A stretch of DNA of 64,000 nucleotides from an uncultured Hyphomicrobiaceae bacterium (GTDB lineage: Bacteria > Pseudomonadota > Alphaproteobacteria > Rhizobiales > Rhodomicrobiaceae): NCBI GenBank assembly GCA_964407075.1, contig CAYOUE010000001.1, positions 1,478 through 65,477 on the forward strand, given 5' to 3'. Every line of letters begins with the position of its first letter. Positions within the stretch are counted from its first letter, which is position 1. The translations under genes and the position numbers were made by a program. This document shows, in pieces, positions 1 to 64,000 of this stretch. The notes below the pieces were generated by a model. The model searched no databases and was not told where the DNA came from. It was given only the letters and a program-made list of their open reading frames with translations.

Positions 1-71
1 AAGTCACAAGATAACACAACTGATTGTAATTCTTTTGTTTTTTTTAAGCCTTTTTATGATCGCTGGAAAAG

Positions 72-105
72 CATGGGTTGCGTTTCCTCTGAAGCGCAAC
101 CCATG
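72..105. other. Perfect 11-bp inverted repeat (catgggttgcg ... cgcaacccatg, 12-nt loop) in the AT-rich leader upstream of the porin gene
   Basis: Read directly from the sequence. There is no adjacent U-run on either strand, so it is not called a terminator. Confidence 0.3.
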
Positions 106-196
106 ATTTGTAGTCCGGTTTCCGTCTGACATCTTAAATATCTGCGCGCATGAAAGTTTCGGCTTTCTTCGCGTCAAGATATCAGATGGGGACATT

Positions 197-988
197 ATGT
201 TGCTACGCGTTATAGGCGGTCTTTCAGCCGCAGTATTACTTTCTTCGGCTGCGTCAGCCGCCGATTTGTACCGTGACCGTGTCGGGCCAAGCCTAAAAGA
301 CGCTCAGGTGGAATATGTGCCGCCGATCGTCTGGACCGGCTTCTATATTGGCGCTCACGCCGGTTATGGCTGGGGCGATCATACCGTCTTCTCCGGCGAC
401 GGCGGATTTTCGAGCGGAACTGGCGATGCTGACCGCGAAGTTAGCTATGAAAGCGACGGCTTCCTTGCCGGCGGGCAGGTAGGCTACAACTGGCAGAAAG
501 ACCAGCTTCTTCTCGGCCTTGAAGGTGATCTGGGCTATCTCGGCGTCAAGGGCGACGGCAAGAATCTGACCGAGGGTGGTGAAGTCAGCGATGTCGCCGA
601 GTCCGAATTCGGCGCCTATGGCCTGATCGGCGCGCGCATAGGCCTTGTGAATGATCGTTCGCTCTTCTACGTCAAGGGCGGCTACGCGTTGGCAAGGCTG
701 GAGACGATCGCGGGCGATATTTCCGGCCCGGACGATGACCGCAAGCTTGATGAAGATGACGCAACGTTCCTTGACGAACCGCTCCACGGCTATGCGATCG
801 GCGCCGGCGTGGAATATGCGCTCGGCTCGAACTGGACGGTGAAGGCGGAGTATCTGTATTTCGACTTCGACGAGGAGTCTTCGACCAATCTCCAAGACGA
901 GACTTTCACACATGAAAACGACCTTCACACCGTCAAGATCGGCGTGAATTATCTGTTTTCATCGCCCTCATACGAGATATTAAAATAA
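197..988 (+). CDS. Outer-membrane beta-barrel protein, Omp25/Omp31/RopB-type porin family
   Basis: Signal peptide ends SAASA/AD. Contains the GFYIGAHAGYGWG motif, alternating aromatic/Gly beta-strand pattern and a barrel-closing HTVKIGVNYLF near the C-terminus. ATG at 197, with a terminator downstream. Confidence 0.85.
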   Translation: MLLRVIGGLSAAVLLSSAASAADLYRDRVGPSLKDAQVEYVPPIVWTGFYIGAHAGYGWGDHTVFSGDGGFSSGTGDADREVSYESDGFLAGGQVGYNWQKDQLLLGLEGDLGYLGVKGDGKNLTEGGEVSDVAESEFGAYGLIGARIGLVNDRSLFYVKGGYALARLETIAGDISGPDDDRKLDEDDATFLDEPLHGYAIGAGVEYALGSNWTVKAEYLYFDFDEESSTNLQDETFTHENDLHTVKIGVNYLFSSPSYEILK

Positions 989-1021
989 GCGGACGTCCCT
1001 AAACAGTACCGCTCCTGCGCA

Positions 1022-1054
1022 AACTCCCGCTCCATTGGCGAGCGGGAGTTTTTT
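1022..1054 (+). terminator. Rho-independent terminator after the porin gene
   Basis: aactcccgctc-cattggc-gagcgggagtt stem-loop, immediately followed by a tttttt run. Confidence 0.8.
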
Positions 1055-1361
1055 AATTTGCCAGACGATTTCGCAAGGCCGGATCGACTGCATGCGTCAT
1101 ACGCCGCAAAGCTGGCGATGGGAAGCAGGGGACCGGAGCCTGCGCCGAAGCGTGTGACAAAACTTAAAACATCCCTCGCTGTATTCATGATTTCAGTTAT
1201 AAATGAGAATGTTGATAGCTACCATGATGGCTAGGCCAATGTCTGATACGGCATGGTCACGCGAAAGTGAGGCTGAGCAGCTTTTTTCCGGTTAATCCAA
1301 TATTGGAACACACTTACTGAGCGCCACTGACGAATTCCGGTTCAAGGTCCGGCGTTCCAGG

Positions 1362-2777
1362 ATGAATGGCGCTGCGATGGTCGATTTTCTTTTCAGATTC
1401 TGGACACGCCTCAAAACGGGCGACCTCTTGACGCTTGCCGGCTTGACGATCGGCGTTGTGGGACTGGTGATCGGCATTCTGGCCTGGCAGTTCCCGAAAG
1501 CGCCGCAGACCGCGCCAGCCGCTATTCCTCCCGAACTTGAATCCCTCATCGAGACGGCTGTCGCCAAGGCCCTGGCCCGCAACGGCGCAGCGGCGCGTCC
1601 GGGGGAAGCAACGGGCTATGTCGAAGACGCGAGGGACGGCGTCGCCACCGTGGCTGAAGAAGGCGGCGCGGCTGGCGCGAAAGCTCTGGAGGAAGCCAGG
1701 GCCAGAGGCGATCTGACTGCCGTCAAGAGCGTGCTGCAACGCCTTGCCGAAGAGGAGGAGGCCAAGGGCATGGCGGCGAACGCTTCGGCCGCTGAACGCT
1801 ACCGGGAGCTCGGAGCCATTGCCTTTCTGAGCGATACCCACGAGGCCTTGCGGGCTTACGCCAAGGCGGCGGAGCTTGATCCGGAAAACCCTGTCGGCTG
1901 GAACCAGCTCGGACAGTTGCAGTACCGCATAGGCGATCTGGACGCAGCGCAAACCAGCTTCGCCAAGGTCCTGAGCCTCGGCGACAGCCTCAATGACAAG
2001 CACTGGCAGGCCCGCGCTACCGGCAATCTTGGGCTGGTCTTCCTGACGCGCGGGGATCTCGACAGGGCCGAGGAAATGCATCTCAAGAGCCTGAAAATCG
2101 AGGAGGAGTTGGGCCGCAAGGAAGGTGTCGCCATCACCACCGGCAATCTGGGGGTGATCTACCAGACGCGCGGCGACCTCGAAAGCGCCGAGGAAATGTT
2201 CCAGCGCGCGCTCGCACTCTCGGAAGAGCTCGGCTACAGGGAGATGCAGGCCATCGTCACCGGCAATCTGGGAGTGATCTACAAAACGCGCGGCGAGCTC
2301 GAAAGGGCTGAGGACATGTTCCAGCGCGATCTCGCCATCTCCGAAGAACTTGGCTCCAGGGAGGGGCAGGCGCGCGCCATCAGCAATCTGGGACTGATCT
2401 ACAGCGAGCGAGACCAGCACGACAAGGCCGAGGCGATGTTTCTCAAGAGCCTGAAGATCGACGAGGAATTGGGCCACAAGGAAGGCATGGCCTCCGATTA
2501 CGGCAATCTGGGCGTGATCCATCAAACACGCGGCAATCTCGGCAGGGCCGAGGAATTGTATCTCAGAAGTCTGAAGCTCAACGAGGATCTGGGCCGCAAG
2601 GAAGGCTTGGCCTCCGATTACGGCAATCTGGGGATGATCTACAAAACGCGCGGTGAGCCGGACAAGGCCTGCGCCTATTGGCGCAAGGCGCGCGATCTGT
2701 TCCGCGACGTCGGTATCCCCGCGCAAGTTGCACAAACCGAGGAACTGATGCGTGAGGCGGTCTGCCCGGCTGGCTAG
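1362..2777 (+). CDS. Membrane-anchored tetratricopeptide-repeat (TPR) protein
   Basis: N-terminal hydrophobic helix (LTLAGLTIGVVGLVIGILAW), followed by many TPR units of the form GNLGxIYxTRGxLxxAEEMxxxxLxIxEELG. The start could also be the Met at 1377. Confidence 0.85.
   Translation: MNGAAMVDFLFRFWTRLKTGDLLTLAGLTIGVVGLVIGILAWQFPKAPQTAPAAIPPELESLIETAVAKALARNGAAARPGEATGYVEDARDGVATVAEEGGAAGAKALEEARARGDLTAVKSVLQRLAEEEEAKGMAANASAAERYRELGAIAFLSDTHEALRAYAKAAELDPENPVGWNQLGQLQYRIGDLDAAQTSFAKVLSLGDSLNDKHWQARATGNLGLVFLTRGDLDRAEEMHLKSLKIEEELGRKEGVAITTGNLGVIYQTRGDLESAEEMFQRALALSEELGYREMQAIVTGNLGVIYKTRGELERAEDMFQRDLAISEELGSREGQARAISNLGLIYSERDQHDKAEAMFLKSLKIDEELGHKEGMASDYGNLGVIHQTRGNLGRAEELYLRSLKLNEDLGRKEGLASDYGNLGMIYKTRGEPDKACAYWRKARDLFRDVGIPAQVAQTEELMREAVCPAG
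2019..2738 (+). repeat. Six in-frame tandem units with an exact 120-bp period inside the TPR gene
   Basis: The motif (a/t)(c/a)cggcaatctgg or its variant recurs at 2019, 2139, 2259, 2379, 2499 and 2619, with long nucleotide-level similarity between units. Confidence 0.9.
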
Positions 2778-2812
2778 TTCAAGACGCCGTTTTCCTGCAG
2801 GGCGTCACGCGG

Positions 2813-3658
2813 TTAGCTCCCATCACCATACTCGTCGCCGGCCCGATACAGCACATCGATCGTCGGCGCGTTGATGAGCTGCTTCGGCGAAACCCAGAAG
2901 CGGCGCTTGAAATCGGGATTGCCGTCGAGCGCCAGGCCCATTGCCTTCCACGCGCTCAGCCAGACGAGCTTGGAGCAGTAGAACGCCTCTTCGTCTGATA
3001 GGTCGAAGCTCCAGAACCAGTAGTCACGCCCGAGGAACTGTTTCGCCTCGGTAACGATTGCGGCGCGTTCTGCGGCTGGCCGGTCCTTCACGCGCCCGTG
3101 CGAGACATTGTAGTCCTTATGGATCTCGGCCCAGTCCGCATAGGTCATCCGCACCACGCCGTCGGGAAAGCGGCTGTAGAGCGCGTCATAGCGCGTCTCG
3201 CCCTTCGGGATCGCTTCGACGACCCAGCGATTGCCGCTGGCATCCACCTCGACGATGGCGACATGGCCGACCTGCGGCAGCCCCACGGCGCGCGGCGCGA
3301 GTTCGCGGCTCTGCGGATCTTCGGCCTGAAAATAGCGGGCGCGGAACTCCTCGAAGGTCAGCGGCTCCAACTCGTCCGCAAGCGCCTGCTGTTCGGGATC
3401 GCCGGATGCGCGCGCGCTTTCGATGAATCGCCGCTTTTCCGCCTCCCAGGCCGCGCGTTCGGACTCGGCATCGGCGCCGTTCGCTTCGCGCGTGAAATAG
3501 GGGATCGGCGCGCCGGGCAGGGCGGGCCACAGGAGATCGCCGCTCTCGAAGGTGGCTGGATCGGGATGCGGGAGCGCGGGGCCTTCAGGCTCTTCGGAGC
3601 ATCCGGCGAGGCCCGCCGCGATCAGGACCATCGCAAGAAAAGATCTGAAAATGCCCAT
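2813..3658 (-). CDS. Lipoprotein, permuted papain-fold YiiX/YaeF-like (NlpC/P60-related) putative peptidase
   Basis: Lipobox LAGC follows MGIFRSFLAMVLIAAG. GHVAIVEVD and FYCSKLVWLSAW motifs resemble the YiiX/DUF830 family. The start is set at the internal ATG (3658) that begins the signal peptide. Confidence 0.6.
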   Translation of the reverse strand: MGIFRSFLAMVLIAAGLAGCSEEPEGPALPHPDPATFESGDLLWPALPGAPIPYFTREANGADAESERAAWEAEKRRFIESARASGDPEQQALADELEPLTFEEFRARYFQAEDPQSRELAPRAVGLPQVGHVAIVEVDASGNRWVVEAIPKGETRYDALYSRFPDGVVRMTYADWAEIHKDYNVSHGRVKDRPAAERAAIVTEAKQFLGRDYWFWSFDLSDEEAFYCSKLVWLSAWKAMGLALDGNPDFKRRFWVSPKQLINAPTIDVLYRAGDEYGDGS

Positions 3659-3749
3659 TGTCGCGCCCTCCCCCGTTTCCGGCCGCCCCTCCGGCAAAAA
3701 GAAAAGGCGGCTCGACACCGCCTTTCCTTACCCATTCGATCCGCTCAGG

Positions 3750-6092
3750 TCAATTCAGCGGGACGTTCAGCCAAACCTTGCCGCTCCACGCTTCCAGGTC
3801 GTCGGAGCCGATGCCGTCATAGGAGCCGGCGGCGCGGATCGCGTAGCCGTCCGCCGAGCGCATGATGAAGCCGCCCTCGACCTGCGCGCGGAACTGGTCG
3901 ATGTCGACAGTGCCGGTGCTCAGCTCGATCTCGTCGCCGTCAAAGGTCCAGATCCCCTTGAGCGCGACGTGAGGTTCGAAGGTGGAGCCGTTCTCGTACA
4001 TGACCTTGTAGCCGAATTCCGGGCCGAAGGTCAGCCGGCCGATCGTGGCGTCGACGCTTCCGACCGTCTGTCCGAGGCTGGTCAGATAGCTGTCCGACAC
4101 CTCGTTGCCGTAGGCCACGCCGACATGCGGGGAGACGCGCCAGCTGCCGTAATAGTAGTTGCCGGTCAGCGTTGCCGTGGCGAGCCAGCGGTCGGTGTCG
4201 AACTTGCCGGTGCGTGGGCCGATCACGTCGTCATCAAGGTCGATCTTGTTGCTCGACCGTCCCCAGGCCGCGCGGGCGTCGAAGAACAGGTCGTCGCGCA
4301 GCTTCACGCCGAGATAGGGACCGGCCATCCAGCCCGTGCCCGAAACCGAGCCGGTCAGATTGTCAGGGCCGCTCACATCCTCGTCCGTGTGATCGACCTG
4401 CACGAGGCCGCCCAGCAGCACGCCCGGCGCGATGGCGTAATCCATGCCCACATAGAGGATGCGGAAATCGCCGTCGCGGTCGTAGCCCCCGGTCAGATCG
4501 TCATAGCTGGCGATCTGGCCCTCGACCCAGAGGTCGAACCGCTGCGACAGGGCGTAGGGCGTATGGCCGGAATAGCTGTCGCCGAAGGAGAAGCCGGCGT
4601 CGGCGATCTTCTTCGAAGCCGCAGAGGCTGCCGCGGAGCGGATCTGGCTGAGGCTCGTGGAGAAGGTCACGTCGGTCTGGCCGTCCTTGACGCTGCCCGC
4701 CATTTTTAGCGGCTCGTAGCTTCCGCCGTCCTTCAGGCTCTCGCCCGGCTGCTGGTCGAGACGGCGCAGGATGCGGGCGCGGTCGGGGCCGTAGGTCAGC
4801 AGATTGTCGACGCGGCGGTGGATGAACAGCTTGGTGATGTCTTCGCCGGGGTCGTCGGTCTTCTTCCTGTTTACAAATGTGCAGGTGACATTTTCGCCAG
4901 GACTTAGATCAATGTCGTCAGCAGGATATGTTTCATTATTCAAACCACGGCAAATCGAGCTAACAAGTTCCCAGTCGTCAGGAAGGCTGGTCTCAGTCAC
5001 AGAATAATTACCAGCTTCGAGATCACCAATTACACTAGAAAAACCGACGCCGTCCGTTGTTTGTATGACTGGGTTTTCGTTCGTTAGCCCTGGCCCAGTG
5101 ACCGAGAAATGAAACTCACCATCGCCGAATTCTGCGATTTTCTCGATCAGGATTGAACCTTTATCAGGCTCAACACCTTCTTTTGCCTTGTTTGTAAACG
5201 TGCAGACGACTGTTTCACCTGCGGCAAGGTCCGGTATGCTGATAGGAAGATTCTCTTCGTCGATAATGTCATCACCGGCAGATCGGTTACAGGTGGCGCT
5301 GACAAATTCCCAGTCATCGCTATTATTAATTACCTCTGTAACATCATAATCCTCACCAGCTTCCCTTGTAAATACAGAAGACATTGCAGGGTTTGCCAAG
5401 TCAGTATTCAGTGACGTTACAATATCACTTTCAATTTTGAATTGAAAACCATCATCGGTCGACTGAAGTGTTGTTCCATCACTGGCCACCGTTTTCTTTT
5501 TGAACTGTATCGAACCCTCATTCTGCATAGGCACGCCGTCGCAACGGTAAAAGTCGATGTGCGATAGGTCCTTGCTTCCCAAAGTGCTTGTTGACCAACT
5601 GCCTTCGGTTACTCCAACGCCATCAGGAGCGCCATATTCATAGATAGATACCCCGCCGCCGCTATTTGCATTGTCGTTGCCTGCTTTAACGATAACAAAA
5701 CAAATCGGCTGGTCGCTCTTCCAGTTTCCACTCGACCCGCCTTGATTGACGGAAATATCGACGCTTACGCCTTCGACACAGATCTGTTGGCCGCCCCCGA
5801 CATTAATCCGTTCAACGAAATGAACACTACCCGGTGATCTGCCGCTGAGCGCTTCAAGCGCATCCTCGTTGTCCGAAATATTCTGCGGACTCGTGCCATT
5901 GGCAATTTCATTAGGCGGAGGGGGATTTGTCGCGATTAAGTCGCCTGTACTTCCACCAGAGCCAGCGTCGCATTGCGCAAGTGCCGACGCAGCAAAGCCG
6001 CTCATAAAGAAAATACAAAAACTGAAAAACAGTGCAGTTGTGTGTTTAGAAGCGAAAGACGCACGCCCACGCCCAAAAAGCGAATAAATCAT
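3750..6092 (-). CDS. Autotransporter with a C-terminal beta-barrel translocator and a passenger carrying two prealbumin/Cna-B-like fold repeats
   Basis: N-terminal signal peptide (FFMSGFAASALAQC). Two about 110-aa repeats end in ...GE(T/N)V(V)CTF(T/V)N(K/R)K. The C-terminal approximately 280 aa has the typical autotransporter barrel pattern (DLWVEGQ...GMDY...WSGKVWLNVPLN). Confidence 0.85.
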   Translation of the reverse strand: MIYSLFGRGRASFASKHTTALFFSFCIFFMSGFAASALAQCDAGSGGSTGDLIATNPPPPNEIANGTSPQNISDNEDALEALSGRSPGSVHFVERINVGGGQQICVEGVSVDISVNQGGSSGNWKSDQPICFVIVKAGNDNANSGGGVSIYEYGAPDGVGVTEGSWSTSTLGSKDLSHIDFYRCDGVPMQNEGSIQFKKKTVASDGTTLQSTDDGFQFKIESDIVTSLNTDLANPAMSSVFTREAGEDYDVTEVINNSDDWEFVSATCNRSAGDDIIDEENLPISIPDLAAGETVVCTFTNKAKEGVEPDKGSILIEKIAEFGDGEFHFSVTGPGLTNENPVIQTTDGVGFSSVIGDLEAGNYSVTETSLPDDWELVSSICRGLNNETYPADDIDLSPGENVTCTFVNRKKTDDPGEDITKLFIHRRVDNLLTYGPDRARILRRLDQQPGESLKDGGSYEPLKMAGSVKDGQTDVTFSTSLSQIRSAAASAASKKIADAGFSFGDSYSGHTPYALSQRFDLWVEGQIASYDDLTGGYDRDGDFRILYVGMDYAIAPGVLLGGLVQVDHTDEDVSGPDNLTGSVSGTGWMAGPYLGVKLRDDLFFDARAAWGRSSNKIDLDDDVIGPRTGKFDTDRWLATATLTGNYYYGSWRVSPHVGVAYGNEVSDSYLTSLGQTVGSVDATIGRLTFGPEFGYKVMYENGSTFEPHVALKGIWTFDGDEIELSTGTVDIDQFRAQVEGGFIMRSADGYAIRAAGSYDGIGSDDLEAWSGKVWLNVPLN

Positions 6093-6480
6093 CGGGTCCC
6101 CACCCTCTCCAAAATGTGCCTTGGCGAACCGGCTACGCGCTGCCCGCGGAAGTGCCCGCCCGCGGTCAGCCTGGGTCCGTCATCAACGCGCCTCGCTCAC
6201 GGCGCCGCCAACGAAATACGAAAGAGCAGAAAAAGCCTGAGCCGGCTTCGGCTGCAGTCTGCGCCACGCTCAGGACACATTTCAATATTTATGGAAATAG
6301 AAGGTGGGGTTGTTCTGCTGAATTCTTATGCAATGCGACAGAAAAGCGACGATATTAAAGCAATTACCACTATAGATTGCAGGTTTGGGTAAGAAGACAA
6401 TAGTAATGCAACTTTAAATTGCACTCAAACATCCCAAAATTCAGATGCCGCCGCTGAAGCAGAATCGGAATGCGCGCGCC

Positions 6481-7578
6481 TCACGCGGCCTCCCCACTCG
6501 TCGCGTCCGCCAGCAGCGGCATCACTTTCTCCGCCATCAGGATCATGGAGCGGCGGCCGAGTTCGCGGTCGGTCCAGTCATGTCCGGCATAGACGAGATG
6601 GCGGAACGGGCCGGTGGTCTCGCGCAGCGCCAGGATCTGATCCGCGACGGATTGCGGATCTCCGTAAATGACGAGCCGGTCGAGAACGCCGTCCAGCGTC
6701 ACCGCCTCGTCGGGCGTTTCCGGATCCGGCTTGAACAGGTTCAGCCGCCCGCCCGCGCGCATCTTGGCCAGGAGCTGCGAGAAATAGAGGACGTAAGGGC
6801 TGCCCGGATCCCTGGCATAGGCGCGCGCGGTTTCCATGTCGTCCGCCACGCAGATGTTCTTGGCCACGCGCCAGTCATCGTAGCTCGCTTCGCGCCCGGC
6901 CTGCCTGCAGCCCTCGGCATAGTTAGGCCAGTGGGTCGCGACCCATTCCGGCAGCAGGAAATTCGCCGAGATCGGCTGCCAGCCGCGCGCGGCCATCGCC
7001 GTCACCCCTTTCGAGAAGGGCGCAACGACCGTGCCGATGATCGGCGGATGCGGCTTCTGGTAGGGGCGCATGATCTCGCCCTGTCCGATTTCCGGGATCA
7101 TCGTCCTGGCCGTGGAGACTTCGAAGAACCGCCCCTTGAGGTCATAGGGCGGCGCGCCGGCCCAGATGCCGAGCACCATGTCGATGCATTCGACGAACAT
7201 GGCGTTCCGGTCCTTGCCCAGATTGCCGAAGGCTTCGGCGTCGGACATCAGGCCGCCTGGTGATATGCCGAAATTGAACCGCCCTTCGAGCATGTGGTCC
7301 AGCATCGCGACTTCGGCCGCGACGCGCACCGGATGGGAGTTCGGCAGGTTGACCGTGCCTGTGCCGAGCCGGATGCGCTTCGTTTCGTAGGCAAGGCTGG
7401 CGAGGAACGCCACGGTCGAGGTGATGTTCTCGGCCATGTCGGTGGAATGCTCGCCGCAATAACCTTCGGCGTAGCCGAGTTCGTCCGCAAGAAGAAACGC
7501 CTCCCGGTCTTCGGCCAGGCATTGCGCCACGGGTTTGCCCAGCGGATGGATCGGCATGGTAAAGAAGGACAGCTTCAT
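6481..7578 (-). CDS. LLM-class (luciferase-like) flavin-dependent oxidoreductase
   Basis: MKLSFFTMPIHP start and overall luciferase-like monooxygenase look (LimB-like). Clean ORF with high GC3. Confidence 0.75.
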   Translation of the reverse strand: MKLSFFTMPIHPLGKPVAQCLAEDREAFLLADELGYAEGYCGEHSTDMAENITSTVAFLASLAYETKRIRLGTGTVNLPNSHPVRVAAEVAMLDHMLEGRFNFGISPGGLMSDAEAFGNLGKDRNAMFVECIDMVLGIWAGAPPYDLKGRFFEVSTARTMIPEIGQGEIMRPYQKPHPPIIGTVVAPFSKGVTAMAARGWQPISANFLLPEWVATHWPNYAEGCRQAGREASYDDWRVAKNICVADDMETARAYARDPGSPYVLYFSQLLAKMRAGGRLNLFKPDPETPDEAVTLDGVLDRLVIYGDPQSVADQILALRETTGPFRHLVYAGHDWTDRELGRRSMILMAEKVMPLLADATSGEAA

Positions 7579-7659
7579 GCGCGTCTCCGGGTGTTTTACG
7601 GAAGTATCGGCCGAAGCACTCGGGGGAAAAAGTGATAGTTTCTGATGCCGAATATCAGA

Positions 7660-8580
7660 TTAGCTGATGCTGACGTTTTCGTCCCAGCGCAGCGTCTTCT
7701 CCAGTTCGGCGCAGAGCAGGGCGTCGAAGGCGCGGGCGGCGTCCGAAAGGCTGCGCGCGACCGGCTCGATACGGATATAGGTGACGGTCAGCGGCGGATC
7801 GACGATCGGCCGGACATGGCGCACCAGGCCGGCTCTGTCAGCCGAGCAAAGGATTCCTGGCAGGATCGTCACCCAGTCCGAGCGGGCGACAAGCTCCAGC
7901 GTTCCGAGCATGGCGTCCAGTTCGAGAATTTCCGACACTTCAAGCCCGTTTTCCGCGATATAGGCGTCGATCCGCCGCCGCCGCGCATTGGCCCGGCTGG
8001 GCAGGACCAGCCTGAGCGGACCGAGATCGGCGAGGCGCACAGGCGCGCGATTGACGCCGCCGGACTGTGCGGCGCAGACGAAATATTCCCGGTCCACGCC
8101 GACCGTGGAGGCGCGCAGCGACGGTGTGTCCTCGAAAGCAGGCACGACGGCGAAATCGAGTTGCCCCTTGGCGGTCATCTCCGAGAGATTGGCCGAATAG
8201 GCTTCATGGATCGAGGCGGTCACGAGCGGATACTGCCCGGTGAAGCGCTGGAGCGCCGCAGGAAGCACGGAGCCGGTAAAGGTCGGCATCAGTCCGGCGT
8301 GGACATGGCCCGTGACCTGCCCCTGCAGGCGTCGCAATTCATCTTCGGCGTCGGACACGGCGCGCAGCACCCTGACGGCGTGCTTGTAGACGCGCCGTCC
8401 CGCATCGGTCGGCGTGGCGCCCGAGGCGTTCCGGTGGAGCAGTGTAACGCCATAGCGCTTTTCGAGATCGCGCACCTGCATCGACAGACCGGACTGCGTC
8501 GCGTTCATGCGCTGAGCGCCCGCCGAAAACGAGCCTTCATCGCAGACGGCGACGAAATATCTGAGCTGCTGCAGTTTCAT
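7660..8580 (-). CDS. LysR-family transcriptional regulator
   Basis: MKLQQLRYFVAVCDEGSFSAGAQRMNATQSGLSMQVRDLE is a winged-HTH typical of LysR. The start is set at the internal ATG 8580, not the ORF-track start. Confidence 0.9.
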   Translation of the reverse strand: MKLQQLRYFVAVCDEGSFSAGAQRMNATQSGLSMQVRDLEKRYGVTLLHRNASGATPTDAGRRVYKHAVRVLRAVSDAEDELRRLQGQVTGHVHAGLMPTFTGSVLPAALQRFTGQYPLVTASIHEAYSANLSEMTAKGQLDFAVVPAFEDTPSLRASTVGVDREYFVCAAQSGGVNRAPVRLADLGPLRLVLPSRANARRRRIDAYIAENGLEVSEILELDAMLGTLELVARSDWVTILPGILCSADRAGLVRHVRPIVDPPLTVTYIRIEPVARSLSDAARAFDALLCAELEKTLRWDENVSIS

Positions 8581-8722
8581 GCGTCCGGTGCCGGCCAGGC
8601 AATCAGCTTTCCTGAAGCATATTATGAGCAAATATCAGATCTTGTGAAGCTCCGGCGCACAAGCAGCGGTTAGCTCGCCGGCAGCGAACCCGTGTTCACC
8701 TTGCGGACGCAGCCTTCCGGCT

Positions 8723-9361
8723 TCACGGCATCGGCATGTCCTGGGTGAATTTCGGCACATGATAGCCCTTCTGCACGGCTGGCCGCGCGGCGATGCGCAG
8801 ATACCAGTCGCGGACATTCGGATAATCCGCGAGGTCGATCTCCTGCCATTCGAAGCGCGAGATCCACGGCCAACTCGCCATGTCGGCAATCGAATATTCG
8901 CCGCGTCCTTCGCCTGCAATGTAGTCGCGGCCTTCCAGACGCGCATTCAGAACCTTGTAGAGCCGCTGCGCCTCGCTGGAATAACGCTCTTCGGCGTATT
9001 CGGACTTGCCCTTGTTGTACTTGACGAAATGATGGACCTGGCCGAGCATCGGGCCCAGCCCGCCCATCTGCCACATCAGCCACTCCATCGCGCGCCAGTA
9101 TTCCTTGCCGGACGGCATGAACTTTCCGTATTTGTCGGCGAGATACAGCATGATCGCGCCGCTCTCCATGAGTTGCATTCCGGTCTCGTTGTCGACGATG
9201 GCGGGGATGCGGTTGTTCGGCGCGATTTTCAGGAAGGCCGGATCGAACTGATCGCCCTTCGAAATGTCGATCGGATGAGCGGTGTAGGGAACGCCCAGCT
9301 CTTCGAGCATGATGGCGACCTTGCGGCCGTTCGGCGTTGTCCATGTATAGAAGTCGATCAT
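8723..9361 (-). CDS. Glutathione S-transferase family protein, Nu-class YfcG-like
   Basis: MIDFYTWTTPNGRKVAIMLEELGVPY...KGDQFDPAFLKIAPNNRIPAIVD closely mirrors the N-terminus of E. coli YfcG. Confidence 0.85.
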   Translation of the reverse strand: MIDFYTWTTPNGRKVAIMLEELGVPYTAHPIDISKGDQFDPAFLKIAPNNRIPAIVDNETGMQLMESGAIMLYLADKYGKFMPSGKEYWRAMEWLMWQMGGLGPMLGQVHHFVKYNKGKSEYAEERYSSEAQRLYKVLNARLEGRDYIAGEGRGEYSIADMASWPWISRFEWQEIDLADYPNVRDWYLRIAARPAVQKGYHVPKFTQDMPMP

Positions 9362-9412
9362 ACAGGTGTCCTTTGTCCGTTGTGGGATTTCCGCCTGCTT
9401 ATCGAGCGGGAA

Positions 9413-10105
9413 TCAGCTTTCGGCAAGCAGAGTCGCGAGGATGGATTTCAGATGGGCGCGCATGGCCTCCTGCGCGCCGGCGCGGCTGCGCGCGGCGAGA
9501 GCGTCGAGAATGGCGTCATGCTCGCGGAAGGAATGATAGTCCCGCGTGGGCCGGTCCGGAGGCAGGTCGAGGCGCGGCCAGACGACGGAAATGCGCACGG
9601 CGTTGACGATGCGGTGCAACTCCGAAAGAAGCGAATTCCCCGCCGCGTCTGCGATCGCCTGATGAAGCTCGGCATCGAGCCTTTCATAGTCTTCCCAGCT
9701 TTGCGAAGCGCGGACCGCCGCGGCCAGTACGCGCAGTTCTGACAATTGTTGCTGCGTGGCGTGGATCGCGGCGAGGCCGGCAAGCTCCGGTTCGAGCGCA
9801 AGGCGCGCGATCATCGCTTCATGCGGACTCGTCCTGGCCGCGATGCGTTCGGCAAAATCCCTGCCGCCCTCAGGGGTTCGGCGTCCATGCATGAGATAAG
9901 TCCCGCGCCCGATCTGCCGCCGCAGAATTCCGCCGGCTTCCAGTATCGCAAGAGCCTTGCGAAGCTCGGCGCGGCTGACGCCGAGCGTGCTGCTGAGTTC
10001 TCGCTCCGGGGGCAGACGGTCGCCGGGCGCGAACGCGCCGGAGCCGAGCCAGTCACGCAGCCGGTTCAGCGTCGGCGTTTCATGTTCGGGGTATTGGTTG
10101 ACCAA
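9413..10105 (-). CDS. GntR/FadR-family transcriptional regulator (FCD C-terminal domain)
   Basis: N-terminal GntR HTH (GDRLPPERELSSTLGVSRAELRKALAILEAGGIL) plus a helical FCD-like C-terminus. The ORF begins with TTG, so the start is uncertain. Confidence 0.85.
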   Translation of the reverse strand: MVNQYPEHETPTLNRLRDWLGSGAFAPGDRLPPERELSSTLGVSRAELRKALAILEAGGILRRQIGRGTYLMHGRRTPEGGRDFAERIAARTSPHEAMIARLALEPELAGLAAIHATQQQLSELRVLAAAVRASQSWEDYERLDAELHQAIADAAGNSLLSELHRIVNAVRISVVWPRLDLPPDRPTRDYHSFREHDAILDALAARSRAGAQEAMRAHLKSILATLLAES

Positions 10106-10299
10106 AATGGTTTGCCTTTCCCGGTACGGTCCGGCATTGGAGCCGCAAAATGGCTAGATAAAATATAGCTTGGAATTTTCCTTTGTCAGATGGCAAAAAA
10201 TATGGTGTGTTTTGTATACATTGAAAGAAAACTAGACCGTGCGGGCTTGATGGTCAACCATTGTGGGCGCGACCGCGGTTTTAACAACAGGGAGGCAGC

Positions 10300-11223
10300 A
10301 TGGCCAAAGCCCGGCGCGGGATCTATGCAGCGGCGATTTCGCCCTTCGGCCCCGACGGGACGCTGGATGCGGAAAAACTTGCCGCCTACTGCCGCTATCT
10401 CGTGACGGACGGAGGCTGCGACGGGGTTGCGCCGACAGGTACGACCGGAGAAGGCAACTCCATTCCGATGAGCGCGCGCATGGCCCTGCCCGACGTCTTC
10501 GCGGAAGCTGGCCTTGAGCCGGACCAGGTCATTTTCGGCACGGGCGCGTGCGCTGCCGACGACGCCATTACCCTGACGCGCGCCGCGCTTGCAGCAGGCT
10601 TTCCGAATGTGCTGGTTCTGCCGCCTTTCTACTACAAGAACGTCAGCGACGAGGGCCTGTTCGCCTATTTCGCGCGTCTGATCGGGAAGATTGGGGATGA
10701 CCGGCTGCGCGTCTATCTCTATCATTTTCCGCAGATGTCCATGACGCCGTTTTCACCGGGTCTGGTTGTCCGGCTGAAAAAGGAATTCGGCCCGGTCATA
10801 GCCGGCCTGAAGGATTCCAGCGGCGACTTCGCCCAGTCCCGCGTTTTCGCGGAAGCGACCGGCGGGGTTGCGGGCGATTTTGACGTCTATCCGTCGAGCG
10901 AGGCGATGCTGTTCGATGGCCTCGCCGCGGGCTGCGCAGGGATCATTTCCGGTTCGACCAATGCATTCGCCCGAAAGGTCCAGGCCGCGCTCGCAGCTTC
11001 GGGCCAGGCGCGCGACGCCGCCTTCGAGACGGTGAAAACTGCCCGGGCGCTTACGGGCCGGTACCCGCTGGTTGCGGCGATGAAACGGATCGAGGCGTGG
11101 CGCACCGGCGACGACGGATGGCTCCGCATGGCCCCGCCGCTGGTTCCGCTCACGTCCGAACAGGAGGCTTCGCTGAGCGCAGGTCTCGACTCGCTGGACC
11201 GCATGGCCGGAGAAGCCGCATGA
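10300..11223 (+). CDS. Dihydrodipicolinate synthase/N-acetylneuraminate lyase (DapA) family class-I aldolase or dehydratase
   Basis: GVAPTGTTGEGNS, YHFPQMS and GLKDSSGD motifs are typical of the DapA/NAL family. A GGGAGG RBS lies before the ATG at 10300. Confidence 0.85.
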   Translation: MAKARRGIYAAAISPFGPDGTLDAEKLAAYCRYLVTDGGCDGVAPTGTTGEGNSIPMSARMALPDVFAEAGLEPDQVIFGTGACAADDAITLTRAALAAGFPNVLVLPPFYYKNVSDEGLFAYFARLIGKIGDDRLRVYLYHFPQMSMTPFSPGLVVRLKKEFGPVIAGLKDSSGDFAQSRVFAEATGGVAGDFDVYPSSEAMLFDGLAAGCAGIISGSTNAFARKVQAALAASGQARDAAFETVKTARALTGRYPLVAAMKRIEAWRTGDDGWLRMAPPLVPLTSEQEASLSAGLDSLDRMAGEAA

Positions 11224-11241
11224 AAGATGGAGGTAGCTGAC

Positions 11242-11721
11242 ATGACCATCGCGCACGCCAAGCCCAGAGGAACCGATCATATCGAGACCGCGACCGATCC
11301 CGCCGTCTTCGCCCACTGGCCGGAAGGCGTCCATGAGGACATGAAAGCCAACGAGTTCAACGGTTGCGTCGGCTCGGTGCTCGTTTCGGAAACGGACAGG
11401 GTCAGAGTCTGGCATCTGAGGCTGCCGCGCGGTTATCGCTGCGCTTTCCACCGTCACGTAAACCCTTATTTCTGGACGGCTCACGCCTCGGGGCGCGCGC
11501 GTGGCTATTATTCGAACGGCAAGATCAGGGACACGGATCATTACGCCGGAGAGACAAAGCATTTCTACTACTGGGAGGGGGAATATATGCTTCACTCGGT
11601 CGAGAACATCGGTGACACCGATCTGCTGTTCACGACGGTTGAATTCCTGGACGGCCCGAACGAAGCGCTTCCTGTGCCTGACAGCGCGCGTCTTTCGCCG
11701 CCCGAGACCGAAGCGGCCTGA
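11242..11721 (+). CDS. Cupin-like small protein
   Basis: WHLRLPRGYRCAFHRH...LHSVENIGDTDLLF resembles a cupin beta-barrel. GGAGG lies 7 nt before the ATG at 11242. An upstream ATG at 11227 is an alternative start. Confidence 0.55.
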   Translation: MTIAHAKPRGTDHIETATDPAVFAHWPEGVHEDMKANEFNGCVGSVLVSETDRVRVWHLRLPRGYRCAFHRHVNPYFWTAHASGRARGYYSNGKIRDTDHYAGETKHFYYWEGEYMLHSVENIGDTDLLFTTVEFLDGPNEALPVPDSARLSPPETEAA

Positions 11722-11818
11722 ACTTTGATCCTAATCGGCCCGGAGAGGCCGGATGCAAGAAAGACGGACCGGCGCTGACGCCGGACGCATACAAACCAAT
11801 CCTTGGGAGGATAAGAAA

Positions 11819-12880
11819 ATGAAGTCACTTCTGCGGACAGCCGCTGTCGCTGTCGCATTCTCAACCATCGGCATGGCCGCGAAGGCCGACGACATTACCC
11901 TCAGGATCGGCTCGGGCCACCCGCCGGGCGTCGTCTACGCCGGGCTGATGATCAACTACTTCCAGGCCGAGCTGAAAAAGCGCGTCGAGGAGCGCACCGA
12001 CCACACGATCAATTTCGTCGAAGGCTATTCAGGCTCGATCGTCAAGGTGACGGAAGTGCTGGAAGGCGTGCAGGACGGGATCATCGACATTGGCGGTTTC
12101 TGCTTCTGCTTCGAGCCCTCGAACCTGCCGCTCCACGCTTTCCAGGTCATGGCCCCGTTCGGGACGATGGACCCTGTCATGTCGCTGAAGGTCGCGCAGG
12201 ACGTTTACAAGGAAGTGCCTTATCTCACGAACGTGTTCGAGGAAAAGTTCAACCAGATCCTGCTCTCGCGGATCGCCGATGGCGGCTATAACCTCGGCAC
12301 CGCCTTCGAGTGGAACGATCTCGCCGATCTGAGAGGCCGGAAAATCGCGGGCGCCGGGCTGAACCTGAACTGGCTCGAATATGCCGGGGTGACGCCGGTG
12401 CAGTCCTCGCTCGCCACCGCCTATACCGAGATGAACACCAATGTCTATGAGGGCTGGATCATGTTTCCCTCGGCATGGGTCAATCTCAAGCTCTACGAAC
12501 CCGGCCCCTTCTACACGCTTATCGGTTTCGGCTCCATAACCTGGCACGGCCTGACCATCAACAAGGACGCGTATGACGCGCTCCCGGACGATGTGAAGCC
12601 GATCCTGCGCGAAGTCGCCGCCGATTACGAGGAGCAGACCGGCATCGTCAACCAGAAGGAATACGACAGGCTGGTCGGCGAGTTGCGCACGCTGATTACT
12701 GTCAAGGAGATCGATCCGCAGGTCCGCAAGGAATGGGCGGAGAGTCTCGCATCCTGGCCGCAGAAAATGGCTGACGATCTCGAAGCGCAGGGCTTGCCCG
12801 CCAAGCAGGTTCTGAACCTTGTCCTGAGCAAGGCCGAAGAACGCGGCCATGAGTGGCCCGTACGCTACGAAATCAAGTAG
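11819..12880 (+). CDS. TRAP transporter substrate-binding protein (DctP-type)
   Basis: Signal peptide MKSLLRTAAVAVAFSTIGMAAKA. Lies directly upstream of the DctQ/DctM genes. GGGAGG RBS before 11819. Confidence 0.8.
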   Translation: MKSLLRTAAVAVAFSTIGMAAKADDITLRIGSGHPPGVVYAGLMINYFQAELKKRVEERTDHTINFVEGYSGSIVKVTEVLEGVQDGIIDIGGFCFCFEPSNLPLHAFQVMAPFGTMDPVMSLKVAQDVYKEVPYLTNVFEEKFNQILLSRIADGGYNLGTAFEWNDLADLRGRKIAGAGLNLNWLEYAGVTPVQSSLATAYTEMNTNVYEGWIMFPSAWVNLKLYEPGPFYTLIGFGSITWHGLTINKDAYDALPDDVKPILREVAADYEEQTGIVNQKEYDRLVGELRTLITVKEIDPQVRKEWAESLASWPQKMADDLEAQGLPAKQVLNLVLSKAEERGHEWPVRYEIK

Positions 12881-12990
12881 CTGCGTCCTGCAAGCTCATA
12901 CGTCCCGGCGCGGCCCGCCGGGACGTATGAGCATCGAACGGAGGGTGCGTATGGCCGCGCTCTTCGGGCCATTCACCGGGGAGCGCGTCA

Positions 12991-13503
12991 ATGTTCCTGA
13001 TCCGTGCCGCCGACCGCCTCACCCAGCTGCTGATGATCCTGGCGGCGGCGTGGGCCTTCACGCTGTGCTTTTTCATCCTGGCGGAGATCATATTCCGCGC
13101 GCTCAACATGCCGCTGCAGGGCACCAAGGAAATCGTCGCCAATTCCGTTGTGATGATCGTGTTTCTGCAGGTCGGCTTTTCGGTCCGCTCGCGCTCCATG
13201 CTTCAGGCCGAATTCCTCATCGACGCGCTCGGCCCAAAGACCCGGCGCGCCCTCGTCGTGCTCGGCCTTCTTCTGGGCGCCTTCTTCTTTCTGTTTTTGA
13301 TGCAGGCCGCCTACCCGCACGCGATCCGATCCTTCGTGAACGGAGAGTTCGACGGCGAAGGCGCGCTGCGCGTCCCGGTCTGGCCCGCGAGATTCATGAT
13401 CGTGTTCGGCAGCGCGATGGCTGCGCTCAACTATCTGCTCCTGGCGGCAATCGAAGCATTCGGACTGTCCGGACGTTTCGAGATGAAACAGGGCTTATCG
13501 TAA
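12991..13503 (+). CDS. TRAP transporter small permease (DctQ-type)
   Basis: Four-TM approximately 170-aa protein between the TRAP binding protein and the large permease. Confidence 0.8.
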   Translation: MFLIRAADRLTQLLMILAAAWAFTLCFFILAEIIFRALNMPLQGTKEIVANSVVMIVFLQVGFSVRSRSMLQAEFLIDALGPKTRRALVVLGLLLGAFFFLFLMQAAYPHAIRSFVNGEFDGEGALRVPVWPARFMIVFGSAMAALNYLLLAAIEAFGLSGRFEMKQGLS

Positions 13504-13504
13504 C

Positions 13505-14845
13505 GTGTTCGATTTCGGAACCGCCGCGCTCATCATCGCCCTGCTGCTGGGCCTCGTTCTACTCGGCGTTCACGTCGCGGTTGCGCTGGGGATAACGAGC
13601 CTCATCGGCATCTATCTGGCGACGGGCCATATGCGGATCGTGGAAGCCACGGTGTCCTCCACCGCCGCCGAGGCGCTTCGCGATTTCAATTTCGCCGTGA
13701 TCCCGCTTTTCATGCTCATGGGCGAGTTCATAGGCCGCTCGGGCGCGATCACAGACATCTACATTGCGATCAACCGGGGCCTCAAGCGCATCCCCGGCAG
13801 GCTGGCGATAGCCACGGTACTCGGAAACACGATCTTCTCCTTCGTGACGGGCGTCTCCATCGCCTCGGCCGCCGCTTTCTCGCGCATCGCCTATCCCGAA
13901 ATGAAGGCGCACAACTATTCCCGCGGCTTTGCGCTCGGCGCGATCGCCGGGTCGAGCTGTCTCGGAATGCTGATTCCTCCCTCGGTGCTGATGATCGTCT
14001 GGGGCATTCTGACCGAGCAATCCATCGGCCGGCTTTTCCTGGCCGGCGTGCTGCCAGGGCTGATGATCGCGGGCATGTTCCTCGTCTACATCATCGCAAT
14101 GGCAATCCTGCGTCCCGAGGTGGCGGGCGAGAACAGGCGCGGCGCGCCGCCGCGTCCGCCCGCCGCGTCTGACAGCGTCGAGATGTCCACGCTTCAGCTC
14201 GCGACCAGCGTGCTCGGCGTCGTCGGCATGGTGGCCGCCGTGCTGGGCGGCATCTGGATGGGCATCTTCACGCCGACCGAGGGCGCTGGCGCTGGCGCGG
14301 CGCTCGCCCTGCTGTTCGCCTTCGCCAAAGGCATGACGCTGCGCCAGTTCATGGCCGCGGTCTATTCGGTGAGCAAGACCGCCGGGCCGATCCTGATCCT
14401 GCTTTTCGCTGCGGCGCTTTATTCCCGCACTCTGGCGATGACCGGGGTTACGAACTCGATCCGCGAATTCTTCATCGATTCCGGGCTCACGCCGCTCCAG
14501 GTGCTCGGCATCATCATCCTGATCTGGTTCATTCTCGGCATGGTGATCGACAGCATCTCGATCATGCTGCTGACCGTGCCGATCGTCGAGCCGATCGCGG
14601 TCGCCTTCGGCTTCGATCCGGTGAGCTTCGCCATCGTCGGCATACTCGCCATCGAGGCGGGGCTGCTCACGCCGCCATTCGGCCTGCTTGTGTACACCGT
14701 GAAGGTTGCCATCGCCGACGACAAGGTCGGGGTCCAGGACATCTTTCTGAGTTCGGCTCCCTATTGGGCGATCATGCTGATCGGCGCAGGCCTGCTGATC
14801 GCCTTCCCGCAGATCGCCAATGTGCTTCCCGACATGCTGATGTGA
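13505..14845 (+). CDS. TRAP transporter large permease (DctM-type)
   Basis: 446-aa polytopic protein with DctM-like motifs (FMLMGEF..SG, GIPPS, LLTPPFGL). GTG start 2 nt after the dctQ stop. Confidence 0.9.
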   Translation: MFDFGTAALIIALLLGLVLLGVHVAVALGITSLIGIYLATGHMRIVEATVSSTAAEALRDFNFAVIPLFMLMGEFIGRSGAITDIYIAINRGLKRIPGRLAIATVLGNTIFSFVTGVSIASAAAFSRIAYPEMKAHNYSRGFALGAIAGSSCLGMLIPPSVLMIVWGILTEQSIGRLFLAGVLPGLMIAGMFLVYIIAMAILRPEVAGENRRGAPPRPPAASDSVEMSTLQLATSVLGVVGMVAAVLGGIWMGIFTPTEGAGAGAALALLFAFAKGMTLRQFMAAVYSVSKTAGPILILLFAAALYSRTLAMTGVTNSIREFFIDSGLTPLQVLGIIILIWFILGMVIDSISIMLLTVPIVEPIAVAFGFDPVSFAIVGILAIEAGLLTPPFGLLVYTVKVAIADDKVGVQDIFLSSAPYWAIMLIGAGLLIAFPQIANVLPDMLM

Positions 14846-14861
14846 AAAAAGGAGACGCCTC

Positions 14862-15167
14862 ATGCCCGCCTATTGGGTCGCTCGCGCGAAGATCAACGAT
14901 CCTGTCGAATACAAGAAGTACACGGATCAGGTTCCGGGCATCATCGCCAGATATGGCGGCAAGGTTCTGGCGCGCGGCGGCAGATATGAGATCATGGAGG
15001 GGCCGGAGCATTTCCACCGCTTCGTCGTCATCGAGTTTCCGACCTTCGAGGATGGCGTGGCCTGCTTCCGCTCGGAGGAATACCAGTCCGCCGCGGCGTA
15101 TCGGCGGGCAAACGGCGCCGGGGAGGTGCAGACCGTGATGGTCGATGCGGGCGACGCGACAAAATAA
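14862..15167 (+). CDS. DUF1330 domain protein
   Basis: MPAYWVARAKINDPVEYKKY...RFVVIEFPTFE is characteristic of the DUF1330 family. Strong AGGAG RBS. Confidence 0.8.
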   Translation: MPAYWVARAKINDPVEYKKYTDQVPGIIARYGGKVLARGGRYEIMEGPEHFHRFVVIEFPTFEDGVACFRSEEYQSAAAYRRANGAGEVQTVMVDAGDATK

Positions 15168-15178
15168 GGGGTAGACAG

Positions 15179-16153
15179 ATGAAAGCGGAGCGTATCGTCG
15201 TCCGCGCGCAGGGCGCGCCCGAAGTGATGGAGACGGAAAGCGCCGAACTTCCGCCGCCCGGGCCCGGCGAGGCGCAGATCGAGCAGACCGCCATCGGCCT
15301 GAACTACATGGACGTCTATCAGCGGTCTGGCTATTACCCGCTCGACCTGCCCAGCCCGCTCGGCCTCGAAGCCGCCGGCCGGGTGACTGCAGTCGGGCCT
15401 GACGTGACTGAGGTCGCCGTGGGCGACCGCGTTGTCTATGGCGGCGTTCTCGGCGCCTACGCCACGGCGCGCAACGCCCCTGCCGCGCGGCTGGTGAAGA
15501 TCCCGGACGGCGTCAGCGACGAGACCGCCGCCGCCGTTCTGATGAAGGGCATGACGGTCGAATATCTGCTGGAGCGGACCCGCAAGGTGAAAGCCGGGGA
15601 GGACGTTCTGTTCTTCGCCGCGTCGGGTGGCGTAGGGCAGATCGCGGGCCAATGGGGCCGCCATCTCGGCGCGCGGATGATCGGCGTCACCTCGGGTCCG
15701 GACAACTGCGCCATGATCCTCGGGCTCGGCTATGACGCCGCCATCGACCGAAAATCGGAAGACATTGCGGCGCGGGTGCGTGAGCTTACGGGTGGAAAGG
15801 GCGTGCCGGTCGTCTACGACAGCATCGGCAAGGCCACCTTCGAGGCGTCGATCGGCAGCCTCGCCCCGTTCGGCCTGTTCGTCTCCTTCGGGGCGACGAC
15901 CGGTGAAGCGCCGCCTGTGCCGCCGAGCCTGTTGCAGAAACACGGCTCGCTCTATTTCACCCGGCCGACGCTCGCCGACTATGTCAGGGCGCGCACCGAT
16001 CTGGAGCATTCGGCGGGCCGGGTCTTCCGGCTGATCCTGGACGGCGTCATCGAAGTCAACATCAACCAGCGCTACCGTCTCGCCGACGCTGCCGAAGCCC
16101 ACAGGGCGCTGGAAGCTTCCGAGACCACGGGATCGACGATCCTCACGCCGTAG
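15179..16153 (+). CDS. qor: NADPH:quinone oxidoreductase (zeta-crystallin/MDR family)
   Basis: GLNYMDVYQRSGYYP, AASGGVGQ Rossmann motif and C-terminal AHRALEASETTGSTIL are typical of Qor. Confidence 0.85.
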   Translation: MKAERIVVRAQGAPEVMETESAELPPPGPGEAQIEQTAIGLNYMDVYQRSGYYPLDLPSPLGLEAAGRVTAVGPDVTEVAVGDRVVYGGVLGAYATARNAPAARLVKIPDGVSDETAAAVLMKGMTVEYLLERTRKVKAGEDVLFFAASGGVGQIAGQWGRHLGARMIGVTSGPDNCAMILGLGYDAAIDRKSEDIAARVRELTGGKGVPVVYDSIGKATFEASIGSLAPFGLFVSFGATTGEAPPVPPSLLQKHGSLYFTRPTLADYVRARTDLEHSAGRVFRLILDGVIEVNINQRYRLADAAEAHRALEASETTGSTILTP

Positions 16154-17327
16154 CAGGCTGCGTTTCCGGCGCGGCGGCTTCGGGATGGCTTTCGAGCCGC
16201 GAGACGACCTGGCGGACATTCGAGCGGCTGACCGGAACGATGAAGTCGCCCTTGGCGTTAAGCAGCAGCACGCCGCCGTCGCCCTGCCTGCGGAAGCCGA
16301 GCACATGCTCGATATTCACCAGATGGCTCCGGTGCGAGCGCACGAATCGCGGCGCGGCGAGAGTCTTGGCCAGCGACGAGATCGACCTCTCGCAGGAATA
16401 TTCGTCGATCCGCCCGCCCTCGGCTTTCAGCGAGATCCATGAATAGTGCCCGTCGGCGCGAACGGCCATGATCGCCTCGGAGTCGGCGAAGAAGGTCGAT
16501 TGATTGCGGCGCACCGGGATGCGCACCGGGGCAGGCGGCGCGCTCTGCGCTGCGCGTTCCGGCAGAGACCTGTCCGCGTCCGGCGTGGCGGAAGCGTGGT
16601 TTTCGCCCGTTCTGACCTCGCGCTTCTGGTCGGGCAGGGCGAGAACGAGGAACAGCCCGCAGATCAGGAATGTCGCGATGGCGACGATGAAAGCCAGGTT
16701 GTGCTGGGACAGCGCCGGTCCCGGCACGAAAGCCGCATCGCCGGCGGCCATGAAACTCGTCGCCATCATCGCAACATAGTGCATTATCGAAATGGCCAGA
16801 CCGAGCGCGATCGCTCCGCCGACAGTTTCCCATTGTCCGCGCTCACGGAAGGTGAACCACAGCGCGAATGTCGAAACCACGATGCCGACGAGTATCGAGG
16901 CCGCCACGCCCATCGGTTCATAGGCGACGATGCAGTCCGCGCGGATTGCGCTCATGCCCATATAGTGCATTCCGGCGATTCCGCTTCCCATCAGCAGCCC
17001 GCCCGCGGGCACGGCGCAGCGGGTGATGTGGCCCGAACTGGCGGCGTAGAGGCCAAGCCCCGTCAGCATGATAGCGACGAATACCGAGATGGTTGTCGTC
17101 AGCCCGTCATAGGCGACCGGAACAGGCAGGCCCAGCGCAAGCATGGCGATGAAATGCATCGACCAGATGCTGCTGCCGATGGTGACGGCGCCTGCGACGA
17201 TCTTGAGCTTGTAGGGCGCGCTGGTGAAGACCCCTTCGCGAGCCATGATGAGAAGTCCGGTGAACGATCCTATGATCGCAACCGTGATGGAGAGAATAAC
17301 TAGGCTGGCATCATAAGAGACGATCAT
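16143..17327 (-). CDS. coxC: MHYT-domain membrane sensor fused to a LytTR DNA-binding domain (CoxC-like one-component regulator)
   Basis: Three MHYT motifs in TM helices (MHFIAML, MHYMGMS, MHYVAMM). The C-terminal LytTR-like segment is (ADGHYSWI...FVRSHRSHLVNIEHV). Start set at the internal ATG 17327 (MIVSYDASLVILS). Confidence 0.8.
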   Translation of the reverse strand: MIVSYDASLVILSITVAIIGSFTGLLIMAREGVFTSAPYKLKIVAGAVTIGSSIWSMHFIAMLALGLPVPVAYDGLTTTISVFVAIMLTGLGLYAASSGHITRCAVPAGGLLMGSGIAGMHYMGMSAIRADCIVAYEPMGVAASILVGIVVSTFALWFTFRERGQWETVGGAIALGLAISIMHYVAMMATSFMAAGDAAFVPGPALSQHNLAFIVAIATFLICGLFLVLALPDQKREVRTGENHASATPDADRSLPERAAQSAPPAPVRIPVRRNQSTFFADSEAIMAVRADGHYSWISLKAEGGRIDEYSCERSISSLAKTLAAPRFVRSHRSHLVNIEHVLGFRRQGDGGVLLLNAKGDFIVPVSRSNVRQVVSRLESHPEAAAPETQPATA

Positions 17328-17686
17328 TGAAGCATGAACGGTGGCCTGACCGCTCCCCGTCCTCATAAGCCAGTGTATCCCCCGTCCGTCACTCGCGCAA
17401 TAATTCCGCAGTTCGTGCGGCATCACTTTTCCGTCTGCATGAAATGAGCAGCAGCGCTTTGCGTCCGGCTCGGGGGCGCTGTCCGCACGGCCGCGCCGGT
17501 TTTCCCGGCCCAACCGCCGCTCATGCCGGATTTGCGCCGCTCGTGAACGAGCAGCGGGGAACGGCCATCCCGGCAGTTACGATTTAACGATTCAAAAAAA
17601 GCGCCGTGCATGGAGGAAGTCCTGCCGCGCGGCGCAAAGAAAAGAAGAAAACCCTGGGAGAAGGCGCATGACTGAAGGAGGCGGAC

Positions 17687-18592
17687 ATGATTCCGGCTGA
17701 GTTTTCCTATCACCGGCCGGACAGCAAGGCCGAGGCTCTGAAGCTGCTCGGCCAGTTCGGCGATGACGGGCGCGTGCTTGCGGGCGGGCACAGCCTGATC
17801 CCGATGATGAAGCTGCGGATGGCGCAGCCCGCCCATCTGATCGACATCAACCGGATTGCGGAACTGAAGGGCGTATCTGTCAGCGGTGCTCGGATCGAAA
17901 TCGGTGCGATGACGACTCAGCGCGACCTCATCGCGTCCGATGAACTGGCCCGCTCCTGCCCGATCATCCGCGAGACTGCCGAACAGATCGCCGACCCGCA
18001 GGTGCGCTATTGCGGCACCATCGGCGGCAATGTCGGGAATGGCGATCCGGGCAACGACATGCCCGCGCTGATGCAGTGCCTCGACGCCGTCTTCGTGCTC
18101 GAAAGCGCTGGCGGCTCGCGGGACGTCGCGGCGCGCGACTTCTATCAGGGGCCTTTCTTTACCGCGCTGAAGCCGGGCGAGATGCTCACGAGGATCCGCA
18201 TTCCCGCTCCCGCCGCCGGCCACGGCTGGGCCTACAAGAAGCTGAAACGGAAGGTCGGCGACTACGCCACTGCCGCTGCGGCGGTCATTCTCGAAATATC
18301 GGGCGGCAAGGTGCAGAAGGCGTCCATTGCGCTGACCAATGTCGGGCCGACGCCGCTTTACGTCAGGGACGCCGTGGCCTGCATCACCGGCTCATCCTTC
18401 GAAGCCGCCGACATCGACGCCGCCGCCGCGGCGGCGGAGGCGATCGCCGATCCTGCCGAGGACGGACGCGGCTCGAAGGAATATCGCCGCAGGATGGCGG
18501 GCGTCATGGTGCGGCGCGCCCTCGTTGAAGCCAGGGCCCGTGCGGGCGATTCCAGATCGGGAGGAGGCGTTTTCGGATGGCTAAAAGGCTGA
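17687..18592 (+). CDS. coxM: CO dehydrogenase medium (FAD-binding) subunit
   Basis: [21 protein letters not shown] start, [13 protein letters not shown] and GTIGGN motifs of molybdopterin-dehydrogenase FAD-binding subunits. GAAGGAGG RBS. Confidence 0.9.
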
Positions 18593-19068
18593 TTTCACTC
18601 ACTGTAAACGGCGAGACCGCCGAATGCGCGGTCGAGGACCGCACGCTGCTGATCCATGTGCTGCGCGAGGAACTGGCGCTCAGGGGTGCGCATATCGGCT
18701 GCGAGACGACGCATTGCGGCGCGTGCACGGTCGATATGGACGGCAGGTCCGTCAAATCGTGCACCATTTTCGCGGTCCAGGCGGAGGGCGCGGATATCCG
18801 CACCATCGAAGGCATGGCGCAGGCGGACGGAACGCTGCACCCGCTGCAGGAAGGCTTCCGCCAGGAGCACGGCCTGCAATGCGGCTACTGCACGCCGGGC
18901 ATGATTATGCGCGCCTACCGGCTGCTGGCCGAGAACCCGAACCCGACGGACGAGGAAATCCGCATGGGCATCTCGGGGAACCTTTGCCGCTGCACCGGCT
19001 ATCAGAACATCGTGAAAGCGATCCGCTACGCCGCGGAGAAAATGCAAGTGCGGGAGGCCGCCGAATGA
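18577..19068 (+). CDS. coxS: CO dehydrogenase small [2Fe-2S] subunit
   Basis: Two cysteine clusters: [11 protein letters not shown] and QCGYCTPG...CRCTGY. Overlaps the coxM end by 16 nt. Confidence 0.93.
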
Positions 19069-21482
19069 ACGACCAGACACCCGTCGATGAACGCGAAGCG
19101 AAGCTCGAAGGCATTGGCTGCCGCCGCAAGCGCGTCGAGGACATCCGTTTCGTCCAGGGCAAGGGCAACTACGTGGACGACATCAGGCTGCCGGGGATGC
19201 TGTTCGGCGATTTCGTCCGCAGCCCTTACGCCCATGCGCGGATCAAGAACATAAAGAAGGACGCCGCGCTGGCCCTGCCCGGCGTCAAGGCGGTATTGAC
19301 GGCGGAAGACCTAATCCCGCTCAACCTGCATTACATGCCGACGCTGGCGGGCGACGTGCAGGCCGTTCTGGCGCATGAGAAGGTGCTGTTCCAGAATCAG
19401 GAAGTCGTCTTCGTCATCGCCACGGACCGCTATGTCGCCGCCGACGCGGTCGAACTGGTCGAAGTGGAGTATGAGGAACTGCCGCCGCTCGTCGATCCGT
19501 TCAAGTCGATGGCTGCTGACGCTCCGCTCCTGCGCGAAGACATAAAGGATAAAACGGACGGCGCGCACGGTCCCAGAAAGCATTACAATCACATCTTCAC
19601 CTGGGAGGCGGGGGACAAGGCCGCAGCCGAAGCGGCATTCGAGAACGCCGCGGTGACGGTCAAGGAACTGATCTCCTATCAGCGTTGCCATCCATGCCCG
19701 ATGGAGACCTGCGCCTCGGTCGCCTCGATGGACAAGATCAACGGCGAATTGACGTTGTGGGGCACGTTCCAGGCGCCGCATGTCGTGCGCACGGTCGCCT
19801 CGCTGATCGCGGGCATTCCCGAGCACAAAATTCGCGTGATCTCGCCGGATATCGGCGGCGGCTTCGGCAACAAGGTCGGCGTCTATCCGGGCTATGTGAT
19901 GAGCGTCGTCGGGTCGATCGTGCTCGGCGTCCCTGTAAAATGGGTCGAGGACCGGATGGAGAACCTGTCGGCTACAGCCTTCGCCCGCGACTATCACATG
20001 ACCGGGGAACTGGCTGCCACGGCCGACGGCAGGATTGTCGGATTGCGCGCCCATGTCCTCGCCGATCACGGCGCGTTCGACGCCTGCGCCGACCCGACCA
20101 AATTCCCGGCCGGGCTTTTCCATATCTGCACCGGCTCATACGACATCCCGGCCGCCTATGTGGAGGTCGACGGCGTCTATACCAACAAGGCGCCGGGCGG
20201 CGTCGCCTACCGCTGCTCGTTCCGCGTGACCGAGGCGGCCTACATGATCGAGCGGCTGGTCGATATTCTGGCCCAGAAGCTGAACATGGACCCCGCCGGG
20301 CTGCGGCTGAAGAACTTCATCCAGCCGGCGCAATTTCCGTACAGATCCGCGCTTGGCTGGGAGTATGACAGCGGCGACTATCCCACTGCGATGCGCAAGG
20401 CGGGCGAGGCGGTGGAGTATGACGCGCTGCGCGCCGAACAGGCGCGGATGCTGGAGGATTTCAAGGCCGGCAAGAGCCGCAAGCTGCTTGGGATCGGTGT
20501 TTCCTTCTTCACCGAGATCGTTGGCGCGGGGCCGTCGAAGAATTGCGATATTCTCGGCATCGGCATGTTCGACAGCTGCGAGATCCGCGTGCATCCGACC
20601 GGCGCGGCCATCGCCCGTCTCGGCACCAAGAGCCAGGGGCAGGGCCACGAGACGACCTACGCCCAGATCCTCTCGACCGAGACTGGCATCCCGGCGGACA
20701 TGATTGCGATCGAGGAAGGCGATACGGATACAGCGCCCTACGGGCTCGGCACTTACGGCTCGCGCTCGACGCCCGTCGCCGGTGCGGCCTGTTCGCGGGC
20801 AGGCAAGAAGATCCGCCAGAAGGCGCAGATGATCGCTGCGCATCTGCTTGAAGTCCATCACGACGACCTCGAATGGGACGTGGACGGATTTCAGGTCAAA
20901 GGCCTTCCCGAGCGCCGCAAGTCGATGAAGGAGCTTGCGTGGGCGGCGTATAACAACGTGCCGCCGGGCATGGAGATGGGGCTGGAGGCGGTCGACTATT
21001 ACGACCCGCCGAACTTCACCTATCCTTACGGCGCATATTTCTGCGTCGCCGAGATCGACGTGGATACGGGCGAGACGAAAATCCGGCGCTTCTATGCGCT
21101 GGACGATTGCGGCACCCGGATCAACCCGATGATTATCGAAGGGCAGGTGCATGGCGGATTGACCGAAGCCTACGGCATCGCGATGGGCCAGATCATCGAC
21201 TATGACGAGATCGGCAATGTCCGCAACGCCAGCTTCATGGACTACTTCCTGCCGACGGCTGTCGAAACGCCGGTCTGGGAGACGGACTACACAGAAACGC
21301 CAAGCCCGCATCATCCGATCGGCGCGAAAGGCGTCGGCGAAAGCCCGAATGTCGGCGGCGTGCCGGCTTTCTCCAATGCGGTGAACGACGCTTTCGCCAG
21401 GCTGGGCGGTGTGCACATGCAGATGCCGCACACCGCTCCGCGCGTCTGGGACTATGCGAAGGGGCTGGGGTTGGTGTCTTAA
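19065..21482 (+). CDS. coxL: CO dehydrogenase large molybdopterin subunit, form I
   Basis: Begins [39 protein letters not shown] at an ATGA overlap with the coxS stop. Contains the form-I active-site loop VAYRCSFR (20202-20225). Confidence 0.93.
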
Positions 21483-21505
21483 CCTATGCGCTTGAACGGC
21501 TTCCG

Positions 21506-22384
21506 ATGAAGACGCCGCCCGAAATTCAGGCAGCGCTTGAGCGCGCCGGCTACATCGCCGACAGCGGGCTCGCCACGGCGCTCGCCATGATGCGGCTTCT
21601 GAGCCGGCCGCTTCTCGTGGAGGGTGAGGCGGGGGTGGGCAAGACCGAACTGGCCAAGGCGCTCGCCGAGGCTTCGGGACGGAGACTGATCCGCCTGCAA
21701 TGCTACGAGGGGCTGGACGCCTCCCATGCGGTCTATGAGTGGAACTACCAGCGTCAGATCCTGGCGATCCGCGTCCTCGAAGGCGAGGCGGCGAGCGCTG
21801 AGGACAAGGAACGCCACATTTTCTCGGAGAGCTTTCTTCTCAAGCGCCCGCTGCTCGAAGCCATCACGCAGCCGGAGTCCCCGGTGCTGCTGATCGACGA
21901 GATCGACCGCGCGGATGAGGAGTTCGAAGCCTACCTGCTGGAAGTCCTGTCGGATTTCCAGATCACGATTCCCGAATTCGGCACGGTGCGCGCGACGAGC
22001 ATTCCGCAGGTCATCCTGACCTCGAACGCCACGCGCGAACTCTCCGGCGCGCTGCGCCGCCGCTGCCTTTATCATTATGTGGAATTCCCAGATGCAGCGA
22101 CGGAATTGCAGATCATTCGGACGCGATTCCCGGATATTTCAACGGCTCTTGCCGGGCAGATTGCAGACTTCGTTCAGCGGTTGCGGGCAGAGGATCTTCG
22201 CCGCAAGCCGGGCGTGGCCGAGACGCTTGATTGGGCGGCTGCGCTTGTCGGCCTCAGCGTTTCCGGGATTCAGGACGAGCCGGAAACCGTTCACCGCACG
22301 CTGCTGTGCCTGCTGAAAACGCGGGACGACCGCGAGGCGGTCCCGCTGCCCGTTTTCCAGCGCCTTGCCGGTACGGCGGCATAG
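21506..22384 (+). CDS. coxD: MoxR-type AAA+ ATPase, CoxD
   Basis: Walker A GEAGVGKT and Walker B LLIDEIDRA. Sits directly after coxL, as in known cox clusters. Confidence 0.88.
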   Translation: MKTPPEIQAALERAGYIADSGLATALAMMRLLSRPLLVEGEAGVGKTELAKALAEASGRRLIRLQCYEGLDASHAVYEWNYQRQILAIRVLEGEAASAEDKERHIFSESFLLKRPLLEAITQPESPVLLIDEIDRADEEFEAYLLEVLSDFQITIPEFGTVRATSIPQVILTSNATRELSGALRRRCLYHYVEFPDAATELQIIRTRFPDISTALAGQIADFVQRLRAEDLRRKPGVAETLDWAAALVGLSVSGIQDEPETVHRTLLCLLKTRDDREAVPLPVFQRLAGTAA

Positions 22385-22385
22385 G

Positions 22386-23594
22386 ATGGGGGAGGCGATG
22401 GCAGGCAGCGCTGCGCCCCGGATCATGACGGAAAACGCCGCGCGCCGGGTCGAGGCGCAGATGACGCGCTTTGCCCGGATACTGCATGATAACGGCTTTT
22501 CCGCAGGCGTCTCCGAGATCGCCGATGCGCTGACTGCACTCGGCGAAGCCGATGCGCTCGACATTCATGCCGTCCGCCATACGTTGCGGACGCTCCTCGC
22601 ATCCTCGGAGCGGGATTGGCGGCGCTTCGACGACATTTTCGACGCGTTCTGGCTCGGGCAGGCGCGCAAACGTCGCACCGTGGTGAAACAGTCAGGCGTC
22701 GCCTTGACGAGGCGGATACCGGAGCGTGGCGGCGCAGCCGGAAAGACCGGAACGCTTGCAGATTACTTCGACTGGAGCCGGGAAGGCGTCCCGGAGCAGG
22801 ACGCGGCCGGAGCCGGGCGTTCGGCGGGAGCATCCGCCGCCGACAACCCGGCCAGAGCCGATTTCGGAAAAGTCGCCGACCCGGAAGAACTGAACCGCCT
22901 CCTCGCACTCGCAGAGCGCCTGGCCACGCGCATCCGCTGCCGCCTCTCCCGGCGGCGGCGGATGGCGAAACACGGTCTGCGCCCCGTCCTGAGACGGACT
23001 TTCCAGCGATCCGTCTCGACCGGCGGGATACCGCTCAAGCTGTTCCACAGCCGGGTCAAGCCGAAGCCGTTCCGCATCGTCATCTTCGTCGATGTCTCCG
23101 GCTCGATGGATCTTTATTCGCTGTTCTTCACACGCTTCGTTCACGCTCTCACCACGCATTTCGCCCGGACAGAAGCTTTCATCTTCCACACGAGGCTCGT
23201 GCAGATCACAGGCGCGCTCGCCACAGCCGATCCGATGAAGCTGATGGAAAAGCTGGCGCTCATCAGCCAGGGCTGGTCGGGCGGCACGCGGATCGGCGAC
23301 GCGCTCGCGGCCTTTAACGACCGCTATTCGGCCACGATCATGACGCCCCGTACGCTCGCCATCGTCGTCAGCGACGGCTTCGACACCGGGCCGCCGGAGC
23401 GGCTCGCCGCCGAACTCGCGCGTCTCAAGCGGCGGGCGAAACGTCTCGTCTGGCTGAATCCGCTGCTCGGGCGCGAATCGTATGAGCCGCGCGCGGCCGG
23501 CATGTCCGCCGCGCTGCCTCATATCGACCTGTTTGCTCCCGCGCACAATCTCGAAAGCCTTGCCGCGCTCGAAGACGAGCTTGCGCGCCTCTGA
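22386..23594 (+). CDS. coxE: VWA-domain protein, CoxE
   Basis: VWA/MIDAS segment (IVIFVDVSGSM) plus the CoxE-like C-terminus. The start is ambiguous, with candidates at 22386, 22398, 22425 and 22461. Confidence 0.8.
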   Translation: MGEAMAGSAAPRIMTENAARRVEAQMTRFARILHDNGFSAGVSEIADALTALGEADALDIHAVRHTLRTLLASSERDWRRFDDIFDAFWLGQARKRRTVVKQSGVALTRRIPERGGAAGKTGTLADYFDWSREGVPEQDAAGAGRSAGASAADNPARADFGKVADPEELNRLLALAERLATRIRCRLSRRRRMAKHGLRPVLRRTFQRSVSTGGIPLKLFHSRVKPKPFRIVIFVDVSGSMDLYSLFFTRFVHALTTHFARTEAFIFHTRLVQITGALATADPMKLMEKLALISQGWSGGTRIGDALAAFNDRYSATIMTPRTLAIVVSDGFDTGPPERLAAELARLKRRAKRLVWLNPLLGRESYEPRAAGMSAALPHIDLFAPAHNLESLAALEDELARL

Positions 23595-23607
23595 CCGGTG
23601 AACGCAA

Positions 23608-24411
23608 ATGACCGCCGATCCGAATGAACATGTGGAAAGCTACTGCAGGAACTGGAACGGCGTAACGCCCTACGCCCGTGTCACCATTGTCCGCACGCAA
23701 GGCGCGACCGCAGCCAAGGCCGGTGCGAAAGCCGTCGTCACGGCTGAGGGCGAACTGATCGGCTGGATCGGCGGCGGCTGTCTTCGCGGCTCGGTCCTGC
23801 GAGCCGCCCGCGAGGCCATCGACGCCGCAGCGCCGCGGTTGATCCGTGTCCGGCCGCGGGAGGACATTTCCGCGCCGCAGGACGCCGATGGCGTTGCGCT
23901 CTATGCGAGCGGATGTCCGGGCAAGGGCGGTGCGGACGTATTCATCGAGCCTGTCATGCCGAAGCCGCCGCTGATCGTGGTCGGTCACAGCCAGGTCGGG
24001 CAGGCCCTCGCCGAACTCGCGCCCGGCCTCGGATTCGATCTTGTCCTGATCGGAGGCGAAGGCCGAGCATCGCAATTTCCGGAGCTGTCAGGCAAGCCGG
24101 GCCTGGAGCGCGGGTTTATCGTCATCGCGACGCAGGGTTCGGGCGATCACGCGGCCCTGAAAGCGGCGCTATCCAGCGCGGCACCGTATGTCGCCTGCAT
24201 CGCGAGCCGCGCCAAGGCCGAGGCGCTGAGGGAGAAACTTGCCGCCGAGGGCGTTTCCGGAGATGCGCTGGCTCGTCTGCGCGCTCCCGCCGGCCTGGAC
24301 ATCGGCGCCAGGACGCCATCCGAAATCGCCGTCTCGATCATGGCGGAAATCATCGCGATGCGCTCCGCAAGGCCGGGGACTGCGGACCCAGGCGCAAGCC
24401 GTTCCGATTGA
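23608..24411 (+). CDS. coxF: XdhC/CoxF-family molybdenum-cofactor maturation protein
   Basis: XdhC-like N-terminal domain (ARVTIVRTQGATAAKAGAK) and a Rossmann-like C-terminal half. Position is after coxDE. Confidence 0.75.
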   Translation: MTADPNEHVESYCRNWNGVTPYARVTIVRTQGATAAKAGAKAVVTAEGELIGWIGGGCLRGSVLRAAREAIDAAAPRLIRVRPREDISAPQDADGVALYASGCPGKGGADVFIEPVMPKPPLIVVGHSQVGQALAELAPGLGFDLVLIGGEGRASQFPELSGKPGLERGFIVIATQGSGDHAALKAALSSAAPYVACIASRAKAEALREKLAAEGVSGDALARLRAPAGLDIGARTPSEIAVSIMAEIIAMRSARPGTADPGASRSD

Positions 24412-24488
24412 ACGCATAATAAGGTTGACCGCGCCCGTCTTCCGCCGCGATAAGCAGGCATGTTCGAACGAGCCTGCAAGGCGCTGTG

Positions 24489-25763
24489 ATGCATCACTTC
24501 AGTTACAGGAACGGCGTCCTTCACGCCGAGGACGTCCCGCTCACGCGAATTGCGGAGGCGGCCGGCACGCCATTCTACTGCTATTCGACGGCAACGCTGC
24601 AACGCCATTACCGCGTGTTTACCGACGCTTTCGCCGGGACCGACAGCCTCGTCTGTTTCGCGATCAAGGCCAACTCGAACATCGCGGTTTTGCGCACGCT
24701 CGCAGAAATGGGTGCGGGGATGGATGTCGTCTCCGAGGGCGAATTGCGCCGCGCGCTTGCGGCGGGCGTTCCGCCTGATCGAATCGTGTTCTCCGGCGTC
24801 GGCAAGACCGATGCGGAGATCGCATTCGCCCTCGACAAGGGCATCTTCGCGTTCAACGTCGAATCCGAGGCCGAATTGCACGCCATGTCAGCGGTCGCCG
24901 CCGCGAAAGGCCTGACCGCGCACATCGCCTTCCGCGTCAATCCGGACGTGGACGCCAGAACCCATCACAAGATCTCGACAGGCCGGGCGGGCGACAAGTT
25001 CGGCATCGCCTGGGCGGACGCGCCGCGGCTATACGATCTCGCCCGCGATCTGCCGGGGATCGAGGCGGCGGGCGTCCATATGCATATCGGCAGCCAGATC
25101 ACCGATCTTGCCCCGCTTGACAACGCTTTCGCGCTGATGGCCGAGTTGGCCGGCATTCTGCGCGAGCGCGGCCACCGCATCGTGTTCGTCAATGCCGGGG
25201 GCGGTCTCGGCGTGCCCTATCGCGACGACGCCGAACCGCCGCCGCGTCCGGAACTTTACGCCGAAACCGTCAGGCGCAAACTTGCCGGGCTGGACTGCCG
25301 GATCCTTTTCGAGCCGGGGCGCATGATCGCAGCCAATGCAGGCGTCCTCGTCACCCGCGTCATCTATGAGAAGCAGGCCGGCGGCCGCCGGGTGGTGATC
25401 GCCGACGCCGCGATGAACGACCTGATCCGGCCGACGCTGTACGACGCCTGGCACGAGATCCGGCCGGTCGCCGAAAGCGCTCGCGACGCGCCCCGCACAT
25501 CAGCCGATCTGGTCGGGCCGATCTGCGAATCGAGCGACTTTTTCGCCAGAGACAGGCTGCTTCCTCCGCTCTCGAGCGGCGATCTCCTCGCGCTGATGAC
25601 GGCGGGCGCATACGGCGCGGTGCAGTCGTCGAGTTACAACAGCCGCCTGCTCATTCCGGAAATCCTCGTCAGCGGCGCGGACTGGGCGGTCGTGCGCGCA
25701 AGGCAGACCTATGACGAAATGTTGAAGTCCGAATCCATGCCGCCCTGGCTGCCCGCTCAATGA
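24489..25763 (+). CDS. lysA: Diaminopimelate decarboxylase
   Basis: FYCYS, FAIKAN, GGGLGVPY and EPGR motifs of the PLP-dependent Orn/DAP decarboxylase fold. ATG at 24489, with GTG at 24486 as an alternative. Confidence 0.92.
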   Translation: MHHFSYRNGVLHAEDVPLTRIAEAAGTPFYCYSTATLQRHYRVFTDAFAGTDSLVCFAIKANSNIAVLRTLAEMGAGMDVVSEGELRRALAAGVPPDRIVFSGVGKTDAEIAFALDKGIFAFNVESEAELHAMSAVAAAKGLTAHIAFRVNPDVDARTHHKISTGRAGDKFGIAWADAPRLYDLARDLPGIEAAGVHMHIGSQITDLAPLDNAFALMAELAGILRERGHRIVFVNAGGGLGVPYRDDAEPPPRPELYAETVRRKLAGLDCRILFEPGRMIAANAGVLVTRVIYEKQAGGRRVVIADAAMNDLIRPTLYDAWHEIRPVAESARDAPRTSADLVGPICESSDFFARDRLLPPLSSGDLLALMTAGAYGAVQSSSYNSRLLIPEILVSGADWAVVRARQTYDEMLKSESMPPWLPAQ

Positions 25764-25864
25764 TTTCAATTTTAAAACAATATGTTGGGTGTACCCGTCG
25801 GGGGATGAAAATCTGCGGCGATACAATCTTTTGTTGCGATGCGTGAGTATGTTATTCTTCAACA

Positions 25865-28507
25865 ATGACAGATCCTATCGGGCAGCCGGAGACTAAGGGT
25901 GGGTCGTCCTCCCGGATCCTGGCGAAACAGTTGAATCGGAAGGTCCGGCGCGCGCGGCTCGTCATCCTTCTAGAGCGTATCTGGCCTGCCCTTTGGGCGC
26001 CGCTCGGCGTGGCCGGCGTATTCGTCCTGCTCTCGCTTTTCGGTTTCTGGAGCTATCTGGATTTCGAACTCCACAGGGGCGCGCTTTGGGGCTTCGCCGC
26101 CGCGCTTGCGGTCTCTTTCATTCCGCTCGCGCGCATACATTGGCCGCGCCGGGACGAAGCGCTCCGGCGGCTCGAATCCAGGGCGGGCCTGCCGCACCGT
26201 CCCGCAAGCGCCTATCACGACACGATCGCGGATCAGGAGCCCTCAGCCGCCACTTCCCGGATATGGGAAGCCCACCGCGCCCGTCTGCATGGCCTGTTCT
26301 CGAAACTGAGAAGCGGCTGGCCGCATCCGCGCATCGACTTCTGGGACCCTTTTGCCCTTCGCGTGCTGCTTCTGCTGCTGATCGGCGTCGGTCTCGTCAT
26401 CTACCGCGACGACGCCCGCAACCGGATCATGGCGGCCTTCGATCCGACGCCGCCCAGCTTCGCCAGCTTCGGTCGCGTCGACGCCTGGATAACGCCTCCG
26501 GTTTACACAGGAGAGCAGCCTGTCGTCATCGCCGACGGCGCGCGCCAGTACGCCGTCAACGAAACGCCGGGCACACATTTCGAGATTCCTGAAAACAGCG
26601 AGCTGACAGTTCGCGTCAATCACAGGAACGCCGCGAATTTTGCGCTGCGCATCGTGCCGGAAAGCGGTGAAACTCCTGACGAGCCTCTGACATCGAAGAC
26701 GGATGAGAAGTCCGCCGTACTCGCCGCCGCGAACGCCGAGCCCGCCGTGACGACGGCGCAGTTCAACGAGACCTTGACTGAAAACGCCGCGATCGAGCTT
26801 CTCGAAGGCGGATCGCCGGTTGCACTCTGGACCGTGCGCGTGATCGAGGACATGCCCCCGACGATCGCGCTCACAGAGCCGCCGAACGAGGCCGAGCGCG
26901 GATCGCTCAAATTCAAATACAGCGTCGAAGACGATTACGGCGTGCTGTCCGCGATGGCGCGCATCTCCCGCTCGGGCGGATCGTCCTGGGACGAGGATGA
27001 CGGCCGGCCCGCGCATGTCGCGCGTCTTGGCGAAGCGCCCAGCATTCCGCTCACCCTGCCGCGCGCCAATACGAAAAAGGGCGAAGGCCAGACCTATCGC
27101 GACCTGACCGCGCATTTCTGGGCCGGGCTGCCCGTCATTGTCACGCTTGAAGCCCGCGACCAGGCCGGACAGGCCGGCTACAGCAAGCCGCACACGCTCG
27201 TGCTGCCGGAACGCACATTCCGCAAGCCGCTTGCGAAGGCGATCATCGAACAGCGCAAGAAGCTGGTCGACCGGCCCGACCTCAAAGACTCCGTGGCGCG
27301 CGCGGTCGCCGCGCTGACGATCGCCCCGGAGCGCTTCATTCCGGATCTGAGCATCTATCTGGCGATGCGCAGCGCCTATTGGAGCCTCGCCGGCAAGACC
27401 GACATCGAATCGCTCGAACGAAGCGCGAATCTGCTCTGGGAGATTGCGACCCGGATCGAGGATGGCGACCTCACCGACGCCGAACGGCGTTTGCGCATGG
27501 CGCAGGACAATCTGATGCGCGCGCTGGAGGAAGGCGCCTCGGATGAAGAGCTCCAGCGCCTGATGGAAGAATTGCGCACTGCGCTCAACGAATTCCTCGA
27601 AGCGATGCGCCAGATGGCCCAGCAGAACCAGGATTTCGACCTGAGCCAGGACCTCGCCCAGCAGCTCAGCCAGATGCTTTCGCCGCAGGACCTCGAACGG
27701 ATGCTGAACCAGATTGAGGATCTGGCGCGCTCCGGCTCTCGCGACGCTGCGCGGCAGATGCTGAGTCAGCTACGGGACATGCTGGAAAACCTTCAGCAGG
27801 GCCAGTCCGGACCTAACCAGCAGGCCCAGCAGATGATGGAGCAGCTCGATGCGTTGAGCAATCTGATCCAGCAGCAGCAGCAGTTGCTCGATGAGACGTT
27901 CCGCGCCCAGCAACAGGGGCAGGACGGCCAGCAGCAGGGCCAGCAAGGGCAACAGGGACAGCAGGGCCAGCAAGGACAGCAGGGGCAGCAGGGTCAGGGC
28001 GGCCAGCAGGGTCAGGGACAGGGTCAGCGATCTTTTGGCCAGTTGCAGCAGAACCAGGGTGATCTGCAAAGGCAGCTCCAGGAGCTGATGCGGCAGTTGC
28101 AGGGGCTTGGCGCGCAACCGCCCGAGCAGTTCGGCGGCGCCGATCAGGCGATGGGCAATGCCGGCGAGGCGCTTGGACAGGAAAACCCCGGCCAGGCCAC
28201 CGAACAGCAGACGCTTGCCCTCGACCGCCTGCGCCAGGGCGCACAGTCGCTTGCCGAGCAGATGATGCAAGGCATGGGACAGCCCGGACAAACGGGCCGC
28301 GCTTACAGCGGAAACGGTAACCGCGACCCGCTGGGACGCCCGCTTCCTACACAGGGTCTGGACGACGGCGATTCGGTGAAGGTGCCGGAGGAAAGCGAAA
28401 TTCAGCGCGCAAGGCAAATCCTGGAAGAGTTACGCCGCCGTCTGGGCGAACGCGCCCGCCCGCAGCTGGAACTCGACTATATCGAGCGTCTGATCGAGCG
28501 GTTCTAA
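25865..28507 (+). CDS. Large membrane-anchored protein of the TIGR02302/DUF4175 type with a Gln-rich low-complexity C-terminal region
   Basis: N-terminal TM helices, a long conserved-looking body and a position next to lysA, as commonly seen in Rhizobiales. The family name is recalled, not searched. Confidence 0.7.
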   Translation: MTDPIGQPETKGGSSSRILAKQLNRKVRRARLVILLERIWPALWAPLGVAGVFVLLSLFGFWSYLDFELHRGALWGFAAALAVSFIPLARIHWPRRDEALRRLESRAGLPHRPASAYHDTIADQEPSAATSRIWEAHRARLHGLFSKLRSGWPHPRIDFWDPFALRVLLLLLIGVGLVIYRDDARNRIMAAFDPTPPSFASFGRVDAWITPPVYTGEQPVVIADGARQYAVNETPGTHFEIPENSELTVRVNHRNAANFALRIVPESGETPDEPLTSKTDEKSAVLAAANAEPAVTTAQFNETLTENAAIELLEGGSPVALWTVRVIEDMPPTIALTEPPNEAERGSLKFKYSVEDDYGVLSAMARISRSGGSSWDEDDGRPAHVARLGEAPSIPLTLPRANTKKGEGQTYRDLTAHFWAGLPVIVTLEARDQAGQAGYSKPHTLVLPERTFRKPLAKAIIEQRKKLVDRPDLKDSVARAVAALTIAPERFIPDLSIYLAMRSAYWSLAGKTDIESLERSANLLWEIATRIEDGDLTDAERRLRMAQDNLMRALEEGASDEELQRLMEELRTALNEFLEAMRQMAQQNQDFDLSQDLAQQLSQMLSPQDLERMLNQIEDLARSGSRDAARQMLSQLRDMLENLQQGQSGPNQQAQQMMEQLDALSNLIQQQQQLLDETFRAQQQGQDGQQQGQQGQQGQQGQQGQQGQQGQGGQQGQGQGQRSFGQLQQNQGDLQRQLQELMRQLQGLGAQPPEQFGGADQAMGNAGEALGQENPGQATEQQTLALDRLRQGAQSLAEQMMQGMGQPGQTGRAYSGNGNRDPLGRPLPTQGLDDGDSVKVPEESEIQRARQILEELRRRLGERARPQLELDYIERLIERF
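27868..28028 (+). repeat. In-frame CAG/CAGGGN microsatellite-like tract encoding QQQQQ...(QQG)n
   Basis: A cagcagcagcagcag run, followed by imperfect cagcagggc/cagcaaggg/cagggtcag units, read directly from the sequence. Confidence 0.85.
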
Positions 28508-28672
28508 CCGGTGCCGCCCGCTACAGCGAAAAACCTGCGGGGCATAGCGGAATGACGAAAAGCGGCTCGTGCCTGGGCCTGTGAACCGTTCCCATTGATT
28601 TGACCTGCAGGGGCGACGCCTTCCGGTTCCGGTCCAGTTCCATGACTGCGTCAGGCGCGGCCGCCGGGCGCA

Positions 28673-30415
28673 TTATCGCGGAGCGGCAAATTCCAGCTCG
28701 ATCTGCGTCACGTCTTCGGGCGGGGCGACAAGCTCCAGCGCAAAAGGCGCGCTCGCGCCCGGCTCAAGCTGGTCCACAGGCACGGATGCCGTTGCGGTAA
28801 CTGGCGTTCCGGACGAATTGCGCACGTTCACCACCACCCGCGGGACAGGGACCCTCTCATCCGTCATATTGACGACCTCGCCGCTCAACTCGATGGCCGG
28901 TCTGCCATCGATCTCGCTCCAGCGGTAATCAACGCCGGTGAAATCGACCTTGTTTGATGAGATGTCGTAGCCCAGCGTCTGGTATAGCCCGGCTGTACCC
29001 GGCAGGGCCGCCATGATGCTTCCACGGAAACTGAGCACGCCCATCACAGCGCCGCCCAGCATGAACAGGAAGACAGCCCATGCCGCCGCGACAGCCAGTC
29101 CGCCGCGTCCGGTTCCGCCCGCCGGCTCATAGTCATCTTCGGCGGTGTCGGAGTCGGCCCCTAGCGGAAGCGGCGCAAGACCTTCGTCACGCTCGATATC
29201 GTCGAGCGCCAGATCGTCGTAGTCGTCGCGGAAAGGATCGTCGAGCGTCTCCTCGCCTGAAACTGAGCGCACGGGGCCGCCATCGGCGTAATCATCTCCG
29301 TAATCGTCCTCCCGCGGCTGGGCGTATGGCTTGCCATGAGGCGCAAAACGGCCCGCGATGGAAGCGTCGATATTTGCAGACTCGTCCGCTTCGTCAAAGC
29401 CGTAGCCGTCCGGGTCATTCGAATAGGCCTCTTCTTCCGCCGTTTCGGCTGCGGCCCCAAGCGCGTTGAGGCGTTCCTGCTCAAGGACCGCGGAATTCAC
29501 GTCAGGATCAAAAGCTCCGTAATCCATGTCCGCCGATTCGGGATCGGGGACAGGCATCCTCTGCCCGTAATTGCTGTCGTCTTCGTCCTCTTCAGCATAA
29601 GCTGCGCGTCTCGAGGGCGCTTCCGGCGCAGGACCACGCGCGCCGGCTTCCCGCCATGAAGAACGGTGTTCCTCGGGCTCGGCGGCTTCGGCGTCGTCCC
29701 GCTCTTCCGCATCAGCCTCGGACTGTTCGAGCGCCGATTTGAAGGTCTCGCGGATCACGGTCTCGGGGTCTTCGTCCTCAACATCAGGCTCATTGAAGGC
29801 GGCAGGGCCGCGTCTCCAGGCCGGCCCCATGAAACGGCTCGACCAGTCCGATGGCGCGACCGAGGTTGACGACCGCGCCTCGGTTTCATTGATTGCGTTT
29901 TCGTCGTAAGGGTCGCGGTCCGCATCGCCGACAGGCTCACGCCCGCCACGCTCCCACCATTTGCCTCCGGAAGCGATTTCGGGGCCGGCTTCCTGCTCGC
30001 CCGGATCGTTCTCGGCCCAGGATTCTTCGCGCACAGACGCGCTCATCCGATCCAGAGCCGATGCTTCGGCTCGGGTCTCTTCATCCTGTCCGTCCCACTG
30101 GCCTGGACCGTCGGGGACATAGCCATGCGTCTCATCGTCACCGTCATGCGCGTGAAAGCCGCTTTCATGACCGTAGTCTGACCCGCTCCAGCCGCCCGCC
30201 GCCTCGCCGCCGTCCGGGACTGCGCCGTTAGCGACTCCGTCCGCACGCGCGCTGCCCTGCGTTTCCAGCGGCTCATCGCCTTCGGATTCGCCGGACGGAA
30301 CGAGCATCCACTGATAATCGCAGCGCGCGCATTTCACATTGCGCCCAGCTTCCGGTATGGGCTTGTTCAGCTTGTACCGGGTTGAACAGGCAGGGCACTC
30401 GATTATTTGAGCCAC
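28673..30415 (-). CDS. MJ0042-type zinc-ribbon protein with a long acidic disordered linker, one TM helix and a DUF3426-like C-terminal domain
   Basis: MAQIIECPACSTRYKLNK...VKCARCDYQW zinc ribbon, a D/E-rich middle, the TM helix LAVAAAWAVFLFMLGGAVMGVL and a beta-rich C-terminus. Confidence 0.8.
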   Translation of the reverse strand: MAQIIECPACSTRYKLNKPIPEAGRNVKCARCDYQWMLVPSGESEGDEPLETQGSARADGVANGAVPDGGEAAGGWSGSDYGHESGFHAHDGDDETHGYVPDGPGQWDGQDEETRAEASALDRMSASVREESWAENDPGEQEAGPEIASGGKWWERGGREPVGDADRDPYDENAINETEARSSTSVAPSDWSSRFMGPAWRRGPAAFNEPDVEDEDPETVIRETFKSALEQSEADAEERDDAEAAEPEEHRSSWREAGARGPAPEAPSRRAAYAEEDEDDSNYGQRMPVPDPESADMDYGAFDPDVNSAVLEQERLNALGAAAETAEEEAYSNDPDGYGFDEADESANIDASIAGRFAPHGKPYAQPREDDYGDDYADGGPVRSVSGEETLDDPFRDDYDDLALDDIERDEGLAPLPLGADSDTAEDDYEPAGGTGRGGLAVAAAWAVFLFMLGGAVMGVLSFRGSIMAALPGTAGLYQTLGYDISSNKVDFTGVDYRWSEIDGRPAIELSGEVVNMTDERVPVPRVVVNVRNSSGTPVTATASVPVDQLEPGASAPFALELVAPPEDVTQIELEFAAPR

Positions 30416-30676
30416 GGTATTTCCCTTTGACCACAGAGATGGCTATATCGCCCCAATGACTCCCCCGTCCATGCCGAATTTCATTGATACAGGAGAGTCG
30501 GCTGCGCATAAAGACCGGTGTTATAGGCTGTTAAGAGCGCGTTGGGAATTTGGGGACGGGTTTTAAGCTTGGCAATGCCGATACGGATGACTGATCGGGT
30601 TTCCAGGTGACAATGCCGGGTCGAACTGATCCGTATCATCGTGTGATGAAGCGTCCAGATATGTGCCGGAGCCGCC

Positions 30677-31336
30677 GTGATTCGACTTGAAAAAATGGGC
30701 CTGCGCTACGGGCTGGGACAGGAAGTCCTGCGCGACGTCAGCTTTCACCTGCTGCCCGGTTCGTTTCACTTCCTGACCGGCTCGTCGGGCGCGGGCAAGA
30801 CGTCGCTGCTCAAGATCCTGTTCATGTCGCTGCGCCCTACCCGCGGCGCGGCCTATATCTTCGGCAAGAACGTGACGCGCGCGACGCCCGAGCAGCGCGC
30901 CGCGCTCCGCCGCCGCATCGGCATCGTGTTTCAGGACTTCCGGCTGCTGGATCACATGACGACATGGGAAAACGTCGCGCTGCCTTTGCGTGTTCACGGC
31001 AAGAGACAATCGGAATACGCCGAAGACGTCACCGAACTGTTGAAATGGGTCGGGCTGGGAGAACGAATCCATGCCTATCCTCCCGTTCTCTCAGGCGGTG
31101 AAAAGCAGCGCGCAGCCATCGCGCGCGCCGTGATCGGCAAGCCGGAACTCTTGCTCGCCGACGAACCGACAGGTAACGTGGATCCGCAAATGGCCAGGCG
31201 GCTCCTGCGTCTGTTCGTCGAACTCAACAGGCTCGGCACCTCCGTGATTATCGCGACGCACGATTACCAGCTTCTGACACAGTTTCCGGCACCCCGGCTC
31301 ATACTGGACAACGGCCGCCTGAACATTCATAGCTGA
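30677..31336 (+). CDS. ftsE: Cell-division ABC ATPase FtsE
   Basis: Walker A GSSGAGKTS, signature LSGGEKQR, Walker B LLLADEPTG. Followed by the ftsX-like gene. GTG start. Confidence 0.9.
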   Translation: MIRLEKMGLRYGLGQEVLRDVSFHLLPGSFHFLTGSSGAGKTSLLKILFMSLRPTRGAAYIFGKNVTRATPEQRAALRRRIGIVFQDFRLLDHMTTWENVALPLRVHGKRQSEYAEDVTELLKWVGLGERIHAYPPVLSGGEKQRAAIARAVIGKPELLLADEPTGNVDPQMARRLLRLFVELNRLGTSVIIATHDYQLLTQFPAPRLILDNGRLNIHS

Positions 31337-31341
31337 GCGCC

Positions 31342-32316
31342 ATGAACACCCCCGTCCACGACAGCCGCCTTCCAGCAATCAAGCAGCCGGAGCCGGCGAA
31401 GCGGCGTTTCCCTTCCGGCAAGGCGCCCATCGTGCCGCCTGGCTCGGTGACGGGACGCGCGCTGATCTGGGTGATCGCGATCATGGGATTTTTGTCCAGC
31501 CTCACCGCGGGTGCGGTCTACATGATCGACGATTCCCGCCGTGCCTGGCTGAGCGACGTCGCCAGCGAAGTGACCGTCGAAGTCAAGCCCGAAGGCGCCG
31601 CCGAGGAAGTCGACGCGCGCGCGCGCGATGTCACTGCGTTCCTGAACGGGCAGAACGGCGTCACGAACGTCACGCTGCTGACGCTGGAGGAGTCGGCGGA
31701 TCTGGTCGAACCCTGGCTCGGGCAGGTGTCGGCGGTGCAGGACCTGCCTTTTCCGCGCCTCATCGCCGTCCGGCTCGACGTCAACGACCCGCCCGATATC
31801 ACGGCGCTGCGCGGTGCGCTGCAGACCCGTTTTCCCGATGCAGTCCTGGACGACCACCGCGCCTGGCAGCAGCAGATCCGCCGCGTGACCGGCTCGCTCG
31901 CACTCGGCGGCCTCGCGGTGATGGCGCTGATGGCGGCGGCTACGATCGGTATCATCGTCTCCGCGGCGCGCAGCGCGATCGCCTCGAACAAGGATATCGT
32001 CGAGGTCCTCAATTTCGTTGGCGCAGACGAGAGATTCATCGCCCGCCAGTTCGAGCTGCATTTCCTCAAGGTGGGGATAAAAGCCGGAGTTGTCGGCGCT
32101 GTAGGGGCCGCGCTGGTCTTCCTCTCGCTCCCCGTGCTCACCGATTTCCTTAGCGGCGCCGCGACCGACATCGAATTGCGCAGGCTGATCGGCACGGGGC
32201 GTCTCGATCCGCTCGGCTACGCCAGCATCGCGCTCGTCGTGGTAATCATCGCGGCGATCTGTTCACTGACTTCGCGCATCGGCGTTCGCCGCATTCTCAA
32301 CGCGCAGAACCAGTAA
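31342..32316 (+). CDS. ftsX: Cell-division permease-like protein FtsX
   Basis: Four-TM FtsX topology with a periplasmic loop domain, immediately downstream of ftsE. Confidence 0.85.
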   Translation: MNTPVHDSRLPAIKQPEPAKRRFPSGKAPIVPPGSVTGRALIWVIAIMGFLSSLTAGAVYMIDDSRRAWLSDVASEVTVEVKPEGAAEEVDARARDVTAFLNGQNGVTNVTLLTLEESADLVEPWLGQVSAVQDLPFPRLIAVRLDVNDPPDITALRGALQTRFPDAVLDDHRAWQQQIRRVTGSLALGGLAVMALMAAATIGIIVSAARSAIASNKDIVEVLNFVGADERFIARQFELHFLKVGIKAGVVGAVGAALVFLSLPVLTDFLSGAATDIELRRLIGTGRLDPLGYASIALVVVIIAAICSLTSRIGVRRILNAQNQ

Positions 32317-32385
32317 GACTATTATTGCAATTCAGCGATTGAAATCGCGCCCGGCCCGGATTATGGCGTCTTGATCCATTGAGTC

Positions 32386-33123
32386 ATGTCACTTGTCAAA
32401 GAAATGAAGAGCTCGGCGGACAGTCCGGATATGACAGGCAAGCGAAAGCGAAGACTTGCCTGGCTTAAATGGATCGCGGGCGCAGGAGCTTTGGGGACAG
32501 CCGCCGCCGCCGCCGGTTTCATGCTGTTCTACAATCTGATCGAACACGGCCCCGCCGCCGACCTGTCCGAAGCGGACGCGATCGTCGTGCTGACCGGCGG
32601 ACCCGCGCGCATTCCGGAAGCCGTCAAGCTGCTCATGCAGGGCAAGGGGAAGCGTCTGCTCATCTCCGGCGTCAATACGGCCACAACCCGCAGCGAGCTG
32701 GCTGCGCTTTCGCCGGGGGATCCGGAACTTTTCGACTGCTGCGTCGACATCGGCCATCAGGCGCTCAACACAATCGGCAACGCCGAGGAAACCAGCAGCT
32801 GGGTGAGGGAAAGCGGTTTCCGCTCGATCATCGTCGTGACCGGCAATTACCACATGCCCCGCAGCCTTGCGGAAATCCGCCGCGCGCTGCCCGAGACCGA
32901 ACTTATCCCCTATCCGGTGACGCAGGATAATCTGCATCTTGACCGGCTATGGTCCTATCCGGGCACCATGAAGCTGCTGGCGAGCGAATATGTGAAATTC
33001 ATTCCTGCATTTGCACGATGCGTGATTATCCAGATCGGGCACGAACGCGGCATTTACGGTGGGGCGAGAATGTGCGTGAACGCTGCTGCTCTGCCCGCCT
33101 CGTCCATGGTCGCCGTGAACTGA
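32386..33123 (+). CDS. YdcF/ElyC/SanA (DUF218) family protein
   Basis: N-terminal TM helix. DAIVVLTGG...RLLISG and VVTGNYHMPRS motifs of DUF218. Confidence 0.8.
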   Translation: MSLVKEMKSSADSPDMTGKRKRRLAWLKWIAGAGALGTAAAAAGFMLFYNLIEHGPAADLSEADAIVVLTGGPARIPEAVKLLMQGKGKRLLISGVNTATTRSELAALSPGDPELFDCCVDIGHQALNTIGNAEETSSWVRESGFRSIIVVTGNYHMPRSLAEIRRALPETELIPYPVTQDNLHLDRLWSYPGTMKLLASEYVKFIPAFARCVIIQIGHERGIYGGARMCVNAAALPASSMVAVN

Positions 33124-33127
33124 AGCC

Positions 33128-33859
33128 ATGGTCCGTTCGCTCCTCTATGTCGCGCTTTTCTACGTCAATACGGCTTTGTTCCTTGTCCTCGGCTCGCCGC
33201 TGCTGCTGGGGCCGCGGCGGTGGGCGATGGCGGGTCTGAAATATCATGCGCTGACCTCGATCTGGTGGATGCGCGTGATCGTGGGCACGCGGCTTGAAGT
33301 GCGCGGCAGGGAGAATCTGCCCGAGGGCCCGGCGCTGATCGCCTCCAAGCATCAGTCCGCCTGGGACACGTTCGGCCTCATCCCGCTGACACGCGATCCG
33401 GCCATGGTCATGAAGCAGGAGCTTCTGTCGTTGCCGCTATATGGCTGGTTCTCGCGCAAATTCGAGATGATCCCGGTGCAGCGCGAACTGGGTCCGGCCG
33501 CGCTCCGCCGCATGGCGCTCGAAGCTGCGACGCGCGCCCTGCAAGGGCGGGACATAGTGATCTTCCCCGAAGGCACGCGCCGCCCGCCCGGCGCGCCGCC
33601 CGCCTACAAGCCCGGCGTTGCGCTGCTGTACGACAAGCTGAACCTGCCCTGCGTGCCTGTCGCGCTCAACTCCGGAATGTTCTGGCCGCGCCGCAGCCTG
33701 GTGCGCCGTCCTGGCGTCATCGTCGTCGAGTTTCTCCCGGCCATCCCGCCCGGCCTGCCGCGCAAGACGTTTGCCGCGACGCTTCAGGACGCCATGGAGA
33801 CCGCGACGGCTCGGCTGGTCGCGGAGGCGCAGGAAGCGGGCGTTCCCGATGCGCGATGA
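33128..33859 (+). CDS. plsC: Lysophospholipid (1-acyl-sn-glycerol-3-phosphate) acyltransferase
   Basis: The HQSAWD (HX4D) and FPEGTR acyltransferase motifs are both present. Confidence 0.85.
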   Translation: MVRSLLYVALFYVNTALFLVLGSPLLLGPRRWAMAGLKYHALTSIWWMRVIVGTRLEVRGRENLPEGPALIASKHQSAWDTFGLIPLTRDPAMVMKQELLSLPLYGWFSRKFEMIPVQRELGPAALRRMALEAATRALQGRDIVIFPEGTRRPPGAPPAYKPGVALLYDKLNLPCVPVALNSGMFWPRRSLVRRPGVIVVEFLPAIPPGLPRKTFAATLQDAMETATARLVAEAQEAGVPDAR

Positions 33860-33972
33860 CCCGCTGCTCGTCCATTGAAAAAGCTGTAGATAGACGTGCC
33901 GCGCCATGCCTCGCTGCTTGCGCTTCGCTGCGAACAAAAAAAGGGTAAGACAAGCAAGTCAGGGAGCGGCCG

Positions 33973-34413
33973 ATGATTACATGGCTTATGGGGGCGTGGC
34001 TCGTCTATCACATCATAGCGGCGCTGCATTTCTACGGAAACGACGCCGCGACTCACGCCACATTCGAAGCGGCTCTTCATCAGGAACTCGCCGTGCTCGA
34101 CATCGGCGCGATGATCGGCGCGGGCGGACCGGCCTTCATCGTGACTTACGGCGCGATCATAACTTTCGCAATCCTCATCGCGCTTTACGCCGAGATGACG
34201 CGGATCGTCCGCTATGGCCTCGACCGTAATTTCAGCAAGAGCCAATACGACCTTTACGGCTCTATCCTGCTGCTTGTCGTCGCCAGCGTGGAGATGTTTT
34301 TCATCCCATGGGCGTGGACATCCGTGTTCGTCATACTGTTCTTCGCCAGCATCATGGACGTTCTGATTCATGTCCGGTATCTGCATTATTTCGTGCGGCC
34401 GGGACGGGCGTAG
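33973..34413 (+). CDS. Small integral membrane protein, function unknown
   Basis: About four hydrophobic helices. No motif recognised. Confidence 0.55.
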   Translation: MITWLMGAWLVYHIIAALHFYGNDAATHATFEAALHQELAVLDIGAMIGAGGPAFIVTYGAIITFAILIALYAEMTRIVRYGLDRNFSKSQYDLYGSILLLVVASVEMFFIPWAWTSVFVILFFASIMDVLIHVRYLHYFVRPGRA

Positions 34414-34790
34414 TCGCGTCTTTTTTCATCAGGCGCGTCATCTGCGATCCCCGCAAAGGTGGGAATTTTGCATTATGCACAGGCGCAGGGCTGGGATCGG
34501 CCGCGCTGCTCGGTCCGCCACTCTCAAAACTGATGCAAATCAACCACAAATTTTAATCAAGCTTATGTACGCCCTGAAGTTGAGTTGACCGGGATTTCGC
34601 GCATTGGTAGCAGATTGATGAAAGACACGTTAACATGCGAGTCGGATAATTTTTCATAATTCGATTTAATTTTAACGAACCTGTTACCGGGTTGTTAAAC
34701 GTGACGATGTTTGAAAGGAACTGGTCAAAGCAATGAATTTCGTTTGAATCAGTCTGGATTTTTTGCCGTTCATATTTTCAAGGATTTGCA
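34414..34790 (+). promoter_or_regulatory. Long (377-bp) intergenic leader upstream of csgF, with its distal half strongly AT-rich
   Basis: The compositional drop relative to flanking genes is seen directly, for example in 34560-34790. No specific promoter boxes are assigned. Confidence 0.35.
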
Positions 34791-35198
34791 ATGATGAAAT
34801 TCATTTGCCTTGCGGCGGCGATCATGGCCGCCAATATTTCGCCGGCGTTCGCCGATCTGGTCTACCAGCCGGTGAGCCCGACCTTCGGCGGCAATACTTT
34901 GAACTCGAATCATTTGCAATATCTCGCTACGTCGCAAAAGCAGTTTGACGCGCCGAGTGAAGAGAAGCGCGCCTCCGAGCAGTTCCTCGACATGCTGGAG
35001 GCGCGCCTGTACTCCGCGCTCGCCTCTGAGGTCACGAACGCGATCTTCGGCGAGGACGCCCTGCCGAGCGGCACGATCGCCTTCTCCGACCAGCAGGTGA
35101 CATTCGTCAATACCGGTACCGAAATCCAGCTCGTCATTACGGATTTCACGACCGGGCAAGTGACGAACATCGTGATCCCAACGCTTCAGACCAACTGA
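34791..35198 (+). CDS. csgF: Curli assembly/transport component CsgF
   Basis: After the signal peptide, DLVYQPVSPTFGGNTLNSNHL parallels E. coli CsgF [21 protein letters not shown]. C-terminal ITDFTTGQVTNIVIP parallels VTDRKTGQTSTIQVS. Confidence 0.85.
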   Translation: MMKFICLAAAIMAANISPAFADLVYQPVSPTFGGNTLNSNHLQYLATSQKQFDAPSEEKRASEQFLDMLEARLYSALASEVTNAIFGEDALPSGTIAFSDQQVTFVNTGTEIQLVITDFTTGQVTNIVIPTLQTN

Positions 35199-35255
35199 GC
35201 CAGGCCTGACGGGTCTTTTCGGGAACGTCCGGAAGAAACCGGAGAGAACACAGCC

Positions 35256-36302
35256 ATGCGGCGCGTGCTGGAATCTTTTTGCCTCAATCAACCAGATGGA
35301 CTCATGCGGTCTGCCTTGAGCACCATAAAAGCCGGATTTTCCGCCGTCCTGGCAGCCCTCATTCTGACCGGATGCGCGGAGATGGCTGAGCGCCAGCTCG
35401 ATCCCGGATTGCTGCCGCCGGTCGTGAATCCGGTTACCGAAACCAATATGAGCCTGCGGGAGCTTCCGCCGCCGTCGAGCCCGATCGTCGCAGCCGTCTA
35501 CGACTACGCCGACCAGACCGGACAATTCAAGCCGACCGACGGAACGCAAACACTCTCGCGCGCCGTTACCCAGGGTGCGACTTCGGTGCTCATCAAGGCG
35601 CTGCAGGATGTCGGCGACGGTAGCTGGTTCACCGTCGTCGAACGCGAGAAAGTCGCGAACCTTTTAAAGGAACGCCAGATCATCACGCAGATGCGGATGA
35701 CCTATCTCGGCGAGCAGCAGATCAATCCGGAGGCTCTTCCGCCCCTGCTCTTCGCCGCGATCATCTTCGAGGGCGGCATCATCGGCTTCGACAGCAACAC
35801 CCAGACCGGCGGGATCGGCGCAGGGCTGCTCGGGATCAGCGCGGACGCGAAATACCGTCTCGATACGATCACCGTCTATCTGCGCGCCGTCAGCACCAAG
35901 ACGGGGCAGGTGCTCGCCTCCGTAACGACGCATAAAACCATCGCCTCGGTCGGCGTCAGCGGCGGCGCGTTCAAATTCGTCTCCTTCGACAAGATTCTGG
36001 AGGCGGAGGCCGGCATCACCAAGAACGAGCCGGACCAGCTCGCCGTGCAGCAGGCTATCGAGAAAGCCGTGCACGAAATGGTGGTCGAGGGCGCCGAGCG
36101 GAACATCTGGTCCTTCGCCGACAGCCGCGCGCAGGAGGAGTTGATAAGGCGGAAAAAGGCGGCCAGCGACCGGTCGGCCGGGCGCGCGGTGGAGCGCGAA
36201 CCAATGCAGGACGGATCGCCGGCCGCATTTGCGTCGTCCGGCCCTACGGAGCCGGGCTGGGCCGGCGTGATGATGTCGATGAAGGAAAGCCAAGGCAAAT
36301 GA
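35256..36302 (+). CDS. csgG: Curli secretion channel lipoprotein CsgG, with an approximately 55-aa C-terminal extension
   Basis: Lipobox LTGC. VYDYADQTGQFKP, WFTVVEREKVANLLKERQI, GGIIGFDSNTQTGGIGAG and ITKNEP align along E. coli CsgG. An alternative start lies at 35304. Confidence 0.92.
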   Translation: MRRVLESFCLNQPDGLMRSALSTIKAGFSAVLAALILTGCAEMAERQLDPGLLPPVVNPVTETNMSLRELPPPSSPIVAAVYDYADQTGQFKPTDGTQTLSRAVTQGATSVLIKALQDVGDGSWFTVVEREKVANLLKERQIITQMRMTYLGEQQINPEALPPLLFAAIIFEGGIIGFDSNTQTGGIGAGLLGISADAKYRLDTITVYLRAVSTKTGQVLASVTTHKTIASVGVSGGAFKFVSFDKILEAEAGITKNEPDQLAVQQAIEKAVHEMVVEGAERNIWSFADSRAQEELIRRKKAASDRSAGRAVEREPMQDGSPAAFASSGPTEPGWAGVMMSMKESQGK

Positions 36303-36528
36303 GGGATGTCGCGTTTTTCAGCGCCCGCAGAATGCCGCCAATTTGCAGAGCGCAGGAGGCCGCATCGCCGGGCTGCTCCTGGATCAGCGAGGATTTCCTG
36401 CCTTACCGCAGGGAAAGCCGGCGGGCATGTCCGATCACAAGCGTGACAGGCCGCGCCGCAACAAGAGGGCGTTTTAACCCTCAATAACAGGCGGACTGGA
36501 TATCGGTCCGCCACAAACGGAGAAGACC

Positions 36529-37218
36529 ATGAAGAAATTGTCCCTTATTGCATTTTTGATCGCCGGCATGGGCGCTTCGCAGGCGTTCGCGGTCGACGAC
36601 AACTATTCGAAAATCGATCAGATCACGTCGACCAATGCGACGGCGACGGTTACGCAGACTGGCGTCAACAAAAATACGAACTGGTCCTCGATCCGCCAGG
36701 ACACCGTCAATCAGGCGACGGCGACCGTCACGCAGGTCCAGTCTGTCTTCAATTCGGGCAAGGAAAACAAATCCGACATCCAGCAGAGCGGAAGCTGGAT
36801 CGAGGCGACCGTCACACAGGATGGCGCAGGCAACAATAACGATTCCAAGATCAAGCAGGACGGTCAGGGCGTTAACGGAAACGCCAACAACCTGTCGACG
36901 ATCTCGATCGACCAGACAGGTTTGGGCAATGAGAACTTCTCTAACGTCCTGAACCAGAAGGGCGCCGGCCTCGAAATCGAAGTGACCCAGACGGGCATCG
37001 GCAACGACAACACCTCCACGATCAAGCAGGAGGCCAACCGCTCGTCGGTCAAGGTCGAGCAGCGCGGCGTCGGCAACGACAACACCTCGACAGTGAACCA
37101 GTTTGCCGACGACTCTTCGGTCGACGTGCAGCAGGGCATGGGAACAGTTGGGCTCGTCCATACCTCGGTCGTGTTCCAGAGCGGGTCGCACAATCATGCG
37201 ACGGTAATCCAGAAGTAA
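36529..37218 (+). CDS. Curlin-repeat protein (CsgA/CsgB family), about 9 repeats, Asn/Thr/Gln-rich
   Basis: Signal peptide, followed by repeated S-x5-Q-x-G-x-x-N-x-(A/S)-x-(V/I)-x-Q units (for example SKIKQDGQGVNGNANNLSTISIDQTG and NTSTIKQEANRSSVKVEQRGVGNDNTSTVNQ). Confidence 0.88.
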   Translation: MKKLSLIAFLIAGMGASQAFAVDDNYSKIDQITSTNATATVTQTGVNKNTNWSSIRQDTVNQATATVTQVQSVFNSGKENKSDIQQSGSWIEATVTQDGAGNNNDSKIKQDGQGVNGNANNLSTISIDQTGLGNENFSNVLNQKGAGLEIEVTQTGIGNDNTSTIKQEANRSSVKVEQRGVGNDNTSTVNQFADDSSVDVQQGMGTVGLVHTSVVFQSGSHNHATVIQK

Positions 37219-37231
37219 TCGAACGCATTCC

Positions 37232-37254
37232 GGGGCAGGCGGCCTGCCTGCCCC
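37232..37254 (+). other. GC-rich intercistronic stem-loop between the two curlin genes
   Basis: ggggcaggc-ggcct-gcctgcccc (9-bp perfect stem). No U-run follows it. Confidence 0.5.
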
Positions 37255-37275
37255 GCACCATCAAAGGCAGGCAAC

Positions 37276-37923
37276 ATGTTCTCTTATGCATCCACCAGAT
37301 TTTTTCCGGCCGCCATCGGCGCTCTGATCTGCATTTCCGCTCTTGCGCCCGCGCGGGCCGAGAGCAACCTCGCCTACATCGAGCAGATCGGCTCCGGTCA
37401 CGCCGTGTCGGTCAGCCAGAACACGGGAAGCGGCGCAGCCAATGACGTGCTTGTCGGACAGAGCGGGGATGGCCAAGCCGCATTGATCGAACAGGACGGC
37501 TCGGCGCTGGAGAATACAGCGTCGGTCTTTCAGTCCGGGTCGGGAAACACGGCCTCGATCGTGCAGGGCGGCGCAGGCGGAACCAACGCTGGCGTGATCC
37601 TTCAGAGCGGCATCTCGAACGAAGCCAGGATCCTGCAGGACGCATTGCAGTCCGCCGGAAGCTCCAATTTCGCATCCATTTCCCAGACCGGGAACGCCAA
37701 CACAGCCGAAATCGGACAGTCCGGAGGCGGTCACAAAGCTGAAATCGAACAGGACGGAAACGGCAATTCAGGCCGAATCAGCCAGTCCGGAACCGCCCAG
37801 GAAGCAATTCTTAAACAGTTCGGGGATAATCATACTTATGAAATCCACCAGTCCGGCCCCGCTGGCGGCATCAGTGTCGAACAGTCCGGTCCCGGCGGCC
37901 ACGTGACGGTGACGACGTTCTGA
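37276..37923 (+). CDS. Curlin-repeat protein (CsgA/CsgB family), about 8 repeats, Gly/Ser/Gln-rich
   Basis: Signal peptide, followed by units such as AYIEQIGSGHAVSVSQ, ALIEQDGSALENTASVFQSGSGNTASIVQ and ASISQTGNANTAEIGQSGGGHKAEIEQDGNGNSGRISQSG. Confidence 0.88.
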   Translation: MFSYASTRFFPAAIGALICISALAPARAESNLAYIEQIGSGHAVSVSQNTGSGAANDVLVGQSGDGQAALIEQDGSALENTASVFQSGSGNTASIVQGGAGGTNAGVILQSGISNEARILQDALQSAGSSNFASISQTGNANTAEIGQSGGGHKAEIEQDGNGNSGRISQSGTAQEAILKQFGDNHTYEIHQSGPAGGISVEQSGPGGHVTVTTF

Positions 37924-37946
37924 CCAAGCAATGAGAGAGGCGGCGC

Positions 37947-38384
37947 GTGCGCTACAGAGAGGAGTCAACGGCTTTCTGGAGACGGGGACCTGGCGTCCTG
38001 CTGACCCTCCTCGCAGCGCTTTTTCTCCATGGCTATTCAGACGAAGCCGGGGCGGCGCCATGCTCGAAAATCCGCATGATCTCGGCCTGCAAGAACGCTC
38101 CCAGCCTGAGCGGTCTCCGCCAGATCCGTCCAGGCCGACCGGCAAACGCCCGTTCCGTCCTGCAGCAGCTTCATGAAACCGAAAGCCGTTCCGACCCGCC
38201 GCGGGCCGCCTGGCGCGTGAGAACAGGCACTGGCGGCCTTGATCCCGCCCGGCTCTCCTCGCCGCCCGATCCGGCCACGATCGCCGCTCTGAGACAACTG
38301 GGCATCCCGGCGCCAGCCGGGATCCCTCCGGTCGTCATATTGTTCCCGTCCGACTCCGATGACATCGAAGACGGGATTCGCTGA
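37947..38384 (+). CDS. Hypothetical secreted protein immediately downstream of the curlin genes
   Basis: GTG start 24 nt after the curlin stop, preceded by agagagg. Hydrophobic N-terminus (GVLLTLLAALFLHG), a C-x9-C pair and GC3 similar to neighbouring genes by eye. No family recognised. Confidence 0.4.
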   Translation: MRYREESTAFWRRGPGVLLTLLAALFLHGYSDEAGAAPCSKIRMISACKNAPSLSGLRQIRPGRPANARSVLQQLHETESRSDPPRAAWRVRTGTGGLDPARLSSPPDPATIAALRQLGIPAPAGIPPVVILFPSDSDDIEDGIR

Positions 38385-38689
38385 TGCCTCGATCCTGACT
38401 GAGTCAAAAGCCGGAGTTCGGGAAAATTGACGCATGAACAAAGTGCTGATGCGCCAATGCGTGAATCATATGAATTCGTCAGGGTCTGGTCCGTTCTCGC
38501 AGAATCGGAAGCAAGTTCTGTCTGGCTGACTCAAAGCGTATTTACCCCATCCCGGCTCAAGGCCGGGACAGGCAACCGGTTGCTGCCCCGTTTTCGCAAG
38601 GCCAGGCATTTTCGCAATGCGCTCCAGCAATTCGCGCTTTCCGGGGATGGCAATCCAGAACAGAGCCGGGAGATTGAAGTCGCCGCGCT

Positions 38690-39454
38690 TCAGCTTTCGG
38701 CCGAGGGTCCGCTTTGGACATCCGCAAGCACGAAGCGAAGGATCATGTCGCCGACATGCCTTCGCAGCATCGACTGGCCCTGCCCGGTGAAAAGCTCATT
38801 GCCGAAGATGTGCGAAAAGGTCGGCCGGTTAGAGACGTTGAAGTAACACATCGCCGAAATGTGCCAGTGAAGCTCGACCGCCGACAGGCCGCTGCGGAAA
38901 ATTCCGCTCTCGCAACCTCGCCGGTAGATGTCCTCAAGATGCTGGATGACGGTGCTGTTCCGCCAGGGCATGTTCGCGGACTGCGCCATGTTCCGGCCTT
39001 CGTGGATGTTCTCGATCATCACGAGCCGGATGAAGTACTTGTTCGCTCGATGGTGATCGAAGGTGAATTCAGCCAGCTTCCGCAGAGCATCCACGGGGGA
39101 GACTTTGGCGAGATCCAGCTTGTCCTCGGCGCGCCGCATTCGCTCATAGGCATATTCAAGAACCGCTCTGTACAGCCCTTCCTTGTCGCCGAAGTAATAG
39201 TAGATCATGCGCTTCGACGTTTCGGTGCGGGCGGCGATCTCGTCGACGCGGGCTCCGGAAAAACCTCTCTCCGCGAAGACCGCCAGAGCGACCTCAAGAA
39301 TATTCGCCTTAACGCGATCCGGATCCTGCTTCCAGCCTCTCCGCGCGGAGTCGTCTCCTGAATTGCCGGCCGCCGTTTCGCTCAGAGCTTCGTCTCCCAT
39401 TCCCTGATCCGGCATCCTGCGCAAGGGTTTACACCCCAAAGGGACTTTGGACAT
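38690..39454 (-). CDS. TetR/AcrR-family transcriptional regulator
   Basis: HTH segment ILEVALAVFAERGFSGARVDEIAARTETSKRMIYYYFGDKEGLY. The start is either 39454 or 39415. Confidence 0.88.
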   Translation of the reverse strand: MSKVPLGCKPLRRMPDQGMGDEALSETAAGNSGDDSARRGWKQDPDRVKANILEVALAVFAERGFSGARVDEIAARTETSKRMIYYYFGDKEGLYRAVLEYAYERMRRAEDKLDLAKVSPVDALRKLAEFTFDHHRANKYFIRLVMIENIHEGRNMAQSANMPWRNSTVIQHLEDIYRRGCESGIFRSGLSAVELHWHISAMCYFNVSNRPTFSHIFGNELFTGQGQSMLRRHVGDMILRFVLADVQSGPSAES

Positions 39455-39562
39455 CGGAAGTCTTAACCGTCTGATACATTATATAGACATAATTAACTAA
39501 TCAGTACAATATGAATTCCCATCAGATCGTATCAGCGGCCTTTCCTGATCGGGTCGCAGCGC

Positions 39563-39754
39563 TGGGTGTTCGACACCGTCTACACGCCCGTCGAGACCGC
39601 GTTTCTGGGCGACGCCCGGGCACGCAGCGTCGAAATCTTGAGCGGATACGAGCTTTTCCTCCACTAACGAGTGGACGCGTTCCGCATATTTACTGGCTAC
39701 TCCAAGAACATTCCTGAACTCAGACAGATGTTAAAAAACTTGGATGAGGAATGA
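39563..39754 (+). pseudogene. Remnant of the C-terminus of a shikimate/quinate dehydrogenase (AroE-like) gene with an in-frame stop
   Basis: The frame reads WVFDTVYTPVETAFLGDARARSVEILSGYELFLH*RVDAFRIFTGYSKNIPELRQMLKNL. This matches the conserved AroE C-terminal pattern (V(Y/F)D.VY.P..T.FL..A...G....G.EML..Q...AF..(W/F)TG). TAA at 39665-39667 replaces the expected Gln. No N-terminal part is present. Confidence 0.6.
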
Positions 39755-40109
39755 ATTCTCCCACATTCTCAGGCGGCTGCCTGCTTTTTATCAGGAGGCC
39801 ACGAATCGCTTCTGTCTTGCAGGGCCTGAGTAAACCTTTAACGCTCCCCTATTCGGAGCCTTGGCCATGCGTGCTTCGAGCTTCGATTGATGTCGGATAT
39901 TCTGTATCAGCGGAGCATCTGGCTTGATCGTTGCGGCGCAGTCTGCTCTTCCTCGACAGAATGTGCGACGGATCCGAGGCTTTTGTCCATTGGCCTGCGT
40001 TTATTCCAGTCATTCGATGGTGCCTGATTGTCCCGCAAGAGGAGCAGACCATTTATCGGAATGTACTGCCTGCATTCTCCCGTAAAGCCAAGGATTGCTC
40101 AACCCCAAC

Positions 40110-40448
40110 ATGATATCGATCGGCATCTACATCGCTGCGGCATTCGCTGAAATTGCGGGATGCTTTGCGTTCTGGGCTTGGCTTCGGCTCGGAAAATCCG
40201 TTCTCTGGATGTTGCCGGGCATGGCGGCGCTCGCCCTGTTCGCGTATCTGCTGACGAAGATCGACAGTGATTTCGCCGGCCGCGCCTATGCCGCCTATGG
40301 CGGCGTCTATATCGCCGCCTCGATTTTATGGCTCTGGATCATCGAAGGCCGTATGCCCGATCGCTGGGATGTTGCGGGCGGACTGATCTGCCTTGCCGGA
40401 GCGGCTGTCATCCTGTGGGGGCGGCAGATTTCGTCCGCCGGCGGATGA
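40110..40448 (+). CDS. ynfA: YnfA-family (UPF0060) small membrane protein
   Basis: [18 protein letters not shown]...[19 protein letters not shown] parallels E. coli YnfA. ATG at 40110 preferred over TTG at 40095. Confidence 0.85.
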
Positions 40449-40475
40449 GCGCGGCTGGAGCCGCGCTGACCTGGC

Positions 40476-41981
40476 TTACCGGATGTCTTCCGGAAGCACC
40501 GCATCAGGCATGTTCTGATAGCAGACCGGGCGCAGGAAGCGCCGGATCGACATGGTGCCGACGGAGGTCGCGCCGAAATTGGTCGAAGCCGGGTAAGGCC
40601 CGCCATGAACCATCGCATCGCAGACTTCAACGCCGGTCGGGTAGCCGTTGGCGAGCAGGCGGCCAGCCTTGCGCTCAAGGATCGGCGTCAGCTTGCGCGC
40701 GAGCTGCGTATCGCCCTCGTCCATATGGAGGGTCGCCGTGAGCTGGCCGTGCAGGCTATGGGCGATGGCGATCATCTCATCCTCGTTCTCGACAGTGACG
40801 ACGATGCCGAGCGGCCCGAAAACCTCCTCGCCGAGATCCTCATTGGCCAGCCACGCCTTGCCCGTCGAGCGGAACAGATAAGGCGCAGCGTTGCGCATGT
40901 CACAGGTCGACGTCAGCAGTTCCTGCACGCCGCCGACCCCGCGCACCCGGTCGCGTCCCGCGCGGTACGCTTGCGCGATCCCGTCCGTGAGCATGGTCTG
41001 CGGACCGACTTCGCCCAGCGCGGCGCTTACGGCCTGCACGAACGACTCGGTGTCCGGCCCCGCCAGCATGAAGACGACGCCAGGATTGGTGCAGAACTGG
41101 CCTGCGCCCATCGTCAGAGATCCGCTCCAGCCTTTCGCGATGGCCTCGCCACGCGCCGCGACCGCTTTCGGAAGCAGGAACATCGGGTTGACCGAGCCGA
41201 GTTCGCCGAAAAACGGGATGGGATCGGGGCGCTGTGCGCAAAGGTCGAACAGCGCCCGTCCGCCCGCCAGAGAGCCGGTGAAACCGACCGCCCGGATCAG
41301 AGGATGCTGCACCAGCGCCTGGCCGACTTCGCGGTTGCCACCCTGCACCTGGCTGAAGACGCCGGGATGCACGCCGCTGGCCTTGATTGCTGCGTCGATC
41401 GCCTGGGCCACGAGATCGGATACGCCGGGATGGGCGGAATGCCCCTTGACGATCACCGGACATCCCGCCGCAAGCGCCGAGGCCGTATCGCCCCCCGCCG
41501 TCGAAAAGGCCAGCGGGAAGTTCGATGCGCCGAAAACGGCCACAGGGCCGACCGGACGCTGCATCAGCCGCAGGTCGGGGCGCGGCAGCGGCTCGCGGTC
41601 GGGCAGCGCCTTGTCATGGCGGCGGTCGAGATAGTCGCCCTTCTCGATGTGATCGGCAAACAGGCGCAATTGGCCCACCGTGCGTCCGCGCTCACCGTTG
41701 AGCCGCGCGGCGGGCAGGCCGGTTTCGCGCACGCCGATATCGGTAATGGCTTCGCCGCGCGCTTCGATTTCGTCCGCGATCCTACGCAGGAATGCGGCGC
41801 GTTCGCTGCGCGCCGAATAGCCGTAGCTCCAGAAAGCCTCCTCCGCTTCACGCGCGGCCTTGTCCACAATGGCGGGAGTGCCCACAGCAAAGCCGAACGG
41901 CTCGCCTTCTACCGGTGCGTTCTGAAACGTCTCGCTTCCTGCGACCCATTCGCCGGCGATCAGATGTTTTCCGATAAGCAT
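40476..41981 (-). CDS. NADP+-dependent aldehyde dehydrogenase, alpha-ketoglutaric semialdehyde dehydrogenase-like
   Basis: ALDH-superfamily length and motifs (FTGS, ELGSVNP, catalytic Cys in GQFCTNPG). The N-terminus is typical of the KGSADH clade. Confidence 0.8.
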   Translation of the reverse strand: MLIGKHLIAGEWVAGSETFQNAPVEGEPFGFAVGTPAIVDKAAREAEEAFWSYGYSARSERAAFLRRIADEIEARGEAITDIGVRETGLPAARLNGERGRTVGQLRLFADHIEKGDYLDRRHDKALPDREPLPRPDLRLMQRPVGPVAVFGASNFPLAFSTAGGDTASALAAGCPVIVKGHSAHPGVSDLVAQAIDAAIKASGVHPGVFSQVQGGNREVGQALVQHPLIRAVGFTGSLAGGRALFDLCAQRPDPIPFFGELGSVNPMFLLPKAVAARGEAIAKGWSGSLTMGAGQFCTNPGVVFMLAGPDTESFVQAVSAALGEVGPQTMLTDGIAQAYRAGRDRVRGVGGVQELLTSTCDMRNAAPYLFRSTGKAWLANEDLGEEVFGPLGIVVTVENEDEMIAIAHSLHGQLTATLHMDEGDTQLARKLTPILERKAGRLLANGYPTGVEVCDAMVHGGPYPASTNFGATSVGTMSIRRFLRPVCYQNMPDAVLPEDIR

Positions 41982-42015
41982 GATTTCACGTTTCCCTGTT
42001 CAGACTGGGTGCGGG

Positions 42016-43017
42016 TCAGAGCGCCTGCACGGTAATGAGTTCACCATCGCTCCCGCTGCGGTCCAGCCTGTGGACGTTGCGCAGCGGCAAGCCGAAGCCA
42101 GGTGCCTCGATCTCCCAGACATCGCCGTCCTCAACCTTGATACCATCGCTGAAGGACAGTGTCGCGGTCCCGAACATATGAACATGCGCATCGCCGGGCT
42201 GGCGGAACAGACCGTATTTGAAATGGTGATGCTCCAGATTGGCGATGGTGTGGGACATGTTATTCTCGCCGGACAGGAACGGCTTCTCCCAGACCGTCTC
42301 GCCATTGCGCAGAATGCGTGACATGCCCTGAATATCCTGCGGCAGGTCTCCGATCAGGATTTCGGGACCGATGCTGGCCGGGCGTAATTTGGAATGCGCA
42401 AGATAAAGATAGTTGATCCGCTCTGTGACGTGGTCGGAGAATTCGTTGCCAAGCGCAAAGCCGATCCGTACCGGGGTCCCGTCATCGCCGATGATGTAAA
42501 TTCCTGGGATCTCGGGTTCTTCGCCGCCGTCCAGCGCGAAGGACGGGCTTTCCAGCGCACCGCCCGGCGCGGTGAGAATGAAGCCGTTGCCCTTGTAGAA
42601 CCACTCCGGCTGCACCCCGGAACGGCCCGCCTCCGGGCGTCCGCCCTCCAGGCCCATCCTGAACATTTTCATGGAGTCGTTGAGGCTTTCCGGATCGGCC
42701 GCCGCCTTGGCGTGCATTGCGTCGCGCGCCGATGCCGAGCCCAGATGCGTCAGACCGGTGCCGGTCACGTGGAGGTGGGCCGGGTCGGGATGGGTGATCG
42801 GAGGCAGAAAGCGCTTTTCGGCATAAGCCCTGGCCAGATCGGCAGGCTCGCCCGGTCCCGCCGCTGCGATGGCCTCACCGAGGCTCTTGCCGGACCTGAG
42901 CGCCGTCATCGCCAGTTCATAGACCGAGCCTGCGCCCGGCACGAAACGTGCTTCGCCGCCATCGCGCACCGCCACTCTGGCCGTTCCGTTTTCATCCTGC
43001 ATCTGCGAAATCAGCAT
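42016..43017 (-). CDS. Fumarylacetoacetate-hydrolase-superfamily protein, GguC/AraD1-like (putative 2-keto-3-deoxy-pentonate dehydratase)
   Basis: N-terminal MLISQMQDENGTARVAVRDGG... and a C-terminal FAH-like beta-sandwich (GDVWEIEAPGFGLPLRN). The family name is recalled, not searched. Confidence 0.65.
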   Translation of the reverse strand: MLISQMQDENGTARVAVRDGGEARFVPGAGSVYELAMTALRSGKSLGEAIAAAGPGEPADLARAYAEKRFLPPITHPDPAHLHVTGTGLTHLGSASARDAMHAKAAADPESLNDSMKMFRMGLEGGRPEAGRSGVQPEWFYKGNGFILTAPGGALESPSFALDGGEEPEIPGIYIIGDDGTPVRIGFALGNEFSDHVTERINYLYLAHSKLRPASIGPEILIGDLPQDIQGMSRILRNGETVWEKPFLSGENNMSHTIANLEHHHFKYGLFRQPGDAHVHMFGTATLSFSDGIKVEDGDVWEIEAPGFGLPLRNVHRLDRSGSDGELITVQAL

Positions 43018-43138
43018 GACCCTGTCCTTGCCTGACCCGCGCTCGCCACGCTCCGATTCAGCTTAATCATTTGACGCCGGGCTTGTACATTACCGAAAGT
43101 CGCCCGAAAGCGGCGGAAGCGGAAAAGAAGGAAAAGAC

Positions 43139-43885
43139 ATGCAGGATCGGGAAAGCCCTTGCGCGGTGATTACGGGCGGAACGCGCGGCATCGGAGCGGC
43201 GCTTGCGCAATCGCTGGCCGGGCGCGGCGCGCGGCTCGTTCTGAACGGACGGGAAAAGGACGCCGAAGTCGAGGCGCTGCTGGCAGAGCTGGAGCCGAAG
43301 ACGGATGTTCGCTTCGTCGCCGGGAGCGTCGCCGATCCGTCATTCTGCATACGCCTGATCGAAGAGGCAGGCGACGCATTCGGCCGCATCGATATGCTGA
43401 TCCACAGCGCGGGAGGCGCGGTCAATGGCGGCGTGCTCGATCTGAGCGAGGACGAATGGATGCAAGCTTTCGCCGTTCATGTCCATCCGGTCTTTCATCT
43501 CTTCCGCGCTGCGCATCCCTTTCTGGCGAAGCGCGGCGGATCGGTGCTGCTGATCTCCTCCGCGGCGGGGCTGCGGGGCTGTCCGAAGACTATCGCCTAT
43601 CAGACCGTCAAGGGCGCGTTGCCGCAGATGGCCCGTGCTCTCGCCCGCGATCACGGTGCAGAGGGCATCCGCGTGAACGTCATCGCGCCAGGCATCATCG
43701 AAACCCGTTTCCACGCCGCCATGACCGATGCAGCGCGCCAGAACAACCTGGAAAACCGCATTCCGCTCAAGCGTTTCGGAACGCCGGAACAGGTGGCCAC
43801 GGCTTCGATCGAGTTGCTGACCAACGAATTCATAACCGGCGAGACGCTGGTGATCGACGGCGGCATGACGATGCGCATGGTGTAG
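43139..43885 (+). CDS. Short-chain dehydrogenase/reductase (SDR)
   Basis: TGGTRGIG cofactor motif, the YxxxK catalytic pair (YQTVKGA) and a PG motif (IAPGII). Confidence 0.88.
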   Translation: MQDRESPCAVITGGTRGIGAALAQSLAGRGARLVLNGREKDAEVEALLAELEPKTDVRFVAGSVADPSFCIRLIEEAGDAFGRIDMLIHSAGGAVNGGVLDLSEDEWMQAFAVHVHPVFHLFRAAHPFLAKRGGSVLLISSAAGLRGCPKTIAYQTVKGALPQMARALARDHGAEGIRVNVIAPGIIETRFHAAMTDAARQNNLENRIPLKRFGTPEQVATASIELLTNEFITGETLVIDGGMTMRMV

Positions 43886-43937
43886 GCCGGCGCCGTATCA
43901 TCGCCTGCGACGCAAAGGACCAAAGGGAGCAGCGGCC

Positions 43938-45071
43938 ATGACGGTTTCCACAATACAATATCTGACGACGATCCAGTTCGGGGAAGGCGCGATTGCCAGG
44001 CTCCGCGACGAACTGGACGCTCTCGGCATCGTGCGCCCGCTCGTGATTACCGACAGGCCGTTGCGAGAGGCCGGGGTCGTGGACGCAGCGCTGAAGCATC
44101 TCGAGTCTCCGCCGCCGGTTTTTGACGGCACGCCGTCCAATCCCACCGAGGATGCCTGCGATGAGGCTGCGGAGGTTTACCGGAACGGCGGATGCGACGG
44201 CCTGATCGCGATCGGCGGCGGCTCTCCGATCGACCTGGCGAAAGCCGTGGCGCTGCGTGTAACGCATGAAGGCCCGCTCGCCGGCTACGCCGTGATCGAG
44301 GGCGGGCTTGCGAGGATCGCCGCCTCCGTCGCGCCCGTCATCGCGATTCCCACCACTTCCGGCACCGGGGCCGAAGTGGGACGGGCTTCGCTGCTGACAG
44401 TCCGCGACGGGCGGAAGCTCGGCATCATCAGTCCGCATCTCATCCCGAAACGCGCCATTTGCGATCCCGAACTGACCTACGGATTGCCGCCCCGGCTGAC
44501 CGCGGCGACGGGAATGGACGCGCTCACCCATTGTTTCGAGACATTTCTCAGCCCGCGCTACAATCCGGTCGCCGACGCCATCGCGCTGGACGGTCTTGCG
44601 CGCGCCTGGCGCCATATACGCAGGGCCGTGAAGGACGGTTCAGACAGGGATGCGCGGCGGGAAATGATGATGGCTTCCCTGCAGGGCGGGCTCACTTTCC
44701 AGAAGGGGCTGGGCGCGGTCCATTCGATGTCGCATCCGCTTGGATCGGTGAAGGACGTAAACCCGCATCACGGCACGCTGAACGCGGTCATCCTGCCTCA
44801 TGTTCTGACCTATAATGAAGGCGCGGCGGCGGGCCGATATTCAGCGATACGCGAGGCTCTGGACCTGGCGCCGAATGTCGATCTGGCTGCGCAGGTCTCG
44901 GATCTCAACGCCGAAATCGGAATGCCTGCGAGCCTCGCGGAGATGGGCCTGCCGCGTGGGATCATTCCCGGCATGGCGACGGCGGCGATGGCCGACCATT
45001 CCACGCCGACAAATCCGCGCGAGATGACCGAGGATGGCTTTATCGAGCTGTTCGAAAGCGCCTTCGGCTGA
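43938..45071 (+). CDS. Iron-containing (group III) alcohol dehydrogenase
   Basis: GGGSPIDLAK, the TTSGTGAE motif and the His cluster (HSMSHPLG...HG..NA) are typical of Fe-ADHs. Confidence 0.88.
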   Translation: MTVSTIQYLTTIQFGEGAIARLRDELDALGIVRPLVITDRPLREAGVVDAALKHLESPPPVFDGTPSNPTEDACDEAAEVYRNGGCDGLIAIGGGSPIDLAKAVALRVTHEGPLAGYAVIEGGLARIAASVAPVIAIPTTSGTGAEVGRASLLTVRDGRKLGIISPHLIPKRAICDPELTYGLPPRLTAATGMDALTHCFETFLSPRYNPVADAIALDGLARAWRHIRRAVKDGSDRDARREMMMASLQGGLTFQKGLGAVHSMSHPLGSVKDVNPHHGTLNAVILPHVLTYNEGAAAGRYSAIREALDLAPNVDLAAQVSDLNAEIGMPASLAEMGLPRGIIPGMATAAMADHSTPTNPREMTEDGFIELFESAFG

Positions 45072-45089
45072 AATCCCGTTCCGTGGCGC

Positions 45090-45509
45090 TTATCCCGCGA
45101 TGCGCGCGAAGGCTTTCGCGCTTCGCATCGCCTGGGCTTTTCGCCTCACATAGAGCGGACGGACGACTGCGGCTGCTGTTTCGGAAGTCTGCTTGCGCTC
45201 CTCGCGCTCGCGCCTGCTCCAGAGCCAGTTGCGGGCTTCGCGCTGAGCTTCCGCAATCTGGGCCGCCGACATTTCGCTCGCGAGTTCCGCGCGGGCGGCG
45301 AGCGCGCCCTCATGTCCCATCATGGCGGCAAGATTGAGCCACTTGTGCGCCGCCACGAGATCATGCGCAACGTCCCGCCCGGTCGAATAGCGCATTCCCA
45401 TCACGAAAAGCGCATCGGCGTCGTTGCCGGATGCGACGTTCTCTGTAGCCGGTTCGGCCTTTTCGGCTTCTTCAGCGGGCTTTTCCGCTTCAACCAGAAG
45501 ATCACTCAT
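45090..45509 (-). CDS. Sel1-like repeat protein
   Basis: ALFVMGMRYSTGRDVAHDLVAAHKWLNLAAMMGHEGA matches the Sel1 repeat consensus. AGGA RBS before the ATG at 45509. Confidence 0.7.
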   Translation of the reverse strand: MSDLLVEAEKPAEEAEKAEPATENVASGNDADALFVMGMRYSTGRDVAHDLVAAHKWLNLAAMMGHEGALAARAELASEMSAAQIAEAQREARNWLWSRREREERKQTSETAAAVVRPLYVRRKAQAMRSAKAFARIAG

Positions 45510-45687
45510 GGACTTTTCCTGCAATACGGGCCGGATATGGGCCGGAACTCTGAAAATGCTCACGCGCTTATTCCGCGCATCAGCATGTTTAGAGTGTTAT
45601 TGAAAATTTTCTGTAAAATCGGGCAGGAAAAAACTGTCAATTCCATTAATCTGTAATATTACTTACGTTAAAACGACTTAGCTATAT

Positions 45688-47301
45688 TTAACGGTTTATT
45701 GTCGGGCGTTTTGAATTGCGTTCAGCAAGCGCCGTTTCGGTCATCAGCAGCCGCCAGGACGCGGACGGCGCGCCGTCTGCGATCCAGTTATATCCGCTCC
45801 ATGGCAGGGTGATCGTGTCAGCGGCGCCGAGCATGTCCGCGCTTATACGTGGAGCGAGCCGGGAAAGGCGCGCCGCCGCCTCTTCGGCTGACAGTTCGGC
45901 CGGCCACAGGATCGCTGTGCGCGTCATTGCGGGTTCGGACTCCAATAGTGGCGGCGCATAAACTTTCGAGCCCGAGAGCATGATGCGGCTGTCCGGAAAA
46001 AACCTGAGCAGATTGCCTCCCAGTTCGTTGTCTTCGACAAGGATCTGACCGCCCGCGAAGCCGCGCGCCTTCATCTCATCCGCAAGCTCCGCATACGGAA
46101 CGCCCCATCGGCAGATATTGCAGACCGGATGCTGGACGTACATGTTCGCCACCCGTCCGAAAAGCGCAACGATCGCCACGCCGATCGCCATGACGACGAA
46201 GCGGCGTATCTGTCCCGCGGGAGGAGCCGCGTTGCGGGCCTGAGCCATGAGCCAGATCGAGGTGAGCAGAAACAGCGGCATCAGCGCATGGGTCGGATAG
46301 CGCAGATGCCCGAACAGGACCGCCCCCGCGAGCAGCGCGGCGAGACAGAACAGCGTCTTGTGCAGCAGGAGCTGTTCGAGGTCCGGTTCGGTTTCCCTGT
46401 TCGGAACGAGGTGTGCCTTGCGCGCCAGGCTCCGCAGCATTCCCGGAAAAAAGACAGGAAGCATGAAGATGAGCGGCGCGAGATACATCAGAGGCTCGGT
46501 GAACGCCCGCCGCGCGCCCGAGAGCGTCTGGCGCAGGACAAGCGCGGTGTCGCCTGACTGAAAGGCCGGAAACAGTGCGGCGATCCCCTCCGGCGTCCCC
46601 GCCAGCCACAGATAGTGCGGTACCGCGATCGCAGCCATGGCCGCAAGTGAAAGCGCCAGTCGCGGGCGGATGATCGCTTTTCGCAGGACGGGCTGCAAGA
46701 GCGCAGCCGCAATGAGCGAAGCCAGAAAAACCCAGAAAACCGGAACCGTCAGCGCGCCCAGCCCGGCGACCGCGCCGAACAGAGCGAAATCCAGCCGCCT
46801 TCCCTGCTCGATCAGCCGCAGCAGCGCCCAGAACGCCCCCGCCACCGCGCACATCGCGCCGACAGCGTGCGTGAAGCCTTCATGGAAGCGCCAGCTTATC
46901 TGATAGATCAGCGCCAGCGCCTCCACCGACAGAAACGCCCAGAACGCATCGCCTTTCATGACACGGCGCGCGGCAAGAAAGATGAAGACGCATGTCAGCG
47001 TTAACAGCCCGTATTTGAGGAGTTGGAAACGCAGCGCGCCCGGTCCGATGACCTCGCCGAGCGCCCAGATCGCCCAGTTGTACAAGGGCGGCTGCTCCGG
47101 GAGGTAGCCCAGCCGGAGCGTCTGCGAAAGTATCGCATCGAGCGGATCGTCTTCTCCCAGATTGAGAGAAGCGATCAGCCGGATCGCAATATGGATCGCC
47201 GAATAGAGGCCGGCCGCCAGAATCACGCCGCTGACGCTGTAGAGCCGCCATGACCCGTCTCGCGCGGCAAGCCCGGATCTGTATGGCGAACGCTCCAGCA
47301 C
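45688..47301 (-). CDS. Polytopic membrane glycosyltransferase, GT-C fold (ArnT/PMT-like)
   Basis: More than 10 TM helices followed by a soluble C-terminal domain. The architecture is ArnT/GT39/GT83-like. The family call is tentative. GTG start. Confidence 0.55.
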   Translation of the reverse strand: MLERSPYRSGLAARDGSWRLYSVSGVILAAGLYSAIHIAIRLIASLNLGEDDPLDAILSQTLRLGYLPEQPPLYNWAIWALGEVIGPGALRFQLLKYGLLTLTCVFIFLAARRVMKGDAFWAFLSVEALALIYQISWRFHEGFTHAVGAMCAVAGAFWALLRLIEQGRRLDFALFGAVAGLGALTVPVFWVFLASLIAAALLQPVLRKAIIRPRLALSLAAMAAIAVPHYLWLAGTPEGIAALFPAFQSGDTALVLRQTLSGARRAFTEPLMYLAPLIFMLPVFFPGMLRSLARKAHLVPNRETEPDLEQLLLHKTLFCLAALLAGAVLFGHLRYPTHALMPLFLLTSIWLMAQARNAAPPAGQIRRFVVMAIGVAIVALFGRVANMYVQHPVCNICRWGVPYAELADEMKARGFAGGQILVEDNELGGNLLRFFPDSRIMLSGSKVYAPPLLESEPAMTRTAILWPAELSAEEAAARLSRLAPRISADMLGAADTITLPWSGYNWIADGAPSASWRLLMTETALAERNSKRPTINR

Positions 47302-47310
47302 GCGCCGGCC

Positions 47311-48294
47311 CTATGCGCGAGCGATTTCGAGGACCGTCGAGCCGGTCGTCTTGCGCGCTTCGAGATCGCGGTGCGCCTGCGCCGCATCGGCCAGCGGGTA
47401 GGTCTGATTGATGGGGATCTTCACATGCCCCTTGTCGATCACGTCGAACAGATCCTGCGCGCTGGCGAGCAGCTTTTCGCGCGTCGCGATGTAGCTGTTC
47501 AGCAGCGGGCGCGTGGCGAAAAGCGAGCCTTTCTGCGCGAGTATGGCGATTTCAAAGGGCGGCACCGGGCCGGAAGCGTTGCCGAACGTGACCCATAGGC
47601 CAAGCGGCTTCAGGCAGTCGAGCGATGCGGGAAAGGTGTCCTTGCCGATGGAGTCGTAGACGACGTCCACGCCCGCACCGCCGGTGATCTCCTTGACGCG
47701 ATCGACGAAATTCTCGGTCCGGTAATTGATGACATGCGTACAGCCGTGCGATCTGGCGATCGCGGCCTTTTCCTCGGAGCCTACCGTACCGATGATCGTC
47801 GCGCCGAGATGGGCCGCCCACTGGGTCGCGATCGAGCCGATGCCTCCGGCCGCCGCGTGGAGCAGCATGACGGTCTGCGGGTCGACCATATAGGTCTGGC
47901 GAAGCAGATACTGCACTGTCATGCCTTTCAGCATGATCGCGGCCGCGAGCTTGCTGTCTATGGCGTCCGGCAGCTTGACGAGGCGATCGGCGGGAACGAG
48001 CCTCTCTTCCGCATATGCGCCGATGATGCTGGCGTAGGCCACCCTGTCGCCGGGCGCTACGTCGGTTACGCCGGGACCAACTTCGAGCACTTCACCCGAC
48101 CCTTCCGCGCCGAGCACGAAGGGCAGGGAAGGCTGCGGATACAGCCCTGAGCGGTGATAGGTGTCGATGAAGTTGAGCCCGGCATAGTGATGCCGGATCC
48201 TGGCCTGGCCCGGTCCCGGCGCCGGGACGTCCACCTGCTCCCACTTCATGGCTTCCGGCCCGCCATAGGCGTGAACTCTGATTGCGTGGGTCAT
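47311..48294 (-). CDS. qor: NADPH:quinone oxidoreductase (second Qor paralogue)
   Basis: MTHAIRVHAYGGPEAMKWEQV..., GLNFIDTYHRSGLYP, AAAGGIGS and a C-terminal AHRDLEARKTTGSTVL. Start at the internal ATG 48294. Confidence 0.88.
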   Translation of the reverse strand: MTHAIRVHAYGGPEAMKWEQVDVPAPGPGQARIRHHYAGLNFIDTYHRSGLYPQPSLPFVLGAEGSGEVLEVGPGVTDVAPGDRVAYASIIGAYAEERLVPADRLVKLPDAIDSKLAAAIMLKGMTVQYLLRQTYMVDPQTVMLLHAAAGGIGSIATQWAAHLGATIIGTVGSEEKAAIARSHGCTHVINYRTENFVDRVKEITGGAGVDVVYDSIGKDTFPASLDCLKPLGLWVTFGNASGPVPPFEIAILAQKGSLFATRPLLNSYIATREKLLASAQDLFDVIDKGHVKIPINQTYPLADAAQAHRDLEARKTTGSTVLEIARA

Positions 48295-48371
48295 AGGGTT
48301 CCTCCAATCGTTTTCGCTTTCAGCAGTAATCCAGCATGACAGGATTTGCCAGCATACTGTGTAAAGGCGCG

Positions 48372-49514
48372 TCAGCGAATGGGGGGATTGAGCTGCTGGG
48401 CGAGGCGGATCAGTTCGATGCGGCTGGCAATATTCGCCTTGGCGTAAACCGCGCGCGCCTGGGAGCGCACGGTTTCGGGAGAAACGCCGCGTTCTTCGGC
48501 AATTTCGGCGGCCGTCCGCCCGTGTATCATGGACTCGCAGACCGCAGCCTCTGCGGGGGATAAACCGTAGATCTGCGCCATGCCTTTCGTCGAGATTTCC
48601 GTCGTGCGGTCCGGGTCGATGATGCAGACAAGGCTGCCTGAAAAATCCGCTTCCAGCTCTGCGGCGCTGTCGCGCAAAGGGCAGATCTCGATCAGAAACG
48701 GCGTCGCTCCGGACAGGCGCGGGCAAACTATGGCTATTTCTTCGGAATTGCCTCTGCCGCTGGCTGTATGCGCGGTAAGTTCGATGCCCTCGCGGATTTG
48801 CTGCGTCACATCCTCATTGCGCGCCACGAGCCGTTGCTCTTTCGAGAGCACAAGCCCGTCGTTCGCCGAGAGGATATTCTGCGCCTCCGCATTGGCGACA
48901 GCGATCCAGCCTGCGTGCGTGGCGATACAGATGCCGATTCCGAGATTGTCGAGGGCCGCCAGTATGGCGCGGTATCGCAGATGCAGAAGCGAGAACGTCC
49001 GTCCGACTTCGACTGATTTCGACAAGTGCGGAATGACCATTTCAAACGCCTTCCAGAAACTGTCCGGAACGTCTACCCAATCCTCTGCCATTTGAAATGC
49101 GATGAGATCTTTCCAGGCCTTGCGAGGGTTCAGATAGGCTCCGGTGCGGCTTTGAACGCCGTACCTGGTTCTGAGAAAGTCAATGTCTTCCCGGTTTCTT
49201 GAGTGTACAAGTTCTGGCCAGACTTCCGTATCGCGCACTATTTTGCGCGGCTCCACATAGTGCATGAATTTGGCGATTTCTGCTTCATACTTCGCGTATT
49301 TCTGGGAGTATTCCTTTATGTCTTCAGCAGAATACAGACTGTTCCAGGCATGAATCCTGAATGGCGTGTCGACCAGGTCGTACGCCATGAGCGTTGTCCC
49401 GCGCGCTCCGATGGCGTCTGCGAGGCTGTCGAGCGCTTTCTGCCAGTGATCGCCATCAACTGCGGCATCATAAATGTCTGGAAGAACTTGAAAAATTTTT
49501 CTCGAAAGCGGCAC
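48372..49514 (-). CDS. LuxR/FixJ-type HTH transcriptional regulator with an uncharacterised N-terminal domain
   Basis: C-terminal LSPAEAAVCESMIHGRTAAEIAEERGVSPETVRSQARAVYAKANIASRIELIRL. The start is probably GTG 49514 (GGAG 8 nt upstream), not TTG 49556. Confidence 0.8.
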   Translation of the reverse strand: MPLSRKIFQVLPDIYDAAVDGDHWQKALDSLADAIGARGTTLMAYDLVDTPFRIHAWNSLYSAEDIKEYSQKYAKYEAEIAKFMHYVEPRKIVRDTEVWPELVHSRNREDIDFLRTRYGVQSRTGAYLNPRKAWKDLIAFQMAEDWVDVPDSFWKAFEMVIPHLSKSVEVGRTFSLLHLRYRAILAALDNLGIGICIATHAGWIAVANAEAQNILSANDGLVLSKEQRLVARNEDVTQQIREGIELTAHTASGRGNSEEIAIVCPRLSGATPFLIEICPLRDSAAELEADFSGSLVCIIDPDRTTEISTKGMAQIYGLSPAEAAVCESMIHGRTAAEIAEERGVSPETVRSQARAVYAKANIASRIELIRLAQQLNPPIR

Positions 49515-49641
49515 AGCAGATACTCCGCTGCAATGCGTATGCAAAAATAAATGCAAGGCAACTCATTACGGATTAACTGGTTTCCGCTCGCAATAAAATA
49601 GAAATTTCGATAAAGGGCGCGAATATTGACTGATGCTGCAT

Positions 49642-50934
49642 TCAGAGCGAGATGCGTTCGATCTCTGCGCCGCAACCGCTCAGCTTTTCTTCCAGCCGCT
49701 CGAAGCCCCTGTCGAGGTGATAGACGCGGTTGATCGTGGTTTCGCCCTCCGCAACCAGTCCGGCGATGACCAGCGAAACGGATGCGCGCAGATCGGTCGC
49801 CATGACTTCCGCTCCGCGCATCGCGCGCACGCCGCGTATATGGGCGGTGTCGCCGCTGATCCTGATATCGGCGCCCAGGCGGGCCAGTTCCTGCACGTGC
49901 ATGAAGCGGTTCTCGAAGATCGTCTCGCGTATCGTGGAAGTTCCCGCCGCCTTCGCCATCAGCGCCATGAGCTGAGCCTGCAGATCGGTGGGAAATCCCG
50001 GGAATGGTTGCGTTTCGATATTCACCGCACGCAGCCCGGAGCCGTTCCGCGAAACGCTGATGCCGCGATTGGTCCCGGCAATCGAAACGCCGGCTTCAGT
50101 GAGCGTGTCGAGCGCGGACTGAAGCAGATCCGGCCTTGCGCCTTCCAGCAGCACTTCGCCGCCGGCCGCGGCGACCGCCATCGCATAGGTTCCGGTTTCG
50201 ATACGGTCGGGCAGGACGGTGTGGATCGCGCCTTCGAGATAGTCCGTTCCCTGAACGTGCAGCGTGGAGGTTCCGATGCCCTCGATGCGAGCGCCCATCT
50301 TGACCAGGCACTCGGCCAGATCGCCGACTTCCGGCTCGCGCGCGGCGTTTTCGATCACGGTTTCGCCTCTGGCCAGCGCCGACGCCATCAGCACGTTATG
50401 CGTCGCGCCGACCGAGACCAGCGGAAATTCGATCCGCGCGCCCCGCAGGCCGCCGCGCGGCGTCTTCGCCACGACATAACCGCCGGTCAGTTCCATCTGC
50501 GCGCCAAGCTTCTCCAGTCCCATGAGATGAAGATCGACGGGCCGCGTGCCGATCGCGCATCCGCCGGGAAGGGACACGGTCGCCTCTCCATGCCTGGCCA
50601 GCAACGGCCCGAGCACCCAGAAACTGGCGCGCATCCTGCGAACCATGTCGTAGGGCGCGCGCGAATCGACGATCTCACGTGCGGTCAGATGAAACGTTTC
50701 GCCCACGCAGCCATTGCTGTTCGCCCGCTTGCCGTCCACCGCGCAATCGACGCCATGATTACGCAGGATGCGGGCGAGAAGGTTCGTGTCGGCCAGATTC
50801 GGCATGTTCTTCAGCGTCAGCGTCTCCGATGTGAGCAGGCTGGAGATCATCAGCGGCAGGGCTGCGTTCTTTGCGCCGCTGATCGGAATGACGCCGTTGA
50901 GCGGTTTTCCGCCCCTGATGCGAATCTGGTCCAT
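49642..50934 (-). CDS. murA: UDP-N-acetylglucosamine 1-carboxyvinyltransferase
   Basis: [29 protein letters not shown] start and MurA-like sequence throughout, including the active-site loop [12 protein letters not shown]. Confidence 0.93.
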
Positions 50935-51029
50935 CAATGAATCCGCCCGTTTTAGAGATATGTCGCCGGTATGACCGTTAAGGATTAAACGAGCGGGCAT
51001 CATGGCGCAAGCCCGGCGCCGGCGCAGCC

Positions 51030-51191
51030 TTACGCGCCATACTTTTCGGGATCTTCGCCGCCTTCGCCGCTGTCCTTGCGTGCCCGGGCCTGCGCCTTGC
51101 GGCGCTTCAGATTCTCCCGCAGCCGGGCGGCGAGGCGGGCTTCGCGTTCAGCGCGGGCATCGGATTTCGGCGTCCTGGGGGTTCCGGTCAT
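51030..51191 (-). CDS. Small (53-aa) basic protein upstream of murA, below the ORF-track length cutoff
   Basis: My own translation reads [53 protein letters not shown]. The third codon position is high in GC, as in neighbouring genes. Confidence 0.4.
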
Positions 51192-51353
51192 GCGCTTGGC
51201 CTCGATGATGGCAGTTCCGGATCTTAGGCCGTGGCACGCCCTTTTTCCAGCCTGTCCGGAGGCCGCGAAGCAGGCGGCCGCACGCCTGCGCTCACCTCTT
51301 GTCTATTCGCCGGCATCATGGCATTGTCCGCCAGCGTCAGCCGCCTGCCTTCA

Positions 51354-51428
51354 GCCGCAGTAGCTCAGTGGTAGAGCGCACCCTTGGTAAGGGTGAGGTC
51401 GGGAGTTCAATCCTCCCCTGCGGCACCA
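51354..51428 (+). tRNA. tRNA-Thr (anticodon GGU)
   Basis: Acceptor stem gccgcag/ctgcggc, D arm tagctcagtggtagagc, anticodon stem-loop caccc-ttGGTaa-gggtg, T arm gggagttcaatcctccc and an encoded CCA. Followed by a T-run. Confidence 0.92.
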
Positions 51429-51456
51429 GCTTTTTTCCGCTTCATCTGCCTGTCAG

Positions 51457-51496
51457 TACCCACAGGCGCACAAGTTTACCCACAGGCGCACAAGTT
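51457..51496 (+). repeat. Perfect tandem duplication of a 20-bp unit (tacccacaggcgcacaagtt x2), 29 bp downstream of the tRNA
   Basis: Read directly from the sequence: copy 1 at 51457-51476 and copy 2 at 51477-51496. Confidence 0.9.
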
Positions 51497-51503
51497 TGCA
51501 GCG

Positions 51504-52535
51504 TCATTCCGGCGCCGTGGTGCTTCGGCTGCTCGTGCTGAAGTCGTCCGCCGGGTTTTTCGGCGCTTCCGAGCGTGTGGCCCAAAGCGAGATCAGAATG
51601 CCTGCGGCCAGGAGCGCGATGGTAACCGAGAGCGAAATCACGGGCGGGATTTTGGCGAGATCGAAATAATCCGCTACGAAGACCTTTCCTCCGATGAATA
51701 TCAGGACCGAAGCCAACGCATATTTGAGATAGACGAAACGCGCCTGCATCGCCGACAACGCGAAAAATAGTGCGCGAAGTCCTAATATGGCAAAGACGTT
51801 CGATGTGTAGACGATGAAGGGATCGGTGGTGATCGCAAAGATCGCAGGCACTGAATCGACGGCGAAGATCACGTCGGCTATCTCGATCATCACCAGTGCC
51901 ATGAGCAGAGGCGTGATGTAGAGGACGCGTTTTCCGGTTTTCGGTTCAGGCAGCCGCACAACGAAGCGCGAACCGTGATATTCGTTGGTGACGCGGAAAC
52001 GCCGCCGCATGAAATTCACGAGCGGATTGTCGCCGATCGGCTTTTCCTGGCCGTCCCAGAACAACATCCTGACGCCGGTGAAGATCAGGAATGCGGCGAA
52101 CAGGTAAAGAATCCATTCGAATTCGGAAATGAGCGCGGCTCCTGCGCCGATCATGACGCCGCGCAACAGGATTACGCCGAGTATGCCCCAGAACAGGACC
52201 CTGTGCTGGTAGCGCCTCGGAACGGCGAAATAGCTGAAAATCGCCGCAATGACGAAGATGTTGTCCATTGCGAGCGTCTTTTCGACGACAAAACCGGTCA
52301 GGTAGTTCACGCCGGCTGTTTGGCCGAGCTGATACCAGACGAAAATGCCGTAGCTGAGCCCGAATACGATGTAAAAGGCTGAAAGCTGAAGGCTTTCCTT
52401 GACCCCGATTTCCTTTTCCTTGCGGTGCAGTACGCCAAGGTCGAAAGTCAGCAGAGCAATCACGATGAAGAAGAATGCAATCCACATCCAGACGGGTTTG
52501 CCAAGCCAGTCTGCGAACAGAAATGTTGCGTCCAC
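51504..52535 (-). CDS. TerC/Alx-family integral membrane protein
   Basis: FVVEKTLAMDNIFVIAAIF and FAVDSVPAIFAIT motifs are typical of TerC. GTG start. Confidence 0.88.
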   Translation of the reverse strand: MDATFLFADWLGKPVWMWIAFFFIVIALLTFDLGVLHRKEKEIGVKESLQLSAFYIVFGLSYGIFVWYQLGQTAGVNYLTGFVVEKTLAMDNIFVIAAIFSYFAVPRRYQHRVLFWGILGVILLRGVMIGAGAALISEFEWILYLFAAFLIFTGVRMLFWDGQEKPIGDNPLVNFMRRRFRVTNEYHGSRFVVRLPEPKTGKRVLYITPLLMALVMIEIADVIFAVDSVPAIFAITTDPFIVYTSNVFAILGLRALFFALSAMQARFVYLKYALASVLIFIGGKVFVADYFDLAKIPPVISLSVTIALLAAGILISLWATRSEAPKNPADDFSTSSRSTTAPE

Positions 52536-52874
52536 GGGTATGCCTTTCGGTCTGGGGCCGGTGCGCCGGAAATATTCGTCGGGACGGTGTCAGGGGGAGC
52601 CGAGCGCCGGACTGTCCTGGCCAGACGAAGCGGAAATGGGGCCAACCCAGCCGCGTATCAACATCCCGCGATGGGTTGAAAAAAATATTTCCCGGCCCGG
52701 AACCGCGCGTCAGTCCGGCGTGATAAATTTTTGCGAGCCGCTTGCCGAATTCCATGCGGAGTGCTTATCTCAACAGCTGGCGACAGGCCCAGCCTTTCAG
52801 CGCGCCTCGTGTCATGAGCAACACGCCACTGGCCCGGACCTTGCCGCACCCCGCGCGGCGGGCCGCCGCGTTTC

Positions 52875-53240
52875 ATGGTGTGGTTCGTTCAAATGTCACA
52901 TTTTGCCGTTGTCGCGGGCGAAGCTGCTCTGCTTGCAGCAGTCGTCGCATCGCTCTTCTTAATATCGCTTGCGTTCAGGAATCCCGCTTGGGACACGTGG
53001 CTGGATAACGAATTTGCTGCGACAAGCGTGGCCATCCTCTTCACAGCAGCCTTTGCGATCGCATTCGCCGTGCTTGTGGAAGGTCTTATCGAGTCCGATT
53101 TCGACTACCGTCTGGCGATGGCGGCCGCCACGCTCTACAGCGGCGGCATCGGCGTATTGCTCTGGACAGTCATGCGAATGACATCGCGCCGCTCAGACGG
53201 CGATCGGAAGTATCTGCAAGCGGGTGTTCCGCAGCACTGA
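52875..53240 (+). CDS. Small membrane protein (3-4 TM), function unknown
   Basis: Hydrophobic helices are present and no motif is recognised. The start is 52875 or 52893. Confidence 0.5.
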   Translation: MVWFVQMSHFAVVAGEAALLAAVVASLFLISLAFRNPAWDTWLDNEFAATSVAILFTAAFAIAFAVLVEGLIESDFDYRLAMAAATLYSGGIGVLLWTVMRMTSRRSDGDRKYLQAGVPQH

Positions 53241-53301
53241 CCGGTTCGAACGCGGCGTCCGGCAGTTATCTGCTGACTCTGATGCAGTATGGCGGCGCGG
53301 C

Positions 53302-53895
53302 TCAGAACGAGAGCCGCGTGACGCCTTCTTCGCGCCTGCGCATTTCCAGCACGATCAGCAGGACGAGGAAGACCCAGAAATTGAGCCAGTGTATGACCCA
53401 GAAGCCTGCGAGGACGCCGACAGTCAGTACGATCCAGACCGAGAGGCCGATGAGGACATGCGCAGCCATGCCCCTGAGCGCGCCGAAAGATCGCCAGCCC
53501 AGAACCGCGATGACGCAGTTGACCGCCGTAAGCGCCCCTGCGCAGCCCAGCAGGATCTGCGAAAACAGGATATGCCGGGCCGGGATCGTCTCGCCTGACG
53601 CGAAAGACAGGTCTCCGATGTAGCCAGCCAGAATATTGACGAAACGGACTTCATGCCAGAAGCCCGAAATATCCCAAAGGCTTGCGGCGGAGACCTCCTT
53701 TGTGAAATCGGCGAAGACGCCGGTTGCGATCGCAAGCAGGCTTCCGCAGGCGATGGCGAGGCTCCAGCAGAACGGGATGGAGAACATGCCCCGGTTGTCG
53801 AGGCGCTCCGCAAGGTCGAGCGCGCCCGTGTGCACGAGCCAGGGCAGGACGACGATCAGCAGCAGATTTTCTGCCGCAACGGAAAGAAAGGACAT
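53302..53895 (-). CDS. Polytopic membrane protein (about 6 TM), function unknown
   Basis: Clean ORF with alternating hydrophobic helices. No family recognised. Confidence 0.6.
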   Translation of the reverse strand: MSFLSVAAENLLLIVVLPWLVHTGALDLAERLDNRGMFSIPFCWSLAIACGSLLAIATGVFADFTKEVSAASLWDISGFWHEVRFVNILAGYIGDLSFASGETIPARHILFSQILLGCAGALTAVNCVIAVLGWRSFGALRGMAAHVLIGLSVWIVLTVGVLAGFWVIHWLNFWVFLVLLIVLEMRRREEGVTRLSF

Positions 53896-53974
53896 CGTTC
53901 AGCAGTCTCCGATGTCCGGAAGGCTGCCGAACAGGCCAGCCGCTGTTGCACGGATTTGTAGCCGCAGCCTCATC

Positions 53975-55036
53975 TCATTCAGCCGTTCCCGAATTCGCCC
54001 GGTTGAAAATACGGGATTCGATCTTCGTGATCCGGTCCTCGATGTTCTCGATCTTTTTGGCCTCCACCTGTGTCATACTATAGGCGTCGTCGAGCGTCTG
54101 GTTCTGCAGCGCCGTATATCTGAAAGGATCGAAACTCAACACGAGGGCAGGCAACGGAAAGATATTCACGTCTATCCCGCTCAAACGGACGTTGCCCGAA
54201 TATTCCCCGGCTTGCGCGAGCTTGCGCAGCAAAACGACTTCGAAGAAGGCCATGATCCCTGATGTGCGTTCAGCGTAGTCGTCGACCTTGCTGCTGAAAG
54301 CCGCAAGCTCCTCGGACGAAAGATTGCGGTCGTGCCGGAACGAAACCGTCAGTCCGGGGATCAGCCCGACGCTGACCTGCACGTCCACAAGGGCAAACCC
54401 GCTTTCGTCGACCAGAAGGGCGAATTCGCTGGCCCCCTGAGCGCGTAATCGCTCCTTGACGCCGTCGACAACGTCGTCGGACCAGTCCTGCAGGATCGAG
54501 AAGCTGTTATATCCTGTCAGAGCCGCATTCCCTGCATTGTTCATGGCGGAACTGGAACTCGACACGACCCAGTCGCCGGCATCCCTGGCGGCGCTGACGG
54601 CGTTCTCCGAATGAAGCCTCATCCAGCCGGTCGCGTCCCACGCCGCGTCGATTGCCTCGTCCGAGCGCAGCTTTATCCATTCGCCCGCCTCTTCAGCAGC
54701 TTCCGCCATGGCGCGGCTACCTGCGATGATCCATTCGCTCGTACTTCTTGCGGCGGAGACCATCGGATCGACGGCGCCGCTACGAATGGACTGCTCGATA
54801 TAATCCCAGTCCGGGTCGTAGCCCATTACGGTCATGCCATAGGACGACGACTGAGCCGTATACGCAAGCGGGCTTCCGGGGCCCTTGCCATGCGCAGCGC
54901 CGGGTGAGTCTCCGTCGAGCGGCATTGCGGGCGAGCGCAGGGACGTGCGCGTCTCGCTCTCGGCCATTTCGGCGGAAATGGGACCGTTCGCCAAAAATGC
55001 GAAGAGAAAAACTGCTGCTGAAAGGCGGATCGTCAT
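53975..55036 (-). CDS. Secreted protein with four 18-aa Trp-centred repeats and a C-terminal coiled-coil-like tail, function unknown
   Basis: Signal peptide MTIRLSAAVFLFAFLANGPISAE. Repeats are VSAARSTSEWIIAGSRAM / AEAAEEAGEWIKLRSDEA / IDAAWDATGWMRLHSENA / VSAARDAGDWVVSSSSSA. Confidence 0.65.
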   Translation of the reverse strand: MTIRLSAAVFLFAFLANGPISAEMAESETRTSLRSPAMPLDGDSPGAAHGKGPGSPLAYTAQSSSYGMTVMGYDPDWDYIEQSIRSGAVDPMVSAARSTSEWIIAGSRAMAEAAEEAGEWIKLRSDEAIDAAWDATGWMRLHSENAVSAARDAGDWVVSSSSSAMNNAGNAALTGYNSFSILQDWSDDVVDGVKERLRAQGASEFALLVDESGFALVDVQVSVGLIPGLTVSFRHDRNLSSEELAAFSSKVDDYAERTSGIMAFFEVVLLRKLAQAGEYSGNVRLSGIDVNIFPLPALVLSFDPFRYTALQNQTLDDAYSMTQVEAKKIENIEDRITKIESRIFNRANSGTAE

Positions 55037-55050
55037 TCCGGGGATCTCCC

Positions 55051-55335
55051 TTAGAACAGAATGGGGGCGACCTCGTCAGCACTGCGCGTGAGTTTCTGGT
55101 GAACGCGATAGACGAGCGCGCGCCGGCGCATTTCGGCTGGCAGGACGGAACTGCCCGTCCGTCCGGAAGCGGCCGTCAGATCGGGAAGGAATCCGGTCGC
55201 TGTCACCATGCCTGCAGTCGCTTTGGACAGAAAATAGGGCGCTTCCCTTTCGGATGAAAAATCGGCGACCAATGAGGCGGAAAGGATCGCCAGCCCGATC
55301 GAGGCGGCAAATCCGACCTGAGACGACCTCCTCAT
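55051..55335 (-). CDS. Small secreted protein, function unknown
   Basis: MRRSSQVGFAASIGLAILSASLVA signal-like N-terminus. The stop lies 14 nt before the next gene start. Confidence 0.5.
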   Translation of the reverse strand: MRRSSQVGFAASIGLAILSASLVADFSSEREAPYFLSKATAGMVTATGFLPDLTAASGRTGSSVLPAEMRRRALVYRVHQKLTRSADEVAPILF

Positions 55336-55454
55336 GAAACCCCGCTTGCGATAACTGGGATGGACTTCAGGGCCACGATAGCGTCGAGGAATTACATTTT
55401 CCATAATCCGAAATGCAAAATTGCGTGGAACGTGCGTAGGGCTTGCTGACCGAA

Positions 55455-55859
55455 CTACCGTCCGACGTCATCGGAATCGATCTGCCCTGCGAGCCGCGCG
55501 CGTATGGCCGAGAAAGAGAGGCCGATCGTGAGCAGCGTCGCGACAGAAACCTGGGTCATGACGGTGACGACCCAGCCGCCCGAGACGGTCACGAGCCCTA
55601 GATCGACCAGCATGATGTTAAAGAGCAGGAGAAAGACGGCGACGAGCGCCACACCGCCCGACTTCATCGAGCGCAACATGCTGCGTATCAGAAAGATATA
55701 GCCTGCAAGCATCGCTATTCCGAGCGAGGCGGCGAGCGCGCCGGGGGCGTCGCCCCCGATCGCCCAATGATAGAACGAACGTCCGCTCGGATTGTATGTC
55801 GAGAAGACGAGCAGCATCGTGAACAGCCAGCGAAGCAGAAAATTGACCGGCCCGAACAT
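55455..55859 (-). CDS. Small 4-TM membrane protein, paralogue of 59772-60230
   Basis: LLRWLFTMLLVFSTYNPSGRSFYHW, IFLIRSMLRS and TIGLSFSAIRARLAGQ align with the corresponding segments of the 59772-60230 product. Confidence 0.7.
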   Translation of the reverse strand: MFGPVNFLLRWLFTMLLVFSTYNPSGRSFYHWAIGGDAPGALAASLGIAMLAGYIFLIRSMLRSMKSGGVALVAVFLLLFNIMLVDLGLVTVSGGWVVTVMTQVSVATLLTIGLSFSAIRARLAGQIDSDDVGR

Positions 55860-55865
55860 TCCGGC

Positions 55866-56654
55866 TTACCCCCCGCGCGCGGAAGCGATGGCAAGAAACG
55901 GTTCAGGCGAAATCGAAACCGGACCGCTGAATGGATAGAGAAGCTGTGCGGACAGGACCATCATCGTGATGACCGAACTGGAGATGATGGCGACCAGAAG
56001 CAGGTGAATGAAGACGCTCGGCCCCCGCAGGAACCAGCCGATGACGATGGCCATTCCGGCGCCGACCAGAAGCAGGTGAAAGATAATGTCGGACAGCAGC
56101 GGATCCGGCGCGACGGAAATTCTCTCGACCCGCCGCGAAACCACTTCGTCCAGCAGGGCGGACAGACGTATTTTCACCAACCCGCCGGCTCCGTCTCCGG
56201 CACTGATGACGGCCCTGTCGATCCTGTTGAGCCAGTCGATCGCTTCCGGGCTTTCGCCGCCATTCGCCATGAGCGGCCATTCCTTGATGGCGACCGTCTC
56301 GGAATAGCCGCGCACCGCATCGCTGATCGCAGCGCTGGCCGATTCTCCGGCGAGGGGAGCCTGAGCCACGAGGCGGTTGAGCGCGGCTGCTTCATGAAGG
56401 ACGTTCTGCCGGGCTTCGTTGAACTCGGAAAAGCCGTAGACGATGATGAACCCGAGGACCACCGCGTAGATTTCTGCCGCGACCTGGTTCTTTGCAGGTC
56501 CGACAGCGCTCGCGGAGGTCAACATTCCCGTGAAGATCGTTCTAGCGGCCATCGTACCGATGATGGCGATAAGAATCGTCGGCAGGATTATGACGATAAA
56601 GGCCACGTCGAAGGATAGCGACCCGAGCCAGTTCAGAAAGGATGTAGGCGCCAT
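55866..56654 (-). CDS. Membrane protein with a TM pair at each end and a central soluble domain (resembles the DUF4239 type)
   Basis: Topology is read from the sequence. The C-terminal ...LLYPFSGPVSISPEPF motif recalls DUF4239 proteins (recollection only). Start at the internal ATG 56654. Confidence 0.6.
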   Translation of the reverse strand: MAPTSFLNWLGSLSFDVAFIVIILPTILIAIIGTMAARTIFTGMLTSASAVGPAKNQVAAEIYAVVLGFIIVYGFSEFNEARQNVLHEAAALNRLVAQAPLAGESASAAISDAVRGYSETVAIKEWPLMANGGESPEAIDWLNRIDRAVISAGDGAGGLVKIRLSALLDEVVSRRVERISVAPDPLLSDIIFHLLLVGAGMAIVIGWFLRGPSVFIHLLLVAIISSSVITMMVLSAQLLYPFSGPVSISPEPFLAIASARGG

Positions 56655-56665
56655 GCTGGACTCCG

Positions 56666-57160
56666 TCACTCGGGATGATTCGTCTTGCGGCCGGCCGCGC
56701 CGGCGGCGGCGTACCATCGGCGCGAACGCAGGAGGCCGCGCGGGCGGGCTTTGAGCGAGACGCTTTCACACGCCGCCTTTACGAGATCCTCCGCCTCGGC
56801 CTTCGATATTTCGTTGCGTGCAAGTCCGAGCGCAGCTTCGACCATGAACTCGAACCTGTCCTTTGAAATGCGGTCCGAGCGGGTCTTGAAGCCCCGGGCG
56901 ATGTCCAGCAGCATCCGCCGGACCAGCGACTCCGTCGAGAAGCCGTCGCAGATGGCGGCGCCCACCAGATAGCTCTTGGCGTCGGCCGGACGCAGACCGA
57001 GCTGGAATATGGCGTTGTCGATGATCTTCCATTCGCCTTCATTGTCGAGATAGCGGCATTCAGCCGCCCTGAGACGCATGTAATCGAAGATCGTTGCGCT
57101 GTTGCCGGATGCGCCCCCGCTGCCGCCGACGGCCGGATTGCCCTCAATCATCTCGACCAT
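56666..57160 (-). CDS. Soluble hypothetical protein, first gene of the minus-strand operon
   Basis: Clean ORF 11 nt upstream of the next gene. Two similar helical segments are present (AIFQLGLRPADAKSYLVGAA / EAALGLARNEISKAEAEDLVKAA). No family recognised. Confidence 0.55.
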   Translation of the reverse strand: MVEMIEGNPAVGGSGGASGNSATIFDYMRLRAAECRYLDNEGEWKIIDNAIFQLGLRPADAKSYLVGAAICDGFSTESLVRRMLLDIARGFKTRSDRISKDRFEFMVEAALGLARNEISKAEAEDLVKAACESVSLKARPRGLLRSRRWYAAAGAAGRKTNHPE

Positions 57161-57504
57161 TCTTATCCTGTCGTTCGTTGCTTGTCTGCCCGCAAGGCGG
57201 CAGCCGGTTGACCGGTGCAGCCTCTATTCGATACAGCGACTATTATTTTGTGAACTTTAAATTATCATGAAAGCCAGCAATAAAAAATCTTATTATTGTT
57301 GTCATATGATCTAAAAATATTTATAAAATACGCATTATTTATTTTCGTTAAGAGTATTTGAATTGTGTATTTTCGATTTTATACTCTGATATAGCGATTC
57401 ATTCACGCAGTTCGGCTAGATTTTTCAGCAATGAATCAGTGCCGCCTTACGCGTCCGGCAGCCCAGACACCTGCTGGACGGCGTCTTTCGTTCGAGTTCC
57501 GGCC
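57161..57504. promoter_or_regulatory. Strongly AT-rich divergent intergenic region between two operons of unknown function
   Basis: The stretch 57235-57420 is dominated by A/T runs (for example tattattttgtgaactttaaattatcatg and aaaaatatttataaaatacgcattatttattttcg), in an otherwise GC-rich window. Confidence 0.45.
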
Positions 57505-57921
57505 ATGAGCGCAGACCAGGACAGCCCCGTCAGCCAGGCGTGCTTCGAGCGCGCTGCCTGCGGCTTGCAGCCGGCCATCACCATGCAGCCTTTAGTGCAG
57601 GGCGAGGCAGGGAGGCCGCTCGGCATCGTGATCGCCGAAGTCGTCTGCGAAGAGGATGAGGAAAACGGGCTGTTCGCAGGGCTGGGCGCTTTCGTCCGTG
57701 CGCAGTTGCCCGCCGATCGCGCAGCCGTGGAGATCGCGCTGGAAAGACTGCTCGGCGAATTGTGTCGGAAAGGGCGGAAGTTTAACGCCGGCGCAATCGT
57801 CTCGACCCATATCAAGCTGCTTCGCGGCACTCATGCCGACGGGCGCAAGCTGCTGAAGCTGATTGCGACAGGCACAGCCGTGGCCTTGCCGTCACCAGAT
57901 CCTTCGTCCGTACACGTATAA
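57505..57921 (+). CDS. Hypothetical soluble protein
   Basis: The ORF is in frame from 57358 (TTG). ATG 57505 is chosen because the upstream part lies in the AT-rich spacer. GTG 57439 is an alternative start. Confidence 0.45.
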   Translation: MSADQDSPVSQACFERAACGLQPAITMQPLVQGEAGRPLGIVIAEVVCEEDEENGLFAGLGAFVRAQLPADRAAVEIALERLLGELCRKGRKFNAGAIVSTHIKLLRGTHADGRKLLKLIATGTAVALPSPDPSSVHV

Positions 57922-57939
57922 ACATTGTAAAGGTCCGAC

Positions 57940-58875
57940 ATGCGTCTTCCTAAATTTCCCCACTTCTCCCTGCCGGGCGTCCTCGTTCTGAGCGCCTGCT
58001 TCGCCGTGACCCCGGCATGGCCCCAGGAGGCGGGGACCGGCGCCAGCGCGGAAAGTCCCGCCGCGCTTAGGACCGTCTATGTCGCCGATCCTGCGGCTGG
58101 CTGGTTCGAGGCCTGGTCGGAAGCCAGTCTCAAGGCGGACGGATGGCTGTACCGTCCCGACATACGGATCAAGTCCGGCGCAGACATGCTGGCGGCGGTT
58201 GCGTCCGACCCGTCCGCAATCGGTCTGATTTCACGCGGCGAACTGGCGCGTCTTGAAACCGAGGACACCCCAATCGTCACCGCGGCGCCGACCGGGCAGA
58301 GCGTATGCGCGGCGTTTTCCGTGAATGCGGAACGTCCCGAGGACAGTTTCGGCGATTTTGCGCTGAATCACGGGAGCTTTGAAGTGCTTGTAACCGCCGA
58401 TACGCTGGCGATTGCGGAAGCGCTCGCGCGGGCGCATGGATTGCACGGCCGGATGATCGTGAAGCTGGTCCGGTCATCCGAAGCGCAGGCGCAAATCCTG
58501 TCAGGCAAGCCGGCTATGGCCGCATTTCCGGTTCTGCCTGGAGGGCTGCCTGCCGCCGCTGCGAACGCGCCCGGCCTGCGCTTTATCGGGTTGTCGAGGG
58601 CCGCAGCCGGCGCCCTGGAGTTCCGTGGCTTCGTTCGCGGAGGTTTCCGTACGTCCTTGCTTCATCAACTGCCGCTCGTCGAAGGGGTTGCCACAGCTTG
58701 CGACGAGATTGTCCGCATCAGCGCCCGCGACCCCGCGCGCACGTCCGGACCATATGCGGCGCGGGGCGGCTCATGGTTCGGCTTCCTGTCCGGTTCGGAT
58801 CTCGAAATGCGCGTTCGTCAGGCTCTCGACACACTGATCTCCCTCTGGCGGAACGATATGGAAACAAGAGGGTAG
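57940..58875 (+). CDS. Periplasmic protein with a solute-binding-protein-like appearance, function unknown
   Basis: Signal peptide MRLPKFPHFSLPGVLVLSACFAVTPAWPQ. Alternating alpha/beta character. No firm family recognised. Confidence 0.6.
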   Translation: MRLPKFPHFSLPGVLVLSACFAVTPAWPQEAGTGASAESPAALRTVYVADPAAGWFEAWSEASLKADGWLYRPDIRIKSGADMLAAVASDPSAIGLISRGELARLETEDTPIVTAAPTGQSVCAAFSVNAERPEDSFGDFALNHGSFEVLVTADTLAIAEALARAHGLHGRMIVKLVRSSEAQAQILSGKPAMAAFPVLPGGLPAAAANAPGLRFIGLSRAAAGALEFRGFVRGGFRTSLLHQLPLVEGVATACDEIVRISARDPARTSGPYAARGGSWFGFLSGSDLEMRVRQALDTLISLWRNDMETRG

Positions 58876-58878
58876 GCG

Positions 58879-59775
58879 ATGTCGGAAGCTGCCGGGGAAT
58901 CTGTAGACGGCAAGGATGCAGCCGAGCGCGCTTCCGGCAAGTCCGGTGCATTCGGAACATTCGACGGTGCACGCCGCCGCTCCGGGATCGCAGGACTCGG
59001 CGTAGCTCTCGCCAGCGCTGTCAGAAGTATGGGCGGCGCGGCCCGAGGCGTCCTGCGGCGCGTAAAGGCGGTGGGCGGCAGCGTTTCGGATCGTTTTCTG
59101 GCCGCCTCTGCGCTGGCGCTGGCAGGCATCTCGTTCGCCACGCTCGCGCTCCATCTGCCCGAAAAACAGTCCGGGAGGCTGGACGCCGTCGAACGCTCGA
59201 TCGCCGGGATCGAAACGCGCCTCGGAATTCCATCGGCCCGCCGCGCGGCCTCCGACCCCGCAACAATCCTCGTAGCGGTTCAATTCGTGACGGCGTCCGC
59301 TGAGCGTTCCGCGCCATTCGACACCGCTGTCGCGGTCGCCATAACGCTGATTGGAGAGCACCCGGTCATAGGCCCGCTTCTGGATACGCTCCTTAACGAT
59401 GCCATGGAAGGCGTTCCCGGCCATTACGACCTTCGCGCCGAATACGGCAAGAAGCTGGCCGAGCTGAAAAGTCAGGATCTTCTCGTGGGAACGGACGGTG
59501 CTGTGCCCGCGCCGTCCTTCCCGTTCTCCGGTCTGTTCGGTTTTGGCGGATCCGCGGGCAGCAATCAGGACGGCGCCATCATCGAACGGATCACGTCCGA
59601 TGTCGAAGCCGGCGACTTCGCCAGCGCAGTGCAATTCGTCGTCAAGCTTGACGGGCGGCTGCGTGAGGCATTGGAAAGCTGGCGCGAACAAGCAAGCCGC
59701 CGCGCTGCGCTCGACGCGACCCTGAAAGAGCTGCGCCGGGCGGCTTATCTGGACATTCTCGAAACGCCGTCATGA
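58879..59775 (+). CDS. Membrane-anchored mitofilin/Mic60-like (COG4223-type) protein
   Basis: One TM helix (FLAASALALAGISFATLAL). ...SAPFDTAVAVAITLIGEHPVIGPLLDTLLNDAMEGVPGHYDLRAEY... and C-terminal VEAGDFASAVQFVVKLDGRLREALESWREQASRRAALDATLKELRRAA follow the pattern of alphaproteobacterial mitofilin-domain proteins. Confidence 0.6.
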   Translation: MSEAAGESVDGKDAAERASGKSGAFGTFDGARRRSGIAGLGVALASAVRSMGGAARGVLRRVKAVGGSVSDRFLAASALALAGISFATLALHLPEKQSGRLDAVERSIAGIETRLGIPSARRAASDPATILVAVQFVTASAERSAPFDTAVAVAITLIGEHPVIGPLLDTLLNDAMEGVPGHYDLRAEYGKKLAELKSQDLLVGTDGAVPAPSFPFSGLFGFGGSAGSNQDGAIIERITSDVEAGDFASAVQFVVKLDGRLREALESWREQASRRAALDATLKELRRAAYLDILETPS

Positions 59776-60230
59776 AGAGTTACGCCAACGTCCGCAAGGC
59801 TTTGCCATTGGCCGGCATTCTTGCAAGGTTTCTCCTCGTGACGTTCCTCACGCTGGCGACGTTCAACCCGTCCTATTATTCCGTCTCGACCTGGATCGTC
59901 AGCGATGGTTCGCTCATCAGCCTGAAGGCTGTCACAGGATTCGGGCTCGCCGCGGTCTGGATCGTCCTGTTGCGCATGTCGCTTGAAGGTCTCGGATGGC
60001 TGGGACTCGGCTTTACGGGCATGGCGGCTCTGATCGGGGCGATCCTGGCCGCGCAGTTCGGGTTGCTCGACGGTGTGGCCGGATACACGCTCGTCCTGCT
60101 GCTCCAGATCGCATTCGCCGCCACCATCACTTTCGGACTCGTCTTTTCCTACTGGGTGCGTCAGGCGACGGGCCAGTCCGCCGTCTACAAGCCCGATTTA
60201 CGCCCGGCGACCTTTTTCAGGTTCTTCTGA
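59772..60230 (+). CDS. Small 4-TM membrane protein, paralogue of 55455-55859
   Basis: ATGA start/stop overlap with the upstream gene. LARFLLVTFLTLATFNPSYYSVSTW, IVLLRMSLEG and TFGLVFSYWVRQATGQ align with the paralogue. Confidence 0.7.
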   Translation: MKSYANVRKALPLAGILARFLLVTFLTLATFNPSYYSVSTWIVSDGSLISLKAVTGFGLAAVWIVLLRMSLEGLGWLGLGFTGMAALIGAILAAQFGLLDGVAGYTLVLLLQIAFAATITFGLVFSYWVRQATGQSAVYKPDLRPATFFRFF

Positions 60231-60262
60231 CCCTGCTGCTCAACCGCCGCCTTTGCGGCGCA

Positions 60263-61228
60263 TCAGGTCCTGCCGCCGTCCCAGTCCGCGATCGCCGTAT
60301 CCCTTGACGTTCTGACGGGAAGCGAGGCGGGCAGGAAGGTTGAGCCTTCCGCGATCAGAAATTCGCGCAAGGCGCCCGCAGGCGGCGTCAGGCGTTTGTC
60401 GGCATGGTGCACGACGCGCCATTGCCGCCATGCGGGCAAACCCTTCACGTCCAGAATGGCGAGCCGCTTCGTTTCGATTTCCGCAGCGATGGTGTGGGCG
60501 GATATGAACGCGATCCCAAGCCCGGCCATAACCGCCTGCTTGATCGTCTCGTTCGACGGCATCTCCATGCCCGCTTTCGGCTCAACACCGGCCTCACCGA
60601 AAAAGCGGGTCATCAGTCCTCTCGTGCCTGACCCCGCTTCCCGCATCAGGAAGATCTCGTCCCTGAGGTCTTTCGGCGCGAGCGCGCGCCTTGCACAGAG
60701 AGGATGGCCGGGCGGCGCGATGATGACGTGAGGATGGTCGCCGAGGACAGCGCTTTCCACGGCAAGGTCTTCCGGCGGGCGCCCCATGATGACGATGTCG
60801 AATTCTAGCGCGGCGAGTCGCCGGATCGTTTCCTCGCGGTTGCCGATGAAAAGCCTCAGGCCGAGTTCGGGATATTTGCGGGCGAAGGCTCCAAGCGCGG
60901 CGGGTGCGAAATATTTCGCGGTGCTGACGACGCCGATCGAGACCGATCCGCCCTTCAGCCCGCGCATGGCGCTCAGTTCTTCCCAACAAGCGGTCAGCTC
61001 GGTTTCGATGCGTTTGGCGCTACCGAGCAGCACCTGACCCGCTGCGGTCGGCTTCATGCGGTCCCGCGTTCTCTCGAACAGAGGCAGGCCGAGCAAGTTT
61101 TCGAGTTGCCTGAGTTGTTGCGTCACCGCAGGCGGCGTCACGTTCAGCGCTTTTGCCGCGGCGAGTACACGCCCGGACGCCGCGATCGCAGCGACAATGC
61201 GCAGTTGCTTGAGGCTGATGCTCCGCAT
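60263..61228 (-). CDS. cbbR: LysR-family regulator of the Calvin-cycle operon, CbbR
   Basis: LKQLRIVAAIAASGRVLAAAKALNVTPPAVTQQLRQLENLLGLPLFER HTH. Divergent from cbbF-cbbP-cbbL. Confidence 0.85.
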   Translation of the reverse strand: MRSISLKQLRIVAAIAASGRVLAAAKALNVTPPAVTQQLRQLENLLGLPLFERTRDRMKPTAAGQVLLGSAKRIETELTACWEELSAMRGLKGGSVSIGVVSTAKYFAPAALGAFARKYPELGLRLFIGNREETIRRLAALEFDIVIMGRPPEDLAVESAVLGDHPHVIIAPPGHPLCARRALAPKDLRDEIFLMREAGSGTRGLMTRFFGEAGVEPKAGMEMPSNETIKQAVMAGLGIAFISAHTIAAEIETKRLAILDVKGLPAWRQWRVVHHADKRLTPPAGALREFLIAEGSTFLPASLPVRTSRDTAIADWDGGRT

Positions 61229-61376
61229 GTCATGAGATTAAGAAATTCTATGCATAAATGAAACAACTATTAATTTTACTAAACCGACAGTTGGCTTCAT
61301 AGTGTCGGACAGAAAAAGATCAAGCCGGACAGCGAGCACAAAGAATGAAAAGTTCAGCCGTTGGGAGGCGGCCGGC
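61229..61376. promoter_or_regulatory. cbbR-cbbF divergent control region (AT-rich)
   Basis: The AT-rich spacer is gagattaagaaattctatgcataaatgaaacaactattaattttactaaa. This is the expected location of CbbR operators. No site is assigned. Confidence 0.4.
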
Positions 61377-62405
61377 ATGGATACCCAGGTCACGCTCGAC
61401 CTCTATCTGAACAGTTGGACACAGGCCGATCGGTCTCGGCGCGCTGTGGCGTCGACGATCAACGCCATAGCCGGAGCCGCAGGCGGCATCGCGGCGCGGA
61501 TCGCCTCGGGACCCCTGCTGGGCGAGCTTGGCGCTTCGGTCGGCGAGAATGCAGACGGCGACGATCAGAAGGAGCTGGACGTCTGGGCCAACAGCCGCCT
61601 CGTCGCGGAACTGCGCGGCGCACCCGTTGCAATCGTCGCATCGGAAGAGTTCGAGGACCTGTTGCTGCTGGACGCCGATGCACCGCTGGCCGTCGCGATG
61701 GACCCGCTGGACGGTTCATCGAACATCGACACGAATGTGTCCATCGGAACGATCTTCTCGATTCTGCCCGGCAAGGGAGAACGAAGTTTCGATCAGCCCG
61801 GTTCGGAGCAACTGGCTGCCGGCTACGTGATTTACGGCGCGCAATGCGCTCTCGTTCTGACTGTCGGGGAAGGCGTGTCGATCTTCACGCTCGATCCGCA
61901 GACCCGGATCTTCCGTCTGACCGCGGATCATGTCGTCATACCCGCCGAGTCTGACGAATATGCCATCAACGCCTCGAATTACCGCCACTGGAGCGACGCC
62001 ATACGCTCCTACATCGACGATTGCCTCGCGGGCGAGGAAGGCCCGCGCGGGACGAACGTCAACATGCGCTGGATCGCATCCCTGGTCGCGGAATGTCACC
62101 GAATCCTGATGCGTGGCGGGGTGTTCCTCTATCCGCGCGACGCGCGCAAGGGGTACGAACGGGGCAGGCTGCGGCTGATCTACGAGGCGAACCCGATCGC
62201 CTTTCTGGTCGAGCAGGCCGGCGGTCAGGCCATCGACGGGTTCACCCGGATTCTCGACATTGCGCCCGAAACCGTTCATCAGCGCACGCCGCTCATGTTC
62301 GGCTCGGCGGACGAGATCGGCCGGATCGCCCGTTACAAGGCAGACCCGAACACGATCTTCGAGCGCTCGCCGCTGTTCGGGCGGCGCGGCCTTTTGCGCG
62401 TCTGA
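61377..62405 (+). CDS. cbbF: Class 1 fructose-1,6-/sedoheptulose-1,7-bisphosphatase
   Basis: DPLDGSSNID metal-binding motif and a GGVFLYP..... signature. GGGAGG RBS before the ATG at 61377. Confidence 0.9.
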   Translation: MDTQVTLDLYLNSWTQADRSRRAVASTINAIAGAAGGIAARIASGPLLGELGASVGENADGDDQKELDVWANSRLVAELRGAPVAIVASEEFEDLLLLDADAPLAVAMDPLDGSSNIDTNVSIGTIFSILPGKGERSFDQPGSEQLAAGYVIYGAQCALVLTVGEGVSIFTLDPQTRIFRLTADHVVIPAESDEYAINASNYRHWSDAIRSYIDDCLAGEEGPRGTNVNMRWIASLVAECHRILMRGGVFLYPRDARKGYERGRLRLIYEANPIAFLVEQAGGQAIDGFTRILDIAPETVHQRTPLMFGSADEIGRIARYKADPNTIFERSPLFGRRGLLRV

Positions 62406-62425
62406 CGGCTGCAAGGAGACGGAGC

Positions 62426-63301
62426 ATGTCCCAGAAGCATCCCATCATTTCCGTCACCGGATCGTCAGGCGCGGGAACATCGACTGTCCGCCATACGTTC
62501 GAGCAGATTTTCCGCCGCGAGGGCGTCAAGGCGGCGATGGTCGAGGGCGACGCCTTTCACCGCTATGACCGCAAGGGAATGCGCGAGGCGATGGTGGAAG
62601 CCGAGCGCGCGGGTAACAGGCATCTCAGCCATTTCGGACCGGAATGCAACCTGCTGTCCGAACTGGAGAAGACATTTCGCGATTACAGCGATAGCGGAAC
62701 CGGACTAACGCGCCATTATGTGCATGACGAAGCCGAGGCGGCGCTTTTCGGAACGCCACCCGGCACATTCACGCAATGGAAGCCATTTCCGTCGGATACG
62801 GACCTTCTGTTTTATGAAGGTCTGCATGGTGCTGTCGTCACCGACACTGTCAATGTCGCGCAATATCCCGACCTGAAAATCGGCGTCGTACCGGTGCTCA
62901 ATCTAGAATGGATCCAGAAAATTCATCGCGACAAGGCGGCGCGCGGTTATTCCGCCGAGGCCGTCACCGACACCATCCTGCGCCGTATGCCGGACTATGT
63001 GCACTATATCTGTCCCCAGTTCACGCAGACCGACATCAATTTCCAGCGCGTGCCGACGGTCGATACTTCCAACCCATTCATCGCCCGCTGGATACCGACG
63101 CCGGACGAATCGATGGTCGTGATCCGCTTCCGCAATCCGCGCGGCATAGACTTCTCCTATCTCGTCTCGATGATCCACGACAGCTTCATGTCGCGCGCGA
63201 ACTCGATCGTGATCCCGGGCGGCAAGCTCGATCTGGCGATGCAGCTCATTCTAACGCCGATGATTATGAAGCTGGTCGAGAGGAAACGCCGCGCGGGCTG
63301 A
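62426..63301 (+). CDS. cbbP: Phosphoribulokinase
   Basis: MSQKHPIISVTGSSGAGTSTV P-loop start and PRK-like sequence throughout. The start is internal to a longer ORF-track entry. Confidence 0.92.
   Translation: MSQKHPIISVTGSSGAGTSTVRHTFEQIFRREGVKAAMVEGDAFHRYDRKGMREAMVEAERAGNRHLSHFGPECNLLSELEKTFRDYSDSGTGLTRHYVHDEAEAALFGTPPGTFTQWKPFPSDTDLLFYEGLHGAVVTDTVNVAQYPDLKIGVVPVLNLEWIQKIHRDKAARGYSAEAVTDTILRRMPDYVHYICPQFTQTDINFQRVPTVDTSNPFIARWIPTPDESMVVIRFRNPRGIDFSYLVSMIHDSFMSRANSIVIPGGKLDLAMQLILTPMIMKLVERKRRAG

Positions 63302-64000
<699 letters not shown>

Follow-up and report, generated by a model that had tools for sequence, protein, structure and literature searches.

In Alphaproteobacteria, csgC, csgD and csgE are absent and csgH is carried (Dueholm 2012, PMC3521004), and a single unified minimal operon is the general curli gene layout outside Gammaproteobacteria (Taylor 2016, PMC4838910). 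CsgH is a CsgC-like amyloid inhibitor (Taylor 2016, PMC4838910), and CsgC works on oppositely charged curlins via electrostatics (PMC4838910). A curli operon without csgE, csgC or csgD has been textbook-level for this class since 2012 and carries little weight alone.

We analyzed a 64,000-nucleotide stretch of DNA from an uncultured Hyphomicrobiaceae bacterium (hereafter the window), in which csgF, csgG and two curlin-repeat genes are co-directional, each scoring above its Pfam cut-off (Table 1). Judged from its sequence, the locus encodes curli (type VIII secretion) and belongs with the unified operons on record for Alphaproteobacteria, with amyloid formation predicted. The system as such is known and departs from that type modestly, in one new feature, a fifth gene designated orfX; gene-order maps of relatives confirmed the order csgF-csgG-curlin-curlin-orfX. 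We are largely confident in an overall explanation that combines a unified alphaproteobacterial operon, orfX as its fifth member and inferred accessory factor, a separate CsgH module and a probable conserved promoter.

A preliminary description of this DNA had reported a minimal four-gene locus. Pfam searches bear out the positions, strand and families that it gave for csgF, csgG and the two curlins, and profile searches agree with its statement that no csgE, csgD or csgC is recognisable in the locus. The term minimal has to be given up, since the conserved orfX was left out. Five differences from the enterobacterial arrangement had also been put forward; these features are typical of the family rather than peculiar to this genome, and the absence of csgC, csgD and csgE in a single co-directional operon is the published alphaproteobacterial pattern, not a new one.

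Table 1. Features of the curli locus, in window coordinates
Feature	Position	Strand	Description
Leader upstream of csgF	34414..34790	+	377 bp, AT-rich, probable promoter region
csgF	34791..35198	+	135 aa; PF10614 99.7 bits (cut-off 25.8)
csgG	35256..36302	+	348 aa from first ATG; PF03783 190 bits (cut-off 20.8)
Curlin 1	36529..37218	+	229 aa; PF07012 57 bits (cut-off 20.7)
Inter-curlin hairpin	37231..37255	+	10-bp, G+C-rich, without U tract
Curlin 2	37276..37923	+	215 aa; PF07012 106.3 bits (cut-off 20.7), 5 stretches
orfX	37947..38384	+	145 codons; conserved fifth gene, no Pfam, NCBIfam or PDB match

Probable promoter region and secretion channel

The GC content of the leader drops to 0.40-0.44 around 34500-34950, against ~0.6 in the flanks, and both its length and its low GC are as previously described. 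Comparison with three relatives revealed a conserved block, TGATGCAAATCAACCACA, at 34531-34548, and alignment with the upstream regions of G003, G007 and G013 showed invariant TGATGCA, CAACCACA and TTGACC blocks. The last of these is a -35-like element (34585-34590), separated by a 17-nt spacer from a -10-like TAGCAG (34608-34613). Transcription probably starts at this conserved TTGACC-N17-TAGCAG promoter ~175 nt upstream of csgF, in which case the 5′ UTR would measure ~175 nt. A generic sigma-70 scan did not pick the site, and the leader matched no Rfam family.

The csgF product consists of a signal peptide followed by an N-terminal SPTFGGN segment, which aligns with the NPNFGGN plug of E. 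coli CsgF. The protein itself aligned to E. coli CsgF chains 6L7A and 6SI7 (E 4e-5), and the motif [YF]xP[VI][SN]P[ST]FGG is conserved across 13 related loci. In E. coli, the NPNFGGN plug inserts into the CsgG barrel. CsgG, found once in a search of the genome, aligns over residues 31-292 to the solved E. coli protein (E 9e-52) and scores 185 bits against the NCBIfam CsgG model. Its LTGC lipobox occupies residues 37-40 when numbered from the first ATG, and the true start is likely the ATG at 35304, which places the lipobox Cys 23 residues downstream. Lipobox and tail were compared in 15 homologues. The low-complexity C-terminal tail extends 56 residues past the end of the alignment to E. coli CsgG, which has 18 there; the extra tail of about 55 aa in the preliminary description is therefore present, but the net surplus is nearer 40 aa. 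At the constriction, where E. coli CsgG has Y51, N55 and F56, the aligned residues are T, T and L and the loop is longer by one residue; the three E. coli residues are particular to that protein and do not define the family.

Hfa systems also include a CsgG-like protein, HfaB, which exports the curlin-like HfaA. The weak match of CsgG to the HfaB model (40.4 bits), together with relatives that are budding or prosthecate Rhodomicrobium-like bacteria, would fit a holdfast-anchor (Hfa-like) system of such an alphaproteobacterium instead of curli. We regard this reading as extremely improbable given that the HfaB match falls far short both of the model's cut-off (300) and of the CsgG score, that a bona fide CsgF with plug motif is present, and that both subunits match the Curlin_rpt, CsgA and CsgB models with no Hfa subunit model matching at E ≤ 0.1.

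Six-frame searches of the whole 94%-complete genome yielded no match at E ≤ 1 for CsgE (PF10627) or CsgC (PF10610); the assembly comprises 323 contigs, and a second CsgG or a CsgE could sit on unassembled DNA. No CsgD-type (LuxR/GerE) regulator adjoins the operon. The genome contains five GerE-domain frames, a domain from which CsgD orthology is not readable, and the nearest lies ~10 kb downstream on the opposite strand, at window position ~48.4 kb.

Curlins of the operon and a separate csgH module

Both operon curlins carry a signal peptide and match the curlin-repeat model, in keeping with their earlier designation. Curlin 1 is Asn/Thr/Ser-rich with a mature pI of ~4.7, and curlin 2 is Gly/Ser/Ala-rich with a mature pI of ~4.4. 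Counted by eye, each contains ~15-16 strand motifs, equivalent to ~7.5-8 full repeats of 22-24 aa (~8 assigned in curlin 1, ~7.5 in curlin 2), and autocorrelation peaks at periods 11, 22 and 24 are weak. The repeats do outnumber the five of E. coli CsgA, as first reported, but the count is slightly lower than the 8-9 given then. Curlin 1 is poorly conserved among relatives, with weak cross-matches (E 1e-7 to 1e-13), and of the two it is curlin 2 that is conserved (42-50% identity, tblastn E 1e-45 to 1e-51). Against NCBIfam models, curlin 1 reaches 46 bits for CsgA and 37 for CsgB, both far below cut-off, and curlin 2 reaches 76.7 bits for CsgB and 52 for CsgA, both below cut-off. Because the conserved curlin 2 scores better against the CsgB model, we tentatively consider it the nucleator and curlin 1 the bulk subunit. 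The inter-curlin region (37215-37280) folds with a minimum free energy of -23.6 kcal/mol, with a z-score of only -1.07 relative to shuffles.

As to csgE, csgC and csgH homologues, whose absence from the locus mattered to the preliminary description, none lies within the locus and the genome searches returned neither CsgE nor CsgC, but a CsgH is encoded on contig C145, outside the window (G000:C145:3781-4047). It scores 105.6 bits against NF041112 (cut-off 35) and matches the CsgH structure 2N59 (E 1e-8), so that the genome, by these matches, is not chaperone-less: a CsgC-like CsgH is encoded apart from the operon. This csgH is flanked by two small basic curlins of 144 and 135 aa, whose pI values of 10.3-11.1 contrast with the 4.4-4.7 of the csgFG-operon curlins. 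The split layout recurs in the same-genus genome G003 (CsgF at C2:283.6 kb, CsgH at C2:206 kb), where the curlin-csgH-curlin triplet is conserved (E 1e-56 to 1e-80).

The fifth gene, orfX

The orfX gene begins with a GTG 24 nt past the curlin 2 stop, is preceded by its own GAGAGG Shine-Dalgarno sequence, and has the same GC3 (0.705) as the neighbouring curlin gene. The span given in the preliminary description ends on the orfX stop codon at 38384, a gene left undescribed there. The 145-aa product has a signal peptide and a Cys-x9-Cys pair, then a linker that is basic and disordered, and at residues ~99-134 a conserved C-terminal motif (...ALIxPPxxxTxxxLxExGIPxIxGVPPIVILxP), and an invariant Gln lies inside an [IV]xQ[IL]xP motif. 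The C-terminus is predicted to form a conserved helix and a proline-flanked hydrophobic strand (GIPxIxGVPPIVIL); AlphaFold2 gave pLDDT 87-89 for residues 101-130 only and a pTM of 0.34, with no confident globular fold. Most members are strongly basic (pI > 9 in 51 of 58), the window's own being less so (net charge ~+3), and many carry Cys pairs. Eight family members searched against Pfam at E ≤ 1 and the window's orfX searched against NCBIfam at E ≤ 0.1 gave no matches, and the best profile hit in the PDB was to an unrelated protein (E 0.058). We considered and rejected an identity with CsgE, CsgC or CsgH, as there is no detectable similarity to PF10627, PF10610, NF041112 or any solved structure. 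From these features orfX is a real, conserved and uncharacterised gene, whose product is presumably secreted by its signal peptide.

Besides this genome, 17 others of the family carry homologues (in total 18 of 75), spread over 6 of 11 genera. A profile search of 1.84 billion representatives returned 114 clusters at E ≤ 1e-3, including 42 that reached E ≤ 1e-10. The gene is directly downstream of curlin 2 in at least 14 related loci, and in every related genome whose locus is assembled far enough. Wherever csgF and orfX share one contig (G001, G003, two loci in G005, G006, G007, G009, G012, G013, G016, G019 and G022), orfX lies 3-3.6 kb downstream on the same strand. Position and strand stay fixed while identity falls to ~20-30%. 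We saw orfX only in the window's own family, in relatives labelled Rhodomicrobium, Rhodomicrobiaceae or Hyphomicrobiaceae; searches of a further 297 genomes from the order and of 400 from the class did not find it, an absence weaker than it looks because only 10-55 first-look candidates were scored per genome.

This restriction to one family, the lack of homology to any csg gene, and the fact that curli systems elsewhere function without orfX could indicate a lineage-specific small envelope protein that is unrelated to curli and only happens to be encoded at the operon's 3′ end. We find this improbable, given a 24-nt gap and dedicated Shine-Dalgarno sequence and a position and strand kept in all assessable genomes of six genera despite low identity. 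Only one genome has orfX without a detectable csgF (G004, 79% complete), and there it still lies beside a curlin, on a 2.5-kb contig. The invariable placement of orfX behind curlin 2 in six genera and its near confinement to csgF genomes argue that it works with the CsgFG-curlin module, probably as a lineage-specific curli accessory factor. It is not generally required for CsgE-less secretion, because the curli operons of G033, from another family, and of the Competibacteraceae locus L018 have neither CsgE nor orfX. Nor is it simply a CsgH substitute, because csgH follows orfX within the same operon in G005 (contig C143), G009, G012 and G188.

Its role we infer from synteny and composition. 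In the proposed mechanism, the CsgG lipoprotein would form the outer-membrane channel, by homology, and CsgF, which retains the PxFGGN plug segment that occupies this barrel, would by analogy present a nucleator at the cell surface. The two acidic curlins of 7-8 repeats would be exported unfolded and polymerise outside the cell into beta-solenoid amyloid fibres. OrfX would act in the periplasm or at the channel, either keeping the acidic curlins unpolymerised or docking them at CsgG, a job overlapping those of CsgE and CsgC in E. coli. CsgH is encoded apart, in the C145 module with its two basic curlins, and this module probably shares the single CsgG.

A bolder version, which we offer as speculative, is that orfX founds a new curli-biogenesis family confined to Rhodomicrobiaceae-like Alphaproteobacteria: a disordered basic periplasmic protein whose C-terminal helix and proline-bracketed strand might bind to the vestibule of CsgG or to nascent acidic curlins, supplying CsgE/CsgC-like capping or anti-aggregation. 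If true, orfX would act on a functional amyloid as a natural 'beta-breaker' peptide chaperone.

CsgA, CsgB and CsgF are exported through CsgG, and orfX might follow the same route and act outside the cell as a fibre-end cap, length regulator or basic adaptor, its VPPIVIL strand pairing onto the open edge of the curlin beta-solenoid and its basic tail binding acidic fibres or polysaccharide. Such a role would suit a protein predicted to be mostly disordered, as known CsgG clients are, that is basic beside acidic operon curlins, is encoded directly after the conserved curlin, and whose conservation lies in a short strand-like motif between invariant prolines. We nevertheless think it rather unlikely, as orfX lacks curlin repeats and any segment like a known CsgG-targeting sequence, and the Cys pairs of many members suggest periplasmic disulfide loops that would hinder passage through a channel of ~1 nm. 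For CsgG gating and subunit solubility in CsgE-less curli, orfX is a concrete, conserved and unannotated candidate, and if the proline-bracketed hydrophobic motif controls amyloid growth, it would be of interest to designers of amyloid inhibitors.

Comparison with known curli systems

CsgE, a periplasmic secretion adaptor and cap, and the periplasmic amyloid inhibitors CsgC and CsgH are, like orfX, small signal-peptide proteins encoded in curli operons. The usually basic orfX beside acidic curlins recalls CsgC, which acts on oppositely charged curlins (PMC4838910), and CsgH co-occurs with orfX in some operons. The three known proteins are folded domains. OrfX, in contrast, is predicted to be disordered save for its 30-residue C-terminal motif and shows no detectable sequence similarity to any of them.

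With the E. coli csgBAC/csgDEFG system (6L7A, 6SI7, 4UV3), the locus shares the CsgG fold region over ~260 residues, the CsgF PxFGGN plug and Q/N/G-rich repeat curlins. It differs in forming a single operon rather than two divergent ones, in lacking the CsgE cap, CsgC and CsgD, in a CsgG with an extra disordered C-terminal tail and T/T/L at Y51/N55/F56, and in curlins of 7-8 repeats against 5 in CsgA.

The locus also resembles the unified alphaproteobacterial operons (csgA/B-csgH-csgF-csgG; PMC3521004, PMC4838910), which likewise have CsgF, CsgG and multiple curlins on one strand, no csgC, csgD or csgE, curlins with more repeats than E. coli CsgA, and a CsgH chaperone gene adjoining curlin genes. 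Here, however, csgH lies outside the csgFG operon, on a different contig and within a curlin-csgH-curlin module of its own, and the csgFG operon contains the undescribed orfX. The two modules differ in the charge of their curlins, acidic with csgFG-orfX and basic with csgH, and with apparently one channel between them they provide a natural system for studying chaperone-client pairing and curlin co-assembly.

Composition of the curli operon

Five plus-strand open reading frames follow one another from position 34791 to 38384 in an ORF listing of 30-43 kb. Pfam scores of csgF, csgG and both curlin genes far exceed the curated cut-offs, and NCBIfam results are concordant, with enterobacterial equivalogs matched below threshold and a weak match to HfaB; on these scores, a reading of the locus as an Hfa holdfast anchor was rejected. 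Our results confirm the csgF-csgG-curlin-curlin arrangement on a single strand announced in the preliminary description, but not its completeness with four genes, because a conserved fifth gene, which we named orfX, belongs to the locus. The attribution to Alphaproteobacteria also holds: FtsX has its nearest homologues (65-81% identity) in MAGs whose labels read uncultured Hyphomicrobiaceae or Alphaproteobacteria, Rhodomicrobium sp. and Rhodomicrobiaceae, and the family of the window is Rhodomicrobiaceae-like. Neither the 146-aa membrane protein encoded upstream (33973-34413) nor the TetR gene downstream (38690-39454, minus strand) was retained as an operon member or regulator, as they are not kept beside the operon in relatives. 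The frame at 38427-38846 (plus strand, 139 aa, GC3 of 0.63) overlaps the 3′ end of the opposite-strand TetR gene, has no family match and no homologue in related loci, and is probably not a gene.

Features of the curli operon (positions in the window) and of the second curli module of the same genome (G000)
Feature	Coordinates	Strand	Description
Conserved block	34531-34548		TGATGCAAATCAACCACA = TGATGCA-N3-CAACCACA, upstream of csgF; alignment with three relatives
Conserved block	34585-34613		TTGACC-N17-TAGCAG, upstream of csgF; alignment with three relatives
CsgF, 135 aa	34791-35198	+	Pfam CsgF, 99.7 bits
CsgG, 348 aa	35256-36302	+	Pfam CsgG, 190 bits
Curlin 1, 229 aa	36529-37218	+	Pfam Curlin_rpt, 57 bits
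Intercistronic hairpin	37231-37255		Between curlin 1 and curlin 2; 10-bp, G+C-rich, GGGGCAGGCG...CGCCTGCCCC-like, without U tract
Curlin 2, 215 aa	37276-37923	+	Pfam Curlin_rpt, 106.3 bits
orfX, 145 aa	37947-38384	+	No Pfam match
Second curli module	C145:3151-4699 (L001:871-2419; L020)	one strand	144-aa curlin, CsgH (138 aa), 135-aa curlin

Residues 31-292 of CsgG align with the solved E. coli CsgG (E 9e-52), the constriction residues Y51, N55 and F56 of the latter being replaced by T, T and L. The lipobox reads LTGC, and a start at ATG 35304 yields a normal 23-residue lipoprotein signal peptide. The reported C-terminal extension of about 55 aa is real in that 56 residues lie beyond the aligned core, but E. 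coli CsgG itself has 18 there. Across the family such tails (36130-36302 in the window), of low complexity and rich in A, P, S and T, vary in length between 26 and more than 150 residues. Comparison of CsgG from the window and from related loci L030, L031, L032 and L039 revealed a terminal motif common to several tails, W-A-T-x-V-x-x-V-x-E-R-F-x-H (GWAGVMMSMKES in the window), that could be a docking peptide; tail length had no apparent link with the presence of orfX among the homologues compared. CsgF is alignable with its E. coli counterpart and keeps the plug motif (SPTFGGN versus NPNFGGN).

Both curlins carry a signal peptide and are acidic in their mature form (pI 4.7 for curlin 1 and 4.4 for curlin 2). 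We counted by eye about 15-16 strand motifs of the form x-x-x-Q-x-G-x-x-N in each, which lowers the previous estimate of their increased repeat number from about 8-9 to about 7.5-8 full repeats; autocorrelation gave weak peaks at periods 11, 22 and 24. Curlin 2 would be the CsgB-like nucleator, given that it retains 42-50% identity among relatives whereas curlin 1 is barely alignable, and that it scores better against the NCBIfam model of CsgB (76.7 bits) than against CsgA (52 bits), both below cut-off. The hairpin between the two curlin genes is stable (−23.6 kcal/mol), yet unexceptional for its composition (z −1.07 versus shuffles), and may set the curlin 1 : curlin 2 ratio.

The AT-rich leader of 377 bp preceding csgF was described correctly (GC 0.40-0.44), and AT enrichment upstream of csgF was observed in 13 of 13 loci examined. 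Its two conserved blocks are kept in three relatives although the upstream gene differs, and are a candidate operator and promoter; with this promoter, the 5′ UTR would measure about 175 nt. TTGACC-N17-TAGCAG was obtained by alignment; a generic scan for promoters and terminators gave counts not above those of shuffled sequences. A riboswitch or other known RNA in the leader was rejected, a search of Rfam over 33800-39600 at E ≤ 5 returning one chance-level match elsewhere. As initially claimed, no CsgD is recognisable in the locus: nothing CsgD-like adjoins the operon, the nearest GerE-domain frame being about 10 kb away. In the related MAG locus L017, a LuxR/GerE-type gene (4546-5223, minus strand) lies upstream of csgF and divergent from it, in a CsgD-like position.

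Distribution and features of orfX

orfX starts with a GTG codon located 24 nt past the curlin 2 stop and preceded by a GAGAGG Shine-Dalgarno sequence, and its GC3 (0.705) equals that of the neighbouring curlin gene. The closest related locus, L014, has at the equivalent place a 143-aa ORF, of 136 aa if counted from the start adopted for the alignments, that shares a C-terminal motif with orfX, and was the only one of the first related loci matched by a simple regular expression of this motif. A protein search of 40 relatives recovered homologues in genomes of the same genus and the same family, six of them co-directional with a curlin 2 orthologue and directly 3′ of it; weak matches in G008 and G017, with no csg gene adjoining, look spurious. 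Among 1.84 billion representative proteins, an eight-sequence profile matched 114 clusters at E ≤ 1e-3, of which 42 also passed E ≤ 1e-10; almost all are 125-195 aa long, and those sampled are unnamed or annotated as "hypothetical protein". A 58-sequence profile detected orfX in 18 of the 75 genomes of the window's family (6 of 11 genera). The 297 other genomes searched in the order and a further 400 in the class gave no match; these negatives are soft, with only 10-55 first-look candidates scored in each genome.

In each of the 12 loci (11 genomes) where csgF and orfX share a contig, the two genes are co-directional and orfX comes 3-3.6 kb after csgF; in the three genomes with CsgF and no detected orfX (G002, G018 and G024), a contig end cuts the csg locus. 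Gene-order maps built from HMM and BLAST annotation display csgF-csgG-curlin-curlin-orfX in L030-L032, L034, L036-L039 and L016. In L033 only one curlin was detected, while L035, from a complete genome of the family (G188:C1:2257.6-2259.7 kb), has a tandem pair of orfX paralogues behind the curlins and csgH immediately after them. L017 contains a weak 76-residue orfX-like frame and then a frame that is CsgH-like by eye, and by coordinates csgH directly follows orfX in G005:C143, G009 and G012.

All orfX members have an n-h-c signal peptide with an AxA-like end, behind which one or two pairs of Cys often occur. Next come [IV]-x-Q-[IL]-[SP]-P, with an invariant Gln, a variable Arg/Lys-rich linker and the consensus motif L-[AV]-[DE]-A-L-[IL]-x-[PA]-P-x-x-x-T-x-x-[ILV]-L-x-E-x-G-I-P-[AV]-I-x-[GD]-V-P-P-I-[VA]-I-L-x-P, in which P127 is invariant and P128, P121, G119, L115 and L103 nearly so. 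With the first 30 residues removed, 51 of 58 members have a pI above 9. Eight members gave no Pfam match at E ≤ 1, and searches of NCBIfam and of PDB sequences (best E 0.058) gave none either. AlphaFold2 modelling from the 58-sequence alignment predicted no globular fold (pTM 0.34); the model is confident at residues 101-130 only (pLDDT 87-89), as two short helices and then an extended segment.

A second curli module containing csgH

The assembly that contains the window (3.39 Mb in 323 contigs, 94% complete) was searched in six frames, which returned a single CsgG and no match to CsgE or CsgC at E ≤ 1. The preliminary description had named csgE, csgC or csgH homologues recovered elsewhere in the locus by profile search as evidence against itself, and this applies by half, since CsgH is present elsewhere in the genome, on contig C145 (105.6 bits for a cut-off of 35, in agreement with the CsgH NMR structure 2N59, E 1e-8). 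csgH lies between two further curlin genes, which brings the genome to four curlins in two modules, and an SMR-type small membrane protein comes after. The CsgH-linked curlins are basic (pI 10.3 and 11.1), whereas those of the window are acidic.

This split is not an accident of assembly, because csgF and csgH are 77 kb apart on one contig in G003, a genome of the same genus (99% complete, 9 contigs) in which the curlin-csgH-curlin triplet is conserved (E 1e-56 to 1e-80). The two modules are distributed partly independently. CsgH occurs without detectable CsgF in G008, G014, G020 and G031 (same family or order, 97-100% complete), and the curlin-csgH-curlin module may thus work without the CsgFG channel; CsgH without this channel has also been noted for half of alphaproteobacterial genera (Dueholm 2012, PMC3521004). 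The converse, CsgF without CsgH in G018 and G024, is weaker given their truncated csg contigs.

Proposed roles and relation to known curli systems

By homology, CsgG would act as the channel, CsgF as plug and nucleation platform, the curlins as subunits and CsgH, encoded elsewhere, as inhibitor, the single CsgG presumably exporting all four curlins. We infer for orfX an accessory role in the csgFG module, specific to this lineage. Its signal peptide, its disulfide-capable Cys pairs, a charge opposite to that of the acidic curlins and the lack of CsgE lead us to favor a holding or docking factor located in the periplasm or at the channel; the chief alternative is a cap or adaptor that is exported and associates with the fibre. 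The existence of CsgE-less operons without orfX, and the coexistence of orfX and CsgH in some operons, count against a strong claim. Synteny and the profile searches speak for orfX being a real gene, and as a conserved, unannotated fifth member of the operon it could reasonably be considered a candidate accessory factor of curli not described before.

Outside the class, a gammaproteobacterial Candidatus Competibacteraceae MAG carries a csgF-csgG-curlin-curlin operon without orfX (L018). Its CsgG is 57% identical to that of the window, nearer than E. coli CsgG is, a hint that operons of this type may have moved horizontally between classes. The five differences from the enterobacterial system that had been listed are known lineage features: csgC, csgD and csgE are lacking in Alphaproteobacteria, csgH is carried beside csgA/B by many, csgA/B homologues reach six per genome and repeats reach 22 (Dueholm et al., PMC3521004), and a unified minimal operon outside Gammaproteobacteria has been described, with CsgH as a CsgC-like amyloid inhibitor (Taylor et al. 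2016, PMC4838910). The operon first reported is therefore a known kind of system, to which our analysis adds a CsgH encoded elsewhere, the two-module arrangement of curlins of opposite charge and the fifth gene, orfX.

Follow-up and report, generated by a model that had tools for sequence, protein, structure and literature searches.

A conserved ten-gene locus encoding components of an envelope system in an uncultured Hyphomicrobiaceae bacterium

Eleven adjacent ORFs in a 64-kb stretch of DNA from an uncultured Hyphomicrobiaceae bacterium (the whole stretch analysed, hereafter the window) raise the question of whether they form a functional unit, and if so what that unit does. The original prediction described two divergent operons encoding a membrane-organising or envelope-structural module, and its description of the locus is confirmed as a whole: all eleven ORFs are present, and the shorter starts chosen for p6 (56654, 262 aa), p8 (57505, 138 aa) and p4 (55335, 94 aa, beginning MRRSSQVGF) are backed by orthologue lengths. 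The leftmost ORF, 52875-53240, is plausibly coding (GC3 0.64), and an orthologue was looked for in every related locus and none found; its inclusion in the module is thus not borne out, and the conserved block consists of ten genes (53302-60230). The features of the block are as follows.

53302..53895, minus strand: p2, a 197-aa polytopic inner-membrane protein with about five TM segments (ORF and TM scan)
53975..55036, minus strand: p3, a secreted protein of 353 aa with a signal peptide and orthologues in 10 loci
55051..55335, minus strand: p4, a small secreted protein of 94 aa (signal peptide ...GLAILSAS...)
55455..55859, minus strand: p5, a four-TM DUF6524 protein (PF20134, Pfam E 4e-33), 'D5' subtype
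55866..56654, minus strand: p6, a 262-aa Bestrophin-like membrane protein (PF14023, formerly DUF4239; Pfam E 3.1e-31)
56666..57160, minus strand: p7, a soluble, helical, presumably cytoplasmic protein of 164 aa, first gene of the minus-strand operon
57161-57504, no strand: intergenic region between the divergent operons, AT-rich in its core, presumed shared promoter/regulatory region
57237..57263, minus strand: conserved 27-nt element AATTTAAAGTTCACAAAATAATAGTCG, candidate promoter or operator
57505..57921, plus strand: p8, a 138-aa soluble YbjQ-like (UPF0145) protein, below the Pfam YbjQ_1 cut-off itself but with an orthologue above it
57940..58875, plus strand: p9, a 311-aa periplasmic protein with a signal peptide and, in its AF2 model, a type-2 periplasmic-binding-protein (PBP) fold
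58879..59775, plus strand: p10, a bitopic membrane protein of 298 aa, Mic60-homologous in its C-terminal 175 residues
59772..60230, plus strand: p11, a four-TM DUF6524 protein (PF20134, Pfam E 5.4e-19), 'D11' subtype

There are several features of this arrangement that agree with the original prediction. First, the gaps between genes are short (11, 6, 119, 14 and 79 nt in the minus-strand operon, 18 and 3 nt in its plus-strand counterpart), and the p10 stop and p11 start overlap in ATGA at 59772-59775. Second, most of the products are membrane-embedded or secreted, with TM segments in p2, p5, p6, p10 and p11 and signal peptides in p3, p4 and p9; p7 and p8 are soluble (TM and signal-peptide scan). 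Third, the small four-TM paralogue expected in each operon is found, p5 and p11 both being DUF6524 proteins that are 28% identical. The notion of two related sub-assemblies also fits, as each paralogue has its own conserved neighbor, p6-p5 and p10-p11: p5 is always directly downstream of the Bestrophin-like gene, and the order p10 then DUF6524 recurs in at least eight loci. Among the 76 homologues of p5 a TYNPS motif is invariant and a C-terminal SGQIDSDDVGR motif is conserved; mention of DUF6524 was found in none of the literature searched.

Comparison with other genomes reveals that the block is widely conserved. Of 80 genome loci retrieved (numbered with an L here), 21 contain clusters related to it, and the module is syntenic in about 21 other genomes of Alpha- and Gammaproteobacteria, with hosts that include Anderseniella, Roseovarius, Ruegeria, Pseudopelagicola, Magnetospirillum, Ancylobacter, Terasakiella and Thiobaca. 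Orthologues of p2-p11 lie together in L003/L009, L004/L010, L006/L011, L008 and L012-L014, and in shuffled order in L015, L017, L018, L025, L026, L035, L047, L049, L050, L060, L075, L077, L083 and L085. Ten genes thus stay together across distant genomes, as the original prediction of a functional unit anticipated, and we conclude that 53302-60230 encodes ten components of a conserved, so far undescribed multi-protein envelope system; no description of the module was found in the literature searched. In most relatives the genes form a single collinear operon in the order p7, p6, p5, p4, p3, p2, X, ABC/MlaE fusion, p8, p9, p10, p11. The divergent layout, although plainly seen in the window, is therefore not the general form but a lineage-specific rearrangement: without the X and fusion genes (the pump) it is restricted to the window's lineage (three genomes: the window, L003 and L008), where the first six genes are inverted relative to the collinear operon, which places p7's AT-rich upstream region between the divergent operons.

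The pump genes of the relatives bear directly on function. The fusion has an ABC_tran domain in its N-terminal half and an MlaE-type permease half at its C-terminus, the latter a weak match to Pfam MlaE (31.1 and 33.3 bits, cut-off 22.5), and NCBIfam offers no specific family for its nucleotide-binding domain. X is bitopic and roughly 350-400 aa long. The two genes always adjoin and overlap; in L018 and L015 they lie 2 kb and 7 kb, respectively, from the other cluster genes. A model of the fusion's C-terminal half alone identifies it in 12-13 distinct clusters. That model has no match anywhere in the window, where a tblastn search with X and the fusion finds only FtsE at 30.7 kb, and the pair is likewise absent from the locus in L003 and L008. 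The earlier statement that no enzyme, ATPase or transporter motif is visible holds for the window's eleven products, in which Pfam, NCBIfam and PADLOC find no such domain, but probably not for the system to which they belong. We propose, giving it an even chance, that the ten genes belong, as its accessory membrane and periplasm part, to an MlaE-type ABC system for envelope trafficking that lacks an MCE protein and has so far gone undescribed. Such a system would be an ABC-powered machine, the window genes would form its inner-membrane and periplasmic scaffold, and the motor pair would be supplied in this genome from elsewhere on the chromosome; with no transporter in the window, any transport role here rests on genes outside it.

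This proposal draws on the MlaE/MCE-type ABC lipid transport systems (MlaFEDB, mycobacterial Mce, chloroplast TGD and Mpc), which share with the module's relatives an ABC ATPase and an MlaE-family permease, and which are also multi-component and span the inner membrane and periplasm. Variant MlaE systems bridging both membranes occur in Alphaproteobacteria, as in the Brucella/Hyphomicrobiales Mla-Pqi chimera 'Mpc' (PMC12436622). There are clear differences, however. The ATPase and permease of the relatives are fused in one polypeptide, no version of the cluster has an MCE-domain, MlaB/STAS or MlaC-like protein, and X, two DUF6524, Bestrophin-like, YbjQ-like, PBP-fold and Mic60-like proteins are present instead; the window holds none of the transporter parts. 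To our knowledge every characterised MlaE-type system has an MCE-domain protein, and the Mla/Mce analogy may therefore fail. Since the characterised MlaE-family permeases known to us all move lipids or other hydrophobic constituents of the envelope, we infer that the cargo here is probably of this kind too.

Among the plus-strand genes, p10 is by sequence homology a short Mic60/mitofilin homologue, as the mitofilin-like guess had it. The N-terminus is basic, a single TM segment spans residues 73-91, and homology to the C-terminal lipid-binding and mitofilin region of alphaproteobacterial Mic60 extends over the last 175 residues; the p10 family profile aligns with a HemD-Mic60 fusion over 171 columns (hhalign probability 98.5%, E 3e-15). 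A database profile search returns Mitofilin-domain proteins only, a PDB profile search has 7pv1_A, a Mic60 mitofilin domain, as its top match (E 0.022), and a canonical Mic60 matches the window at 59173-59715 (tblastn, E 2e-4). Pfam Mitofilin is matched by 7 of 18 family members (best E 2e-7), with the window's p10 itself falling short. Like alphaproteobacterial and MICOS Mic60, p10 has a TM anchor at its N-terminus, and the C-terminal homology covers about 170 residues that contain the mitofilin motif GDLxxA...W...A..R. At 298 aa, however, it is shorter than Mic60 (roughly 450-700 aa), has no long coiled coil and lies apart from hemC/hemD/orf52, unlike canonical Mic60 (hemC-hemD-mic60-orf52 locus); its conserved neighbor is a DUF6524 protein.

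The presence of a Mic60 homologue raises the possibility, closest to the original prediction, of a purely structural membrane-shaping module with no transporter, comparable to Mic60-Orf52 in intracytoplasmic membrane development or to the Mic60 paralogue of the Magnetospirillum magnetosome island. Specialised membrane structures are known to have recruited Mic60 paralogues (bioRxiv 10.1101/2022.06.14.496148), the magnetosome-island paralogue is a precedent for one inside a specialised membrane gene cluster, and the module is kept under purifying selection with no linked pump in three genomes. The magnetosome island nonetheless has a wholly different gene set, and the window module contains no magnetosome genes. 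The fusion and X are present in the operon in 12-13 related clusters, often translationally coupled to their neighbors, so that 'purely structural' is probably untrue of the system, even if true of the window; the envelope module and functional unit of the original prediction stand. Moreover, Ruegeria, Roseovarius and Ancylobacter are among the hosts, and we know of no intracytoplasmic membranes in these genera. A purely structural role thus seems quite unlikely. Within the proposed trafficking system p10 would act as a Mic60-type membrane-binding element or inner-to-outer-membrane tether that partners one DUF6524 protein, with p6 and p7 partnering the other.

The binding-protein-like guess for p9 is borne out by its AF2 model (pLDDT 77.8, core near 90). 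Foldseek against the PDB gives 333 matches at E<=1e-3, the best 50 of which are all of the PBP2 fold (best E 1.8e-7; best TM-score 0.54, to the TAXI-TRAP binding protein 9ibo). The protein is secreted and shares this two-lobed fold with TAXI-TRAP and Bug (TTT) solute-binding proteins and LysR effector-binding domains, but it is 8-15% identical to them in sequence, matches nothing in Pfam, and has a long C-terminal helix and a conserved cysteine pair (both invariant); TRAP or TTT membrane genes are absent nearby. It belongs to a rare family that accounts for 15 representative clusters out of 1.84 billion. The p9 fold is typical of small-solute binding proteins rather than lipid carriers.

An alternative is that p9 passes a small periplasmic solute to the fused ABC/MlaE-like transporter in binding-protein-dependent uptake or sensing of a non-lipid cargo, the other membrane proteins being accessory or regulatory. 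The confident fold, closest by TM-score to TAXI-TRAP and Bug-type receptors among the best 50 of 333 matches, agrees with this, as do the PBP_like_2-type protein at the equivalent place in the Magnetospirillum cluster and the position of p9 closely following the ABC gene in collinear operons. However, the permease half matches MlaE rather than a type I/II importer permease, about ten additional envelope proteins, a Mic60 homologue among them, are more than a solute importer needs, and p9 is kept with no adjacent transporter in the window's lineage. We consider solute uptake unlikely; in an envelope trafficking system p9 would be the periplasmic ligand-binding element.

The DUF4239-like guess for p6 also proved correct, as it scores 109 bits on PF14023 (cut-off 32), the family now called Bestrophin-like. 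A TM scan places two plus two TM segments around a soluble helical domain, and orthologues are 41-73% identical. Its channel function is putative; a family profile detects no sequence similarity to solved bestrophins. The Bestrophin-likeness of p6 comes solely from the Pfam family name. For p8, the window copy scores 20.5 bits on YbjQ_1 (cut-off 23) whereas the L004 orthologue scores 24.6, and the L006 orthologue has a precomputed PF01906 match; p8 may be a cytoplasmic accessory. These family names, 'putative heavy-metal-binding' in the case of YbjQ-like proteins, and the position of TerC directly left of the block could point to an ion channel or ion-homeostasis complex around p6 (as an anion channel) and p8, perhaps tied to TerC. 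Yet TerC neighbors no related locus, the label given to YbjQ is a historical guess, p6 lacks sequence similarity to solved bestrophins, and the Mic60-like p10, the PBP-fold protein and the MlaE fusion are all left unexplained, making such a complex very unlikely.

The other minus-strand genes are conserved as well. A basic conserved C-terminal motif (GLLRSRRWYR) characterizes p7, which has orthologues in 14 alpha- and gammaproteobacterial cluster loci and no match found in Pfam or PDB. In p3, an 18-aa helical repeat (AARDxGEWIxxSSxxA) occurs four times, and a conserved alpha/beta domain of about 110 aa is followed by a long C-terminal helix; its AF2 model is poor overall and not interpretable (pLDDT 46.6, with 70-87 in domain 190-300), and Foldseek and a PDB profile search give nothing significant. 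A conserved, uncalled ORF occupies p4's place in the p5-p3 gap of L003, L004, L006, L012 and L013, and gammaproteobacterial clusters have p4-like small ORFs (L018 6939-7184, L015 1039-1257). The trafficking proposal would make p3 and p4 periplasmic connectors. Finally, p2 has orthologues in 13-15 cluster loci and a conserved C-terminal motif (HWLNFWxFLVLL...RRRE), and is unmatched in Pfam, NCBIfam and PADLOC.

The absence of the motor pair from the window, L003 and L008 could also mean that the block is a decaying remnant, non-functional since motor loss, or a chance juxtaposition, and in L003 p9 and p2 are split by frameshifts, which either sequencing error or decay could explain. Within the window, however, each of the ten ORFs is intact, and the three divergent pump-less genomes keep gene order and short gaps while differing at 27-60% of residues. 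Their dN/dS values of 0.09-0.39 (dS at least 1) indicate that the remaining genes are under purifying selection, and decay is extremely improbable.

The AT-rich spacer noted in the original prediction is 344 bp long (57161-57504) with a GC content of 0.413, falling to 0.254 in its core (57220-57400) against 0.617 for the whole window. Equivalent regions of relatives are likewise AT-rich (0.31 in L003, 0.23 in L008), as is the stretch preceding p7 in the collinear L004 (0.31). Six promoter-like hexamer pairs occur in 52500-60500, compared to 1.5 +/- 1.2 in shuffles, and three of the six fall within the spacer, in both orientations. Both operons may be driven from this shared region, which holds the 27-nt element 77-103 nt upstream of the p7 start codon; the element is identical at 26 of 27 positions to L008 7871-7897, while the surrounding spacer has diverged.

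The eleven open reading frames predicted between 52875 and 60230 were all recovered by an ORF scan of the window, and both flanking genes were identified, as TerC to the left and, to the right, a regulator of LysR/CbbR type. The genes are tightly packed, with gaps of 11, 6, 119, 14 and 79 nt in the minus-strand group (p2–p7, 53302-57160) and of 18 and 3 nt in the plus-strand group (p8–p11, 57505-60230), and the proposed ATGA start/stop overlap lies at 59772-59775. For three genes the lengths of the orthologues favor the shorter of the possible starts: p6 at 56654 (262 aa), p8 at 57505 (138 aa) and p4 at 55335 (94 aa). A hydropathy scan predicts the membrane-embedded or secreted character that had been suggested for the products, with about five transmembrane (TM) segments in p2, four each in p5 and p11, two plus two in p6 and one in p10, and with signal peptides on p3, p4 and p9; p7 and p8 are predicted to be soluble. 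The predicted arrangement thus has p7 and p8 in the cytoplasm, p2, p5, p6 and p11 in the inner membrane, where p10 is also anchored, and p3, p4, p9 and the Mic60-like domain of p10 in the periplasm. Pfam, NCBIfam and PADLOC are all blank for ATPase, enzyme or transporter domains within the block, as the original prediction held, and the blank PADLOC result also led us to set aside a reading of the block as a defense system.

Relatives of DUF6524, the family of the 4-TM proteins p5 and p11, are encoded at 293 loci across 185,579 species genomes, and we surveyed 80 genome loci around such genes by iterating family models over every ORF that they contain. Orthologues of p2, p3 and p5–p11 are clustered in 21 of the 80, and p4 is conserved too: five related loci (L003, L004, L006, L012 and L013) have, at the corresponding gap, a small uncalled ORF with a signal peptide; p4-like ORFs also occur in two gammaproteobacterial clusters. 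The module is therefore a conserved envelope unit of ten genes (53302-60230) and not of eleven as first proposed, because the leftmost ORF (52875-53240, plus strand) has no orthologue in any of the related loci and is matched only by exact or near-identical copies in its own 90%-identity protein cluster. This ORF, either a gene specific to its lineage or no gene at all, encodes 121 aa with 2–3 TM segments, and its GC3 of 0.64 is below that of its neighbors. The hosts of the module include Hyphomicrobiales-like metagenome-assembled genomes (MAGs) and Anderseniella, the Rhodobacterales Roseovarius, Ruegeria atlantica and Pseudopelagicola, together with Magnetospirillum aberrantis, Ancylobacter, Terasakiella, one Acetobacteraceae MAG and the gammaproteobacterium Thiobaca trueperi.

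The surroundings of the module vary from locus to locus, so that TerC and cbbR appear to be incidental. Neither these two genes nor the nearby tRNA gene adjoin the module in any relative inspected, and a functional tie to them was rejected on these grounds; neither an integrase nor a repeat was seen that would make the tRNA gene an island boundary. The sole ABC ATPase match elsewhere in the 64-kb window is FtsE. The two features concerned are:

30677-32316, plus strand, FtsE/FtsX pair (FtsE at 30677-31336), followed by a DUF218 gene and then an acyltransferase gene; unrelated to the module
51354-51428, plus strand, tRNA-Thr (GGT), between murA and TerC, 1.4 kb to the left of the block

The organization of the module in its relatives is informative. 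In Anderseniella and the Rhodobacterales there is a single collinear operon instead of two divergent ones, with the order p7 - p6 - p5 - p4 - p3 - p2 - X - ABC/MlaE - p8 - p9 - p10 - p11 (p7 was not detected in the Rhodobacterales loci). The two additional genes form a pair, which in Anderseniella occupies L004 12538-13659 (X) and 13652-15106 (ABC/MlaE). The second encodes a fusion of 482–506 aa with an ABC ATPase domain at its N-terminus and a C-terminal half that matches Pfam MlaE (PF02405), weakly, with scores of 31.1 and 33.3 bits (cut-off 22.5); a model of this C-terminal half locates it in 12–13 distinct related clusters. The first, X, lies immediately upstream of the fusion in every case, with the genes overlapping, and has a TM segment near its N-terminus; its large domain looks helical by sequence, and it has no match in Pfam, NCBIfam or PDB sequences. 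Neither X nor the fusion is encoded in the 64-kb window, and the pair is locally missing only from the window and from the loci L003 (the same as L009) and L008, the three that share the divergent layout. This layout corresponds to an inversion of p7–p2 together with loss or relocation of X and the ABC gene. Evidence that the pair can be unlinked from the rest of the cluster comes from Thiobaca and from locus L015, where it stands apart by 2 kb and 7 kb, respectively; the intervening position in the Thiobaca trueperi cluster is taken by a gene for a class I SAM-dependent methyltransferase (ubiE/COQ5-like; L018 5182-5925, plus strand).

Three adjacencies persist where clusters are shuffled: p7-p6-DUF6524 (the p5 subtype), p10-DUF6524 (the p11 subtype) and X-ABC/MlaE. 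Each DUF6524 paralogue thus keeps its own neighbors, and these recurring adjacencies support the earlier suggestion of two related sub-assemblies, each with one paralogue. Among other variants, three alphaproteobacterial loci (L047, L049 and L050) have two or three tandem Bestrophin-like paralogues, with p3 on the opposite strand.

The AT-rich spacer between the divergent operons was confirmed as a 344 bp region (57161-57504) with a 180-bp core of GC 0.254, compared with 0.617 for the window. There are six promoter-like hexamer pairs in 52500-60500, three of them within the spacer and in both orientations, whereas shuffled sequence gives 1.5 +/- 1.2 over the whole of 52500-60500; an Rfam search of 50000-64000, spacer included, reports the tRNA-Thr only. 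The spacers of the divergent relatives are similarly poor in GC (minimum per 150-bp window 0.31 in L003 and 0.23 in L008), and in the collinear operon of Anderseniella the stretch preceding p7 falls to 0.31, which argues that the AT-rich region is the ancestral p7 promoter region; the inversion would then have placed it beside p8. A 27-nt element at 57237-57263 (minus strand), 77–103 nt upstream of p7, is identical at 26 of 27 positions in L008 although its flanks have diverged. It contains TTCACA, then TCGAAT 17 nt later, and is a candidate promoter or operator.

The mitofilin-like character proposed for p10 (58879-59775) is supported by sequence comparison. First, an alignment of the 18 family members contains GVP and GDLxxA...W...A..R motifs, and the top PDB match of the family profile is the mitofilin domain of Mic60 (7pv1_A, E 0.022). 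Second, although window p10 itself has no match to Pfam Mitofilin (PF09731), seven of the 18 members match it directly (best E 2e-7), and a database search with a concatenated p3+p9+p10 profile, its candidate list swamped by low-complexity words, returns two proteins only, both Pfam Mitofilin (E 2e-9 and 1e-6). Third, hhalign aligns residues 124–297 with a PF09731-bearing HemD-Mic60 fusion over 171 columns (probability 98.5%, E 3e-15). Finally, tblastn of a canonical Mic60 against the window matches 59173-59715 (E 2e-4). These profile, hhalign and tblastn matches identify p10, at the level of sequence, as a short Mic60 paralogue composed of a predicted TM anchor (a single hydrophobic segment at residues 73–91 preceded by a basic region) and the Mic60 C-terminal region, the two separated by about 30 residues. 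At 298 aa, p10 lacks both the long central coiled coil and the length of canonical Mic60 (~450 aa or more), and its neighbors are p9 and DUF6524, in contrast to the hemC-hemD-mic60-orf52 context of alphaproteobacterial Mic60 (bioRxiv 10.1101/2022.06.14.496148). A Mic60 paralogue in the magnetosome island has already been described (bioRxiv 10.1101/2022.06.14.496148); the gene cluster reported here is not described in the Mic60 literature examined.

The binding-protein-like character proposed for p9 (57940-58875) is borne out by its predicted structure. The AF2 model (mean pLDDT 77.8, core ~90) has 333 Foldseek matches in the PDB at E<=1e-3, and all 50 among the matches listed have the type-2 periplasmic-binding-protein (PBP2) fold at probability 1.00; they include LysR effector domains and TAXI-TRAP, Bug/TTT and thiamine-binding proteins, with a best TM-score among those listed of 0.54 (the TAXI protein 9ibo). 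As modeled, p9 combines a two-lobed alpha/beta PBP2 fold with a signal peptide. The family is rare (15 representative clusters among 1.84 billion), its profile has no meaningful match among PDB sequences, and in the Magnetospirillum cluster its place is taken by a PBP_like_2-type protein. This fold raises the alternative that the module is a binding-protein-dependent solute system, against which stands the absence from the 64-kb window of a cognate transporter for p9; where the operon is collinear, p9 is preceded by the ABC/MlaE fusion at a distance of two genes.

The remaining products belong to families of little-described function. The paralogy proposed for the small 4-TM proteins holds, since p5 and p11 are both DUF6524 (PF20134; E 4e-33 and 5e-19, 114.4 and 68.7 bits, cut-off 27) and are 28% identical. 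DUF6524 was tried as a marker of the module and rejected because a single DUF6524 gene stands without the module in all six such loci inspected, which indicates that its role is broader and does not require the module. These six loci (L016, L021, L023, L027, L028 and L055, from Methylophaga, Cellvibrio, Methylococcaceae and others) have housekeeping surroundings in five cases, and most other gammaproteobacterial loci group with them. The DUF4239-like assignment of p6 also stands, under the current name of the family, Bestrophin-like (PF14023; 109.1 bits, cut-off 32, with profile positions 8–232 of 232 aligned). An ion channel complex is a further rival explanation for the module; a profile of 17 p6 orthologues finds no solved bestrophin among PDB sequences. 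p8 is probably YbjQ-like: the window copy scores 20.5 bits against YbjQ_1/UPF0145 (PF01906), under the cut-off of 23, while its Anderseniella orthologue scores 24.6 bits, above it, and that of the Roseovarius MAG has a precomputed confident PF01906 match. p2 and p7 are conserved families in which no relatives of known function were detected.

p3 begins with a signal peptide and 18-aa repeats; a conserved alpha/beta domain follows, and then a long helix at the C-terminus. The repeats (residues ~95–170; consensus AARDxGEWIASSSxAA, with W every 18 residues) number four in the window, six in L003, P0078 and P0079, and zero in the Rhodobacterales, and look like a helical periplasmic spacer of variable length. 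We considered whether p3 could be a divergent MCE/MlaD protein and rejected this, as its confident domain is alpha-beta-beta-alpha-alpha-beta-beta-alpha, with no 7-stranded MCE barrel, in an AF2 model built from four sequences (mean pLDDT 46.6). By Foldseek this model matches nothing under E 0.5, with a PilO-like match at a probability of only 0.10, and the p3 and p7 family profiles have no meaningful match among PDB sequences.

The module does not belong with Mla/MCE-type systems. Such systems have an MlaE-family permease, which the window lacks and of which the relatives carry an MlaE-like half of a fusion, and a dedicated MlaF-like ATPase, whereas in the relatives the ABC domain is fused N-terminally to the MlaE-like domain. 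No MCE domain (MlaD, PF02470) is present in the window products or in the cluster products of Anderseniella, the Roseovarius MAG or Thiobaca. In most genomes the module genes are physically linked to the fused ABC/MlaE-type transporter and X. Characterized MlaE-family permeases, such as those of Mla, Mce and TGD, carry lipids or other hydrophobic cargo across the envelope. The Hyphomicrobiales Mpc system is a further such case (PMC12436622), and alphaproteobacterial Mic60 binds membranes and makes contact with the outer membrane (bioRxiv 10.1101/2022.06.14.496148). From this hydrophobic cargo and this contact function we infer that the full system may be an envelope trafficking machine that is ABC-driven and includes a membrane contact element of Mic60 type. 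The window would encode its scaffold, with the motor encoded elsewhere; the absence of the motor pair is established within the 64-kb window. The main weaknesses of this trafficking reading are the lack of an MCE protein, the weak MlaE match and the solute-receptor fold of p9; a purely structural Mic60 module is a rival to it. A bolder and unlikely reading takes the module as the scaffold of a lipid-transfer machine of a new class, in which the short Mic60 paralogue would form an inner-to-outer-membrane contact site coupled physically to a fused MlaE-type ABC transporter that lacks an MCE protein. Built from the otherwise uncharacterized families DUF6524, Bestrophin-like, X, p2, p3 and p7, such a machine would parallel in bacteria the way in which MICOS contact sites are coupled to lipid transfer in mitochondria.

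A further alternative to the trafficking machine is that the pump-less form is a decaying remnant. All ten module ORFs are intact in the window, and pairwise dN/dS among the three pump-less genomes is 0.09–0.39 (rough values, because dS is at least 1 in these pairs and near saturation), both of which argue against decay and suggest that the pump-less module is functional. In L003, the closest long relative, frameshifts divide the orthologues of p9 and p2 into two overlapping ORFs each (7014-7647 and 12454-13230), reflecting either long-read frameshift error or the onset of decay in a pump-less lineage.

We rate the module as an MlaE-type ABC envelope system whose accessory set has no precedent, represented here by a pump-less, rearranged form. 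DUF6524 is not mentioned in the literature searched, and the mentions of DUF4239 there are irrelevant to the module; the cluster provides a genomic context, and hence a testable hypothesis, for DUF6524, the bacterial Bestrophin-like/DUF4239 proteins, a rare PBP-fold family, p2, p3, p7 and X. It also provides a second, short Mic60 paralogue outside hemCD-mic60-orf52, which many genomes join to an ABC transporter of MlaE type. Should this association be functional, the range of diderm lipid trafficking would come to include a system without an MCE protein, with a bearing on how Mic60-based contact sites and lipid transport were brought together before mitochondria. The interest of a Mic60 paralogue tied to a lipid-transporter-type pump is heightened by the complete operon being carried by several cultured hosts, through which experiments are feasible; these include Pseudopelagicola sp. 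nBUS_19 (NZ_CP179203.1), Ruegeria atlantica HKCCD9103, Thiobaca trueperi DSM 13587 and Magnetospirillum aberrantis SpK.

Two loci have additional envelope genes beside the operon. Just downstream of it in Anderseniella, on the opposite strand, is the gene for an OmpA-domain protein whose long N-terminal part is coiled-coil (L004 18590-19627, minus strand). The Roseovarius MAG has, immediately downstream and also on the opposite strand, a separate Mla-like operon with MlaE, an ABC ATPase and a PqiA-like gene (L006 9444-12350, minus strand), which may be coincidence or may reflect a functional neighborhood of envelope lipid systems.

Follow-up and report, generated by a model that had tools for sequence, protein, structure and literature searches.

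A short Mic60-like protein in a conserved cluster of predicted envelope genes in Alphaproteobacteria

Of the MICOS subunits, Mic60 alone came to mitochondria from Alphaproteobacteria, and in eukaryotes its coiled coil mediates oligomerisation. The canonical alphaproteobacterial protein, encoded in a hemC-hemD-mic60-orf52 locus, has been studied in Rhodobacter sphaeroides and Rhodopseudomonas palustris, with membrane binding and tubulation and an interaction with BamA reported (bioRxiv 10.1101/2022.06.14.496148). A second, divergent copy lying in a specialised cluster away from the hem locus has been described from the magnetosome island of Magnetospirillum, where the Mic60 paralogue has retained a TPR partner resembling orf52 and functions in a known organelle (bioRxiv 10.1101/2022.06.14.496148). 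Mitofilin domains too divergent for standard models, and set in non-standard architectures, have also been described in Euglenozoa, in which cryptic mitochondrial proteins are reported to replace Mic60 (bioRxiv 10.1101/2025.01.31.635831). Two further groups of envelope machinery are relevant to the locus reported here: the Mla-type systems (MlaFEDB, MlaC and MlaA, and the chimeric Mla-Pqi system Mpc of Brucella abortus; PMC12436622) and binding-protein-dependent transporters of the TRAP/TAXI and ABC importer types.

We analysed a gene (c; 58879..59775, + strand) in a 64,000-nucleotide stretch of alphaproteobacterial DNA, hereafter the window, drawing on its open reading frames, an AF2 model, a family alignment and hhalign. 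The gene encodes a short Mic60-like protein of 298 aa. A Shine-Dalgarno-like AAGAGGG lies upstream, the ATG begins 3 nt past the stop codon of the preceding gene (b), and the stop codon overlaps the start of the following gene (d) in an ATGA. The protein is laid out as a basic cytoplasmic N-terminus, a transmembrane segment at residues 72-93, a short helix at 100-114 and a mitofilin domain at approximately 126-295, the last ending in a clade-specific C-terminal tail (ELRRAAF/YxDLI). Residues 72-93 form the one strong hydrophobic segment, in agreement with a helix at 71-91 in the AF2 model, and the flank at 41-69 carries a net charge of +5, which by the positive-inside rule places the N-terminus on the cytoplasmic side and the C-terminus in the periplasm. 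Thus, c is predicted to be anchored by a single N-terminal segment, with most of the protein lying outside the cytoplasm. Model confidence is high (pLDDT >90) over 127-198 and 226-295. In the stretch that separates the anchor from the domain, the model contains a single 15-residue helix and no central coiled coil, and it is this missing coiled coil that makes c shorter than canonical Mic60.

These features agree closely with the original prediction, made from the letters of the window, which had described exactly this reading frame, a single N-proximal transmembrane helix, an unexpectedly short protein and a set of C-terminal motifs. The quoted motifs (PF, GVP, AGDFASAV...L.G...W...R) are real and correspond to the most conserved columns of the family, in which P146, F147, G178, V179, P180, K256-G259, W268 and R275 are invariant across 26 homologues. 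The coiled-coil-like stretch that it had also described amounts to no more than the single helix at 100-114.

Compared with canonical Mic60, c shares the single N-terminal anchor, the (predicted) periplasmic bulk, the occurrence in Alphaproteobacteria and a complete C-terminal mitofilin domain of ~160 residues, in which the PF/PY, GVP, W and R signature residues of the short family and canonical Mic60 align. It differs in the spacing between transmembrane segment and domain (~30 residues, compared with ~110 in the canonical Mic60 of the same genome), in length (298 aa versus 390 aa for that copy), in falling below detection by the Pfam model and in its clade-specific tail. Moreover, unlike canonical Mic60, the clade of short proteins is never found beside hemD or orf52. 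The magnetosome-island paralogue is similar in its gene context, being a second divergent copy off the hem locus, and sets a precedent for Mic60 copies that become specialised for one task at the envelope or a membrane; the cluster around c, however, has transporter-type partners and no orf52-like gene. The cryptic mitofilins of Euglenozoa resemble c in their divergence and non-standard architecture, whereas c is bacterial and occurs alongside a standard Mic60.

The gene is the third of four, a-b-c-d, on the + strand. The first, a (57505..57921), encodes a YbjQ_1-like cytoplasmic protein of 138 aa, which is likely to start at the ATG at 57505 rather than the TTG at 57358; Pfam YbjQ_1 scores it at 20.5 bits, just below the 23-bit cut-off, and scores its orthologues (137-140 aa) at 28.5, 36.2 and 24.6 bits. 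The second, b (57940..58875), encodes a 311-aa protein with a signal-like N-terminal segment, two cysteines that are invariant in the alignment (C123 and C254) and no Pfam match. Its AF2 model (pLDDT 75.7) has a class-II periplasmic-binding-protein fold; Foldseek matches in the PDB were LysR effector domains and TAXI-TRAP binding proteins (9ibo, 8s4j and 4ddd; E 3e-7 to 3e-6, TM-score up to 0.53), with TAXI-TRAP binding proteins as the nearest full-length structures. Reading its N-terminal hydrophobic segment as a predicted signal peptide, we take b to be periplasmic, as the original prediction had for the protein ahead of c. The fourth gene, d (59772..60230), encodes the 4-TM protein to which c had been proposed to be translationally coupled: a small polytopic membrane protein (152 aa, ~4 transmembrane segments) that Pfam assigns to DUF6524 (PF20134, E 5.4e-19), a family that no paper in our literature search mentions. 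Gene calls on four related contigs (L006, L007, L008 and the one carrying P0023) preserve the 4-nt overlap of c and d. A sigma-70-like scan of 57100-60400 gave five matches, three of them at 57267-57385 on both strands, within the AT-rich intergenic region (57161..57504) that separates a-b-c-d from a divergent operon, and the other two on the minus strand at 59578-59606 and 59875-59902. Within the scanned interval there was no + strand promoter-like site inside a-b-c-d and no terminator-like site.

The divergent operon, on the minus strand, starts with e (56666..57160), a soluble 164-aa protein without a Pfam match whose orthologues, 68-73% identical, hold the same position in four related loci (L006, L007, L014 and L015). 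It is followed by f (55866..56717), a multi-pass Bestrophin-like protein (formerly DUF4239; PF14023, E 3.1e-31) with a homologue directly adjoining the cluster in Pseudopelagicola and in two MAGs, one of Paracoccaceae and one of Anderseniella, and by g (55455..55859), a second DUF6524 paralogue of 134 aa (PF20134, E 4e-33), which comes after the Bestrophin-like gene in all relatives examined. Next are h (55051..55404), encoding a small single-TM protein of at most 117 aa (transmembrane segment at 28-50) with orthologues in L006, L007 and L015, and i (53975..55036), encoding 353 aa with a signal-like hydrophobic N-terminus and no Pfam match, whose orthologues occur both in close relatives and, at the head of a co-linear cluster, in three more distant loci (L017, L096 and L098). 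The last conserved gene, j (53302..53895), encodes a 197-aa multi-pass membrane protein with several hydrophobic segments and no Pfam match; its orthologues come after i in the same three loci (phmmer E 1e-31 to 8e-37). In total, 9 of the 11 cluster proteins have a hydrophobic segment or a signal-like N-terminus and on that basis are taken to be membrane-bound or secreted. There are no hem or orf52-like genes around c, with hem genes absent for ~15 kb upstream, and the 4 kb downstream to the end of the window are a cbb operon, in keeping with the reported absence of hem genes nearby. A tie to this adjacent cbb (Calvin cycle) operon was rejected, as the flanks differ in relatives.

To assess the conservation of this arrangement, we compared gene order in relatives. 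The non-canonical context noted for c is conserved: the a-b-c-d order recurs in eight related loci, with the identity of c falling to 33%, and members of the short clade invariably occur in the order YbjQ-like protein, binding-protein-fold periplasmic protein, short Mic60, DUF6524. In Anderseniella, Paracoccaceae and Pseudopelagicola (L017, L096 and L098; that is, Rhodobacterales and one Anderseniella genome), this unit forms the tail of a co-linear cluster, f-g-i-j-p373-(ABC+MlaE)-a-b-c-d, in which a is directly preceded by a gene for a fusion of an ABC-ATPase with an MlaE-family permease. The lineage of the window has the cluster split into two divergent operons and lacks the transporter. 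Pfam detected no ABC/MlaE gene in the window's cluster, the only MlaE of the genome is a housekeeping copy on another contig (C6), and searches of the genome for orthologues of the fusion returned generic ABC ATPases only. The 373-aa protein encoded beside the fusion, which has no match in Pfam or the PDB, matched nothing in the window's genome either. Elsewhere, DUF6524 genes come after an ABC/MlaE pair, MlaA or binding-protein-like genes. The fuller cluster resembles Mla systems in its fused ABC-ATPase/MlaE-family permease, and in another genome a DUF6524 gene lies directly 3' of mlaA. The cluster differs in that no MCE/MlaD, MlaC or MlaB domain was detected by Pfam in any version of the cluster, and the window's own cluster has no ABC/MlaE gene at all. 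In a class-wide sample, most DUF6524 genes had no Mic60-like neighbour, indicating that the pairing of DUF6524 with Mic60 is not obligatory.

Collectively, these features point to a short Mic60 paralogue serving as the scaffold of an envelope module linked to the transport of lipid or other hydrophobic cargo, a reading that, taken whole, we consider probable. As judged from gene order, c would be expressed from one transcription unit with a, b and d, and translationally coupled to the small DUF6524 protein. It would act as a minimal Mic60, in which an inner-membrane anchor leads almost directly into a complete, periplasm-facing mitofilin domain, and could thereby serve, from its membrane anchor, as a scaffold or tether in the periplasm for an envelope complex that includes the products of a, b and d. 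In the other lineages, the fuller cluster would encode a complex built around the fused ABC-ATPase/MlaE-type permease, and the presence of this permease suggests that the complex most likely handles lipid or other hydrophobic cargo between both membranes; the lineage of the window would keep the scaffold module without a dedicated transporter. Gene neighbourhood does not prove physical interaction, and the specific proposal that c scaffolds an envelope or transport-linked complex is plausible but tentative. More speculative still, and in our judgement rather unlikely, is the proposal that the short clade is a periplasm-spanning tether of an envelope machine that moves lipid between the membranes at fixed contact sites. 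Such a machine might comprise the MlaE-type ABC pump, a binding-protein-fold shuttle, DUF6524 and Bestrophin-like subunits, with a 'pump-less' variant in the window's lineage.

According to the original prediction, c might have been recruited into a new membrane-shaping module, and a version of this idea would have it bend or anchor a specialised intracellular membrane, with the neighbouring small membrane proteins as cargo or co-shapers. Canonical alphaproteobacterial Mic60 does affect the size of intracytoplasmic membranes, and the magnetosome island of Magnetospirillum carries paralogues of both mic60 and orf52 (bioRxiv 10.1101/2022.06.14.496148). In canonical Mic60, an amphipathic lipid-binding helix (LBS1) precedes the mitofilin helices. 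In the profile alignment, c retains a complete mitofilin region, with the part matching the start of the canonical domain and the stretch aligned to the lipid-binding helices, and the preponderance of membrane or secreted proteins in the cluster is consistent with a role at membranes. However, c lacks the coiled coil, the first helix of its domain (127-143) appears hydrophobic rather than amphipathic (low hydrophobic moment, muH 0.24), its conserved partners are of transporter type and no orf52-like TPR partner is encoded in the cluster. To our knowledge, no special organelle is known in the host lineages (Roseovarius, Pseudopelagicola, Anderseniella and Hyphomicrobiaceae MAGs). The fold of b, the small polytopic proteins and the MlaE-type ABC transporter of distant relatives argue for an envelope or transport-linked complex rather than membrane sculpting, and a membrane-shaping role for c is quite unlikely.

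The transporter-type partners also raise the possibility that c is an accessory subunit of solute uptake or sensing, in which b would capture a small ligand in the periplasm and pass the ligand or a signal to DUF6524, with c doing no more than positioning b at the membrane. The class-II fold of b and its proximity to TAXI-TRAP binding proteins favour this view, as do two other loci (G034 and G217) in which DUF6524 follows binding-protein-like genes without any Mic60-like gene. By BLASTP, b shows no similarity to the binding-protein-like DUF6524 neighbour in G034. The TRAP transporter small subunit has approximately four transmembrane segments, as does DUF6524, a parallel that counts for this reading by analogy only. 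However, none of the 11 cluster proteins in the window has a Pfam match to DctM/DctQM or to an ABC membrane domain, so that the cluster, despite the fold that b shares with binding-protein-dependent systems, has no cognate large permease. DUF6524 itself has no detected similarity to DctQ, with Pfam returning DUF6524 alone. Moreover, the transporter of the full cluster is of the MlaE type, and MlaE-type transporters in studied systems move lipids, not solutes. We therefore regard a role in solute uptake or sensing as improbable, and retain the scaffold of a lipid- or hydrophobic-transport-linked module as the preferred reading.

Both of these alternatives, like the preferred reading, take c to be a Mic60 relative. 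In an hhalign comparison, the short-family profile matched that of canonical alphaproteobacterial Mic60 with a probability of 96.6% (E 5.6e-10, 150 columns), over residues 127-287 of the short family and 238-396 of canonical Mic60, and thus spanned the mitofilin domain in full. Controls with the profile reversed or its columns shuffled (20 shuffles) scored 11-17 (E 0.25-0.9), compared with 76.9 for the real alignment, which argues that the likeness is not due to chance. In two relatives, an HMM of the short family retrieved the canonical Mic60 genes that adjoin hemD and orf52, and of its distant matches in a library of 1.84 billion proteins, 24 of 41 carry PF09731. A broadened profile, likewise derived from the short family alone, gave matches in 158 of 401 genomes of Alphaproteobacteria, nearly all of them to the C-terminal domain of long frames, and the reciprocal canonical HMM matched short proteins with E 5e-10 to 5e-13. 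The Pfam Mitofilin model itself gave a weak match to a Rhodobacterales short member (17.4 bits; cut-off, 27.4 bits).

Other searches were silent, as would be expected if c were an unrelated membrane protein whose likeness to mitofilin arose by chance or from composition, both being alanine-rich and all-helical. The Pfam Mitofilin model (PF09731) did not match c even at E <= 1, an NCBIfam scan of c gave no match, none of 26 family members has a precomputed Pfam domain, and BLASTP of c against the canonical Mic60 of the same genome was not significant. Sequence-profile searches of the PDB, using the family and broadened profiles, recovered no Mic60 structure; their sole match, a designed coiled coil, was rejected because it pairs with the hydrophobic anchor of c. 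Foldseek of the c model against the PDB likewise returned no Mic60 (best E 0.3), a null result that we treat as uninformative because the query has long low-confidence helices and the solved pieces of Mic60 are truncated fusion constructs. Given the controls and the reciprocal HMM matches, a chance resemblance is very improbable, and the proposed mitofilin identity is upheld: c is very likely a true mitofilin-domain paralogue belonging to a distinct subfamily.

A genome-wide search for a second Mic60 gene beside hem genes located one on contig C163 of the same genome, which has an estimated contamination of 1.5%. This canonical copy (390 aa; PF09731, E 5.4e-11) sits between hemD-like and HemY_N-type genes, forming a hemD-mic60-orf52 locus, and bears out the suggestion that c is a divergent paralogue. 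Both copies are also present in the genomes of a sister species, Pseudopelagicola and the Paracoccaceae MAG. In a phylogeny, the short proteins (~240-350 aa, all without the central coiled coil) form a clade separate from all canonical copies (SH-aLRT 97, stem 0.74), and the C163 copy groups with other canonical Mic60 proteins of Hyphomicrobiales. The idea that c is simply an ordinary Mic60 orthologue that lost its linkage to hem genes, for which we see almost no room, is refuted by this second copy in its canonical setting and by the placement of c. In contrast to the broadly distributed canonical protein, the short form is rare, being found in 2 of 401 sampled alphaproteobacterial genomes, with the clade of c itself in the window's own genome only. 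It spans at least two orders as an old, separate clade, and is therefore not a recent recruitment: the short Mic60 is an old, rare subfamily that coexists with the ordinary hemD-mic60-orf52 copy.

These findings define a second, minimal form of Mic60, an anchor and a mitofilin domain without the coiled coil, that standard models miss and that is fixed, alongside an ordinary copy, in a conserved envelope gene cluster. They suggest that a mitofilin domain need not be tied to hemD-mic60-orf52 in order to function, and this rare setting among envelope genes opens a fresh approach to the bacterial role of Mic60-type proteins. Candidate partners include DUF6524, the binding-protein-fold protein and, in some lineages, the MlaE-type ABC transporter; DUF6524 and the Bestrophin-like DUF4239 family, whose functions are not known, thereby gain a testable context. 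If the tether machine outlined above were real, it would offer a parallel in bacteria to the way in which MICOS contact sites are tied to lipid traffic in mitochondria, and would suggest lipid-exchange tethering, rather than crista shaping, as an ancestral job of the mitofilin domain. The full cluster is present in Pseudopelagicola sp. nBUS_19 (NZ_CP179203.1), a complete chromosome with a strain designation, which we take to come from a cultured isolate; if so, genetics and pull-downs would be feasible in this strain.

The 298-aa ORF at 58879-59775 (+ strand), hereafter c, encodes a short Mic60-like protein. Its ATG lies 3 nt past the stop of the upstream gene b, with an AAGAGGG stretch ahead of it, and its stop codon shares an ATGA with the start of the downstream gene d. 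Hydropathy indicates a single strong transmembrane segment (residues 72-93) preceded by a flank of net charge +5 and, by the positive-inside rule, the N terminus is therefore predicted to be cytoplasmic and the remainder periplasmic. An AlphaFold2 model built from 26 homologues (mean pLDDT 73; >90 over residues 127-198 and 226-295) contains a helix at 71-91, a short helix at 100-114 and seven further helices up to residue 295. On this model, the coiled-coil-like stretch of the original prediction comes to no more than 15 residues.

The original prediction also held that the C-terminal region matches the mitofilin domain. Single-sequence searches did not reveal this: c matched nothing in NCBIfam and nothing in Pfam even at E ≤ 1, and BLASTP against the Mic60 of its own genome gave no significant alignment. 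Its family comprises 26 clusters at 90% identity, 43-52% identical to c and nearly all metagenome-derived, none of which has a functional name or Pfam domain. The C-terminal motifs singled out beforehand proved to be strongly conserved positions of this family (PF, GVP, KLDG, W and RR). We aligned a profile of the short family with one of canonical Mic60, the Mitofilin protein of the hemD-mic60-orf52 locus, made from sequences that were all PF09731-positive and from the same order. hhalign returned a probability of 96.6%, a score of 76.9 and an E-value of 5.6e-10 (for a single comparison) over 150 aligned columns, pairing residues 127-287 of the short protein with 238-396 of the canonical profile, which is the whole mitofilin region. 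Controls in which each alignment was reversed in turn, or the canonical columns were shuffled twenty times, scored at best 11-17 (E 0.25-0.9), so the match is not accounted for by composition.

Three independent HMM searches were concordant with this assignment. The short-family HMM, when run on genomes of relatives, matched genes adjoining hemD-like and HemY_N-type genes, that is, canonical mic60; against 1.84 billion representative proteins it found 131 at E ≤ 0.001, and a sample of its matches carried PF09731 in 24 of 41 cases and included one HemD fusion. In a set of 401 evenly sampled alphaproteobacterial genomes, a broadened profile had matches in 158, nearly always a single one at the C-terminal end of a 400-900-aa frame. 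In reverse, the canonical HMM matched the short proteins with E-values of 5e-10 to 5e-13 (small database). The mitofilin match is thus upheld by profile alignment with controls and by searches in both directions. Foldseek of the c model against the PDB gave nothing better than E 0.3, and sequence-profile searches of the PDB with the c family returned no Mic60; structural comparison thus gave no confirmation, and we treat these results as uninformative and not as evidence against the homology. The profile comparisons show that c carries the mitofilin domain in full on a pared-down protein.

The genome, a 3.39-Mb assembly of 323 contigs (completeness 94%, contamination 1.5%), encodes on contig C163 a 390-aa PF09731 protein that clears the Pfam cut-off (E 5.4e-11). 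Its gene is flanked upstream by a uroporphyrinogen-III-synthase-like gene and downstream by the HemY_N-type gene, orf52 in the naming of Muñoz-Gómez and colleagues (bioRxiv 10.1101/2022.06.14.496148). The canonical copy therefore exists elsewhere in the genome and c is a second copy, as originally proposed. Both copies are also present in G004 (labelled as an uncultured Hyphomicrobiaceae MAG); among the other species of the genus, only G004 has a window-type gene, and six gave no match. We built a maximum-likelihood tree from 113 proteins, using their C-terminal 230 residues. It groups the window protein with its close family and with a ring of more distantly related short proteins (241-349 aa; SH-aLRT 97, long stem of 0.74) and places all canonical copies, including that of the same genome, outside this group. 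Because the tree of this short domain is unrooted, came from a quick search and has several long-branch rows, we take it to support the separateness of the short clade only and draw no evolutionary sequence from it.

Other short Mic60-like proteins fell outside the window clade, namely a second copy in genome G096 and the 327-aa P0241 in genome G438. The G096 ORF (C3:360507-361148; 280-aa frame) sits in another short clade (SH-aLRT 99) with P0117, P0122, P0125, P0128 and P0150; genome G217 also has a short Mic60-like ORF (C530:1523-2029; 239-aa frame). Both genomes have a canonical copy and DUF6524 genes as well and, within the limits of the contigs, neither ORF lies beside DUF6524.

Every contig long enough to judge had the order a-b-c-d around c. 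Gene a (+ strand, likely ATG at 57505; about 138 aa) is YbjQ_1-like: the window copy scores 20.5 bits against a Pfam cut-off of 23, and its orthologues score above it. Gene b (57940-58875, + strand; about 310 aa) has a signal-like N-terminal hydrophobic segment and no Pfam match. Its AlphaFold2 model (pLDDT 75.7) adopts a class-II periplasmic-binding-protein fold, matching LysR effector domains and TAXI-TRAP binding proteins in Foldseek (E 3e-7 to 3e-6, TM-score up to 0.53). C123 and C254 of b are invariant in 14 of 14 aligned homologues, which suggests a structural disulfide. On the 233-kb MAG contig that carries the closest relative in NCBI records (L006, 7053-7997), b is split into two overlapping frames, called as 89-aa and 107-aa genes, either through an assembly frameshift or as a real pseudogene. 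Gene d (+ strand) encodes a DUF6524 protein, and its 4-nt overlap with c is seen again between the genes called on four related contigs. A consensus scan of 57100-60400 found five promoter-like matches, three in the AT-rich divergent region (57267-57385) and two on the minus strand within c and d; the same scan found neither a + strand promoter-like site nor a terminator-like site within a-b-c-d. The stretch at 57235-57420, between the divergent operons, is nearly pure A/T amid 60-65% GC, with promoter-like hexamer pairs on both strands.

The second conserved operon, on the minus strand, encodes e (164 aa, soluble), f (Bestrophin-like, PF14023), g (a second DUF6524 protein), h (small, single transmembrane segment), i (353 aa, signal-like N terminus) and j (197 aa, multi-pass). 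On the other side (60263-64000) lie a divergent cbbR-like LysR-type regulator (PF03466/PF00126) and ORFs resembling FBPase, phosphoribulokinase and the N-terminal part of the RuBisCO large subunit, these three named by eye from translations. This Calvin-cycle operon abuts the envelope cluster, an adjacency not kept in relatives.

DUF6524 genes occurred in 19 of the 401 sampled genomes, mostly with no Mic60-like neighbour within 1.5 kb, and we found no mention of the domain in the literature searched. Where the neighbours were informative, they pointed to the envelope or to transport: an ABC ATPase and MlaE permease (G075 and G252), weakly binding-protein-like genes (G034 and G217) and, in G438, an mlaA lipoprotein gene directly upstream (C2, 393-1813). 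G438, which has no canonical Mic60 by the canonical profile, also carries the series ParA/MinD-type ATPase, P0241 and another DUF6524 gene (15112-17258). In G034, a low-GC genome of the same order, the gene directly ahead of DUF6524 (C30, 8545-10012) encodes a 331-aa protein that is weakly SBP_bac_11-like and has a signal-like N terminus; no Mic60-like gene lies between them.

More distant relatives carry a fuller cluster. Homologues of c were found in an Anderseniella MAG (33% identical to the window protein) and, as the P0116/P0120 branch of the short clade, in Rhodobacterales (a Paracoccaceae MAG, a Roseovarius MAG and the complete chromosome of Pseudopelagicola sp. nBUS_19). The Anderseniella, Paracoccaceae and Pseudopelagicola records, the three long enough to show it, share the one-strand order f-g-i-j, a 373-aa protein, an ABC-ATPase/MlaE-type permease fusion and a-b-c-d; in the latter two, a PF09731 gene is present at another locus as well. 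The conserved ~370-aa protein (L017, Anderseniella, 1923-3044; L096, Paracoccaceae, 2121-3212; L098, Pseudopelagicola, 1243-2334) had no Pfam family or PDB sequence match, and lies directly upstream of the fusion, the slot expected for the MCE/MlaD subunit in an Mla operon. Whole-genome searches of the window's genome found neither this protein nor the fusion; the matches were confined to generic ABC ATPases and a single housekeeping MlaE (contig C6). The window's cluster thus has the appearance of a derived form, rearranged and pump-less, a direction of change that we infer.

These comparisons, all computational and with a close family almost entirely metagenomic, show paralogy with ordinary Mic60, an old, rare clade and a fixed operon partnership; of these, and of the complete mitofilin domain, we are highly confident. 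As to role, we tentatively propose that c, anchored in the membrane, serves in the periplasm as the scaffold or tether for a complex that it forms with b and d. That complex would belong to a system driven, in its fuller form, by an MlaE-type ABC transporter, so its cargo would probably be lipid or otherwise hydrophobic. This scaffold reading is plausible, though somewhat short of an even chance. We consider it unlikely that c instead has an accessory part in a system in which b and DUF6524 capture a solute. The membrane-shaping module of the original prediction is equally improbable, as c is missing the coiled coil, the cluster has no orf52-like partner and the neighbours are of transporter type.

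Pseudopelagicola sp. nBUS_19 carries the full co-linear cluster at about 2131418-2140332 (NZ_CP179203.1) and canonical Mic60 at about 131 kb. From its strain designation and complete chromosome we presume that it is a cultured isolate and, if so, it offers a practical experimental organism.
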